A DNA stretch of 64,000 nucleotides from Eremomyces bilateralis CBS 781.70. Its lineage: Eukaryota. The notes beneath the pieces were generated by a model. The model was given only the letters and a program-made list of their open reading frames with translations, had not been told where the DNA came from and made no database searches. The position numbers and the translations under genes are program-made. Positions 1 to 64,000 of the stretch are shown in pieces. The DNA lies in NCBI GenBank assembly GCA_010015585.1, contig ML975156.1. One strand, given 5' to 3'. Within the stretch, counting starts at the first letter, position 1. The number at the start of each line of letters is the position of its first letter.

Positions 1-1504
1 TGCTATTCGTCCGGCTGTGTGCCCGGCTGTGTGCCCGGCTGTGCGAGCGCGACCCTGCATTCTGCCGCGCCTCGTCCATCTCCAGGGCCAGTCGGTCCGG
101 GTCAGGCGTGACGGCCGGCTGCAGGAACTCGCCGGAGGGGTTCTTCATGACCTCGTCGCCGGCGAGGATCGGGTGGATATCATCGTCGCCGGTGACGCTT
201 TCGGGGCGGATACCGATGGCGTCGGGCGACGGCTCATACGCGGTGCCGCACATGTAGCTGCCACGCCGGGAGTCGCGGACGTGGATGACATCCTCGTCGT
301 GGTCTTCGTGATCGGAGTCGATGGCGTGGTCGTGCTTGAGGCGGGAGACGGGGTCGGTATCGCTGGCGGGAAAGCTCATTTGGTGGAGGGGGGACTCGAC
401 GTGCACGTCTTGGCCGCTGCTGGAGCGGGGTTTGCCGCCTGCTGAGGGAGGGCGGGGGGACGCGATGCGGGACGCATACTCCTCGGCGGCGCGGTTTCCG
501 ATTTCTTCGTCGGGGGTGCCGACGGGCCCGGAACCTGAATGAGCATCGGTTAGAAAAGTTGGGTAGGAGTAACCGTAAGACTCACCACTTCCGACCGCCC
601 GCTTCGCGCTCCCATAGACCAATTCATTCAACTCCGTACTACTCAAATGCCAATCCTTCCGATCCGCCGAAATGGCCGGTCCGTATTCTCCCTCCGTCTC
701 CCTCGCCAACTCCTCCGGATGCTTCTGATACCACTGCTTCTCAATCTTGGTTATCTTCGGCCCAAAGCCGTGTCCATGCATCCCATAACTGCCCGGCGGT
801 CCAGTAAACGGATCCGGAGCGGCGGTCTTGCGCGACAACTGCGGCAAACTCGTCGCCGAGTGATTTGATGGGCCTAGAGTCGGGGTAGGTGCTTGTACGT
901 CGCCAGCATTCTTGTACAGCGGGATTTGAACACCAATTTCGGGAATGCCTTCTTCCGCGTCGTCTTTGTAGATCGACGCCGGGCGACTGCTCTGGCTATG
1001 GGACGACGTGGTCCGCGCCAAAGAAGGTCGTTCAGGAACGGACGGGCGTTCGTCGATGTCACCGACCGCCTTGCCGATGCCCGCCGCCGCCGCTTGTTGG
1101 GAGTCTGTGCGCGTGACGTTCTGGATGCGCGACTTCGCGGTGGACGACGCGAACGACGCTTTCGGGGCGTGAAGCGGGAGGTCCTCGGCGATGTTTTTCG
1201 TCTGCTCGCCGGGCGGCGTCCCGAAGGACATGTTGTCGTACTCTTCGCCTTCGTGGCCGATGGTCGGCAGGTTCACGCTTGGGGGGCGTTGGGGGAATTC
1301 TTGAGAACTCTGTTTTGAGAGGGAGAGTCCGTTTTTGTTGTGGAACGTCGGGTCGTTGAGGGGAGAGCGCGTGTAGGAGCGCTCCTCAGCGACTTCCGTC
1401 GTGCGTTTCGGACGAGCCGGAATGCAAGGGGCGTCGTTGTTGGTGGAATTGCCGGAGGATTGGCCATTTCGAGATGGACGAGGGGGGATGGTAGGAACCG
1501 TCAT
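1..1504 (-). CDS. Aim21-like (DUF3210-type) low-complexity protein, 3' end runs off the window
   Basis: Manual translation from ATG 1504: MTVPTIPPRPSRNG...QRPPSVNLPTIGHEGEEYDNM...RKDWHLSSTELNELVYG, GTGAGT..CTAAC..CAG intron ~536-585, then GTPDEEIG. Motifs resemble filamentous-fungal Aim21 homologues. Absent from the ORF track, probably because the frame has no stop inside the window. Confidence 0.7.
   Translation of the reverse strand, partial: MTVPTIPPRPSRNGQSSGNSTNNDAPCIPARPKRTTEVAEERSYTRSPLNDPTFHNKNGLSLSKQSSQEFPQRPPSVNLPTIGHEGEEYDNMSFGTPPGEQTKNIAEDLPLHAPKASFASSTAKSRIQNVTRTDSQQAAAAGIGKAVGDIDERPSVPERPSLARTTSSHSQSSRPASIYKDDAEEGIPEIGVQIPLYKNAGDVQAPTPTLGPSNHSATSLPQLSRKTAAPDPFTGPPGSYGMHGHGFGPKITKIEKQWYQKHPEELARETEGEYGPAISADRKDWHLSSTELNELVYGSAKRAVGSGESYGYSYPTFLTDAHSGSGPVGTPDEEIGNRAAEEYASRIASPRPPSAGGKPRSSSGQDVHVESPLHQMSFPASDTDPVSRLKHDHAIDSDHEDHDEDVIHVRDSRRGSYMCGTAYEPSPDAIGIRPESVTGDDDIHPILAGDEVMKNPSGEFLQPAVTPDPDRLALEMDEARQNAGSRSHSRAHSRAHSRTNS
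12..43. repeat. 12-bp tandem repeat in coding sequence (ccggctgtgtgc x~3)
   Basis: Encodes SHSRAHSRAHSR on the minus strand. Confidence 0.8.
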
Positions 1505-1836
1505 TGTATAGATATCGTAGTGGAGTTCGGGATTCGTTTAGAGGGATAATAGTGTTAGGGGAAGATAGATTCGTTGATTAAATGGATGGTAGAAAATGAA
1601 AACGGAACTGGAAAGCGAGTCAGCAGCTTGCCTTGCGTGTCCGAAACGTCAACAGCTGGGAAAAGTGTTGGTATCGTTGCGATCTAGATAAGGCCCTGGT
1701 TGTAGTTGAGCCGCCAATGAGCGCGGTCGAGATGGGGATCACGCTGCAGGCACATGCACCAGGCCTGGCAGACTCGAGAGCATTGATATGGAATCAAAGG
1801 TCGGTGAGAGAGGCATCCTCCTTGCCTTGTCGCGGT

Positions 1837-1914
1837 TGAGGCATTAAAGTGTCTTAGTTGATTGATTGAAGCTCAACAGAATCTTGCTCGCAATAACTAA
1901 CTCTCAATGCCTCA
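1837..1914 (-). other. Imperfect ~78-nt hairpin, possible ncRNA/milRNA precursor
   Basis: TGAGGCATT 1837-1845 pairs with AATGCCTCA 1906-1914; TTAGTT 1854-1859 with AACTAA 1895-1900; ATTG/CAAT inside. Confidence 0.4.
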
Positions 1915-3786
1915 GTGCTGGAGGTCTCATCCAATGCGACCAGCAATTTGACGCATGACAGCCTGGAGCCAGGTCCAGGTCACGGTCATTGCTGTTTGCC
2001 CCGAGCCTCTTCATCGCGGGGTGCTGCCGATCCGATGGTTCTGGTGGTGACGTAGCACAACATTGGGGTTGACACTCAACTGGCAGGGCAAGGGAAGGAT
2101 ATGCGGTGAAGGTAGAAGATAGCAACACTTACCAAGATTCTCAAAGCAAAAAGGGCTAATTAGGAGTGGTCGTGGAAGTCAATCATCAGAATAATGATGA
2201 TGGTGATGATGATGATGTGGTGATAGAGGATGTAGAAGAAGTGGTGGTGATTAAGAACGATTCAACGACGAAAGGATTCAAGGAGCAAGAAGTCGAGCAA
2301 GTGGGCCTTTGGAGGGACTGAGCTATTTAAGAGACAATTGGATTTTCAATAAGGAAAACTGGATGAATCATTACAGTGAATTGTTGGCAGAGTGGGAAGC
2401 ATCGTGAGTGGCAGGACTGGGGGGTGTGACGATGCAACGCCATGAGAATCACAGCTGGCGTCATTGGTGGCCCACCGACCGAAGATTAGTGCCTAGAGGC
2501 CTAAGGCAGCTCCACCGCCCGCCCCAGACCGTCTGCACATCAAACCAGAAACTGGTGCGTCTAGATTGCACGATACACCCGCTACCACTGAATTGTCCAT
2601 GTGCCTAATGGCCCGAGAGCTGAGAGCTGAGAGATGTGGAAGGGGCATCATGCATGAAATCGCGCATTTTTAATTAAGACATAGATGAGCGATACTGCGT
2701 CAAATCCCTATCTATTAACTATGCCCAAATCCCTCATAGTAACGACACAGGCAGCCGCAATATTTTACCCGTCACCCGTCGCCGCACCAATTTCCATCAA
2801 ATCGCGCATCCATCCAAAACTCACGATAGCCCAACGGGCCCCCCAAAAAGGCAGACTCGGAAAACTCACGGCTTAAAGAAGCCAAAAGATTCCATCGCAT
2901 CACGGGGGCGACGCCTGCCAAGGCGTAGGGGCCATCCGCCCCGCTTCCCGGCTCCACCTGCATCACGATCGTGGCTGATGTGGAAATCTCTGCAAAGTGC
3001 AAACGCGGAAGGGCAGAAGGGCGCATTTGATTCGGTGCGGGAGAGGGCGGTTTGCACGGGATCAGCAGGTTTGGGTGCCGCCTTGCCGGTCGCGTTGGAT
3101 CACTCATAGATGGGGAGGGTGGCCAATTGGATGGAGAGGTTGGGAAGCGATGTTAGATGGATCGTGATGCATGAATGAAATTGGAAAGGTCAGCGGGTTG
3201 GAAGCTGGCTCGCCTGTTTAGGAGTTACAGCTTCTGGGTAGGTGCTCTGTAATGCCTACAAATTGCCGACTGGCGGAGGTACCACAGTGTGACTGGAGAT
3301 ATCGTAAGTAGGTAAGTTATGGAGCTGGTCGGCGAGATTCCTCGATCCGTCCTTTCTCTTCAGATTTCAACGTCCTGTGTTGCTAGCTCAGCTTCTCCGC
3401 AATCCACATCCTCGCGCTGCAGAAATAGTAGCGCCATGCAACGTGAACTTGTGAGGGTAGCGCCATCGAACCACGTGCCCCACAGAACTACCACAAGTGC
3501 ACGAGGAGAGATGCGTCTCCTAGCAAATCCTCACCCGAGCCGCTGTCGGTTGGTTCAGACTGCTGACTGGCATCAGGCTGTCAGCACTTGGCAAGACCGA
3601 AAGTCTGTTGCCGGCGGTCACGCTTGAAGGGACGCCAGCATTGATGGACGAAGTTCGGACTGTCGACCTTGATTTCATGTGAGCTATCTGTGGGTGAAAA
3701 TGTTTGACAGATCTGTGTACTTAAGTCATTGATGACGAAGCATTGAGAAAAACGGGTTTAGGAAATCAGGTATCGCTGGAGAACGC

Positions 3787-3819
3787 ATTGGTTTCGGTCA
3801 ACATTGGTTTCGGTCAACT
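3787..3819. repeat. 16-bp tandem duplication (cattggtttcggtcaa x2)
   Basis: Exact direct repeat seen in intergenic DNA. Confidence 0.85.
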
Positions 3820-6800
3820 GGGAAAGCTTTGATGGGATTCAGGCATTCAGCCCAACATGATCGGAGAAAAATTCATCAGAGGTCGGTGTGTGCTTCGCAG
3901 TGGTGTTGGTTTGGACATCGTTCCAAACCCCCCAAAAAACCAAAAAAATTATTCCGTGTCTTCGTCATCCAAGAGCGAACGAGCTTGATAAGACATCTCG
4001 ATTCTCGAGTGGATTGTCGACTGTCGTCACTCGTCCCCATTCATGTTGCAAGCGTCAGCCCCGCATTCTCGGTTTCTCACAGACAGCATGGGATCACTAG
4101 CGCATCGAGGATGTGTCGATCGGATATGCATGCGTACGATATACGATATACGACGGCTGGGGTATTGACCGGTCTGGTATGCCGTACCCTTAGGTTACAG
4201 ATACAATCCAAAGTTGCCGGCCACCATGTCCCATCCCGTCGTTGGGTTCTCGTAAACTTTTTCGTTTTCACCGTTTGATGCAAGTCGCAACGTGGCGCTC
4301 TCGCTGGAGACTAGTATCCTGCATACTTGGAAAGGGGGGAACGAGGTGGTAAAAGGTAGGAATACAGAATGCTAGCTTACGAGGTTGCGGAGGTCTCGAT
4401 GAGGAGGTTGATCAGGTCACTGGTGCCGCCGGTGCCGCTTGGTTCTTAGAAATCAATAAATGCGGATGGGTTCACAGTGAGTTTAGATGTGCATGGCAGA
4501 GAGTTAGAGCAAGTTCTCAACAAGTCTGCCGTTTCTTTGTTGGAGGATGCAAGGTGAACGTCCACCAATGGCGGACGAGTACATGCCTATGCAGCGATTT
4601 TGTGCTCGGGACCATCTCCCTCGTAGGTTCAGACCGTTACGTTCCTGGTTCGGAATATCCCCTATTATCATGCTGTATCCTTCCATCTAGAGTCGCTTAA
4701 TTTCCTCACCTCTATCCTCCCTTCGATCCAAAATTCGATAACTTTGTTTAGAGACGTTGCACACCATCCACGTGGGGTCCTATCGCCGTGTGGCCCATTC
4801 CGCCACGCAACGATTCCCCTTGAAGCTTCGCGCCAACCGCAATCAAGCTATAACCAAGCGCCTAGCAATGACCATCCATGCGTGTGACAGGCATGGCCGC
4901 TGCCATTATCCAATCAATGTCATTCCTGCCCACATCCGATTATGGGACCCTGGCCGGTGCCTGTTGACGAAACCACGAACATGTGTGGGGTAGTGGGAGA
5001 AAGGAACCATTCAATATTCATGGTTGGGGAAAGGATGTTGCCATACCAGATTAGGAGAGATTATTGGAGGGAGAAGCGCTCCTTGCGTACTGGGGAGGAA
5101 TTCCACTTTCAGCGCTCAATTTACAACATCAGGGTTCTAACGAATATTTGTTTGAGTCGTTGGGCACCGTCATCCCAATTGGCCATACATGTGAAGAGTA
5201 AAAGCTTGAGACACGGGAGGAAAAGGGAGAGAAAACGGATATGGTTTCAGCTCTGTCCTTACTCTCACCGAAGAATATCTGCTCCATCTACAGAATACAG
5301 TAAATGAGCTTCGACGAAGACGCTTTCCTTAGGAACCGCCCTTTGTGCAATATCCTGGGGGCTGGGCCATGTGGAGGAAATAAGGTTGGCTTGGCGAGGC
5401 TTAGCATTTCTTGGCGTATGGATATTGTGATTCTTGAAGTGGGACACTTGACACTTCCCCTGCCGTTCGACCTTCACGTTCCACTGTTCTACGGTCTCGT
5501 TCAACGTCCTTTCCACTACCATTACTTCAATGTATCTCCTAAATTATATCCTCATGGCCGCCATCCCTCCTGGATTGGAATGATGTTATTCTCTACAAGC
5601 CAGTGAGCATTGCTCTCAGTATAGGAACCTCGGTTACCATATGGTTTCATTGGTACAAACTAGAAGCATCGTGGTTCCTTCGCTATCTTAGCTTCGTTCC
5701 CCGGATTTCTTAGTTCTCTCCGCATCTCTGGCTGCATGTCAGCCGATTGGTCCCCGATTGTGTGCTCGTATTCTTGTGCGTTGTGCCTCACATCCATGGT
5801 GCCGGATAGGGGATGGCGGATGACATTCTTTTACCCAGTTCAACCTTCCAATAACCCAGTTCGTGTCAACTGACAGCTACAAAACGTTGAGTTCCGAGCT
5901 GGCATAACCGTACCTAGATCGCGCCATTTGCTGGGTTACCGTGAGAGCCGCGGCCTGCTGTTCTGGGATCAGAGCATTACTGGCGAATAATCAGACTTCC
6001 CTGGCATTTATATCCCGCGACGCCTGCTTTCGCTTACCGGCAATCCGTACCATTCCCTGCGTCACCGACTCGCCTGGTCCCTCCAAAGATGGTGTACGGA
6101 CGTGGGGTACGGCAGATATGGCCTCCAGCCACCAATGACACGCAGCATATCTACATTTTCCCGTCTGGGCGAACAAACCGCGATTCAGGACTCTTTCAGA
6201 CTTTCCATTCTACTTGAAAGAAGTAATCGACTAAACAAGTCATTTTTCCATATTGCCTCGGAGCTTGGCGTTGTTTCGCGTCTGCCATTGGCTCAACACA
6301 CCCCTACCCCTCCATGAGATTTCAGGCGGCCGGCGCTCTTAGCCCAGAAACATAAAAGATGCCAAGCCGTGCACTTTTCGCGTTCGGTTCCGCTGCATAC
6401 GACGACCCTGCGCATGCACCACCGTGGGCTGAGAGATACCCACGCCAGCGACCCCTGTGCCCCATGGGGTAGTGTCAACGGAGTCCACTGACGAACGGGA
6501 ACCAAGTCTTAAAGTCGTTTCTAGAATCGTTCGGGCTAGAGCTGCTTGGCGACGCATTGCATACATGATTCATCTACCAGGAAATCACGGCGGTTGGGTA
6601 CGAGCAGGCGATGTTCTGGACGTCGTCGTGCGCCGCCCAGCCAGCAGAGGATCAAGCCAAGTCTACGAAATGAAACTAAAGGGCCGAGCGGGGTTGTGTG
6701 GCACGGTGGGATAGAGGGTGGATCTCTCCAGGGTCATGGCAACGACCGTAAGTACATTCTCTGTACATTTATAATATTGCTCATGGCCATCTATTTCTCT

Positions 6801-6878
6801 GTCTCCTTTACTTCAGGTCGAGTCGTCACTGTCGTTCCTTCCTTGCAGTCCCTTCCGCACTCTATCTGTCTTGCAATC

Positions 6879-8966
6879 ATGGGTCAATCCGACGTGGTAG
6901 ACCATCCGGAGAAGACCGAGACGGTGCAAACGGAGGTTGTCCCTACTCCTACTAGCAATGATGTTAGTTCTACTACATCAGAGACAGCTGGGGGTCCCCC
7001 CGGAATGACCAAGGCGAAGTGGCTCGCCTGTATAGCCTTGGCGCTGGGGTACACGACGACCTTCCAGCAATTTGCATGCACAGGATCTATTGTCAGGCAC
7101 ATCGATCTTGAGCTTGGTCATTCCCCTCAGTACAATTGGATGCTGGCAGTATATACGCTAGGTCTAGCTGTATGCTTGCCCGTTACTGGTAATTTTGCCC
7201 TATTCTATACTTGAGGATTCATAACTAATTGTCCTAGGCGGTCTCTCCGATATCTTTGGACGTCGATGGTTTTTCATGGGTGGCTGCGTTGTATCCTTAA
7301 TTGGAACTATCGTCTCAGTGCGAGCCGACGCCGTAAACATGGTGATTGGAGGTATGGCTCTGAAGGGCATTGGGGCTGCCGCGCAACAACTCGCGTAAGT
7401 CTCGAATTACGGTGCAGAGCCCACTTTCTCTAATGCCTTGCAGGGTGGCCGGTATTGCTGAGATCGTCCCAAATAAGCATCGAGGCACGGCTCAAGCCAT
7501 TCTGGACATTATCACCACCCCCTGGACCATGTTCGGCTCGCTCGCCGGCAATGCCATGGTCAAATACCACCATCTCACGTTCAGGATCAATTGGTATGTT
7601 GGGATTGCGCTGAATATTGTGACCCTGGTCATGGCATTCTTCTTCTACTTTCCGGTAAGTTCAATATGCGCTGGAGTCCCATGGAAATGACTGACATCCA
7701 CCATAGCCGCACCATCCGAACTCGCATGGCAAGTCAAAGCGTCAGCAATTCTACGAAATTGACTGGATCGGTGTTGCTCTTTGGGCCGTAAGTCTTGTCT
7801 CCAACCGACCTCGCTTTGGATGTTAACGGCGACCCTAGTCCGGGCTCACTATGCTTCTCGTCGGTATCTCCTTTGGAGGCGTGTCGTATCCATGGAAATC
7901 TGCTATTGTCCTCTGCCTGATCCTGATTGGTGCCGCTCTTCTCTTCGTTATGGGCATGTGGGAATGGAAATTTGCACCGAACCCCTTCATGGACCGGTCC
8001 CTGTTTTCCCGCGGCCGCACGTTCAGTCTGGTCCTGGTGATCATCTTCGTCGCTGGTATGGGTCTGTATGCCGGCTCTGCATTCTGGCCCCAGCAGATCT
8101 CGTTCATGTACGATGAAGATCCGATCCGCATTGGTGTCCTCACCATCGCAGGTGGTGCCGGTGGTGCTAGTAAGTGCCAAAACACTCCCATCCGCGCATT
8201 CCGTCCCTATTCTAACCTCCCTCCCTCCAGCCGGTGGCTTCGTCAGCGGCATGATCATCGGCAAACACAAGTGGCTCAAAACCCACTGGTGCGTCCTCTT
8301 CGGCGTCTTCCTTAAAGTCGTCGGCCCCGCCGGCCTCACCACCCTCACCCCCGACACCCTCTCCCGCGCCCTCGGCCTCACCTTCCTGTCTGGCTGTGGC
8401 ACCGGCTGGGTCTCCGTCTCCCTGATCGTGTGCATCCAGCTCGCCTGTGACGACCACAACATCGGTCTCGCCTCCATGCTGATCGGCAGCTTCCGCGCGG
8501 CCGGCGGCACCGTCGCGCTGGCGATCTACAGTACCGTGCTCAGCAACAAGGTGCGCCAAGTCATCGGGAAGCATATCGGTGGCGCCGTCATCCCGATGGG
8601 CGTGAAGCGGGAGGATCTGGCGCGGTTCATCACCGCGATCAGCGCGGGGGATATCAAGACCGCGCTGACTATCCCCGGAGCGAACGTCGAGGTGCTATTG
8701 GCGGCCAAGGAGGCCTCCAAGTGGGCCTATGCCGAGGGATTTAAGTACGTCCGATTTTCCGTTGCCGTAATACCCTCTAGTGGGAAACATGACTGACTAA
8801 CCGTCATAGGGCCCTCTACATCACGGCCTTGAGCTTCGCGGCGTTCGCTTTCGTCGTCACGCTCTTCACGAAGGACGTGTCGAAGAACATGACCTCGCAT
8901 GTAGCCGTGCGCCTGGAGAATGAGGCGCCTGTCTCTGATGATGAGAAGGAGAAAGCGTTAGCGTAG
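6879..8966 (+). CDS. MFS transporter, TRI12/fungal trichothecene efflux pump-like family
   Basis: About 7 exons of hydrophobic helices; MFS motif GGLSDIFGRRWF, AEIVPNKHRG, C-terminal KNMTSHVAVRLE; canonical GT-AG introns. Confidence 0.9.
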
Positions 8967-9866
8967 GACAGAAGCGCATGGGTTAGGACGGAGGGAAACG
9001 TCTCGCCTGCACTGGGTCGATGTAGGTCAAAACATTGAATAAAGGAACCAAGGAATCAATATTACTATGGGAACTCTAATACTTTCACGATCATGTCGAA
9101 CCCTTTTTTACATTTCTAAGCCGTCCATAATTTGCTATTGTGACACTCGGTCAATAACACATGTCAGCAGGTGCTTGAATTAGACCATTCTTCGGTTTTC
9201 CGCCAGTCTGCCTTTTTATCCGTTCCGTGATTGGTATTTCATGTCCCAGCACCTCAGTAGGCGGAGTTGTGAAGGAGCCCGAGATCAGCCATCTCGATTC
9301 ACCTCCTCTTCCGAGGGTATTTCGCCAATGGAGCGATCTCACCAGCACCCAGGATGCTAGACCATGCCCTTCATCTAGATCTACGATAATTATATGGCTC
9401 CAATACGAGATGTTCCATCCGCATCTAGACCTTCATCAAGTATATTGCTATTAGCAGCCACAAAGTGAACGCCCTAGCTGTTTCATGTGATCCCGTTGGT
9501 CAGCCATATATGAGCGCATTGAGCGAAAGGGGTCCGGCTATAGCAGCCTTGGGTCGAACGATTGTTTCTGGTGGACGGGATGGCGGATTAAAAAAGGTCG
9601 GATCCTGATAGGCGAGTTGGAGAACAATAGGTCGCTTAGCGGAAATTGGCACGCGGCATTCACAAGCCCCAAGAAAAGCTTACGTCGTCCTCCCCTCTTT
9701 CCACGGTAAAAGAATTTTTCAAAGCTGAACGGCTGAATTGAGGCAGAACAGATGTCATCAAGCGGTAAAGCCCGATGTATCTCCTTAGCCAATAGCTCTC
9801 TCAACATTTCTATATATTGTCACCGATCACCGTGCGAGGAAGATTCTCATTGTTATCCAGAAGCGC

Positions 9867-12014
9867 TCAGGTACGTTTTGCGAACAACGTCTTGGTCTGT
9901 GAATTGAACGACGTCACGCTCTTCACGCGCTTGATGAACTCGCCCGTCTGATCGCTCGAAATGCGGCCACGGAACACTTCCAAGAGCCCCTTAAGCGCGA
10001 TGCCTTCTGCTGGGATGGCGTTGCGGATGTCTTCGACGGTGGGGATTGCTGGGATGTGTGTTAATCATCTACGCGGCTTTCATGAAGTTTATATGGAGCT
10101 TGAGATGAGTGTCGAGAGAGGATGCTGGGTACTTACGTCGCTTCTCGGGACTGGCCGCCCGCGCTGCACCAGGGGCAGGGCTCGCTGCGCGGGAACCAAT
10201 TGGCGTCCCCGTGCGCGATGGACGCTGCATTTTCGAAACTTTCCGGCGTCCACCGTCGGTCGTTTCACTGTCACTTCCAGAGGCGGCGGCACCGGAGAAA
10301 GACCCTTGGCGCGACGCGGCGAGGGAGGTTGGCTTGGGCGAGTGTGGCCGCGACGGGATCCTCGTGACAGGTGGTTGCGCGGGCATGTGGCTCTGCTTGA
10401 GGCGCTTGCGGACGGACTCGCTGTCGCTGGCGTCGGAGAGGTTGGGGGATCCGGGGCGTTTGAGGGATGCGGCGGCGGTGAGGGGCTCGCCGTGTTTTGA
10501 GGCGCGGCCGGAGGGGGTGTTGCTGCCGGTGTTGGCTCCAGAAAGTCGGTCGGTGTCTTTGCCTTTGTCGTCCTCTCCAGCCGCTTTCTTAGCTGCCTCT
10601 TCTTCCGCACGCTTGCGCTCCTCCTCTTCGGAATCGTCGCTGTCGCTCTGGTGGGTTATGTCAATACCAAGAACTTAGGAAACGGGATGAAAAGGGAGCT
10701 GGTTAAAGGAAGTAATGGTGGACTAACAGATGCAAAATAAGGGTTGCCATCCTCATCTTCGAGATAGGCGTTATTTCGTTCCTTCTTCCATAATGACTTT
10801 TTCAACTTCTTCTCCAGCTCCCTCTGTCGCTCCTCTGCCCTTTGTCGATTTTGTTCCTCTCTCTCGACCTCCTGCTCATCCGTCAAGCCGAATACGTTAG
10901 CCTGGCGCTGCTCTTTGAAAATCGCTTCTTCCGCCTCTTTCCGGGTCTCTTCATCTTCGCCAAACAGATCGCCTTCATCATCGTCATCAAAGTCGGCCTT
11001 CATGTCGAAGTCGAAATCGTGATCATTCCCAGCACCCGCCTCCTCTGTAACACGCTGTGTATCGGGCCTGGATACCACAAAACCGCGCCCACGCTCCGAG
11101 TCCTTGCTCCGTTGCTTGGAAGCAGCCATTTGGTCCTCGGCCTCTTGGACGAACCGGGGACCTTTGTACTTCTTCTTCATCTCCGCTTCCGCTTCGTCAT
11201 ATGTCATTGTTTTCATCTTTCCAACCTCACGGAACTTGTAGAATTTCTCGACTGGCATGACTCGGTATTGCCCTTGCTGAGTTGGACCGGGTTCGCGGAC
11301 CATTACGATAAATTGATCCACGAGACCACCTTCATAGGCACCGCGCCACGTATGCTGGTTATCGAAGTCTTCCAGATGCCACGGAATGGATTCTTCGTAC
11401 CGCAATTGACTTCGCTTCTGCTGTTCGGGTGTCTCGTTGAGTTCGTATGCCGACACGGCCGTAGCCTTCCGTCGCGTATTCTGCTGCTTTTGTGTCTTTG
11501 TTGATGGTGCGATCTGGGCTAGATTCTCGTCCCGGATGCGCTTCCTTTCCGCCTTGACCGCCTCAATCCGCTCGCGTTCCTGATCTGCTTCCGCGATCTC
11601 CTTGGTGTCCACATCCATGGTTTCCCCGCCAGGCATAATAGCCTGCAGGTCTCGCCGATGGAGCCGGACTGGTCGGGTCCATTCATCTTGATTCGTAGGG
11701 TCGACCGTCTGATTGCCTTGCAAGCGCATGAGATGATGCCGTAGCCCTTTCAGTATCGCCCGTTTCGTCGTGAAGACAGGAATGTCTCGGAATTTGACGT
11801 CAGGTTCATCCTTGACTCGGGGTTGGGAAGTAGTCGGGCCGTTTGCTGGTGGTGCCGGAGGGGTGCCAGTTTTCGGTCTCGGTCTTGCTGTAGGAGGTCC
11901 TCTCTGGCCAGGCTTTGGGCGGGTAATCAAAGGATTTGCCTTTGGCTTTCGTCGATATACAGGCGCGCCTCCATTGGGGGTAGAGCCGGGAGGGCCTGCT
12001 GGCGAGGCGCTCAT
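9867..12014 (-). CDS. tfg1: Transcription initiation factor TFIIF large subunit (Tfg1/RAP74)
   Basis: RPVRLHRRD, RYEESIPWHLEDFD, PVEKFYKF, acidic DFDDDDEG tract; C-terminal small domain IPTVEDIRNAIPAEGI after introns; stop at 9867. Confidence 0.9.
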
Positions 12015-12213
12015 TGCCTAAGACTGAAGTGTATCGATGGACAGCAAGCAGTTGAAGGGTGTTTGGATATCGTCCTGGAAAAGCAAATATGAGAAAGACC
12101 TGTGGGCCAAGGTGAAATTGTTAAATTGTTTGCAGAAAGGAGGATTCACGTTGGATGTGGAATGTTCATTGATTAACTCCAGGAACGGATTGACATCTGA
12201 GTGCTGAGGTCAC

Positions 12214-12230
12214 TGACTCAGTCACGTGAT
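12214..12230. promoter_or_regulatory. Adjacent TGACTCA (AP-1/Gcn4-CpcA type) and GTCACGTGAT (Cbf1-type E-box) upstream of tfg1
   Basis: Exact motif matches about 200 bp upstream of the tfg1 ATG; function inferred only. Confidence 0.4.
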
Positions 12231-12264
12231 AATAATATAATGCCTGAGGTAGTAAGGCAGTAAT

Positions 12265-12480
12265 ATCGCCTGAGGCAGAGAGCCTCAGAGCCAGAGGGCA
12301 GAGAGGGCGAGGGATAGGGCGAGAGCGGAGATGTCAGGGGGCAGACAGAGGCTGAGAGCCGAGAGAGGGCAGAGAGGGCGGAGAGGCTCAGAGCCGTCAG
12401 AGCCTCAGAGGCTGAGAGCCGTGAGAGCCTGAGAGCCTGAGAGGGCAGGAGGGCTAGAGGGTAGAGGGCCAGAGGGCGGC
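12265..12480. repeat. Degenerate 8-9 bp purine-rich minisatellite (AGAGCC/AGAGGGC cores)
   Basis: Many units such as tcagagcc, tgagagcc, agagagggc in tandem. Confidence 0.8.
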
Positions 12481-12603
12481 GCACTTATTTTTGTCTGTGG
12501 CACAGATATAAATTGCTAGCGCAGACCGCCTACAGTTTACTATCACTTATGATTTTGCGAACCATCTCATCAAAGAGCATCGTTATGTTTTCACCCGACT
12601 ATT

Positions 12604-13637
12604 ATGGCAGCAGCTTCCTCTCCACAGCATCAGCGCCCTAGAGGCTACCATTTGCTTTCTCGATTAATGGGAAGGTCGGAAGAACTTGCCGTCTTCCGCA
12701 AGTTCAACGATTTAAACGCTATCAGTTTGTTGAGTCTTCAAGCTGAATTGGTCCTGTTGAGAGATGAATATCATAATATTTGTGAAAGTGACGAAAAAGA
12801 CGGAAGACCGTACTCAAGGAACTTCGAGAAACTTTTCCAGTCAAAGGATGATGTTACCAATGATCAATATCTCCAGCTATTGAAAATTAGAGAGAAGATG
12901 AAGGAGTATAGTAAGCAAATGTTCCCGTAATTGGCTGAAATTATTATCACCTTCATCTGACTATTATACAGATGCATTTCTACTTCAAGGTGCGCCGTCA
13001 GTGACTTTGATTTCGACGGAAAGACTCATCTATAGCAGTTGCCTCGATTCGAAACATCCACAAGCCACGAGCGAGTGACCTTGAAAAACTCCAGGAATGG
13101 CTGCGGGATCCTAAGGGGGGCAATAGGTTTCTTGCAGAGAATGAAGCCTTTACTTGGTCTAATGAGTACAAAACAGACTTCGCGACGTTAGCAACCTCAA
13201 CCCCTGATGACGACATCTTTACAAATTGGCTTGTATCTTCACTAGTAAAATTGTACCACAGAGTCTGGGGTCACAGACACCCCCTCCACAGTTCCAAATT
13301 TATTGATGAAGAGAGCGGCTTAATTATGTATCACGATGGAAAGGTCGCTAGGGTCAGCAAAATTATCTCAACCACTTTGGCATCGATATTTCCGGTCATC
13401 GCTGTGCTTGGACTATATTTTGAAAAGGACTTGTTGAAGAGGATATATATCATGATTGGAATTACTGGAGCATTTTCCCTTGTCTTGTCGATTTTTAGCC
13501 AGGCTAGACGCGTGGAAATATTTGCTGTAACTACAGCGTAAGTATTACTACCTTTAGTTGAAATGGCGCTGACCTGGTTCAGGCTAGCAGCTGTGGAAGT
13601 CGTATTCATTGGCAGCACAACATCTCCTGGGGTCTGA
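12604..13637 (+). CDS. DUF6594-family membrane protein (helical N-terminus, ~3 C-terminal TM helices)
   Basis: RGYHLLSRLM..LAVFRKFNDLNAISLLSLQAEL, KIREKMKEY/NAFLLQ, LQEWLRDPKGGNRFL, C-terminal RRVEIFAVTTA/LAAVEVVFIG; three introns (~12911-12971, ~12990-13035, ~13538-13582) restore the frame; TATA-like tatataaa at ~12506. Confidence 0.85.
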
Positions 13638-14406
13638 GATTTTGGGACCATTCACTCTCACAACTAATACAACTCCTAGAAATTTCCTTGAGAAAATGGA
13701 AATTTTCTACTGCTGAAGGCATTCAACTAAACCTTTTGCTATTTATCGACGAAAGAATACATATTAATAGAAGGCTTTGAACAGGTCACAACGACTTAAG
13801 ATGATCCATCGGTGTATTCCTAACCAGCTTTGGACTCGTCTAAGAGAGAGTGAGCGTGGATCCCAATCCCAATTCTTCTGTTTCCAGCGTAAAAGAGACG
13901 ACGGCAGATTGGCCGCCAGAATGGCAGATTTGCTAACCGTGCACGCTCATTGGTTGATGCCCATTGTCCGAAGATTTCCCGCCTGCTTCGACCTCACATA
14001 TAAATTGCGTATTCCACCATTCCCTCTTCTTCCCCTTCCCTCTACCCCTAAACCCCTCAACTACTGCGGCGACCGAGAATCTACGACCGCTCTTCATTCT
14101 TCGCTTGCTCCCCACCCCCCCTGCGTGTCTAGTTTCGCTACGTTTCCTAGCCGCCGCACTCCCTCCGGATCGCCGTCCTAAGTGTTATACTCTATCTATA
14201 CGGCGCTTCGGTCTCTTCTACTGGGTATTTCATTCTTAAGGAGCTCGTCTATCTGGATTACCAGATACGCCTTGATTCGCACTGGTCTGAGGCCATAAGG
14301 CCAATTCTTCCTGAGGCCGCCAGGCCATAACCAACAGTCTAGGCATACTGCCCAAAACTCTTACAGAGTAAGCAAATCGCCGATATTTAGAAGCTCACCT
14401 CAGGTC

Positions 14407-15715
14407 TTAGGAGCTCCCCTGTGTCTGAGAGGCGCTGGAAGAGCTCACTTGAACTTTCGCATATCTGTTCTTATCTCTTTCAATCTTCTGTGCATCTGCT
14501 TTCTCCTTCTTCCGCTTAGCCGCTTCGATCATCTGGTACTCCTCGTGAATCCTTTCCTGTTCCTTTTCGACTTACTGAAGTCAGAAACAAGAGATCTATT
14601 ATTAGAATTCCAACTCACCTGTAGACTTCTTTCTCATTTGCAATATAAGAGCTCTGCTAGCGGTGTCGCCCCGACCAGAAGTTCGGGAACCGATCCTGAA
14701 ATCCCAGGGGAGTATGATATCAAACTCCGTGTCCGTGTTATCGTCGACAAAGAATTCTGTTCGTAAGGTATTATAGTTTCTGTTCACATACCATGTAAGT
14801 GAGATGCTTTGACTTGGCCTGAATGTTGCACCGCCAATGCCGTTTAAGACCTTATTCTCAACGTTCTGAAATTCAGAGCTGGGTATCTCGTCTCGCTGGA
14901 GAAGGCTTTTCGAAATGAAAAATTCCTCACTTCCAGTGTCTTTGAGAGCTCTTGCCGGGATGTACTTTATTCCGGACCCTGTTTGAAAGGCTATGGTGAC
15001 ATCATATCCATAATGAGACCTTGCCGAAATCGGCCCCAGACCAAGTGTCTTGCTGTCAACAGGCACTTTGACAGTTGAGCTTCTGAAGTCTTCGAGGTGG
15101 ACTCCCGTTTCTTCCTCAAAATCTTCCGGGTTCCAATGCTGTATATCATCGGAGTTCACTTCTGTTTCTAGCTGCTCTGCAACTTCGGTTCTTTAGACCC
15201 ATATTTAGTATCATGCACAATATAAGTAGAGGCAACGTACATGACAGAATTAAGCTGCTGACGAACTTGAATGCTTTGCAAACGTCAAAGAGGTTTGTTT
15301 AGGGTAAGATAAGCTCTTACTGTTGGCTCAAGTCCCGTAGCAAAAGCACAGAATCCCGGAATGCTTCGAAGGCCATTCTTCGTTTGGTTCTTCTCATAGA
15401 CACTGCCGCCATGCGAAACCGTCTTATTTCTGGATGTTTGACCCGATATGCTTTCTGATCGCGTGATATCAAATCATAAAATTCTTCATGGCGCTGGGCG
15501 CAGAGTAACATCGCTCCCTGCATCGATTTTGGAACCTTCTCGTACTTCGATACTCCGTGGAAGGCTTCTTCTGCAACACGAAGAATCACTTCGTACTCGG
15601 AAACCTGTCGATCAAGCTCGGCAATGCCCTTGCGCGCATTTCGGCCTGCACGGATGAATTGATCCAGGAGAGCAATGCTGGAACCCACTAGGGCAAAGAC
15701 TTCAATGCCTGACAT
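14407..15715 (-). CDS. Helical N-terminal domain + retropepsin-like aspartic protease domain + C-terminal coiled coil (~385 aa, 4 exons)
   Basis: ORFs 15317-15715 and 14602-15159 join in frame via a 33-nt exon (HIQVRQQLNSVI); ARALKDTGSEEFFIS (D-T-G at 14932-14940), LNGIGG flap-like motif, FFV..FDIILPWDF; last exon EKEQERIHEEYQMIEAAKRKKEKAD..., stop 14407 (assumes an AAG acceptor). Confidence 0.75.
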
Positions 15716-16585
15716 AGCTTTTACAAAGACGTAAAAACGTCGGTCTCACGGTCTCATGCTTGATAGGAAGTATGGCAGGAGAAAAAAATAATGGAGCCTG
15801 ACGAGTGACTTGAGCATCAAAGGAAGGGAAGCGTATGTAATGCCCTGATGAGGGAAAAATTCAAAACTCCGGTCAGCTCAAATACTCCGCCCTCTGGTTA
15901 AACGGCTCTCCGCAAATGACAACGCACTAAAGGCTGAATCAAGTCGCTGAGCCAACAAAAAGCATTTAAAGGGAGGGTTAGGCTCGGCATGTTGCCCATT
16001 GATTCGCTCAGAGTAATCCACTGCCACTTCTTCTGCAGCTCATGCACAGACCCCTTCGGCTTCTGTAGATCTAGACTGGGCTATGCTGCTATGTACCTCT
16101 TCTATACAGTCACAGGCACTTTAATTGGCGGCAGAGGCTGAGAGGCTGCAGAGGCAGCGAATCAGGCGCACGGACCAATATGATCCTGATATCTCAACCG
16201 CTGGCGAACGATTCATTCAACTGCACCACCATCTGTTATTGAAGAACAAAGCCATTATGATATTCATTACGTGTGATAAGAGGGCAATTGGGCCAAAATT
16301 ATTGGCTCCCTTGAACGACTGCTTATATGAGATTGCTGACAGTGTTCAAAATCGTCTCTAGAAAGCTCTCATGCGTGTGCCGTTTAGCATCACCCTAAAC
16401 CACCGCATTATCAGAACTGAAAAGTGACTGACACGGCGAGGCTTGAGGCCTTGTACAGATAGCTTACTGTTCCTTTTTATTTCACTTGAGCATTGTCTCT
16501 CAGTCTTTCTCCACGTTCCTTCATTCTCCCTCGCTTTCTTGTCATTATATCCCAACAAAAGGGGTACGGCAATCCACTGGCCTCA

Positions 16586-18709
16586 ATGGATAACTCACAA
16601 GGTGGTCAACTTCCTCGTGGAGGATATCCTCCTCATCCACATCTTCAGCACTCTACTGCTCCGCTTCAACCTCCGGGCTTGCCTATTTTGCCAGCTCAAT
16701 ATGCAGCTGGTTCATTCAACAATGCTCCAAGTCCATCACAGCAAGCGTCAGCCCCTCCTCAACACGCAGTGCAACACCCACATGCAATTGGGTTAGGCCC
16801 GCAATATGATCGGGGTGAACTCAGCATGGAGGCTCCTCCAGTTTCAGATTGGCCATATCTTCAACCGAGAACGCAGCAACAACAACGATTCCCATCCGCT
16901 CCCGCACAACCTTACACAGGTGCCCAGTCGCGATTTCAACGCGCCCCTCTACCTAGTAGCATCCATCAAACTGCACCTCGCATAGCGACTGCAGAAATTA
17001 AACAAATGCCACCTACTCATCCTAATCACTTCACAAACACGTTCTCGCAACCCAACAGAGGATCTCACTTCCACCGGAATCCTCCACGACACCCCCGAAA
17101 CGCGCCGCCCCGAAGAATGGCAGGTGCTGGAGGCTCCAGCTGGGTGCCATGGTATGAACATGCCAGTCCCGTCCTTTATCTGGAGCAGCTCCTTGGAAAT
17201 GTCCTTAAAGAAGTGGACATGCCGCTGGAAGAACGAGATGCAAAGTTGAAATTTGCGGATCGATTGCAGTCGCTGACGCAAAAGGCTATTCTCAAAGAAT
17301 ATCCAAACACTCATACAAATGTTGCCCTTCGCGGCTTCGGAAGCTTTGCGTCCGGGTTCGCCCTCAAGGGTTCAGACATGGACATGGTCCTCATGATTAA
17401 TGGACCTGATAAAGAGAAGCTCAATTTCAAAGACATCGCAAACGCTCTTAAGCAATCGTTTAAAGCGGATGGCCTAGGTGTCTATATCATCTCTAACACA
17501 CGAGTTCCCATCATCAAGATTTGCGAAAAACCGCCGGCGTGGTTCTGGGAAGAGCAGGAGAAGCTCGAAACACAAGCTGCTGTGGAGGCTAGTGCGTTCA
17601 AGGCGGGGGATGGCAAAAATGTCGTTGGCGATGGTGCTAATAACTCTGAAACTTCGCATTCGATGACGAATGCAGGAGTCTCAGGGGAACACAGTAGCGA
17701 ATCGGAAGCTGAAGACGAGGAGGAAAAGGAGGCAAGATTGCGTCGCAAACGGGTGACCGAAATGGCAAATAAGACGAATGCGCCCAAAAACTCCAAAGTG
17801 TGGTACCGTGAACGCAAACTGGGCAAGAGCGATTTCCCGAAATCCGACGCCGGAATCCTCTGCGACATTAACATGGACAATCCCATGGGCCTGGAGAACA
17901 CCCACCTCCTCCGCTGCTATGCGGCCTGCGATGTTCGCGTTCACCCAATGGCCACCTTCGTCAAAGCCTGGGCATCTCGGCGCAAGATCAACAGCTCCCG
18001 CGACGGAACGCTATCATCGTATGGCTACGTCCTCATGGTTATCCACTTTCTCGTGCACATCATCCAGCCTCCCGTCCTCCCGAACCTCCAACATCCACAA
18101 GACTGGCCAGGCCTCCAAGACCTCCTCCACGACGAGCAGAGTCAATTCTTCGCCGACGCCATCAATGGTCACTGGATCCACTACGTCCGCAACGTCGACG
18201 CGCTGAACTATTACGGCAGCAAAAACATCTCCCCGAACACCATGCCCGTCGGCCGCCTCCTCACCGAATTCTTCTCCTACTATGGCGACCCGATCTCCGG
18301 CGGCCATAGCTGGCAAGGCCACGTCATCTCGCTCCGCACACGACACGGCGGGGTGCTCGACAAGGGGGAGATGGGGTGGAACCGGGCGACGTCCGAGATG
18401 GTGAACGGCATCGAGGTCCGGCAGCGGTATCTCCTCGCGATCGAGGACCCGTTCGAGACGAACCATAATGTGGGGCGAACCGTGACGAACGAGGGCGCGG
18501 GGGTGATGCGGAGGGAGTTCAAGCGCGCAGTGTCGATACTGAGGGGGATGATCGGGCGTGGGACGCCGAGGGAGGATTTGATGGAGGAGTGGGTGGATAA
18601 GGTGGTAGTGGATGAGGGGGGGCAGGGTGAGGGGAACGTTGGCAGGGGACCGGTGGCGACGGACGGTCCGCTTAGCATCACGGCGTCGCTGGCGAGGATT
18701 GGGATGTGA
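16586..18709 (+). CDS. Cid1-family non-canonical poly(A) polymerase / terminal uridylyltransferase
   Basis: FGSFASGFALKGSDMDM, TRVPIIK, CDIN, GTLSSYGYVLMVIHFL, LAIEDPFETNHNVGR; intronless; Q/P-rich N-terminus. Confidence 0.9.
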   Translation: MDNSQGGQLPRGGYPPHPHLQHSTAPLQPPGLPILPAQYAAGSFNNAPSPSQQASAPPQHAVQHPHAIGLGPQYDRGELSMEAPPVSDWPYLQPRTQQQQRFPSAPAQPYTGAQSRFQRAPLPSSIHQTAPRIATAEIKQMPPTHPNHFTNTFSQPNRGSHFHRNPPRHPRNAPPRRMAGAGGSSWVPWYEHASPVLYLEQLLGNVLKEVDMPLEERDAKLKFADRLQSLTQKAILKEYPNTHTNVALRGFGSFASGFALKGSDMDMVLMINGPDKEKLNFKDIANALKQSFKADGLGVYIISNTRVPIIKICEKPPAWFWEEQEKLETQAAVEASAFKAGDGKNVVGDGANNSETSHSMTNAGVSGEHSSESEAEDEEEKEARLRRKRVTEMANKTNAPKNSKVWYRERKLGKSDFPKSDAGILCDINMDNPMGLENTHLLRCYAACDVRVHPMATFVKAWASRRKINSSRDGTLSSYGYVLMVIHFLVHIIQPPVLPNLQHPQDWPGLQDLLHDEQSQFFADAINGHWIHYVRNVDALNYYGSKNISPNTMPVGRLLTEFFSYYGDPISGGHSWQGHVISLRTRHGGVLDKGEMGWNRATSEMVNGIEVRQRYLLAIEDPFETNHNVGRTVTNEGAGVMRREFKRAVSILRGMIGRGTPREDLMEEWVDKVVVDEGGQGEGNVGRGPVATDGPLSITASLARIGM

Positions 18710-19007
18710 TCGGCTGGCGAGGGTGCTGGTGATAAATGCATGGAGGGCGACAAAGACGGACGTGATGAGTCTCGAGCGGTTTATTTGCAGGTCGAGCTAC
18801 TCGACACGTCTAGGGCCGAAGGATATATGCATCGGGAATGAGCATGGAGTGCTAACATAGCTGTACATTACTATTATAACGCTTCCACAAAATCTACGTG
18901 GAAACCCCGAAATCCCCATCTCTCGGCATCATTGCTTCACGTTTCTAACCATCAGACTAACCATTAGGTCCATTAATTACCTCCCCGTCCCAATGTATCT
19001 CCCCACC

Positions 19008-21059
19008 CTAAAAAAACTCCCTCAACTCCCTCCCCCTATCTCCACCCCTCCGACCCACCCCATGCCCCCCACCCCTCAAATTCCACCCACCCGTACACAT
19101 CCCCATCAACACCTCCCGTCCCCCTCCCACCAGCTCCTCCAACCCTACCACCCCCCCATCATCCCCTCCTGCGCCCTCCCCATCCAACACATACTCCACC
19201 CGGCTCCCCACTGTCCCCATGTAATCCCGGAACGTATACACCTTCTCCACCACCCCCCGCTCCGTATCCAGCACCACGACGCGGAACCCCGGCCGTTTTC
19301 TCGCCTGCTCGATGCGCGACTGCGCCGCCTTCCGCGCTGCGATCGGGTCCCGTACGCAGTGCATATCGGCGTCCTCGATGAAGATGCTCGAGCGATCGTT
19401 GCAGGGTGAGGAGGCGTCGGGGATGTCGGCGCGCGGTTTGCAGGCGGCTTGGAGGGTGCCCTGGTAGTCGCAGGGGGCGCAGAGGGAGCGGAGTGAGGGG
19501 AAGGTGGTGGGGGAGGCGATGGCGGAGGCAAGGGCATGGAGGGCGGGGGAAGGGGTTAGGATATCCCAGTGGAGGGAGAAGAGGGAGGAGGAGGAGAAGA
19601 GGGGGGTGAGGAGGGTGGTCCCGTGGGGGAGGGAGGGGGAGCGGTCTTGGATGAGGGTGAAGTAGGTGAGGGTGAGGGTGCGGAGGATGTGGGAGATTAG
19701 GGAGAGGGAGGCGATGTTGAGGTCGATGAGGGAGAGGCGGCGGAGGGGGAGGAGGGACGGGGAAGAGATGAGGCGGAGGAGTCCTTTATCGGTGATGCCG
19801 GGGAGGGATTGGAGGCGGAGGGATCGGAGTGGGGGGAGCGCTTGAAGGGTGCGGTCGGTGAAGGAGGGGGCGGGGAGATGGGCTAGGAGGAGGTGTTGCA
19901 GGGAGGGGAGAGAGCGGAAGGTTCCGACGATGGAGCGGTAGGTCATGGTTGTGGTGGGATTTCCGATGAGGAAGAGGGTGGTGAGGGACGTCCAATTGAT
20001 GTGGTGATTCATGAAGATATCGGTTGAAGGGGAGAGTCGGTCGACTGTATCGGTGGGGGTGGGCTGGGGATCCTCGTCATCCAAATCGGAGTGATCTTCG
20101 ATGTTCATAATCCAAACTTTCTCTTTCAAACGTCTCCTCGTCGATAGCGAAGAAGTGATATGGTCAACCCCCCCAGTATGGGTCAAATGGAGACCCCGTA
20201 ATTTCTCCAGGTATGGACATGCCATCACAATTAATGCAAGCTCGTTCATCAATCTCTCCTGCTCTTTCGTCCCTGAACGTAGCATCAAGTTTTGAATATG
20301 CTCTCCCCGAATTTCCAACACTCTTTTCGCCAGATCTGGGCGTTCCTGTAATGTGCGACGCAAAAGTTTGATACCCGAAAGTGTGTTCGACTTCGACTTT
20401 CTGTACCCATGATCCTCCGGATCAACGAATATACGCAAGGTTCGATATCTATACCATATCAGAACTATGCTTTGGGACCTGTAAGGAAATGGTGCTTACA
20501 GTTGATATTGTGCAATCCGTGCCCATCTGCGACTCGTCCGGGACAGGCTCAGGAGATCTTTCTGGTAGCATCCTGCACAGCTCTCTGACCCAGGCGCAGT
20601 ATGAATCTTTTCCAGTTGCTCTGTAATGCAAGTATACACTCTATCCGGCATATTTCGGAACACACGCTCCGGTAATGTTGGATAGCTGCCCGCCGGTCTC
20701 ACTGACCATCTCTTGGGGCGCTCGAGTTCCCATGGTGTCTGCACGAGCTTCGGAACGGTATCGAACCTTGCGCTCCATGATATCGTCGTCGCGGAGGAGG
20801 CTCCCGAGGAAGGCCGAGACGAGTCACTTGAGGACGTCGATATTATGCTGCTCGTGGAAGCAATTGATGGTGCATACGAGCAAATGCGTTTCAACACGTT
20901 CTTCTGGGTGCGCTGCCAAACCCGAGGCGACTGTTTGCTAATAGAGGCATTTAGCTAGAGTTGAAGGATTTCTTTGCGTAAGACCACCGGCAACGCGTAC
21001 CTAGCGATTGTATCATCCAGAGATATAGAATCATGACTTCGAGATTGATATTCCAGCAT
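19008..21059 (-). CDS. F-box-like / RNI-like leucine-rich repeat protein
   Basis: Three exons (MLEYQSRSHDSISLDDTIAS; ..CAGCYQKDLLSLSRTSRRWARIAQYQL; YRTLRIF..LLRRTLQERPDLAKRV); LRR-like LPSLQHLLL, LRSLRLQSLPGITDKGL. Confidence 0.65.
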
Positions 21060-22507
21060 TGTTACTTGGGTTGATGTTGCGGTATGCAACTTGAAGATAT
21101 AGCGGTCAGATAGCAGTCAGATATCGAAGCAATTATGACAAAGCTGAATACAACTGAAACATGTCTTAGAAGAAGGGAAATAGAAGAATACAGAAACTCA
21201 ACAGCCTGGAAATCACGTTGACCCATAGTCCTAGATCGAATCGACGACACTTGACAGGACGACGCAAACAGGCGCTGATCCGATAGAGCAAAGGCACCAA
21301 GCGTTAGAACCATGGCACCGATCTCCCGCCAGTAGGGATGAATTCCAAAAGCCACCCTGCTAATATTATTCGCCAGTCCTCATCGAGAGCCCCTGATAGG
21401 GCAGTTATCTGGCAATAAAGTTTGTGTCGATCGCCTTGCTTGTCCTATCCTAGTCCTAGTACATCGGAATTACGGAGATTCGGCGGGGTTACTCCGGAAT
21501 GGAAACGAAACACCAAAATTTAGGGAGATCACCAACCCCGGCGGGCACGCTTGTGTACTACGTACGTAATAACTAGTAAGGGCTTCTGGCATCGACAGAT
21601 CCCAGTGGTTTGATCGACAGGGACTCTGGTTTGGGCTGGCGTGGAGATGATCGTTGATGCTTCTCCATGCGCTGGGATCGTTGGGATGCCACTGCGGTTG
21701 CAAACGGAGACTAAAATTCTCCAGACTGGTCATCTTTGCGGGAATTTTGGCTGGATCATCCTGGATGAGGTGTTGATGAGAGTCGAGCTCGAGTGAGGAT
21801 GGTGTTCTCCCACAACGGCCGATCTGGGAACGGTGTTCTGTACCTGCCGGATAAGGTATATGTGCAGGCCATGATCCTTATCCAGGCCTGAAGCATTGGT
21901 GCTTAACTCTGATATTATCAGTCAATTCTCAGCTCCCCAACTAGGTTCATACTCCATCGACTCTCTGGACCAATATTACTTCCTTGCTTGGTTATTATTG
22001 TGATGATCGTATTCCGTACCTCGGTGGAAATTCAATAATACAGGTAGGTACCTCCGTACCTAAGTTAGTGCGGTCAGAGGTTAGAAACGCTGCAGGGTTA
22101 TCGATGGCAACTAATTCGAGAGGATATCAAGGCTTAGACAATGGTAGAAATGGTCCTATTGAGATCAAATATATACAGGTATGCTTTCATCCTATCCATG
22201 ATTCGTATTCATTCTCGTAGAATTGTGAAAGTTCGACGATGGGAGGAAAAGGAGAAGTGAAGCAGAATCGAATGGCCGCTTGCTTGAGGCATCGCGGCAA
22301 CAAGGCAACAAGTCATCCACTAATAGGCAGCAACGCCTGGCCATCACTCCTTCCCCAGGATCTAAAATATTATTCAACATATGTAAACAAACTCAATATC
22401 GGAAGTCTTCTACCTTTCTACTTACTTCAAACTGATATCAATTCATTCGGTGAGGATATTCAAACCAACTCCCGTTAGCCAATACTCGCCTTCGCATTCC
22501 TGTCATC

Positions 22508-23972
22508 ATGTCTACCGACCCAAAGATTGATCTGTCTCAGCAGCCAGCCCTCAGGACGAAGCTGGAGGATCTGAGGCATGAGGACCCTACGACCACCGAA
22601 CCAAAGCCCGATGCTAAGACTACCACCCCCAATGTCACTGCTCCGGAGGCCGAAAAACCGAAGGTTAAAGATCCGGCCCATGATGCCGATCTGATTACTC
22701 CTGTGGTGCCGGCCCAGGGGGCTGCTCCCGTACAGACACCTGCCGCTCCCACGGAGCCCAAATGGCCTGACCTTTCCGAAGACCACCCCATCTCCAAGTT
22801 CCGCCAAGCGCTTCCAGATATCCTGACGAAATCCGGCTACACCGAGGTCTATGGTATCCACCTCTCCGCCGATGATAGCAGCGCAACCACGGTCTTCCAC
22901 ACGAACCTAATCCTTCAGAAGTTCCTGCGAGCCAACGGGAACGACTTGGACAAGGCGAAGGAGCAACTCCTCGACACTTTGAAATGGCGAAAGTCATTCC
23001 AGCCGCATCTACTTGTCAACGTGACGTTCGACGAGGAGAAGTTCGGTGGACTCGGGTATATCGTCCGACTGACTAGTCAGGACACCGGGGACGAGGTGGT
23101 CACGTTCAACGTGTACGGGGCGGTCAAGGACTTCAAGAAGACCTTCGGAGACACGGAAGAGTATGTTCACCGTCTCATCCTTCCACCATCATGATACTAA
23201 CCCGCCCTCCAGATTCATCCGCTGGCGCGTCGCCCTCATGGAGCGCTCCATCGCCGCCCTCCACCTCACGTCCGCCACCGAGCCCATCCCCGACTACGGC
23301 CTCGGCGAAGACCCCTACTGCGGCATCCAGGTGCACGACTATCAGAACGTCTCCTTCCTCCGCCAAGACCCGCACGTCAAGACGGCCTCGCGCAAGATCA
23401 TCGACCTCTTCTCGCGCGTCTACCCGGAGACAATGTCCAAGAAGATATTCGCCAACGTCCCCTTCTACATGGCCTGGATGTTCAACGCCATGCGCTTCCT
23501 GCCTGCCCAGACCTACGCGAAGCTCGAGGCCGTGACGGATGGGAAGACGTTGAAGAAGAGCCTGGGCGGCGACGCGGTGGATGCGCAGATTCCGGCAGCG
23601 TATGGGGGTTCGGCGGCGTCGTTGGAGGAGGTCGCGGAGAAGCCGAAGTTGGAGAAGGAAGGGAGCGACCTCATCATGAAGATTTCATCCGCGGTAATGT
23701 CCGAGCCAGTCGACGGTCCTCCTGTGCATGGCGGCATTGCTGGCCTTGCTGGCACCCCTGCAGCTGACGCTTCGTCCGACACTCCGTCTCCTGTCATCGC
23801 TTCTTCTCCCACTGCTTCTCCCGCCATTGCTTCCTCTGCCAGTGCTCCCCCCGGCCCAGGGGCCACGACAGATGGCGCCACCCCGACCGTGATCGACGCT
23901 GCAGCGAGCGCCCAGGAGACGGAGCCCGCAACCACTCTCGCTGAGCAAGCCGCTCCTCCTCAGAAGGCGTAA
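22508..23972 (+). CDS. sfh5: Phosphatidylinositol transfer protein Sfh5 (CRAL-TRIO)
   Basis: LILQKFLRAN, VTFNVYG, FIRWRVALME, QVHDYQNVSFLR, YPETMSKKIFANVP; one intron ~23161-23212. Confidence 0.9.
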
Positions 23973-25022
23973 CTGGCTTCCTGCTACCACCGCGGTTCAA
24001 TAGGAGCGCCCGGTCCCCTCGCGTCTGGGACAACCGCAGTTTCGGCGGTCGGATGCGGAACCGGATCGAGGAGCTCAGGTGGAAGTTATTTCCTTGGCGT
24101 TGGGCGGGTTAACTATGATGATGTAGCGTACTAAAAATACCCCTTACTGCATTATTTGGTCGTTGACGCGGGTTTCTCTGCTCACTACTTACGACATAGA
24201 TGCCGGTACCTGGTACTCGGTCGCAATACAAGCCGTATTCTCACTCTTCCCGCGTTCTTAATGACAGTTCTGCTTTGTCGTCATCGACATGGTTACTATT
24301 CTTATTTTTACCTACCAGTTTCGGCAAATAGTAAATTGAATACTGACTGTGCCTCCTGTCCCGGAACTGTTTATCCTGTTGCTCTAGTTACCGGTCTAGT
24401 AGCGTAGCCCACTGCCCTCGAATTGCGGGGTACCAACAGATCCCGCATTCCGCTACCCCGCCTTCTTCCCTTTCACTGCTGACTGCTCCCTGTTCCATAC
24501 GGCCTGAATCCTGGTATGTCTCTTTCCTGCCTCCTCGATCTACTACATAGTACGTACATAAGTGGTGGCCTTGCAGTAGATATTACATATTAGCCCCTTC
24601 AGGTCTTATAACTTATATTAAGCCATATTACCACATCAGGGGCCACGCGGTCACCGCCGTATGCCATGGACAATGTATAGCGTCCCATCACGTCGGAACG
24701 GACCTCGTCTTGTCCGACTGGGGGATCCTAAGACTCCCAGATGTGGCGTCTTACCCAGCGGGGTGAATACCGAGCTATCTTCGGCTTCGTGACCTGACCA
24801 CCATTCTAGAACGCGGCCTTTCGGCCGGAGCTGTTCCGTAGGATTCAAAGGCGTCTGGTATATGACAGCCTCGAGTTCCTGCTTGCTTTTTCCAGTCCGT
24901 TCTAGTTCCCCCCTCTCGTTCTTTCGTCCCTTAAGATTCGAAATTCAGCGTGATTGATCGAGTATCTACTACCTTTCGGGTATATATATAGTCAAATCGG
25001 AACCACATAACTGGACGTCACC

Positions 25023-26326
25023 ATGGCTACTGAGGCTGCCCCTGCCGCACCGGCTGCGGAACCGCAGTATGACATCCCCAAAGAATGCAAGGCCGCCGTC
25101 ATCCATGATATCGGTCCGAACTTCACGGTGAAGGTGGAGATGGTGCCAGTACCAGAGCCAGGTATGTCATAGAACTCCTACCTACCTCCACCCTCCTGGC
25201 AACCTGTTCAGGATTGCACATGGAGCAATCCATAGGAGTGGTATGAAACACCGAAGCTAACTCCCGGCGTAGGTCCCGGCCAACTCCTCCTCAAACTCAA
25301 CGCAACCGGTATCTGCTACTCCGACGTGCATTTCATGCTGAACGATCTGGGCGCCCCGCCCATGTCCTTCTTCGGCGTCAAGTCGCCAGGACACGAGGGT
25401 GCTGGCATCGTCGTCAAGGTGGGGGAGAACGTCAGCGGCTGGAAACTCGGAGAGCGCGCCGGCATCAAGCCGATGTGGGATACCTGCCAATCCTGTGAGC
25501 TCTGCTGGAACGACAAAGAGACAGTAAGTCCCTCCTAGTCCATAAACCCTACCCCTACCTGCTTCCCCCCCTACCCTCCCTACTAATTCTTCCCCAGTAC
25601 TGCGAGAAAGTCGTCCACACCGGCCTCATGGTCACCGGCTCCTACCAACAATACGTCCTCTCCCCCGCCCGCTACACCACCCGCATCCCCGACGGCATCC
25701 CCGACCACCTCGCCGCCCCCGTCATGTGCTCCGCCTCCACCATGTATCGCTCCCTCGCCGAATCCGGCCTCCGCCCCGGCGACTGGGCCGCCTTCCCCGG
25801 CGGCGGCGGCGGCGTCGGCATCCAGGGCGTTCAGCTCGCCAAGGCCATGGGTTTCCGCCCCATCGTTGTGGACACCGGCGATGCGAAGCAGACGATGGCG
25901 CTGGAGATGGGCGCGGAGGCGTTCGTGGATTTCAAAGCGACTGAGGACGTCGCAAAGGAGGTGGCAAGGATCGCGGATGGGAAGGGTGCGCATGGCGTGT
26001 TCGTGACGGCACCAAATGCGTACGCGAATGCGATTTCGCTAGTGGGCTCGCGGATCGGGGCGAAGGTTATGTGTATCGGGTTGCCGCCACAGGAGGCGAA
26101 CTGTATGTTGCAGATTCCGCCGGGGCAGTTGATCTCGAGGAACTTGACGGTGAAGGGGACGTTGGTGGCGGGGATGGGCGATACGGCGAAGGCGCTGGAA
26201 TTCGCGGCGAGGGGCGCGTTGAAGCAGATTTGTGAGGTGGTGCCGGTGGATCAGTTCCCGGAGGCGATTGCGAAGTTGATGAGAGGCGAGGTTGCGGGGA
26301 GGATGGTGATCGACTTCAATGCTTGA
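25023..26326 (+). CDS. Zinc-binding (MDR) alcohol dehydrogenase
   Basis: GICYSDVH, GHEGAG, CQSCELC, GGGGGVG nucleotide-binding motif; two introns. Confidence 0.93.
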
Positions 26327-27509
26327 GATGATATGCCGTGCCATAAGGCTGTGTTAGTAAATGCATATTTGGCTCTCTCTAGTTTCCATTGCTATTGTGC
26401 TCGGCACAATAGTCGGAACAATATTAGCATCCGTATCCATTGTCCAGCAATATTCGAAATCAGCGACCTGGTATGTCTCCATGGTCGATAGCATCACCAA
26501 CGACAACGGCCAATTCAATTAGATTAGAACCACTATGATACCACTATCGGAGAGGTCGACCTGTCAAGTTTGAATTGGAGGAAGCAAATCCAAAAATCTC
26601 GACCGCTTCACCCACATCGCCTTCTCACCAACTGACTGCTGACAAACGTCACCGCACCTGACTCAGGTACAATATTACTATAGAATCGTCTTCGTCATGA
26701 TTCTATTGAATTAACCACCACCACCAAATAAGAATCTCCAAACCTCTCAACTCTCGAGTCTCCATCCTCGAGGCACAGAGCAGATCCCTGTTCGACTTCC
26801 GTTCCTGAGGTTCCACTGCCGAGTATCAAATCGTTGGTTCACAACCAAACCGAAAGAAAGAAAAGCCGTCGACGGACCTTCCAAGTCGTGAGCATCACGC
26901 ATCCACGTCACACTGTCTCCAACATCCAGCGGGATTAAGCACTGATCGTCGCGGCAGTCCCACCAATCCATCCAGTCCTTTACACAATGTGGCTTTCCTC
27001 TTCTCGTTCGTAGGCTGTCAAGTGTGGTAACTGTGGCAGATATTTCCGCTTCCGTCTTCCCCTCCCACCCCTCCCACTACCCACCCGCTTTGCATCTTGT
27101 CCACCTACCTCTCTCACGCTAGTTGTCCGCAATGGGCAGGTGCCGTTGTCGAAAGCGATCTGCGCATTTGGAAACACGGAAGGTAAATTCGAGAGACGAC
27201 CCACTTCCCGTCTTTGAGTATATTCGCGAGAGATATAGCGGAGAATTATTGAAGAACTTGGAATCTGGCTATCCATTGGTTTTAGATGTCCGAGGGCATC
27301 GTGGTAACCACTCAGGCGAATTGCTATGACGGTTGTGGACGATCGTGCTGAATATATAAAGTAAATTAGGTAGCGGTGCCCTTGGTACTCGGATAGCTGG
27401 TCCTAACATCGTGAACTCAGCAGACGGGAAAGAGGACGCAGAGAAATTGATAATCGAAACAATTTCTTTCATCTCACTTCAGTCGAACATATATCCATTT
27501 GTCAAAGTC

Positions 27510-28007
27510 ATGATGATGTTCTTCGTCTCCCTCATTACCCTCATCTTGGCCGTATCAGCCATCTCTATCCTGTGCGTCTCACTCTGAACTGGCGCCTATA
27601 AAGCACCAACTAACCACTCCAGTGAACCCCGCCAATCGTGCTCAAAAGCCCTGGCCGACGAATACATCTTCACCCTCACCCTCTCCGCCTTCCTCCTCGT
27701 CCGCGCCTCCCAAACCCCCTCCTGCTTCGACTGGACCTCCAACAACTGCACCGTGGCCCCCGACAACCCGTTCGGCTACCCGTTCAAGCACGCCTGCCAG
27801 CGCCATGACTTCGGATACCGCAACTACAAGAAGCTCGACGTCTTCACGGAGCCGAATCGGCTGAGGCTCGATGACAAGTTCAAGGAGGATTTGTATGATA
27901 TTTGTGGGGACGACGCGGGTTGTACGGGGTTGGCGGACGTCTACTACGGGGCGGTTAGGGTGTGTGGGGATGGGAATTGCTTTGATATAGAAGATGAAGC
28001 GGTATAA
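27510..28007 (+). CDS. Secreted phospholipase A2 (fungal/actinobacterial group XIV type)
   Basis: Signal peptide MMMFFVSLITLILAVSA, intron ~27572-27622, FDWTSNNCTVAPDNPFGYPFKHACQRHDFGYRNYK with catalytic HD dyad. Confidence 0.92.
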
Positions 28008-28899
28008 TGAGGCTGCTGCGATTTCATTATCAACCAGAGGATTCATTTTGAAAGATGACGAGCACTACTGTATTAACCAGTCTGCTGAATCTTTTGACTC
28101 CGATGTTTGGCAGATCCCCAAATACTAGGAAGCACGGTCAGTAATCGAAAAGGGGGAGGGGCACGAGAGGCCTATCCACGCACTTAAAGTTGCCTATATT
28201 ATTCAACAGTGTTCCCTAATCTGTGGATCAATGTTGATATTGCCTGCTGAATTGCAAGGGATACTGTCTTGATCCTTGAGTGCCTTGCTGCTTGCCATCA
28301 AGCCAATCACTCACATTATGCCTCGCCGCCTTTGGATATACAGATTATAGGGGCCTCTTGCTAGTCAAATCAGTCGGTAGTTCAAGGGAATCTATATAGT
28401 TCGTATGCTATAGGTCCTCTAGACCACCGCAACTGCCCGGTACAATAATAAGGGATTTTGTCAACAGCACAAATGGGTTTGCCGCCCTTTCGGATCCTAC
28501 TGGTAAAAGGGGAATTGAGGGATTCCGGAATACTTTACCCTCAAGTGTCATCAATATTTTTGATTGATCGTATTGTATGCCGTCTGGTGATGGCTCTGGG
28601 CGGCGGAAGCTCGACATACTGGCACGGGAATAATACAAATGCCACGTTCAATTTTCATAGTTCTTTAGACTACATAACTAATGAGTGTTGATATTCATAA
28701 TTCTATAGGGCAGGCGTCGACAACTGACCGTAGCAAGGTGGATATGCTCTTCACAGTGATAGATAGATTGCCAGTCGAATGGCCAATTGTTGTGGTACAG
28801 GTATGGTAAGCGGGTAGTACTACAGTCGCTAATTGCCCGTTCCAGCAGCAACCTGCTCAGATGTTGTCTCATTTCCTGCCACCATGGACTGTTTCGCCC

Positions 28900-29900
28900 T
28901 CTCTCTGCGGAGTTTTGCTGAACTTGGCTAGTTCCTTGCGGAACAAGCGAGCAAACTCTGTTCTATTGGACATCTGGGCCTCCTCCATCTGGAATTTCAC
29001 CATGATGTTCTCGCCGGGAAGTTACCTATCTTTTGAATCGATGACAAAGGCCAGTGTTCCTCCAGAATGGCCTGTCAGTTCCTCCCGCCATACAGCGTTG
29101 GCGAGCATGATGTAACTCTGTATTCCGAGATGATGGGCATGCTCCACCTCCGAAAACTAGCTCTATTTGCGCCAATTTGTGGACAGCCATAGCGCCGTAT
29201 ACGGACCAACTGTTCTGGCGATACTGATTACCTTCTTAATCCACAATTCTTTGCCAGAGCGTTGTCGGTCGCAGCGGTTGTGTGCATCAACTCGTGGAGG
29301 AACGCTTGGCCCGTGGTTTGGATCTATTCTATATTGGTTGCCAATTCCTATTTGCCTTAAGATGAACTTTCTCCGTCTCATAGGCTGTATAAGAGTTACC
29401 ACAGTGAAAAGGGGCGGGCACAAGGTAATGTAAGGATTCTATTTGCATTGCCATTAAGGACTTGGTGTAATGGCCGGCAGGGCTTAGGCAGATTCGATGT
29501 TGAGTTTGATTCATTGTCCCTGAAGCTGAATATTTTGTGTTCTTAGCTCGAGCGTATCAGTCTCGGCTTCCGATCCACGCTTGGAATTTCCGGAAAAGCG
29601 GTTCCTAGAGTCCTGCACATCAGCGGTGATGCTATTCATTGTGACAGTGGCCCATGCCAATGGAAGTGTTGATAGTATCCTCACCTGCTAGAGTCGAGGA
29701 CATCTAGTTCCGCGTAGGATATGCTAGCTTGAGGTCAGGAGGTCTATAGTCTGACTTACAGAGAGTTGATGGAGAGGTCCTAACCTTAGGGCTTTCTAGA
29801 CCACTTCTGCAAAACCAGCAGGCCCATTTAACTGCTTGACCTCTCTGGAATCTGTCGCAAATTATAGGAAATTGACTGAACTCATAGCACTGAAACAATC
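28900..29900 (-). pseudogene. Decayed deuterolysin/M35-like HEXXH metalloprotease
   Basis: Fragments in different frames: YITLCPPLF, TTGQAFLHELMH, VYGAMAVHKLAQ..GGGACPSSRNTE(S)YIMLANAVW, interrupted by stops and frameshifts. Boundaries approximate. Confidence 0.7.
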
Positions 29901-30589
29901 TAGAAAGGTCCCAGGTTCAGCCCATCTCTGGGTTTAGATTCGATTTCTGGTAGTCGAAGAGACTGGAGTGACGGATATTGATCTAGGTAGTGTAAAAGGA
30001 TATACTAAAGGAACTATGTTCAGGAAGATACTGGGCAACCAGAGATGGACAATATATATTAAGGGATACTGAGAACCAGTTTTCATATATAGAGATTGCT
30101 GAATGTAAGCTATATACCTAGGGGTAGTTAGATCAATATATGAAAGGAATTGAGTTGATGGTGACTCAGTACTTTTGCCTAAATTGGAAACCAGGTGAAT
30201 TTAGGAAAACAATGCCATTAAGGTAGTATTCGCTATATGACTCATTTATGTCAGCCATGATAGGAAGAACACATCACTTTGTCGATGTTTGTTGCCACTG
30301 ACGTTCCTCAACAAGGATTTCCAGCTAAAGGAAGGAGATTGCTTCAAGAAGCTTGCGCTATCTAGGATCTGCCCGGTCCACTAGCACCAACTACATGTAG
30401 AATAATGAAAAAGTGAAGGCGGTTCACAAATGCTGCTATCTGAGGGACAAATATTTACTTAACATCTTAACCTGTCACTTCAGTGCCAGTGCTATAGTAT
30501 CCACTCAACAGATCTCTCCGTTCATGCTGCACACATCTCCCTGCTAACTGAACTTGCTTCTCTCTTTATCCTACACGACGTTGAGATCA

Positions 30590-31640
30590 CCTTGTTGACA
30601 GTTGGCCTTCTTGTGGCGTTCCCTCTCGCTAGTTATAGACTGGTAGATATCCCTTTCGGTGTTGGGTACAGTTTGTCACTAGATTATGGGTTCGTTCCAG
30701 CATTATTCATGTTCGAGATCAACCATCTAACTGCGTTTGATATAGCACCACCAGCATTTACTTCCCCAATGGCACCACCGTTGATGTCGCCAAGATTGAG
30801 GGTAGTTGGGCATATAAGCTGACAATGTGAGCGGCGGAAGGCGACCCTGAACATTTCCGAGATCCAGTCATGATTCCGGATTTTACGAAGTCCGTTCAGA
30901 ATCCTCTTGCTCCGCAGCTGCTTCGTGGCTTTCCACCCTCATGGGCAAGGAAAGGTAGTGAAGACATGAAGACCGAATCCATCTCTCGGATGTTGAAGAC
31001 ATTACACACTGCCACGGAAACCTTTCTCTACCAGACTGTCACGATCGGATACAGAAGCCTACCGTTCAGAGTCACCGATGAAATCCGGAATATCATGCAA
31101 AACGCAACTACATCTATCCCACTTGAGAATGAAAATAAACGATTCTCAGGCGCCGAACCATGGGACATACGAAATTGGCGAATTCTACAACTATGAAGAG
31201 TTTCCCCAGAACCGGGAACCTGATGACCTCTACCCTCCTGAACAGCTCATCCTTTCAGTCGACTATTCGCGAACAGCGTTGAATGCGTCCCTTAATACCG
31301 AGCAGTACTGTGTCATTGAATCTCACCATGTCCTACACGAAACACATCTCGGTGTCGACGGCCTTCGTGATGGATTAGAAGCTACTCGAACCGACCTGAC
31401 TTTGCACTGCGACAATTTGCTAGGATTCCTTTCATATCGAACGCCTAAATTATTTACAGTCGTAAATTTGAGCAGATTTCCATGCTGATACGGTCGGGTG
31501 AATCAGCCGATGATGAGATGCTCATACTGCTCTCAGAAACATCCTAGGCGAGGAATATGAGAAGATGATTCTAGCCATGAGTAGAAAGATTTCGCGCACA
31601 ATCGATCCTACCTTCGCTGCTGCAAGGCATATATGACACG
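30590..31640 (+). pseudogene. Decayed uncharacterised fungal protein
   Basis: Colinear protein-like fragments across frames (GVGYSLSLDYG, TSIYFPNGTTVDVAKIEG, LILSVDYSRTAL, GESADD, IDPTFAAAR) with frameshifts and stops. Confidence 0.55.
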
Positions 31641-32083
31641 TATCTGCTGGTTCCGTAGGCATAATCGAGCGAATTAGGCTTGCCAAATTTTTAGGAAACA
31701 ATTGACGGTTGACGCCTTGATTACCATGATATATGGTAGCTAACTGTTGCAGTGCCGGATGAGTAGAGAACCAAGATAGATACGCAGATATAGCGTGGGT
31801 ATCAAACAGCCCAAATTTCAACAAAAAGTAGTAGAGACTCCCCCTGGCCGTCTAACAATCATCAGAAGACATTGCCATGGGTATGACAAATTGAACCTTT
31901 TCCGCATCAACCGGATTTTATCCTTCCAGGCATATCGCCGATTCCCAAACTGAACTCATTTCAGTGATCCTGTGTCGACATCGCTTTGCTCTCCGAAAGA
32001 AGCCCGTAAATGATGGCGCCTGCGCTGAAATCCGATGCTTAAATTCCTTTTGATAGCTCGCCGATAGAACCGCCATCCCTCTC

Positions 32084-33945
32084 TCAGCTCGCCACATCTT
32101 CCGAAAAATACCTCTTACTTCTCACGCTCCTCCCCACCGTCTTCATCTCGGGCGGTAAGTTCGTGTGATGCACCACATGCGGCCGGTACACCGCGTCCAC
32201 CGGCGGCATCCAATCGTCCAGGCCCAGCGGGAAATACTCGTACAGCAGATCGGCCGACTCGTCCGGCGATGACAGGTGATTCAACGAAAATGACGGGGCG
32301 CGGGCGAGTTTCGGTGGCTTCTGCCCCGATGTGGTGTGGATGTTGGCTTGCATCTGCGCTTGGCTGTGATGTTGGGAATGTAATTGCTGTTTGAGAACTC
32401 CTGAGGATAGGTTTAGTGGGGACTTGATGGAAGTGCTCCGTCCGTCGGTCGCTCCGTCGGCTTCGTCGTCGAGGCTGAGTTTGATCGGAGTATTTAGGTG
32501 TGACATGCCGCGGGGTAGGTTGTAGCGTAGAAGGTCGGGGGATGAGCGTGCGTAGACTGCTTCGGCGTTGTGGTGACAGAAGGCAGGGACGTCAGGAGGG
32601 AGGGCAGTCATGGCGCCACCGCTGGAGGCCAGCATGGTCTTCCATTCGAAAAATTCCGGTGTGATTTGGAGATTGGGGGTACCGTTTGGGTCGTACTGGA
32701 AAGGGAGACTAGGATTTTGATTTTGTGGAAGGGAGAGGTGATTGGGAGGACGAGTGTGGGTCGGTTGATGTTGTTGGGTACTGGTTATACTGCCAGTAGA
32801 TTCAACAGTATCGGCGTGAGAAGGTTGTTGGTGATGACTGCTCGACGCAGCGCCTGCCTGGCTGTGAGCTTTCCGAGCAGCGCTGGCGGCAGCAGAGGTA
32901 CCGATGGGGAAGTCTTTGCGCGATTGAAAGTTTCGCGGTGAGCGGCCGCGGACGATGATGGCGCCAGACCGGACTTCGCAGAGACTGATGCGAGCGCCGG
33001 TGGATAATGTTGCGATGACCTTCAGGTGCACAACAAAGTGTTGCTGAAGTTCTTTCCGTCGACCGTTGTTGGCTGTCGCGATGCGGAATTGGAGACGTTT
33101 CCAGGCGATAGGGAAGGAGACAAAGTCCGCGTCGATTTCTTGGCCTGCCATGAGGTCTAATGGTATTGATTGAGGCTCTTTCTCGGTCTTATCTTCAACA
33201 ACTGAAGGATTGGCGGATGCCGGCGTCTTCCATGGGACGGATATGATCTTGACTGGGTTCCCTTCCACCGACTCGGTTGCGGAAACGGACAACTCCTGCC
33301 CTATAATCTGCACTCGCTCACCCTGCTCCGTGACCGCGTACCGTAGACCCCTCGGAAGCGTAATGCTGCCGGTGATTTGAAATAAATTCCGCCGATAGCA
33401 GGTCAGCTCGGTAGGCTGTGGACCTGCTTCCCCAGGCTGCGCCCACGGAGACTCGGCTAGGAAGAACATTCCATGCAACTGCGCGGACATGTTCATTGTC
33501 ATGCCTCGACACGTATAGTCGAGGACACCGCAGTTGTACGTTGGTAACGAGAAACTTAATAATTTGTGTCCTTGCTCTATGGACGGACTTTCCGGACCGT
33601 TCGCTTGATCTGCTTGAACAGGTGGTTCATACCCACTCATCGCATCCGAGAAAGGATCATCGAACCCGTTTGGAAAGCGTTTGAGCGCGGCATGGCTGCC
33701 CATACTTTGACTGAAGACGCCTTCGTCGCTCCTGTGCGACGGTTAGTCCATGAACGTCCATGAGGCCTTGAACATTGAATGAGCAGATGGACTTGCCCTG
33801 CGAAAGTATCGGCGTCATAGTTCGAATGGTGATCATATTGTTCTAACGGTAATAAAGGAACATGAAGAGGATCGACCGGATTTACATTCGGCATGCTCAT
33901 CGGAGCTGCCAGGTAGGACATCGTGACGGTATCAAAACCGTCCAT
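32084..33945 (-). CDS. ron1: Ndt80/PhoG-family transcription factor RON1 (GlcNAc catabolism regulator)
   Basis: LTCYRRNLFQI, WKRLQFRIATANNGRRKELQQHF, IIVRGRSPRNF, C-terminal LLYEYFPLGLDDWMPPVDAVYRPHVVHH; near ngs1 and dac1; predicted GC-AG intron 33732-33796. Confidence 0.9.
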
Positions 33946-36900
33946 GCTGGCAGATTTGGTACCTCTACCGGCAAGAGCAGTAGATGAGATAGAAATCGGA
34001 TCGATCGCATGCGACTTGGCTCGAAGAGTAAATCGAGTAACTCGTGAATACGAAAGAGCTTCTATCTTTAGGGATCAATAGTGAGCTTGGGGAATGATCA
34101 GGACGTGTTCGAGTGCGAGAAAGGCGGGGTGGTTCTTGAAGGGGACGAAGTACTGTTGCGGGATGTGCATGCAGTGGCGCGAGGAGTTGTTCGATCAGAC
34201 TTCCAGAAGAGGCCCCATGAATTTGGTCTCATGCTCCGAAGCCGTGCTAGCTGGAGCTTGTCTTGATGCGCAATGCCGTAAGGTGGAAAATTTCCCCCAG
34301 TGACCCTGGTTCCTATTTTCTCCTTCCAGGGAAGAGACTATCGGATGGCGGATGGATGTGGTGATGATGAGAAATCGGTCCACGCTCGCATGCAATCCGC
34401 AGTCAAGGACTTCCTAATATTGCCGGAAGATGAAGGTAATTCAGCACAAGCAGCTGGTCTCGCGTTTGGCTGGTCCCTCTGTCTTGGCCTGGCGTGGAGG
34501 CGATATATAATACGGGTCGAAAGGGGGCATCCGAGTATCAATCGAAGCTGCGAAATATTCAAATCACGCTGAAAGGTGCAGCGGGGGCGTCGGTTCCGCT
34601 GAGGCTAAAGGTTGAAGTTGAGGAGCACAGGGCAGGGCATGCGACTAATAATGGAAATATCGGGGCAGGCTAACGACCAACGCCTGCAAATGGCCCACTG
34701 GGGTAGTCCTTAACCCCGACGTGTTGCACAAACGAGGCGAACAGGAACAAGCAGCACAATTCCAGAAAACCAGCGGGACGAGGCCAACCCTTTGGTGCGT
34801 CACGCAGGTAGGTCGTGTAACTCAGAACGAGGACCAGTTCGGGTCACATATGGATAGGCGAAGATTGGGCAAATCAATCCCTGGCTAAGCCTGATTCTGT
34901 GCTGAGCTTCGGCAAAGCCGCTGATGATAGCATGACGGTTGCGGCCAGGGGAGGATGGGAGGGATGGAGGGTGAGATCAGGGAGGACGTGGCGACGTGGT
35001 CCGCGTTCATACCGGGAGTTGAAACTTGTGGCTAGACGAGGATTGTGGTGGATTATGAATGCGCTGGCCGATTCAGAGTGACCAGACTTCGAACATACAA
35101 TGAAAATATCGTGAAATAGGGTACGACTTGGTGTTGTCCGGTGTTGCGTTCATATCCAGTATAGGCATAGAATAATCGGTACAGTAGTACGGAATACGGA
35201 TAAATTGATACGCTGGATGTAGATAATTCTGCCCTCCCCACAGCAGGATAATCGTTCTTAGCGGATCGATTGGAATCATAACAGAAGACGCGAAATGGCG
35301 GCAACCCGTCACTACTAACGCTTTGTAGTTAAATCCGTTAGTAAGCCCTGCTATGCCCACCAACTTCAATCTGCCCCAAGTGCCGTCATCCGGTCTGGTC
35401 TTGAAATGGGACCCCGACCATGGGAGGGCTCCGCGGGGTAAAGGGTCAGGCACCAGGGATCTACCTATCATCTAACCGTCTTAGAGATCTCTCCATAAAT
35501 AAGAGGGATATTAAAAACTCCAGACAGTCGACAGAGGCAGAGCATGGAGCAAGAAGATAGGCACCTTGCGAAGATACCTTGCGTACGTATCTGTTGGGTG
35601 TTGACAGAGCAATTCCTCCATGATGCCTCCCCAATCTCCTGAACCCTGATGCAAGACACGTATGCGCGAATCTGAAAACGGAAGGTTTCTGGATCATGTA
35701 TGGAAGCTCAAAAGACGCCGCTTCAAAGCGCATATAGCGGTCCTCGCGGCTGTAGTCGGAGTTGCCCGCATCAACTGCAGCCTGTCCATTCGTCCAGCCA
35801 AGTGAGATCCATCACCAACCCTCGAGATCCTTGGAGAATATCTGCATGCGACAGCAAATGACCGCATATACATATCTGTATCTTTGCACGTGAACAGCAG
35901 CAGTCGTTCCCCCCAACCCTCGCTAAAGGCCGCGAAGTTGAGTCGAAAAGATGAGGTATCGCATGGAACTTGCGGTAAACAGGCAGCTCGGTAGATAAGG
36001 ATCTGTGTAGCGAACCGACGATGCCCAGAAATAGGGAATTGACAGTGGTGACGACAAAGTCCCGCATCGAAGATCGCATTCTTGGCTGCATCTCGTCCCC
36101 ACGGCGCGAACTGCAACGGGCAGCTCGAAAGCCACCCCTAGTGACCGCCAAAGTATCGAACATTCTGTTGTAACAAGCGTGTCCAATGAGCAATCCTCTC
36201 CGGATTTCGAGGCTCAGGCAGCATGGGTCCGTGGTCCAATAAATATGAGTGATACCAAAAATACTCGGTTCAATCAAATCGCCGCTACGGTCGGCTTTCT
36301 CATTCTCGTCGAGATGCGAGGCCATCATGTGGTCAATGTGCAGAGAGCTCCGAAGCCCCAAAGCTTCAATTCCCGACACGCTCGGCTGGGTGGTTGGCTG
36401 TACGCTTCACCGCTTTAGAACCATGCATTTGAGGATAGTCGGAAACTGAAGTATTGGCCGGGTATCGGGTGAAGGCAAAAAGAGGAGAGTGCTTTTATTC
36501 CAATAGCGGACGTGGTTGCTTAGATACGAGGACTGAAACAGCACTTCAGATTCATTGAGCGTTTGCGTAGTTCCATTGGTAGACTACAATGTCCGCACGA
36601 CCCACCAGAAGGTTCATGAGTTTGATAAAACATTAAAAAAAAATAACTGCGACCAATACTCCGTGTGGCACGAGGTATACCAGGTGGAGGAATTCCCCCA
36701 TTCTCCCCAACGCCGTTGACGTAATAATGATACCTCTGTCTGACCAAAAGCTTACGAAGCAATGGTAAGGGATATGAGACAAGACGAGGACGATAGTCTA
36801 TCCCCATGGCTTGTTGACTGCCGTCCAAGTCCCGAAATTCGTCCTTGGCATCTGACAGGCAGGTTTGTCCGCAAAGCACGGATATTGGATGACCGAAAGG

Positions 36901-37003
36901 GGGGAAAGCAGAAGAGATGCTCCATAGTTCGACGCCCAACCGAAGAATCGCTCACCCGGAATGGCTCGTTAAGGCTTGTAAATGAAGGAGTATGGCACAG
37001 CCA

Positions 37004-40000
37004 TCATAGAGGTGGGACCATCGTCCAAGTCGCCGCATCGCAGGATACTTCCTCGAAAGTATGCATCGGTTCAAAGCCCATAGCCGACAAGCCGTCATCG
37101 TTGCCATCGCTATCGACCTATGGCACAAGTCAGTTATTGGGCAATACCAAATCGAGCAGAACCATCCCAACGGAGTGCCAGATCCCGATCAGCAGCAAAC
37201 TGAACAAACAGAAAAATAGAACTTACAATATCAAGCAAACACGCATTACACCCTTGGCTCCTAAGCTGCTTGATGCCCAGCATAATCAACCCCTGCATCA
37301 ATGTCGAATACTCCGCTGCGCCAGGAAATATCACCGGACTCGAAATGCCGCCCGCAGAGTCGCCAAAGTCTCGCAACGCTGGCACGTACTCTGCTAGTCG
37401 CGAATGCGCATAATACAGCACCACCGTCCCCACGATTGCGTCATCCTCCGGCCTCTTCGCGCGGATGATGCTACACGCCGTCGGATCCGTTAGCGCCAAC
37501 TTATACACCTCTGCCAGCCCTTGGCGGTTGTTCGTCTTGATATGGTCGAGGATCGGCCCGGAGTACTCCCAGCCGTAGACGAGGTCGAAGTCTGCCGGCG
37601 CGGACTTGAGGCTTTTGGCGACGGAATCAGGGGCAGCCCATTCGCGGAGATTGCGCGCCACCATGCTGCACACTGGGCGGGACAGCGCGGTGTTCCAGCC
37701 GAGGTTGGCGAACCAGGTGCGGAGGCGCTTGCGCTCGGCGGAGTGGCCGCTGGGAATGCCGAGGAAGATGTTGGGGATGCGGGTGCCGAGTTGGAAGCGC
37801 TTGATACCGTCGCGCTGGAGGAGGGTGCGGATGGCACGGTTGTGCAGGCTGTGGCCGATGGACAGCTTTCGGCGTCCGGGGTCGACGAAGAGGGAGCCGA
37901 TGGCGCCGGTGCCGGTGCTAGTGAAGAAGTAGGTGGAGCAGAAGCCGTAGAGTGCTTGGGTACTGCTGTTCCGGACGACGAAGTGGGCTTCGATGACATC
38001 GGGGTTTTGTAAGAGGAAAGAATTCGACGTCGCTGATGAGAGTTCGGATCTCTGATTCGGTGGGCCTCCATGGCCTTCCACCACGGTTTTTATAAGGTTG
38101 TCTAACGCGTGAGAGTCCCGCTCTTCGTTGAATGCTTCTACGAGCCAATGATGCTTGCTCTGGTTCAGTTTCTGACTCTTGGAGATCGTTCCTGGTAGTG
38201 CGCCAGTTGGATTCAGTTCGCCATACAGCACTTTGACCAGTGAGTTCAACGCCGTTTCCGTAAAATCATAGGTACAGATGTATGTTCCGATCGTTGGATC
38301 CATAGCGAAGTCATACGGAGAGCTGACGGCGACGACAACAAGCGGCTTCTCGCGCTTCTCGCCGCCCGTGGAGTATTGCATGTTGCAAATCATCGCAACA
38401 TGCTTCGTAAAGCCATGCTGATAGAGGTTGCGATTCGCATCAGCTGTCAGGATAATTATTGCACTCGCTCGATTGATCAAGTTCTCATGGATCGGCCGTA
38501 CACCATTCGCGGTATAAGAAGTGTGTAATATCCGACCACTCCGCTGCCGAGCTAGTGAGCGGCCAAGCTCTCGAAACACTCGCTCGCCGCTCATGACAGA
38601 GCTACTCCTCTCCCAGGACGCTGGCTCTGGCGAACCAGCCACGAGCGTTTCTGATAGAGCTCGAGATGCTGCTGAAGCAGCGAGAGGCTTGACAAGCGGC
38701 GTTAGTAGCAACAGCTCTTCTTCGGCCTCGACAACATTAGAGAGGGGCAGTAGCCGATTCTTGTCTCGGACGACTGTGATGCTAGAGTTGTAAGCCCTCG
38801 TCGATAACGCTGTGTGAGATGGCTGAAGAGTCGACAGATAGCCGATGCCCGGTGGGTTCAACGCCTTTTCCCACGACGTGCATTTAGCCTTCATGTTAAG
38901 AACACGACGCAACGATTGCTTGATCCGTGCCTTGGAGATCATGGAATTTTCAATCCCAAGCTTCAAGCCAGCGATGGCCTCCTGCTGAACGGAAAACGAT
39001 CGGCATAGCAAGACCATATCACATCCCGCATTAACCGCCATGACCGTGCCGCCCTCGACGCCGATATTATGGCTGAGTGCTTCCATCTCCAAGCACTCGG
39101 AGACCACGACGCCATTGAACTTTAGGTCCGTCCGTAGAAGTCCGTCAACGACCTGATCGGACAAACAAGCATGCATGACGTTCAAGCCGGCTGAAGACAT
39201 GGCACATCCACCAACCATCATGGAATCTAGACCTTGAGCGATGGCATTGCGGAAGGGTATCAAAGCACTCAAGCTGAGTTGCTCCAGCGACTCTGTGATC
39301 AAGGGGACATCGAGGGAAGATCCAAGGAACTCAAGGTTGCCATATGAAGGGAAGTGTTTGCCTAAGGTGGCCAGGCCGACATCCTTATATCCCTTCATTG
39401 AGGCAACTCCATAGGATGAAACCTCTTGAGGGTCATCCCCTGCGCTCCTAACCCCCATTAGCTGGTTGCGGGAATTGGTAAGGACATCTAGGCACGGTCC
39501 GAAGATCCAGTTGATGCCACATGACGAAATCTCTTGGGCGGTTGCTTTCGCAACTTCATACGCCAACTCGCTAGACCCGGTGGCCGCAACGCCCATCGCG
39601 CTGGGGTACTGGCGGATATAAATCTCGTCGAAAAGGCTGTTGACGCCTCCATTCTCTTGATCGACCCCGATAGCAAGCGGAACCGGATGGCCTGCATCAT
39701 AGGCGCACTTCTGGAGCTCATACACTAGCTTCGTCGTGTCCTCGGCAGCTGCTGGCAAGTTAATATAGCAAACATGAGTGTCCGGGTGTCCGGGTGCCAG
39801 GGCATATATATGCTTCGGGAAACCGGGATGTAACTCACACTTCAGATTCTTTGCCGTCAATAAAATGGAACCTAAATGATGTTGCTGAATAAGAGTACGG
39901 ATCTGGGGCGTGACAGAGGTTCCATCAAATCCCATCATAAACAATTGGCCCTATACCTATTAGTCTCGCGTTCTGTAACCTCGCGGCGAAACGCTGCAAC

Positions 40001-40271
40001 CTGACATGCCATCACGCGCGTGCGGCAATCTAGGTCGCGATGAAGGAACGTACCAAAGTCCTATAATCGAATTCATCGTAAGTCATCGCGTCAATCCAAT
40101 GCCCAGGATGCTGGAACGCCGACGGTGCAGTGGAAACTGGGAAGAACTCCTGCACGGAGCCAATCCCAAACACCTTGGGCAATGTGCAAGTCATCCAACG
40201 GGAGCAGGAACGGAGTCTTACCGATCCAAATCGTCCCACACGGGATCCATCCGCTCTTCTTTCCCCACCAT
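37004..40271 (-). CDS. ngs1: GH3 beta-N-acetylglucosaminidase-like + GNAT fusion (Ngs1/Nag3-type GlcNAc sensor)
   Basis: GQLFMMGFDG, IGVDQENGGV, KHFPSYG, VSECLEM; C-terminal GNAT-like LFVDPGRRKLSIGHSL; first exon MVGKEERMDPVWDDLDR, 7-nt microexon 40054-40060. Confidence 0.9.
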
Positions 40272-41097
40272 GGCGCCAGATCAATACGGTAGGCTTGCAT
40301 AGGGGGAGTGCGAGCTCAACGTTGCAGCGAAGAGTGACAGTCTGAACGACAGCGATTTCGGTCGTTCGAGAGGACTAGGGTGGCGCTACGTCGTATCGCA
40401 AACTTGCAACAGCACGAAGGCGGGCGAGAGGGTGAAATGCAGCCCTACCGATATTGGCATGTTGTAGCGCAATCTAGGGCGTATCGACTATCAACCGCGC
40501 GTTCAAGAAAGATGATTTCTGAAAAAGATATCGTAGGTCTATTCAGCGTCTCCAAGCGCCACCGTTTGTTCGGGCTTCAGAATCATGGGGTTGCATTCGC
40601 AGCATTATTCCTATCTGACGCCACGATTTGTTATCGAATCGGCTAGTCCGCTGGTTGGGGTCCAGTTGGGGGCGGGGAAAGCGACAAATGTGGCGTAATT
40701 GAAATTGCGACGAGTCGCAGCAGACCGGGAAGATGTCCTTCGTCCCGATGATAGTACAACCCCGGATTCTTTTCCATCTAAATTCCATGTCACCATAAGA
40801 GATGACGATAGATGAGTGGGGTGTAGATAGATAAGGTACCGGTACTCAAGAATGCGACACCTACAGTTGATATCCACATACAATTGCTCCATCGGTCAGC
40901 AGGCAGTTGGACGTAACATTCGACGTCACCGAGGCGATTTTCTATTGCAACATCGCCATTCTTAGGTAATGGCTATTGGTACGGTATATACTATGCATTT
41001 CCTTCGCTGCGAATTCTTGCTGTTCCTCTTTCGTTCATTCGTGTAGGGTAGAACCTACACGAATCGTTCCTCCAATAGTACTTGTTTGTTCATCGAT

Positions 41098-42631
41098 ATG
41101 CCGGCCCAAGTTCTCCCTTCTGAGTCTTATGCGAAGAATGGCGTCGTAAAACTGACCAACTGCCGCGTTGTTCGTAGCGATCGGCTTGTTGAAGAAGATA
41201 TATGGATGAGCTCACAGACGGGCAAGATCTTGAATGGGCAACGAGAGTTCTTCGACAGTCGAACAGAGCCGGATGAGACGGTTGACTTAGGAGGCCGGAT
41301 CGTCTGTCCTGGCTTCATTGAGACCCAGCTCAACGGTGCATTTGGTTTTGACTTCTCTGTCGTGCCAGAAAATCTGTCAGACTACAGCAAAGGCCTGGCT
41401 CACGTCAACAACCTGCTGGCCAAGACAGGTGTAACATCCTATTTGCCCACAGTGACAAGTCAACCTGCCAGGGTCTACCAAACGGTAAACCGGAATCTAA
41501 GACTCCAAACTATCGAGGCCATATCCTGACTTTATGCAGGTCTTACCTTTCCTCGGACCCAGTGGTGCCCTCCGTTCTCCATCTATTGGTGCCGAATCAC
41601 TTGGAGCTCATTGCGAAGGGCCCTTCATAAGCCCCAAGCGGAACGGCATCCACTTCCTTTCAAACATCCTAGATCCAGCTTCCGGGATCTCCTCCCTTGA
41701 GTCCTGCTATGGAACCGATAATCTCCAGGCCTCCACCACTCCTATCAAGGTCATCACCCTCGCACCTGAACTCCCCAATGCCGTTCCTGTCATCGAAGAA
41801 CTATCTGCGCGTGGAATCATCCCGTCTATTGGGCACACGGATGCCACCTACGAAGAAGCCCTTGCTGGCATAAATGCGGGAGCAAAAACCGTTACTCACC
41901 TATTCAACGCCATGCGACCACTACACCACCGCAATCCAGGTGTCTTCGGTCTACTTGGCACCGCTCCATCTGCACTCGCACACTCGATCGACCTAGGTTC
42001 AGATACTCCCAGCGCTCATCACGACCCACCTGCCCATGAAACGTACACGAAGCCATACTTCGGCATCATCACTGACGGCATCCACGTCCACCCCAGCGTC
42101 GCAACCCTCGCCTACTCCTTTCACCCCGACGGCATGATCATCGTAACCGACGCCATGCCTTTCCAGACCTACCCCGACGGCCTCTACCCCGCCCCCTACG
42201 GCTCCCACATCCGCAAATCCGGGAACGTGCTCACGCTCGAAGAGTCATCCCGCCCCGCGGTTCCGAGTGGCAGCACCTCACCGGAATCGGGAAGCCCGCC
42301 CGCCACGCCGGCGGAGGGGGTTATAGCACCCCGAACCAGCTTCGCGGAGACGCAGGGGCGGCTAGCGGGGTCATCGAGCTCGTTGATTGAGTGTGTGGAG
42401 AATTTCTGGAATTGGGTCGGGCCGGAGGTGTCGTTGGCGAGGGTGTTGGCTACGGTGACGTCGACGCCGGCGAAGATGTTGGGTTGCTATGGGGCGAAGG
42501 GATGTCTTGAGCCGGGCGCGGATGCGGATGTGGTGGTGTTGAAGGGTGGGTTGGAGAGGAGTGGAAGGAAGACGTTGAGGGTGGCTGAAGTATGGAAGTT
42601 TGGCGCGCGGGTGCATAAGGGCGACGTCTAG
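41098..42631 (+). CDS. dac1: N-acetylglucosamine-6-phosphate deacetylase
   Basis: PGFIETQLNG, GVTSYLPT, HCEGPFI, SIGHT, THLFNAM, DGIH, VTDAM, RLAGS; one intron ~41484-41540; divergent from ngs1. Confidence 0.95.
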
Positions 42632-44259
42632 AAGACAAATTCCGACCCAAAGTTTCTCTATGATAGAACCTCATATGGGGTAATGACGTGACTATTTAGA
42701 GAACCTAACTTCCCTGTGCAAAGTAGAATTGGGGAAGCATGCTAATTGCTATCATCATGTATATTGATGTAATCATTGGAGAGCGGGTATGAATTGAACA
42801 ATGGGATTATCAAGCAGGTTCGATAGGTACGGAATGAATGCCCTCTGGACTACCATCCCATCGCCTCCAGCTGGTCCATGGAACCGCAATATCATTTAAG
42901 ATTGGCCATGATCAAGCATCTCGAGGACGATTGGCTTCGACCACCACATTTCCAAGGCTCATCTTACACTCGTCCTCCATGCCCCAAAATAGAGTGCCTC
43001 CGCCTCATGGATACACGTATCGCGGGACGGGCGACAGGGGAAATCCCCAACGTACTCCTAGGTTACCGAGTCCCGACTATCGAACCCCACCTGTGGCATG
43101 GATGGTGAAAATGAAGGGATAGGTTTCATTCCTTCGGGTGTGTTCCGGGAAGAAGGTGAGAGGTACCAGATGAACGGATCTTGGAGAAGTACACCGACGA
43201 TGAATAGGTATCATAGTTGAGAACTACGCAAAAGCAACAAACTATCTTAGGACTTCTCTGATTCCAACATTGGATTTGTGAAATGGTTGCTGCTTGTTTG
43301 AAGAGAGCGGATTTCGCTCAGCGGCCAGACATCTGCCATAGGGTGCCGATGGTACCTCTACCTACAAGCAAGTACAGTACTGACATACAAGAGAGCCCAG
43401 ACCAATCCATGCAGGATATAAACCGCATCCGACTCATAATATCATAGGATCAATCCTCGCAATTGGCCAGCAGATTATGAAGTCCAGCCTACCGGTCTCA
43501 GGTCTCCCACGCCACCATGCTTGCGTGACTTAGACCGCTCGGTCAGCCGATGAACCGCTGCACAGCAACAATGCCAAGATCAGCGCATGCAGATGCATGA
43601 AATTCGATTTATCTGGAAGCGACGAAGTGTATACGAAAATAAGCGGGTATAAAAGCCAACTACAGAGGCTCACTACTACGAAAAAGATGGCTGAACGACC
43701 AATGGACGGTGGGCGTTTATGGAGCGTTCGGATTTACAGGGGGCAGCAATATAAATCTCATTTATGCGATACTCGGCCTCCATGTCACCCCTCAACCTCA
43801 TCTCATTTTCTCCTCACTAAGGGCACAGAACCCATGGTACAGGAACGCCCGTTTCTTCCTCGCTAGCTAATGGCATCGGTCCGGAACCTGGCGGCGTTTT
43901 AAACATATTCGCGCTCGGGTTGAGGGCTCCTTCCAACGTCAGGATTCGGTAGGCATCATGGCGGTCGCATCATGACATGGAGGCGCCAAGTCTGCAGGAA
44001 CGTGAAATCGTCACGCCTGTCAGACAAATCCAAGAGGAAGCTCATTTTAATAGTAGGCAAGGTCATGGTACGACGGCGGCTGTCCCCATGAGGGCTTCAG
44101 GGCGTGGCCAGCAGATAAAGTACAAAGGGCTTCACGAAGGCTCATATCTCTTGAAGTTCCTAGTCTTCACAAGTTCAAGGCATTCTGGTCCTTATCCATT
44201 CCTTCTTTGCGTACGATTTTGCAAGTCAAATTCAATTCAGTCCTTCGTTTCTATTCACC

Positions 44260-46145
44260 ATGATTGCTAAGCCAATCGTTCTTTCCGCGCTTGCGTGTAG
44301 CGCGGCGGCTGCTCCTACGTTCGGCATGTTAAGCCGCCTCGGTGGTGGAGGTGGTGGAGGTGGTGGAGGTGGTGGGGGTTTTCCCACTGGCGGACATGCT
44401 CACGGCGGCCACGAGGGCTCACCCGCAGGGGGGAGCGGTGGCTTTTCGTTGCCATCAGGTCTGCCCTCTGGAGGCAGTGGTGGATTGGCTGGTCTATTAG
44501 GTGGTGCGGGTGGTGCCTCTGGTGGTGGCCTGCCTTCGTTGCCTTCAGGCACTCCCTCATCCGAAGACTCCGGTAGCGGCTCTGGCAGCCCTGCATCCGG
44601 ACTAGGTGGCCTGAGTGGCGGTTCAGGTGGTCTGTCAGGATTGTCTGGCTTGCTTGGAGGTGGTGCGGGTGGTGGTGGTTTGTCAGGATTGTCTGGCCTT
44701 CTTGGAGGCGGCGCTGGTATGTACACCACTTCCTTGGTCCATCGAATTGGTCTAACAATTCCCAGGTGGCTCCGGCCTTAGCGGTCTCCTTGGTGGCCTT
44801 GGAGGTGCCGGAGGCGCCGGAGGCGCCGGAGGCCTCGCTGGTCTCAGCGGAGCAGGAAGCACTACAGATGCACCCACGACAACCGAAACCAACGAAGCTC
44901 CAGCCTCAGCGGGATCTTCTTCTCCTGCCCCCGCCGGGGAATCATCCGGAGAGTCTAGCGCGCCCGGTGGGCTCAGCGGTGGCGCCGGAGGCTTGAGTGG
45001 ACTTAGTGGTAGGCTTTGATCAAAGTCATATTCTTAGACTCGACTGACTGGGAGTAGGATTACTCGGTGGCGCCTCTGGTGGGTCTGGCGGCCTAGGTGG
45101 ACTTAGTGGTATGCCGATTGAGATTATATAGTTAGACATGACTGACTGTTACAGGATTACTCGGCGGTGGCGCTGGCGGCTCTGGCGGCTCTGGCGGCTC
45201 TGATGGCCTGGGTGCGCTTAGTGGTATGCTGAATGAACTCATTAACCTGGACTCGACTGACTGAGAGTAGGCCTGCTCGGCGGTGGCTCTGGTGGCTCTG
45301 GTGGCTCTGATGGCTCTGGTGGCTCTGGTGGACTTGGCGGTATGCTTGACTGAATCCGGATACTTGGATTTGACTGACAATAACAGGCATGCTTGGTAGC
45401 CTCGGTGGTTCCAGTGCATCCGATATCAAGGAAAACGGCGAATGTAAATCAGTCGCCCTGATCTTCGCTCGTGGAACTGGTGAGCCAGGCAACATGGGCT
45501 TCGTCGTTGGTCCCGGCCTTGGTAGCCAGCTCAAGACGGCTTTGAACAATGATGTCATGCTCCAGGGCGCGGACTATACCAGTGAGTCACATAAAAGCCG
45601 CGATGGTGGAATTATTCTAAGACATATACAGCCGACTTCAGCGGCGGTGGTGCTAAGGATATCATCGCCACTACTCAGCAACTCAAGTCACGATGCCCCG
45701 ATACTAAGGTCGTCCTCGGCGGATACAGCCAAGGTGCCATGCAAGTTCATGACGCTCTGGGCCAGGTCGGTGGTGATGTCGCTGTAAGTGTCCATGGCAG
45801 AGTTCATCCATACTTCGTACTAACGAACATTAGGCCGCGGTTACCTTTGGTGACCCCTATAGCTCAGTGGGCTTCGGTGGTGGTTCCAGCCTCCTCAGCG
45901 GCTTCATGGGTGGCGCCGGATCCGGCGCCGGATCCGGCGGCGGCTCTGGCGGCAGCTTCAACGCCGAGAATGGAAAGGTGTTCTGCTCCACCGGCGACTT
46001 CATCTGTGGACTCATGCCCGGCGGCAGCGGTGGTTCCACCTCGTCTGGCTCTGGCTCTGGTGGCCATCTTTCCTACTCTAGCGATGGCAGTATCCCGGAA
46101 GCAGTGAAATTCATCGTGTCCAAGGTTGGCGGTGGAGCCGCGTAA
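44260..46145 (+). CDS. Secreted cutinase (CE5) with long Gly/Ser/Leu-rich N-terminal extension
   Basis: Signal peptide MIAKPIVLSALACSAAA; CKSVALIFARGTGEPGNMG, GGYSQGA nucleophile, FGDP, FCSTGDFIC, HLSY; about 7 introns. Confidence 0.92.
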
Positions 46146-46537
46146 GCGCTTGACAGATGTTTGCTTCGGTGTCAAAGATAGTGAGGAGGCTGGGTAGAAT
46201 CACTTGTATTTCTAGGCGCTGTGAGCATTCTAAAGTCAATATTAAACTTGCAGTCGACATATATCAATTCTCTTAACTAGGCGTCATCCGGTATTAACAG
46301 GGCATAGCAATAACTTTCGAGATAAACAGGAAGTGGTGAAAGTTGTAGCGAGTGGATCTATTCACCTTCGTACTGGCCTTTGACCTCCCAACAGCAGTAC
46401 CAGTAATATCGGCAGAGTAGTGTACTGTATACCTCATGTATGCCTTATACATATTCCATGGGTAGGTAAGTATCCAACCATGCACTTCGTATAACCGTCC
46501 CCGAAATCGGCGCGATCCACCAGTTTGGGCCTCAATT

Positions 46538-48207
46538 TCAACTTCGGCGCTTGACACGACATGGCCAGCCGTATGGGACGGCAGTGAATTTCGCCTTAAA
46601 TGTCCAGCTCTGCCCTGGGTTCACTTGTTCAATGTCAAAGTCACGAAGCAGAGTCGCTGTGACTTTCGACACCTCCAAATGTGCTAGGTGTCGCCCGGGA
46701 CATTGGTTGTATCCCGCTCCGAACTTTCACACGCTGTCAGACTCCAGTCCTCAGTTTCCAAGACAGGTAGCACTCACTGTCATAAAATATTTGTCCATGG
46801 CCCTCCAGCGTTCTTGATCCAGCCAGCGATCCGGATTAAACTTGTCCGCGTCTTGTCCAAAAATTTCCTTGTTCTTGTGGATCACATGAGAATTTACACT
46901 GAGGATTGTCTATTTGAAATTCATCAGCTCAGCATACAGGTTCCCATGGATGATGGGCGTAATCACTAACCCCTTCAGCAAAATGTCGGCCAGCTATTGT
47001 AACGCCCTCTTTAGGCGCAACTCGAGGCAGGCCAAAAGCCACTGGAGGGAAGTGACGGTATGTCTCTTTGATCTGTCTCCTCGTCAGGTGAAAGTCAAAA
47101 GCTTGGATCGAAAGTACGCACACATGCTTGAAAATATGGCAACTTCTGAGTCTCCGCGTAGCTTGGAACATCTGACAGCTCGCCCATACGAGCGGACGCA
47201 TCGATCTCGGCACGAACTTTAGCCATTGCTTCCGGGTTTCGCAATAGGTGGTAAAAGAAGCTTTGTAACGTCGTGCTTATGGTATCTGCTCCAGCGCCGA
47301 CATTGACCACCGCACCAGCAAGAAGTTCCTTCTCTTCCATCCGATCGGGATGGGTCCGACGCGTCTGGAGCCACTGTTCTATCATGTCTTTGCGGGCATC
47401 GGGGTTCCGTTTCCGAGCATCCACGGCCGCAAGGGCGGTATCGAAGATGTGATTGCTAGGAGCGAGATTGAAATAGTTGATGAGTGGGTTTGCCAACAGG
47501 ATATCGTGGAGCCAGTAGTAATGACCAATTACTGCGATATACAGTGCCAGGAATTGGGTGTTCGCAACTGCGCCTCCGATATCTTTGCCCTGCTCGATGA
47601 AACCGAATGCGCGGGAGAAAGTGACTTCTCCTACCACATCGAAGCCAAAACTATTGAGTTAGTATCGATTCATAACGATAAGGGTGGTATATGCTTACAA
47701 GTTAAACCAGTGGTCGAAATTGATCTCCTTTCCAGCCTTTGTATACGCATCGAATTGGGCTTCCAATTTCCCCACCAACGCATCGATATACGGCTCGGCT
47801 TGAATCACATTGCTGAATGCATACCCTGAAGCGACATTACGCTGTTTTTGTATATGTCGCTTTGGATCCAATTCTCCCATTTGGTTGACATATCTTCTAT
47901 CAGGAAGATTGAAGATCTGGTACCACGTCGCTTTTCGCAACGGGGCAACCAACAGCGCTTTGATTGCCTCCGGATCGCTGACGCTGACTTCACGGTGGCT
48001 AATTCGCACGAATTTGCCATATTTCTCATGTGCCTTGAGTGTTGCTGCCTCTGTATGGCCATCCCACACATGATACAGCTGCCAGAGTTTCGAGAACGAA
48101 GCCAGAAAAGGTCCTGGGATGTCGGAGACGGAGGAGAAATACCGTCTTCGTACACAAACACCGAATACGAAGCAGGTTGCGCACAGCGCGATCCATTGAG
48201 GGATCAT
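46538..48207 (-). CDS. Cytochrome P450
   Basis: N-terminal anchor + IPGPFLA, I-helix AGADTIST, KETYRHFP (ExxR), FNPDRW, heme motif FGAGYNQCPG; several introns. Confidence 0.95.
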
Positions 48208-48419
48208 TGCAAGCTGACGGGGTGCCGTATCCAGGCAGGATTCTGGATGTTAGATTTTGGACTGCGGAATGCGAAACACCAGCCTGACACGGTTCCACGA
48301 CAGAAGTGAGGACGAGTGAGCCCTGTCAGAAATCAATCCCAACTGAATGGATTACGGAGGGGACTGGGACTCAATTCAGGTTAGCGCACCCAAGTCCGTG
48401 GGGGTTGAGGGTCCGCGTT

Positions 48420-48683
48420 CCTCGGGCCCCGAGAACCGGTCCCGTGTCCGTCGCCTCGGGTTGCGGCCCGGACCCCTTTACCATATTTCCCCAGCTCGAC
48501 TATGGATATGCAGCCTACCCTTGATGTTCAGCTATTGTGCGTCAGAGAGTTTGAAACTGGTATCGGTCCGCTATCATCTTATTGTGCAACGTTGAAGCAG
48601 AGTTATAGCCCAATGCGAGAATCTTCCTTATCCCTTTGGCGCGAGCAGTAGAGCCAATGAGTCCATTGGCCGTTGAGCCGAGG
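48420..48683. promoter_or_regulatory. Three CCTCGG/CCGAGG motifs (FarA/CTF1-type) upstream of the P450
   Basis: Exact hexamers at 48420-48425, 48454-48459 and 48678-48683. Confidence 0.45.
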
Positions 48684-50336
48684 CGGAGAGCTAGAAATAT
48701 CAAAAAACCGAACTCACCTTTCAGCGATGACGGGAGCCTCAAGGAAAATTGCACCTCTCATGACACGGTCTGGATGCGCAAGATCTGTGGTTACCAAGTT
48801 CCATTAATCTAAACTAAAGAGAGAGAGAGAAGAAATCTCCCGGCACCTTTGTGCGCGAGATAGCGACTCTCCTCTCCAATGCCCTAATGCTGTGTTACCA
48901 TGTTTGTTTGCTTCTCTGATATAATCCACCCACGTCTTCAGCCACAACTAACGGAACAGGCCGCAGGCCTGGGACCATAACATCTCATGCACCTACCGCT
49001 GCTGATTCAAAATACGGAAATACCACACCACAGCTAGCGATGACTTACGGTGCAAAGGTTGTATTTCAAGATTTTCGTTTTTATTGTACAGATGCATATC
49101 TGTCGCCCCTTTCCTTGTCAGTTGTGTCGATTTGAGTTTCAATGAAACCATTCCTCATGTGGCGGGCCATGTTCCAAAGACCTGGACTTTCACAAACCCA
49201 GCAGTCAATCCGGAACGTACATTCATTCCGATATTCTCGAGAGCTATGATGTTTCATTTTGCGGTCAGATTGCGCGACTCTGCCCGTGTGTTGCCTTCAA
49301 TACCTGCATCCACTGCGGATATCTCAAGAGCAATGCTTGCTAACAAGTCATCAGTCATTGAGCGGTCTCCAGTCAAAATTTTCCGCTCCGTCATGTCCAG
49401 ATATAGCTAGCGTACTATCATGACTAGGTGTACAGTATACTTGTCCGATTCTCTCTCCTTGACTACCACAGTTGTGGTCAGCACCCCTGAGACGTCCATA
49501 GCGTTCACACCACAACTTCTTATACGACTGAGATCGCTGTCGTAAGCACGGAGTCTCGAACTGTCACACTCCAACCTCCTGCCAGCCGTGGTCAGTCAAC
49601 GCTACCTACATCTCTCATCGTGGGCTGCGGCGAGGATCTCTTCCGCTTGCTTGGAGATCGCCACGTGGACTGAGGCCGAGCCGGTGCCGACTTCTACTGA
49701 GACGGTCTACACTGTCACCATGCTGTCAGGAGGCTACGAATGCGAAAAGTGCGCTTTGCTATCGCCCGTTAGAGGGGCTCTGATTAGAGACAATCAGAGG
49801 AACACAGTATCGAATGGCAATACCCGAGGCCTTGATTGACAAGTAATATTTATTTTTTGTTCGGAGTAGAAAATTATATCATAAAGTTGAGTCATCATAT
49901 TCTCCTTTCAGATTCAATATTATGTGGTATGCCTTGGTGGAAGGTATGACGTGCAAGGAATGGTGTCGATCTAGGCGAACAATATTACCATACTGTACTA
50001 TGGTATACAATGCTTGAGATTCGAGGTTTACCTATTGTAAACATGACAAGAGGCTGTTACTACGAAATGACCTAATGTCGAGGGCCAAAGGCAAATTTTC
50101 ATAATAATCGGGTTTCCGATGTGGCCACCATACTTAGAAGGTGAAGTCAATACCGTTCTATTTGTTGAGGTATTGATGGCTACTGCATCATCCTGAACGC
50201 CGATGCGCATAACTAAGGCAAGTATTGGGTGCAACCTTAAAGTATCCACGAGGAGCTTGCGAGGTCCAATATCCTTTCTTCAAGCTACCTATCCGCAATT
50301 AATTCAAACCCCAATTGTTGATATTTATTACACGCA

Positions 50337-52181
50337 ATGGAACCCCAGGCCGGATGCGAGAATGAGGCCGAATACACTGCCGCCCTCAGCAATCAGCGGG
50401 TAAGCTCAATAGAGCGACAGAAGTATTTGCGAGCCGTCGTGGACATGGGAAGGTGAGGCTAAAGACTCCAAACGCTGGAATCTATCGACTAAGATCATGC
50501 TAGTAATGGCATCCGATTTTCGATATCCGACCTCGCTCCACCAACAGCGAGGGTGCTGCCAACGGTCTATTCGAGCAGAGAAGACATTGGGCTGTACGAT
50601 GCTCAATTTGACCCGGACACAGGTGAAAGGATTCCAATCCCAGAATTCGTCATTTGCGCTGTTGTCGTCACGATTCTCCGCTTCCAGGTGGTGTGTGCCG
50701 ATCACGGTGTCCCCAATACTCGAATCCGGATTCTCGCTACGGAAGCCACCCGGACAGCTGTCAACTCCGAGGAGTTCCGGAAATCGATTTACAATGCCAC
50801 GGGACTGAGCACCGAGATGCTTCCGAAAGAAGAGGAGGGCCTCGTGGGCGCTTGGGGCATTGCGAGCGGGTTCTCGGAAGTCGAGGGCATCCTACTCGAC
50901 CTTGGCGGAGGTAGTATCCAGATCTCCTGGATGATATTCCGAGGGGGCGAAATCGAGATGAGCCCGAGAGGACCGTTAAGTTTTCCATATGGCGCAGCGG
51001 CCTTGACCCGGACGCTGAAGGTTCTCGAGGACGGGAAGACCAAAGCCGAAGCCGCGAGAGCGGTGGCGGAGTTTCGACGGGAGGTGAAAGCCAGCTTTTT
51101 GCAAGCATATGGAGAGCTCCAGATCCCGTTCTCGATGTACGACAACGCGCGGATGGAGGGCGGGTTCCCATTGTATCTCTCCGGAGGCGGGTTCAGAGGA
51201 TGGGGCTACTTAATTCTCTCCCGGAATCAGCAGGGTGGGCACCATTACCCAATCTCAATCATCAACGGATACACGGCCGGGAAGGACGAGTTCAGGGATA
51301 CGGAGGCCTTGAAGCATACTGCGAAATCAGCGCAGAAGATCTTCCGAGTCTCTGATCGTCGGAGAGCGCAGGTACCAGCCGTGGCCTTCCTCATCGATGT
51401 CCTAGCCGAATCAATTCCGAATGGAATAAGAAACGTCCACTTCTGCCAGGGCGGGGTTCGCGAAGGCGTTTTGTTCCAAACTCTAAACAATGAGGTCCGA
51501 AAACAGGATCCACTTGAGGTCGCCACAACGGTCTTCGCTCGACCTTCCACAGAAGCGCTGTTTTACCTCCTGAAAACATTCATCCCCGCCTCCACCCAAG
51601 ATTCCCAGCTCATTTTTCCAACGTCAATCAATGACCACCAAATTCGAGCGTTTATCAATGCGTTGTATGTTCACGCTCCAATGGGAAAAGAGTCCGCCTC
51701 AACCTCAGCATTGTACAGCACCAGCACTGGTATTTTGTCTGCAGCACACGGTATCTCGCACAAAGACCGCGCACTCCTAGCGCTCATGCTGGAGGAGAGG
51801 TATGAAGGCGATCTCCCTCCGCGTGAGGTCGAGTTTAAAGAGAGCCTCCGCCGACTCCTGACGCGCGAGGAGATTTGGTGGACACGGTATCTGGGAGCCG
51901 TTGGAGAGCTCATAGCGGCAATATACCCTGCAGGAGTAATTGATATGGCGAAACCACGGATAATCGCCTCCTCGAGGTGGTCGAATTCGATGGGGAAAAA
52001 TAGAAATGAACTGGGGATCAATCTCACGATTACCGTGCCAAAGGATCAAGATCGCCGTATGAGGCTGAAGGATACAGTGCAGCAGTACACGAATGATATC
52101 ATGAGAGTAGGGCGGAAAAAACATTGGATTGGAGAGGAACCTAAATGGGGGATCAAGGTGGACGTGGGAGTCATCGACTGA
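50337..52181 (+). CDS. rtg2: Ppx/GppA-family protein, Rtg2 (retrograde regulation)-like
   Basis: AVVDMGS/NGIRFSISDL across an intron ~50453-50502, ATEATRTAVNS, LDLGGGSIQI, LSGGGFRGWG, GGVREG. Confidence 0.85.
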
Positions 52182-52415
52182 TCACGAAATTGTCGATCGA
52201 GACGGATCATGATGAAATAGCTTACTATATTGATATCGGACATCGCCATCAGTGTTCGTGTAGGTGACCGTGAGTAGACGCGCAGATCGATCTGCTCGAG
52301 TGCTAATAAAGCGACAAGGTGTTGGTAGGAAAATGTCGAAATTGTATACCACCGGAAAGGCCAGATACTCTCCTGGACTATTTCTCCTGTTTGTCAAAAG
52401 CCTTCTATGCCATTT

Positions 52416-53360
52416 AGTTCATTCGACCCTGACTTTGTTCAACGACGGCTTCGGATTCAACATTCCAGCAAGACCCAAGCAAAGAAGCCAGAGTGGAATT
52501 GTACCAGAAAAGTAAACTAAAAATGTCCATTTCAATGCCCTAAAGTATCTAGTGACACTAAAGAGGCTGGAAACAAACGAGAGCGGTAAAAGGACGACAG
52601 CGAAAAAGGATAGTTTGGCAACGTAGTGACTCTGATCGAGCTTCTCGTAGTACTCGTCGATCGAAATACTGGCAGTTGCGACTTGTACTATATGTTGGAT
52701 TCTGTTCCAGAGTCCTCCCATGTTACTCCTAAGATTGTCATAATCATCGCTGAGATTCATTATCGGATTGTTGACGTGTTGGACATGGGATTTGGAGCAT
52801 CGCTCCCAGGCGGTGTTGGTTTTCAACCGTCTGCAATCTCATTGTATTGTATAGGGGCACCCAACGCCTCATGGGTGGATATTTGGCAATGAATGGTGGA
52901 CTCCATAGTATGCCTCCGCAACTTCGGATGCACTATCTTCTAATTGATATGTAGAGACCCCTAACATTGCGCACGGATGATGCTAACAGTCCCAGAAGCC
53001 GGGCCTGAGGAAGGGGCTTTGGCAGATTCGGTTTCGAGTTTCGACAGACCTCTTTGTCCAGAAGACCACTTTGCTCCATGAGTGAGGAACCATAGGGCGA
53101 CGCAGGAGTAACCGAGTGACAAGATCGACGTAGATAAGGAAAAAACGCGGGTTATGATCGAAACGATAAAGGGAAGACTAGACTGGGTATTGACGGTAAC
53201 TTCAAGGGTTGAAAGAAGCGGGCTGAGCAAATATTCGGCCTAAAGTCCTCGATTGACTTGGAACGAGAGAGTGGTACAATGTTAGTCGTCGTCGACCTGG
53301 GAGGATGTAGTGGATTTATCCCTATCTGATTGAAACTTAGCATAATGAACGAATTCTGCA
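52416..53360 (-). pseudogene. Decayed CorA-like (C-terminal 2-TM) fungal protein
   Basis: KLSFFAVVLLPLSFVSSLFS...FLVYFSGTIPL tail typical of CorA-like domains; upstream frame broken by stops, no clear start. Confidence 0.5.
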
Positions 53361-53500
53361 TCGAGTAGATTGCTTGTTTAATAGTAAATGAAGACCGCTC
53401 CTTTAAACTTCTTTCAAAGCTCGAGGACGGTTGTCGGACAAGTACTCGATATGGAAAAGTACTCGATATGGAAACTGGAGGGAAATGTACTAAAGATCAT

Positions 53501-53512
53501 CATCACGTGATG
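53501..53512. promoter_or_regulatory. Perfect palindrome CATCACGTGATG (bHLH/Cbf1-type E-box) upstream of tom22
   Basis: 12-bp palindrome about 200 bp upstream of the ATG; a 17-bp tandem duplication lies just upstream (~53441-53474). Confidence 0.45.
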
Positions 53513-53709
53513 GTGTACAGCATCGCAACATTTTGTCGACAAAAGTTCGAGACAGCCATGCCATCATCAATCAAGACATCAAACCAACCTGAACCTTAGC
53601 AAGTTAACACAATTCCGAAATCCCAAACCATACGACCGACTCCGTGTCTTCATCCTTAATCCAACCGATCATTTCCCTAATTCCCACCACCTTCCCCTAA
53701 ACCGCCGCC

Positions 53710-54266
53710 ATGGTCAAGGTCGAAGAAGTCATCGACGAGGAATTCCTCCGCGCCCAAGAAGGCGACGAAGGCTGGGAAGACGAGATTAGCGATGACGGTA
53801 TGCTCCTCCCCGTCACCCACCCCCCATAATCCCACACACCCATCGCTCCCTTCCATCGCCCATCTAATCCTCTCCCCCCCCGCAGAATCCGACGCCTCCT
53901 CCATCGACGTCCCCGAAGACGAAACCCTCTACGACCGTTTCGTCGCCCTGCGCGACATCATTCCGCCCGTCTATCGCAACCGCGTCGCCTCCGTGGCATC
54001 GGGAACCTCGTCGTTCTTCCGGTCGGGGACATCGTTCACGGCCAAGTCGCTGTACGTCTTGGCGACCACGACGCTGTTCTTGGGCGTGCCGTGGATGATT
54101 GCGTTCAGCGAGGAGCAGCAGTTGGCGGAGATGGAGAAGGAGGAGAGGATGAGGGCATTGGGGGCTGAGGTGAGTTTTACGGTATCTGAGATGGGTGTGG
54201 GGAATACTGACCAGTGTATAGGTCTTGACGCAGGGTGCGCCGGAGGAGGTGAAGCCGGCCTTGTAA
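53710..54266 (+). CDS. tom22: Mitochondrial import receptor Tom22
   Basis: Acidic N-terminus MVKVEEVIDEEF, ETLYDRFVALRDIIPP, TM LYVLATTTLFLGVPW, EEQQLAEMEKE; two introns. Confidence 0.95.
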
Positions 54267-54847
54267 ATTTATCGCAGATCATGTTCGATTGGGGACTGGG
54301 AACTGCGTTCTTATTCAGGGGATCCGGATACCAGGTTTTCTTCTTGTCGGAGGATGTATCACCCATGGCATGTATATGGCGTTGGCAAAATGTAACACTA
54401 CTACTCTTCTCATCCACAACATCCGTGCCCACATTTGAGGTTGCCGGCCACGCAAGCAAAACACCATCTTATATTTCTATTGTAAAACAGCCAAAAACGG
54501 AAAGCGGAGAACATTTCGCCTTTCTTCTTCTATATTTACACACACCTGCCCGCACACAATGTGCACAATGTCGCGGAGAACCCGAGCAAAATCCAAGCAA
54601 AAATGATATCCATCAGAACTTCCCCTGATGCCCGGATGACCGTAGTTCATTAGGACCATTGCGGACCGAAAATGCCATGACGCGCGAGACGAAGGGAATA
54701 TGAAGGGTACGAAGGGACCGGATGGAAGGACTTTTGACTCGTGGAGTTAGGAAGGGCTCCATTAGGCATAGTGGAGGCGGTTGGTGGTAATACAAGGTAG
54801 AAAGGAAGAAAAAGCGTTAGGATGCCCTAGTTACGGGTCCTCGCGCT

Positions 54848-56103
54848 CTAAAAAGGAATCGACGGCCCCTCAGTCATCGACTGTTGCTGTTCCATTAATT
54901 CCGGGTCCGCGGACTCGATCGACACGGCCAACCCAACCTTCACTTGTTGCTGTTGACGGTTAGCTTGATCATCTGTCCAGTTTCGAAGGGAACCATACCT
55001 TCCACTGGTCCAGCTCTCCGGAAAACGTCACGCGCACCGGCGGAGCGATGGACTTTTCCAACAAGCACCCCATCTTGCCCTGGCTATCGATCTGCGCCCG
55101 ATAGCTGCTCGCGCGGAAATCGTACTTGACGCCGAACGTCGCCACGCCCTCCTTGCCCGGCGCGCCCATCATCGCCGCCTGCGGATTCCCCATGCCCGCG
55201 AAACTCAGGTTCAGATCCGCGCCCGCCTCCACCTTCTCGCTCAGCCGCTTCCAAAAGCTCGCCTGCACGGCGCCTTGTCCCAGGACGCGCGCGGAGGCGA
55301 TCCACTCCCTCGTCTTGTAGCGCCCGACGTAGCTCATCATGACGTCCGGCGGGTGCTGCATGTCGAGGCGCTGCCACATGCCCTCCATGCCGAGGGCGAG
55401 TTTGGGGGTGACGCTCTGCAGGTAGGAGCCGATGACCATGCCGGTCAGGCCACCGTTGAAGATGGAGGGGTTCATGGACTTGACGACGGCGGTGAAGTCG
55501 GCGCCGTTGTAGTCGGCTTCGGCTTGGAGCATGGGTTGCTGCATGGAGTCTTGGGGAAGGTTGACGGAGAATTTGGTGACGAGGGCGTTGGTGATGCGGC
55601 GGTTGAAGCGGCCGTTGACGGCGAGGTCCGAGTCGATGGTGGCTTGGAGGAAGTGCTGCGGGCATCGTATAAGCGACTGTTCGGATTCATCGTGGAGATT
55701 GACTCTATCATTGCACCGTCTCCGATGCGGTCGTGGCAATGCTCGGGAGTCCTAAGGAGAGGTTTTCACATACCTTCGATGAGCCGTACATCGCGTTATA
55801 ACTATACGGCGGCATCCCCTGGGCGCCCATCGCAAAGGCATGCGATAACTGGAACATCGGCGACACGCCGATCACCTTGTTAAACTCCGCCCGGACGCCG
55901 GTGAAGGCCAAGTTGTTGAGGAAGACATCCTGATCGACCTCCTTGGAGATCTTCTCGACGGTCCCCGGATTCGACAGCCCCAAGCTCTCCCGCTTCTCGT
56001 GGAAGGTCCGGTACGTATTGCGCACGCGGTCGAATAGCGGGTTCGATATGACCGGCGATAAGAAGCCGGATGTTGTGCTGGTCGTTGACGATGTGGCCTC
56101 CAT
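54848..56103 (-). CDS. tom40: Mitochondrial import channel Tom40
   Basis: LGLSNPGTVEKISKEV, FQLSHAF, YLQSVTPKLALG, GVKYDFRASSYRAQIDS, C-terminal SIPF; two introns. Confidence 0.97.
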
Positions 56104-56642
56104 GACGGCGGACGGTTAACTGCTTCCCTGTCCCGGGTGGGACGAGATGGACTCCTTAAATCGGGTAAACGGGGGAAGTGATGGCAAAATCTAAGGAAGA
56201 TGGAAAGGAATGGACGATATAAGGAGAGCAAGAAAGACCTGGGGTTGGGAGCGCAGTGTCTGGTGCCAATGCAAAGGATAATAGTCGTCGATGGGCAACT
56301 TGATGGATCAGAAAAATACCTGAAGCTTCGAATGTCGGAGTGGCTTGGACTTCGGCGGGCGAAAGGAACCATTTGTGCAGAGCGTGGATCATTGAGAATT
56401 TCAGGCGCAAGGTGAGTCGCAATCATTACTGAAGAGCAACACTGGGGGACTCTGCAGTTACGATATTGATTATTTCCTGGGGATATGTTGGGTTCATCTT
56501 TGTTGTTACCCCGATAATCTTTTCACTCTTGTGTTGTCTTAGTCCTTCTTACGACACTCAGTCATTTTCTCTTTATGCTCCCATATTGAAATTCCGAGGA
56601 CCTGAAGTAATTACCAAGCACTGAAACATACTCCTCTCTAGC

Positions 56643-58092
56643 AGTAAGTATGCCATGAATCTGCCTTGTATATAAGATACTGATCTCTACAGTGGACGAC
56701 ATTGACCTTTACGGTATGGATTTTGGAATGTACAGGTGGCATATCACTAACACCGTCTCTAGAGGTCCTCGGCCTAGCTCGGGGTGCCTCCAAGGCTGAA
56801 GTCAAGAAGGCCTACCACAAGGTATCTCCAGAAGCTGTCACTAGGTCGTATTTATCTAACAGCAGCAGGCCGCACTATCCAGCCACCCCGACAAAGTCGC
56901 CGAAGATGACCGCCTGGAAGCCGAAGTCCGCTTCAAAGCCGTCAGCCAAGCCTACGAAATCCTCTATGACGACGACAAGCGCCACGTCTACGACACCCAC
57001 GGTATGTCCGCCTTCGACGGCTCCCGTCCCGGCCCCGGCGGCGACATGGGCATGGAAGACCTCTTCGAGCAGATGTTCGGGATGAACTTCGGCGGCGCCG
57101 GCATGGGCGGGATGCCGGGCGGCCGTCCGCAGTTCGCGAGGGAGCAGCCGCGGAAAGGGCCGGATGAGGAGCAGGAATATCAGGTCACGCTCGAGGAGCT
57201 GTATAAGGGGAAGTCGAGCCGGTTCGCGGTCACGAAGAATGTCATCTGCGGGCACTGCAAAGGGTCCGGGGGGAAGGAGAAGGCGAAACCGCACGACTGC
57301 GCGTCATGCGGCGGACAAGGTTGGTTATGATCTCCGCAGCGCAGGAATCTCATATTGACATCGACAGGAATGACCGAGACGTTCCAACCCGTCGGACCCG
57401 GCCTGGTCACCCGCGCCATGAAAACGTGCGGCACCTGCAACGGCGACGGCAAGGTGTTCAAGGAGAAGGAGAAGTGCCGCAAATGCAAGGGCAAAAAGGT
57501 GGTGGAGGCGCGAAAGACCCTCGAACTCTACATCCCGCCGGGATCGCGCCAAGGCGAGAGCATCCCGCTCAAGGGCGAGGCGGACCAGGTGCCGGGCCAG
57601 GAACCGGGCGACATCATCTTCCACCTCGTCGAGGTCCCGCACGACACCTTCCGCCGCGCCGGCGCCGATCTGGCCGCCGATATTCACATCTCGCTCTCCG
57701 AGGCGTTGACGGGATTCGGGCGCGTGGTGCTGACGCACCTCGATGGGCGGGGGATCCAGATCCAGGTGGATCAGCCGGCAGGCCGGGTGCTGAAACCGGA
57801 TCAGGTACTCAAGGTGAAAGGAGAGGGGATGCCGATTAAGAGGAGTGAGGGCAGGGGAGACCTCTTCCTCGTGTTGAAGATTGACTTCCCCGAGGACGGG
57901 TGGTTGAAAGATGCGGCGGCTATCAGAGCCGTGCGTGATGTGCTGCCCAAACCGAAACCAGCCATGGCGTCAGACAACGTGGATGAGGTCCAATGGGAGG
58001 ATGGGGACATGGACGACTACGGCGCGGGATCTGGCGACCAAGAATGGGAGGACGACGACGAAGAGGGAGGACCCCAATGCGCAACGCAATGA
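56643..58092 (+). CDS. Class A DnaJ co-chaperone (Xdj1/Ydj1 family), CaaX-terminated
   Basis: J domain with HPDK, G/M-rich linker, four CxxCxGx(G/K) repeats, C-terminal CATQ; start codon predicted to be split A|TG by intron 56644-56692. Confidence 0.93.
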
Positions 58093-58294
58093 GCGTGACG
58101 CCGCCACCATCTTCATTCTTTCTCCCCCTGCATTATTTTTCACATCCCACGTCATAGACCGGCTCCTCGGCGTTTGGAACTCCCCACGCCTTCGCGATAT
58201 CCCGACGATTCGCATGATATAGGATATCCAACCCCTACTCCGGGTGTATAGATAGTATTGATAGCGTCCGTAGCACGCTATGCGACGATCATGA

Positions 58295-59033
58295 TCATGA
58301 CCACTTTGACCGCTCGTTCATCGCGTCAGCCTCCTGCCCCATCCGCGCCATCCACCGGTCTACCAGCTCCTTGTTCTCGTCGCGCAGTTTCTGGGACTTC
58401 GCCTCCGCGACGTTGAGCTGGAGGTTGAGCGAGAGCATCTCGTCTTGCACGTCCTAGACACTATATCAGCATCTCTCCCACTATTTCCCTAAAATAAGAT
58501 AAAGAAGAGGGATATACCTCCACCAGCTTTGCCTTCGCCTTCAACTCCATATTCCGATCCTCCAGCTTCCGCTCCACCACCGCCTTCTCCCGCCCCAGCC
58601 CCTCGATCTTCCTCCGATCCCGCATCCCGGCTGCTTTCAACGCCGCCAGCTCCTTCGTCAGAGGCTCTAGCTTCGCCTGCAATTCCGCCCGGCTCTTCTG
58701 TGTGGTCGCGAGGTCCGCTCGGAGCTGCGTAAGGGCGGCCTCGACGTTGTCAGCGGTGTCTTTGCCGCGGGGTTCTTTACCTGTAGGTTTCGGGGGGCGG
58801 GGAGAGGGCGAAGATGATATGGGTTCTGCTGGGGCGGTGTCTCGTCTCGATGCGTCGGACTGCAACGCCGCTGCGCGATCGGCGAGCTGGGTGTCTAGCA
58901 TGGAGTTGAGTCAACGACGAGTTACCATGGTGGGGTAGAGACGCATACAGTTCTCGATGATAGCAAGTTGGGATTTCTCAGTCGTGTCTCGGGCGGCGAG
59001 AGCGTCCATGTATTCTACCAGCCATGACGCCAT
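58295..59033 (-). CDS. atg16: Autophagy protein Atg16
   Basis: [17 protein letters not shown]-terminus, coiled coil, [38 protein letters not shown]; two introns. Confidence 0.93.
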
Positions 59034-59709
59034 TTCGCACAGTGGCCTAGGTCGCGCTCCGGTTACCGGTGATGAATCGAATGAGGCATGGGGAGACAGC
59101 AGAGCCTCAACTCTACGGTCGGGAAATGGGTTGTTTAGAAGGGGATAATGGGGATTGGAGATGGCTTCTATCCATGGACAAGCTGTGTACCTAAGGTTGG
59201 TAGGATATCAATACAAGAAACATGGTTGGGAGTGTGTTGTCAGGATGCCCTCCACTGAACTTCAACTGGTGATGTGCCCCACTTCGACAGGCTTCCAGTT
59301 TCCACAAATAGCTCCAACAGTAAACATGAATATATTAGGACTATGCCCCCCGAGTGTATATACCACCGCGACCATGGCTATACAATGAAACTACATGTCG
59401 GTATAGTAATGGTACATTGCAGGGACTTAAATTCAGCGTTGAAGCAAATTAGATTGCCCTCTGATGCTAAAAATGCTACGTCGCTCAGGTATTTGCTAAT
59501 ATGTATAAGATACTCCTATTCTCAAAGAGATCCGATATTGATCTGATACTCCGTAGTCGAACACGCTACTCGGCTTGGGCGATCCGGTTGCCAAAATCTG
59601 CCTTTACTCAAGTCCTATCCTACGCCCGGAAAATCACCGTCTTCCGTCCATAGACCGCATCACGGCACGCTCCCTGGCATCCGATCCTCCATAGCCTGAC
59701 CGACCTCGC

Positions 59710-60075
59710 CTATCGCCCAAACGAGCCAGATAACCTCGAATCCGCGTCTTTATACTTATCCCCCTTCCCAATCTTCTTGAGCGACGTCGCCCCTTCACCA
59801 ACCTTCTCCGCGCCCACCACGATCTTGTTCAGAATCTGCTGGACAGCCTCCCGGCCACTCGCGCTCATGCCCTTGCTCTGCTGACGGAGATCCGTCACGG
59901 CGTTGTCGATGTTTTGAACGGCGCGCGATATTTGCTGCACAGTGTTTTGATTGATTTCGCGGCGGTAGATTTCTTCGTTGTGGAGGCGGACATCGCGGGT
60001 GTCGGGGGAGTTGGGAGCGGCGTAGGCCGAGAGGGCGAGGAGGGGGAAGATGAAAAGGCTGGAGGTGAAATGCAT
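59710..60075 (-). CDS. Small secreted cysteine-free helical protein (121 aa)
   Basis: Signal peptide MHFTSSLFIFPLLALSAYA, dibasic RR site, coding-like codon usage, TATA-like tataaaag at ~60226-60233. Confidence 0.75.
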   Translation of the reverse strand: MHFTSSLFIFPLLALSAYAAPNSPDTRDVRLHNEEIYRREINQNTVQQISRAVQNIDNAVTDLRQQSKGMSASGREAVQQILNKIVVGAEKVGEGATSLKKIGKGDKYKDADSRLSGSFGR

Positions 60076-60861
60076 GGTGGGTGATGGAAGACTTGGAGAG
60101 GTAGAAAGACTTCTTTCGGGAAAGTTTATCGAATGGAGATGTTTTTGTTGCTTTGGCACTGGACAGACTGTTGAGGTTGAAACGAGTGATGCTGGGAAAA
60201 ACAAACAACTGGACGAAGAACAACGCTTTTATATCTCGATTCTCGACGTGTTGGCCATGAAGCAATGAAACATACTAGCAATGATCGCAAATTTAACAGG
60301 ATGTGGCCGAAGTCACCGAAGCCTGTATCTCTCGTATTCTGATATTGGCCATTGCCGCTCAGGGGAACGCCAGTCTGCGATTCCGGCATTCCGCCACTCC
60401 GGGGGCCAAAGGAGGCACCAATTGCATAACAGCCACCTGCCACCAGGATCGACAGGTGCACAGAGCCTCATGCCTGTCGCCATTGGGATTGTAAGGTTAC
60501 GCGAGCAGCGAGTTTGGCGAGCATAGAAGTGATATGGTCACGAATAGTGGACGAGCAGATGGCGTGTAATCGATTGGTATTTACGTATGCGTGCCTCATT
60601 TCCCAAGACTAATCCTTAAAGAAGAAGAACAATAGGAAAGTGAAGAGTTTGACTTGTGTCTTCTCATAGGGGTGGTCACGCGACCTTTCTCGGAATGTAG
60701 ATTGGTGGCTTGTGGGGAAGGTTTTGTCCCGTGGCGCTAGTGTGTTAGATACACCTTACAAATTAGATTCGGTGTATTATTAGCCCACCATGCCCTATGG
60801 CGGATTGGCGGTGGCTTGGGAGTGGAATGCGCCTCGTCGGGTCTGTGCTCTGGGGTTTCTT

Positions 60862-60966
60862 GCGCTAGTGCGCTACAGCACTGGTGCGCTAGAGCGCTGG
60901 CTGCTGAGTGCTGAGTGCGCTCAGCGCTAACTGCTCAGCGCTCATGCGCTGGCAACGGTGCTGCGC
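60862..60966. repeat. Degenerate ~8-bp GCGCT/GTGCT minisatellite
   Basis: gcgctagt gcgctaca gcactggt gcgctaga gcgctgg ... gcgctca units. Confidence 0.75.
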
Positions 60967-61601
60967 AAATCCCGTGGGCCATGGCAATTGGCATCTCTGG
61001 ATTCTTGCCTCGGGAAGATCTCGGTCTAATACCCACGGACGGACCGCAGCAGTTTGAATCACTCACTTAACCGGAGTCATCTCCAAAGACATGTCCACTG
61101 TGACGAGTACTTACCTATATCCGACGACAACGGTGAGTCAAAAGCACTTCTGCTATCCTATGAATTATACCATCAAGGCATCAAACACCAATTCCTTAAG
61201 TATTTCGTGACTCATGTAGCGTGATCATCTTCGTTGAACCTCGCTTGCAGATCCACTGCCTCAAGTTCCTGGATTGACCAGTCACCAAGACACTCAGCGC
61301 TATGGACGTATTTACATCCGCCACATCCATCGCTATATCAAGCAGTTGTTCTTCATTTCTGTCATTGTTCTATCGGTCTCGCTGAAGTCATTGCAGTACT
61401 CTTTCCTGGCGGAATCTACAAGTATTTCCAGTCCATATCGGTCTTGGTATTCGGTTTCGAGACTTCAATTGCTGTTTGGCACCATCTATTTTCAGGGCAA
61501 TCCCTAGACTTGGCTCCCTCGTGTTATATTTTATTATCAGAGTTTTCCTATTATTTCAGTCGATTCTATATCAGCCAAAAGGATTTGCATAGTCTCCCAC
61601 C

Positions 61602-64000
61602 ATGGCGAATCCCGGCAACCCGGTTGACGCGATTTCTGCGACGGTCGAGAAGAATAGTTCTCGGGTTATCCCAATCACGGAGGGAGGCGAAGATGTTTCA
61701 GTGAGATTTATGGGTGTAATACTTCGTTTAGCATGAGCTGAATCTGTCTCAAGGCTAGTGATATATCTCAATCAGCACCACCAACAATGTGCCAAGCGCT
61801 GCGATTCTCAACTTCCGAGTTGCGGTGGCTACCAACTGAAGCAAGCGTCTCGCAAGCAGAAATACAGTCAATGCCGAGCCAGTTTTCATACTCGAGCTAT
61901 AACGTTCTGATCGACTCTAACCATGCATCATCGACCGAACGAATTGCACTTCTGGCTGAGGCGATCTTGTCTAATGAAGCGGCTGATGATGTGCTACTTT
62001 TGCAAGAAGTATCCGACGACTTCCTCTCAAAACTCCTAGCACTCGATGCAATTCGCGAGCGTTATCCATATGTTTCACATGGACCTCCTGACCAAGATGA
62101 TATCCCTTCCTTTACCAGCATGCATAGCGCTGTCGCCCTCAGCCGTTGGAATTTCAACTGGTATTCGCTTCCATTCAAGCGACAACACAAAGGAGCTGTC
62201 ATCATCTCTATTCCAGAGATCTATAGGGAGGATGAAGACGAAGCATATCCCCTGGTTATTGCTGGTATCCACTTGGTCTGCGGACTGACTGATGAATCTG
62301 TCGCTGCGAAGAAGTCACAGCTGGCCACTCTGATATCTCATCTTCAAAAGCACCATCCATCGAATCCGTGGATAGTTTCTGGCGGCTTTAATCTCACGAC
62401 CTCTGCATTTACCATTGATCAAGCACTGAAAACCAAGTCCATCTCCTTGCAGGCTGTCTCAACCCTCGCTTCACTCGACCACATGCTCTTCGACGCCTCT
62501 CTTCAGGATGCGTATTTTCTCGCTCCAATCAATTCCACCAGCGTGAGTAAAGTCCGCCTCACCCATGCGGCGATGGAGGAGCTGTACGAAGGCGAACAAG
62601 GCGCAACTTTCGACCCTCTTCATAACCGTATCGCAGCCGACATAGTTGGTACGGGCATGAACCGTCGTCCCCAACGGTATGATCGGATATTGTTCAAAGA
62701 CGCCGACGTTTTGCGTCTCGGCTCGTTCAGTATGTTTGGATTGCCGGAAACCTTACGGGAAGGAACGGTAGGCAACGATACCCCCAAAGGGAAGGAGCAG
62801 TCACCGCAAATCGGCTATGGGAGCGGTCACTGGGGTGTCAGAACAACATTCAATGTTGCATGCAAATCTGATTCTACAGACAGCGCATCGCTATCGCTAA
62901 AGCACCCATCTTTCGTTATGCCTCCGGTACCGGCCACCATTGTTACCCACCCTCTGGATGACTTCAACGCAGTTGTCGAGTGTCTGAGGCAGAATCCTTT
63001 GCATCTCACTACAGAAGACCAGGCCAAACGCACCGAAATCTATGTTCTGCTGAAAATGATCCTGAACCAGACTCTATCAGGAACCCCCAATGCTCAACAA
63101 GGCGCATCATTTGTCAAGTTTAAGATAGAGCTAGTCGGATCTGGGGCGCTAGGTACTGCAGACGCCTTGTCCGATATCGATATCATCTGCCTCGGTGCTG
63201 TCAGCCCACCCATTTTCTTCTCCCTCGCTATTAGTCGATTAAAGAAAGCGAAAGACAATCCCTACAATGTCACGATCCTCAGAAAGGTCGATGCTTCAAG
63301 CGGTACAATGCTTGAACTTCTCGTTCGGGGAATTCGGGTCGATTTGCATTACTGCACCGCAACCAAATTCCTAGAAAGGTACGTATCTCCTGAACAAGCT
63401 GGTCCAGAGTTTTGGTTACTAATACTTGCTTCAGGTGGCCTGAATCGATTTATCTGGCTCACAACAATCTAGCTTATCGCTTGTCGGGCCAGTCCATCGA
63501 CAAGCTTCAACCGTTGCGAGACATCCTCTACCTCAAGCGGACGATCCCGGATATGGCCAAGTTCCGCCTAGCAGTGCTCTTCCTCAAGGCATGGGCGAGG
63601 GGTCGAGGCATCTACAGCACCAGATTCGGATACTTGGGAGGTGTCCACATCACACTCATGCTGTCCTCCATCTACAAATCTCTGCTCCACCAAAGGGGTC
63701 ATGACCTGTCGATTCCGGGATTGATTGGGACGTTCTTCACCTACTACAGCCAATTCGATTGGAATAAATACATGGTGTGTGATCCGCATATGCCATACGA
63801 TGGCCGGTACTTCAGATCAGCTCAGGAACCTATGGTCATCCTGACGATGCACGCGCCAAAGAAGAATGTCGCAAAGTCAGCAACAGTGCCGACCGTGAGG
63901 GCGATCGTCTTTGAACTCTCACGCGCCGCCCACGCAGTAAGAGCGTACACCGACCCCTTGAAGTGGTTCAACTATTGCACTACTAGTTCTGAGCTCCGAG
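61602..64000 (+). CDS. EEP (endonuclease/exonuclease/phosphatase) + poly(A) polymerase-like nucleotidyltransferase fusion, 3' end runs off the window
   Basis: CACCATGG start, intron ~61701-61754; SYNVL, LLQEVSD, TFDP..N, RPQRYDRIL; NTase VGSGALG..SDIDII; PAP-central LKAWARGRGIYSTRFGYLGG after intron ~63379-63434. Confidence 0.85.

Follow-up and report, generated by a model that had tools for sequence, protein, structure and literature searches.

In the 64,000-nucleotide stretch of Eremomyces bilateralis CBS 781.70 DNA analyzed here (the window), an island of two convergent genes, designated A and B, is located between the genes for TFIIF-alpha (tfg1) and a Cid1-like protein (Table 1). The stop codons of the two genes are 770 bp apart. 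No 3.4-kb segment of the 64 kb had a GC content as low as that of the island (segment minimum 0.453 and median 0.524), and a second low-GC stretch at ~28.2–32 kb nearly matched it (0.455). Segments of 500 nt at 12500–13999 had a GC content of 0.41–0.45 vs 0.51–0.65 for most of the flanks, and GC3 was 0.45 in gene A and 0.49 in gene B vs 0.50–0.72 in eight other long ORFs. The original prediction, which had been made from the sequence alone, described an AT-richer block with only two convergent genes, and the island was indeed the lowest-GC 3.4 kb of the window. The 11-mer CCAGAGGGCGG had exactly two exact copies in the 64 kb, inverted and one on each side of the island; no long direct repeats were found around it. 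The predicted absence of a gag or reverse transcriptase (RT) context also held, because no ORF or Pfam match for gag, RT or integrase was found in 12500–15900. Likewise, the ORF list and Pfam revealed no transposase, RT or other mobility gene in the island, and Pfam searches of its ORFs returned no family beyond those assigned to genes A and B. Gene B is present as a single copy within the window.

Table 1. Coordinates of genes, domains and repeats at the two-gene locus
Feature	Position	Strand	Basis or remark
Flanking ORF, TFIIF_alpha	10656-12017	-	Family match, E 1.4e-6
Inverted 11-mer CCAGAGGGCGG, left copy at island edge	12469..12479	+	Exact-repeat search
Low-GC two-gene island	12487..15879	.	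0.452 GC
Gene A, DUF6594 protein, 292 aa	12604-13637	+	Pfam PF20237, E 1.1e-50; identical to P0048
Gene A exons	12604-12910, 12972-12989, 13039-13537, 13583-13637 (stop included)	+	Model and X1 contig
Gene A C-terminal membrane part, three hydrophobic helices	13243..13637	+	AlphaFold2 and Kyte-Doolittle
Gene B, 387 aa, four exons	15715-14407	-	Spliced contigs of run X1
Gene B exons	15715-15321, 15273-15241, 15190-14619, 14570-14407 (stop included)	-	X1 contig
Gene B N-terminal helical bundle, about aa 1-145	15241..15715	-	AlphaFold2
Gene B retropepsin-fold domain	14671..15018	-	P0001 residues about 190-305; Foldseek, VIA, profile search
Gene B D-T-G triplet	14932..14940	-	D216-T217-G218, P0001 numbering
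Gene B second motif F-D-I-I-L-P	14707..14724	-	Pro at position of retropepsin Gly
Gene B charged C-terminal tail (VEKEQERIHEEYQMIEAAKRKKEK...)	14410..14570	-	Exon 4
Inverted 11-mer CCAGAGGGCGG, right copy	15887..15897	-	Exact-repeat search
Flanking ORF, MTPAP-like_central and PAP_assoc, Cid1 family	16490-18709	+	E 3e-20 and 1.6e-13

Structures of genes A and B

Spliced contigs were found for both genes in run X1. The second exon of gene A is an 18-nt micro-exon, and the 3′ splice site at 13039 follows from the X1 contig and from identity to P0048. P0048 matched DUF6594 over model positions 1–238 of 238 with 173 bits, against a gathering cut-off of 30. The AlphaFold2 model (mean pLDDT 88) was all-helical with three transmembrane (TM) helices at residues 208–235, 240–261 and 266–287; 19-residue Kyte-Doolittle windows reached 1.6 or more in the C-terminal helices, delimited as aa 214–236, 240–264 and 266–288, whose coding sequence is interrupted by the intron 13538–13582. 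The prediction of a DUF6594-type protein with C-terminal TM helices was thus confirmed by the PF20237 match and the three predicted helices. In a Foldseek search against the PDB, nothing was found at E 0.001 or better. No gasdermin was among the Foldseek and VIA matches listed; the listed part of both is filled by a helical hairpin at residues 32–115, and a gasdermin fold may have gone unlisted.

For gene B, the X1 contig skips exactly 15320–15274, 15240–15191 and 14618–14571, which have CT..AC ends on the plus strand, and these three introns bore out the four-exon assembly previously made by hand. The 387-aa translation begins MSGIEVFALVGSSIALL, contains KDTGSEE and FDIILP, and ends in a charged tail, so that the start, D-T-G domain and tail described earlier were all present. 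The second exon is a 33-nt micro-exon encoding 11 residues. The publicly available gene model (P0001, 327 aa) is wrong: it lacks both the 11-residue micro-exon and the whole charged tail. Only the 3′ splice site at 14570, which the X1 contig uses, puts the tail in frame, and 40% of the tail residues are charged (12 K+R and 10 D+E among 54). Similar tails were observed in P0003, P0005, P0009, P0022 and P0033; full-length gene-B relatives keep the tails and an AFxAFRDSVLLLRDL motif.

The N-terminal region of gene B was modeled as a bundle of three to four helices (residues 4–56, 63–90, 95–107 and 109–142; pLDDT mostly above 90), and no stretch of the protein is more hydrophobic than its first helix (best Kyte-Doolittle window 3–21, 1.56). 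The region had been proposed to be HeLo-like, and of that proposal the helical bundle and its hydrophobic first helix stood, but not a match to HeLo, PigL_N or SesA sequence models. Pfam gave no match to exon 1 at E 1 or better, these three families included, and the best N-domain match among seven gene-B relatives was PigL_N at E 0.076 (P0046). An Atlas language-model look-up returned PigL_N/SesA clusters (score 0.94) in which these families occur in 11–24% of members, and one gene-B relative, P0033, is labeled “Fungal N-terminal domain-containing” in UniRef. VIA returned generic helical bundles (Z ≤ 10.2) with no HeLo or MLKL entry among the best 50 listed, and the N-domain sequence profile had no match in the PDB. 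We treat a HeLo-like or STAND-type nature of this domain as a lead only.

The D-T-G region proved to have the aspartic protease fold that had been predicted for it. The AlphaFold2 model of gene B had a pLDDT of about 90 over residues 190–300, and every top Foldseek match of the domain was either an RVP domain of Ddi1 or a retroviral protease (E 5e-4, probability 1.00). VIA gave Z 8.8 to the EIAV, M-PMV and RSV proteases (rmsd 2.4–4.2 over 89–108 residues), and structural matches in the Atlas had TM scores of 0.58–0.65 to RVP_2 clusters. When the gene-B family profile was compared with PDB sequences, Ddi1 accounted for six of six matches, and the triplet was aligned with the D-S-G of Leishmania Ddi1. 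P0001 is labeled “Peptidase A2 domain-containing” in UniRef, and its Pfam RVP match was sub-threshold (E 0.023; 15.4 bits vs a cut-off of 20.7). Against the Pfam retropepsin models RVP, Asp_protease_2 and gag-asp_proteas with their curated cut-offs, 10 of 47 gene-B relatives matched, all below threshold (best 23.6 bits vs 24.3). The retropepsin assignment is therefore convincing because the fold matches add to a sequence signal that is weak alone. In the family alignment, the triplet columns held Asp in 54/54, Thr or Ser in 52/54 and Gly in 50/54 members, and Asp289 was kept in 51/54. Taken together, the modeled structure and the alignment support the assignment to gene B of a retropepsin fold with an invariant Asp at the catalytic position.

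The second motif of the window protein reads I-L-P, not hydrophobic-hydrophobic-Gly. This departure had been flagged in the original prediction, correctly, and it extends beyond the window: the last column of the motif held Gly in 30/54 and Pro in 22/54 family members. Changes at this Gly inactivate HIV-1 protease, and by analogy the Pro-bearing subgroup, the window protein included, may therefore be catalytically altered or dead.

Genes A and B are adjacent in at least eight lineages

The two genes of the window are consecutive accessions (KAF1812830.1 and KAF1812831.1), and so are those of Lindgomyces ingoldianus (KAF2470010.1 and KAF2470011.1, on one 1,293,556-bp record). Self-matches aside, these Lindgomyces proteins are the best relative of gene A (P0049, 50% identity) and a joint-best relative of gene B (P0003, E 3e-32). 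Three metagenome loci had a gene-B alignment, and in two of them (L001 and L002) the gene-B relative was adjoined by a DUF6594 gene of the gene A type, located upstream at a distance of about 283 bp in L001 and about 540 bp in L002 and on the opposite strand; these pairs are thus divergent, and both loci are too short for any flanks to show. At the third locus, L003, the gene-B relative was 65–68% identical to that of L002 and no DUF6594 gene was found within 10 kb on either side, indicating that the partner is dispensable or was lost there. Adjacency was accordingly observed in three of the four loci seen as DNA, the window being the fourth locus. Six of 24 further short contigs with gene-B relatives equaled contigs with A-type DUF6594 genes in size (14248, 3623, 19565, 4150, 3409 and 16814 bp), and the other 18 had no size match by which to judge the neighbor. 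Since equal size correctly indicated a shared contig in both cases checkable on DNA, these six contigs appear to hold both genes. Gene-B relatives also occur in genome records of two Pestalotiopsis, Bathelium, Venustampulla and Cenococcum; in Cenococcum both genes are on one 27.58-Mb record and may or may not be neighbors. A-type DUF6594 proteins occur in many named genomes, and the pairing counts start from the gene-B relatives.

These data show that genes A and B are adjacent in at least eight lineages, with variable relative orientation. With 47 representatives in 1.84 billion, the gene-B family is a small one of patchy distribution, and adjacency persists down to about 30% identity for gene B and 35–45% for gene A. 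Pairwise identities of the two proteins correlated at r 0.91 over 11 pairs that include near-duplicates, and at r 0.59 (Mantel p 0.0045) over eight distinct lineages, for which the rank correlation was weak (Spearman 0.35, p 0.065). The pairing in Lindgomyces, the metagenome loci and the six contigs upheld the idea of a two-gene module beyond the window and supports a conserved, co-inherited module of filamentous ascomycetes rather than chance neighbors. Because the genes are kept together in several unrelated fungi, the retropepsin gene and the DUF6594 gene probably act as one unit. We found no description of such a pair in the literature, nor any paper on retropepsins in Pezizomycotina or on a HeLo-like domain combined with an aspartyl protease.

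Possible roles of the pair

How the unit might work can be outlined as follows. In gene B, which would be a cytosolic protein, an N-bundle in the style of PigL_N, SesA or HeLo would be joined through an acidic linker to a single-lobe retropepsin domain, followed by a charged helical tail, and gene A would represent a particular DUF6594 subfamily with a helical cytosolic N-domain and an anchor of three C-terminal TM helices. The protease domain would be active only as a homodimer, as in other retropepsins, with pairing promoted by the tail, the N-bundle or both, and the active dimer would work on the DUF6594 partner at the membrane. Cleavage would be likeliest just before the first TM helix, where the juxtamembrane segment is exposed and carries the conserved WGH...IDEESG..Y; it would part the cytosolic domain from the anchor and so switch the state of the membrane protein. 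As its output, the pair might bring about regulated cell death or non-self recognition, or free a signaling domain, as DDI2 does for ER-bound NRF1. Cleavage of DUF6594, activation by dimerization, release of a membrane-damaging fragment and a role in cell death, allorecognition or defense are inferences at this stage. The proposal as a whole, that of a conserved module in which a dimeric protease acts on its DUF6594 partner at the membrane, is possible, and we hold it tentatively, as somewhat short of probable.

The pair could be functional without being protease and substrate, which we regard as unlikely. Gene B would then be an executioner or adaptor and the DUF6594 protein its membrane receptor, inhibitor or antidote; the N-bundle would act on membranes, and the retropepsin domain would be a dimerization or autoprocessing module that frees or unmasks it. 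The M-x-x-hydrophobic helix start, the nearest language-model clusters carrying PigL_N/SesA, the UniRef name of P0033, the Pro in 22 members and the persistence of gene B without a partner at L003 all fit such an arrangement, as does a conserved W-[DN]-P...E-x-T-G in the linker upstream of the protease domain, which could be an autoprocessing or docking site. However, the window protein had no Pfam match to PigL_N, HeLo or SesA (P0046 being the best in the family), the N-domain yielded generic bundles in the fold search and no match in the PDB by sequence profile, and an Asp at the catalytic position in every family member suggests that chemistry is retained, rather than a mere scaffold.

Rather doubtful is linkage without direct interplay, in which the two proteins serve different processes and their genes travel together through co-regulation by a shared promoter or as passengers on a small mobile or horizontally moving segment. 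GC and GC3 below those of the neighbors, the patchy spread over distant classes and the exact inverted 11-mer bracketing the island are compatible with a moving segment, and a change from divergent to convergent order would be expected if a circular intermediate were re-opened elsewhere. Nevertheless, the island holds no detected mobility gene, neither L001 nor L002 extends far enough to include flanks, adjacency at the low identities given above is long for hitch-hiking alone, and it outlived the rearrangement of orientation. Chance adjacency of an abundant DUF6594 paralog and an unrelated gene is very improbable: DUF6594 is a large family with many copies in Pezizomycotina, and isolated adjacencies will arise by chance, but this explanation is already contradicted by the repeated pairing of the same DUF6594 subfamily with gene-B relatives, in three of four DNA loci and in L. 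ingoldianus, and by the six further contigs judged by equal size. More improbable still is the view of gene B as the remnant of a decaying LTR-retrotransposon protease: the nearest structural clusters do include RVP_2 and gag-asp_proteas retroelement domains but gene B is a spliced four-exon, single-copy gene in the window, its non-retroelement N-domain and tail are conserved in relatives, its neighbor gene is conserved, and gag, RT and integrase were not found nearby.

The reading of the pair as a protease and its membrane partner can be compared with known systems. Ddi1/DDI2 share with gene B the single-lobe retropepsin fold (the best PDB matches; TM by target 0.52–0.59), the D-[ST]-G triplet, the hydrophobic-hydrophobic-Gly motif of 30 members and a cellular, non-retroelement context. 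In contrast, identity in the structural alignments was 13–18%, in place of UBL, HDD and UBA domains gene B has a charged tail and a helical N-bundle of fungal type, and the window protein has Pro at the motif Gly. Ddi1 is near-universal in eukaryotes, unlike the small and patchy gene-B family. Rickettsia APRc and Pseudomonas RloA, non-viral proteases that work at or near membranes, were among the structural matches (5c9b, Z 7.9; 9g58, E 4.5e-3); in these bacterial proteins, the protease and its membrane or periplasmic part form one polypeptide, whereas here the membrane protein is encoded by a separate adjacent gene. The HeLo, HELL, SesA and PigL_N (PF17111) domains of fungal STAND proteins likewise begin with a short hydrophobic helix followed by a helical bundle, and PigL_N or SesA occurs in a minority of the nearest language-model cluster members, with one relative so named by UniRef; gene B differs in its lack of a Pfam match, its generic fold matches and the absence of a NOD or repeat part after the N-domain. 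A precedent for a retropepsin-type protease acting on a membrane-anchored protein is the cleavage of membrane-bound NRF1 by DDI2, as described in the accessible part of its source (PMC5001836).

In the het-Q1/het-Q2 gasdermin clusters, a protease gene also adjoins the gene of a membrane-acting protein in a layout conserved across fungi; according to the accessible part of a review, over 80% of gasdermin genes in fungi lie in clusters with protease genes (PMC12881547). The proteases of these clusters belong to the serine (S8) or cysteine (CHAT) classes and often carry repeat or NLR modules, whereas sensor repeats are absent here; in that same part of the review (PMC12881547), neither “aspartic” nor “retrovir” occurs. 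The analogy is loose because the DUF6594 partner is already an integral membrane protein with three TM helices, not a soluble pro-toxin like gasdermin. By analogy, then, the pair resembles known protease-linked two-gene modules, with other types of protease and partner. That it constitutes a third class of fungal protease-controlled membrane cell-death or non-self modules, in which a dimerization-activated, HeLo-bundle-bearing retropepsin cuts a dedicated DUF6594 partner, is in our estimation rather unlikely.

No paper on DUF6594 (PF20237/IPR046529) was found in our literature search. For this large fungal family without known function, the partnership is a first concrete, testable handle on one branch, and if the third-class reading were true, that branch would constitute a new family, either of membrane executioners or of immunity proteins. 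Should the pair be a death or recognition module, aspartic proteases would join the serine and cysteine proteases that control fungal membrane effectors, and the retropepsin fold would have a cellular use outside Ddi1 and retroelements.

Composition and exon structure of the island

The low-GC island at 12487–15879 contains two genes, gene A (encoding a DUF6594 membrane protein, database protein P0048) and gene B (encoding a retropepsin-fold protein, public model P0001), and is flanked by tfg1 (TFIIF-alpha) and a Cid1-like gene. GC content fell to 0.41–0.45 between the two flanking ORFs, and that of the island as a whole (0.452) was below every 3.4-kb window in the 64 kb, for which the minimum was 0.453 and the median 0.524. 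GC3 was 0.45 in gene A and 0.49 in gene B, with values of 0.50–0.72 in eight other long ORFs. The domain matches of the flanks and the GC scan agree with the original prediction of an AT-rich two-gene block at this position. The second lowest GC stretch (0.455), nearly as low as the island, lies between a phospholipase A2 gene and an NDT80/PhoG-like gene.

Features of the island and of other parts of the window
Feature	Coordinates	Strand	Evidence or remark
TRI12/MFS efflux-pump family match, ORF fragment	8041–8796	+	E 1.4e-10
TFIIF_alpha ORF	10656–12017	-	Pfam family match
Tandem repeats rich in GA, with units such as GAGAGCCT	12381–12477		tfg1–gene A intergenic region
Related copy of GA-rich repeat	16132–16160		other side of island
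Inverted 11-mer CCAGAGGGCGG, island edge	12469–12479	+	exact
Inverted 11-mer CCAGAGGGCGG, island edge	15887–15897	-	exact
Gene A CDS	12604–13637	+	four exons including an 18-nt micro-exon; 292 aa
Gene B CDS	15715–14407	-	four exons including a 33-nt micro-exon (15273–15241); 387 aa
Cid1-type nucleotidyltransferase + PAP_assoc ORF	16490–18709	+	domain matches
Prokaryotic-type phospholipase A2 gene	27588–28004		E 2.6e-37
Second lowest GC stretch	~28200–32000		without Pfam-recognisable ORF
NDT80/PhoG-like gene	32084–33739

Only two exact copies of CCAGAGGGCGG were present in the 64 kb, mutually inverted and bracketing the island. When up to one mismatch was allowed, 5 matches were found against 1.5 expected, a number reached in 1 of 100 shuffles. 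The inverted 11-mer is suggestive of a transposon end, short of establishing one; the pair could be the footprint of an insertion or rearrangement, or a promoter element common to two divergent promoter regions.

Contigs of sequencing run X1 covered both genes, reaching 14097 on the gene A side and 14149 on the gene B side. Six introns across both genes, all GT..AG (CT..AC on the minus strand), were cleanly absent from these contigs; because the introns were removed exactly at the splice sites, the contigs were read as cDNA, although the run is classed as RNA by guess only and speaks to splicing rather than to transcript ends or levels. A 1,546-nt contig omitted 15320–15274, 15240–15191 and 14618–14571 of gene B. 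Since three introns are thereby skipped exactly, gene B consists of four exons, as had been proposed by manual assembly, and the last acceptor in the contig brings a charged tail of 54 residues in frame. P0001 (327 aa), the NCBI protein of the Dothideomycete Eremomyces bilateralis CBS 781.70 for which the window encodes exons 1 and 3 letter for letter, omits the micro-exon and is translated through the intron at 14618–14571; it lacks the charged tail because this last intron is read through. In gene A, an X1 contig and the identity to P0048 place a 3′ splice site at 13039. P0048, listed at NCBI as a protein of the same strain on a 997,570-bp record, is encoded letter for letter by the window.

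Predicted folds of the two proteins

The Pfam RVP model matched gene B under the cut-off (E 0.023). A scan of 1.84 billion representatives yielded 47 gene-B relatives at E <=0.001, 16 of them at <=1e-10; ten of the 47 had retropepsin-clan Pfam matches, all sub-threshold, and none reached the cut-off. A word-based homologue search of low reach, started from P0001, returned P0001 alone. The AlphaFold2 model of gene B (54-row alignment, mean pLDDT 82.8) contained a beta domain at residues 190–305. In Foldseek, this domain had its best matches exclusively among RVP domains of Ddi1 and proteases of retroviruses (probability 1.00, E from 4.8e-4); in VIA, the EIAV, M-PMV and RSV proteases scored Z 8.8. 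When the gene-B family profile was compared with PDB sequences, all six matches were Ddi1 (best E 0.007), with D-T-G aligned over D-S-G and FD-I-L-L-G over MD-L-I-I-G. The modelled protein has a clear retropepsin fold, as had been proposed, though its sequence signal is weak. The RVP-type domain of Ddi1 is the closest match, whereas all further Ddi1 features are absent from gene B.

In the 54-row alignment the catalytic-motif Asp is invariant, followed by T/S in 52 rows and Gly in 50. The second motif ends in Gly in 30 rows; in 22 rows, among them that of the window protein, it ends in Pro. The Pro of the DIILP motif in the window protein, a caveat of the original prediction, is therefore real and marks a subgroup. 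Full-length relatives (P0003, P0057, P0022, P0033 and others) have in common an N-domain with the motif AFxAFRDSVLLLRDL, a linker motif W-[DN]-P...E-x-T-G, and ALIL-x-x-R-K-K after the protease core, followed by a charged tail.

The N-domain of gene B was modelled confidently as a bundle of long helices (4–56, 63–90, 95–107 and 109–142). The PDB fold search gave generic bundles only among the matches listed, the domain profile had no specific match in PDB, and Pfam had no match in the N-domain of the window protein; one relative matched PigL_N at E 0.076. A language-model look-up (score 0.94, 184 shared features) placed the domain nearest to Ascomycota clusters in which 11–24% of members carry PigL_N or SesA, and P0033 is named ‘Fungal N-terminal domain-containing’ in UniRef. 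A STAND-type N-terminal domain is a lead consistent with these observations: the HeLo-like/STAND assignment made earlier is favored by the clusters and by the name of P0033, but not by Pfam.

Gene A matched DUF6594 across the entire model (E 1.1e-50). Its AlphaFold2 model (57-row alignment; mean pLDDT 88, pTM 0.70) comprised an N-domain made of helices and, at the C-terminus, three further helices that alone reached a Kyte-Doolittle value >=1.6, in line with the predicted DUF6594 protein with C-terminal transmembrane (TM) helices. Foldseek found no match to this fold in PDB (best E 0.7), and the matches listed by VIA were all to a helical hairpin of generic type (Z <=9.0). Within the subfamily of gene A (A-type DUF6594), a juxtamembrane WGH...IDEESG..Y region is conserved, which in the model follows the cytosolic domain and precedes TM helix 1. 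Conserved charged residues (R243, R266 and E268, P0048 numbering) lie beside the TM helices, and the TM regions of two A-type proteins, P0080 and P0092, gave sub-threshold matches to VIT1/CCC1 iron transporters (E 0.014 and 0.006), the name that JGI assigns to both. These sequence features may hint at an ion-related function of gene A relatives.

Conservation of the pair

Lindgomyces ingoldianus supplies both the closest relative of gene A beyond its own species (P0049) and, for gene B, the closest relative of full length (P0003). These two have consecutive accessions on one 1.29-Mb record; the accessions of the window's own pair are likewise consecutive. A metagenome scan from nine close gene-B relatives led to three loci. 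At two of them (L001 and L002) the upstream region contains, on the opposite strand, an A-type DUF6594 gene approximately 283 and 540 bp from the gene-B relative, with 45–68% and 38–46% identity to P0048 in aligned segments. The gene order is divergent in both loci and convergent in the window. Among 24 further short gene-B contigs, six were identical in nucleotide size to a contig from which an A-type DUF6594 protein is listed, where by rough estimate, rather than computation, less than one coincidence would be expected by chance. The same-size inference was correct in both cases checkable in DNA (P0011 and P0051 on L002; P0126 on L003). The other 18 contigs do not count as negatives, since the tables give one contig per protein and four contigs are <2 kb. 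A single 27.58-Mb record of Cenococcum lists both genes, and contig c3409 carries copies 76% and 94% identical to them.

With near-identical contigs collapsed, the pair is present in eight lineages, including members of the Pro type and, with P0016 and P0017, of the Gly type. This retention, in L. ingoldianus, L001 and L002 among others, supports the proposal that the two genes form a module. The pairwise identities of both proteins co-varied (r 0.91 over 11 pairs, near-duplicates included; over the eight lineages, r 0.59, Mantel p 0.0045, and Spearman 0.35, p 0.065), which is compatible with joint descent without being strong by itself. A heteromer prediction for P0003 and P0049, in which our alignments were unused, was neutral on pairing (score 0.01, mark 0.34). 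Gene-B relatives also occur in two Pestalotiopsis genomes, Bathelium and Venustampulla, and A-type DUF6594 proteins in many named genomes.

The third locus, L003, is a counter-example: no DUF6594 was found within 10 kb of its gene-B relative, which is 65–68% identical to that of L002, and homology between the loci ends at the start codon of this gene. The adjoining upstream region (1–9500) is 24–34% GC, contains no long ORFs and has a RIP-degraded appearance. No DUF6594 relic was revealed in these 9.5 kb by tblastn at relaxed settings (E up to 50), by blastn or by comparison of C/T- and G/A-collapsed k-mers; very weak matches from four queries near 4260–4433 (E >=6) were not counted. A HET-domain ORF (14545–16371, E 2.4e-26) lies approximately 3 kb downstream of the gene-B relative.

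Possible interplay and relation to known systems

Retropepsins have one lobe per chain and require a homodimer for activity. Because gene B likewise encodes one lobe, its activity would need a homodimer, and the charged tail and N-bundle might serve to join the two chains. From the conserved linkage, we infer that the protease may act on or with the DUF6594 protein. We favor processing in the juxtamembrane WGH...IDEESG..Y region, by analogy with the cleavage of ER-bound NRF1 by DDI2 reported in PMC5001836. Release of a membrane-damaging fragment as in gasdermin is one possible output among others; the switch would differ from that of gasdermin, because DUF6594 is already membrane-embedded. The main alternative, which we regard as rather unlikely, is that the N-bundle of gene B is the effector, with the protease domain mainly dimerizing or autoprocessing and the DUF6594 protein serving as receptor or antidote. 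Somewhat less probable again is linkage without interplay, such as co-mobility of both genes. Features that leave room for it are the low GC of the island, a distribution that is patchy, the presence of an exact inverted 11-mer at either edge, and the switch between divergent and convergent order, equivalent to a circular permutation.

The gene pair resembles the fungal gasdermin–protease clusters in layout, whereas those clusters use S8 or CHAT proteases instead of a retropepsin fold. In the text of a 2025 review (PMC12881547), the words ‘aspartic’ and ‘retrovir’ do not occur. A literature search reaching few subscription journals found no paper on DUF6594 (PF20237/IPR046529), on a retropepsin in Pezizomycotina or on a HeLo-like domain with an aspartyl protease, and no description of the A–B pair among the titles listed. 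Of the protease-activated defense system originally envisaged, the module and the fold are supported, and the mechanism and role are putative. Within the bounds of these searches, the two genes constitute a new form of protease-linked two-gene module, in which a small, so far undescribed retropepsin-fold family is combined with a single branch of a membrane-protein family that is itself uncharacterized.
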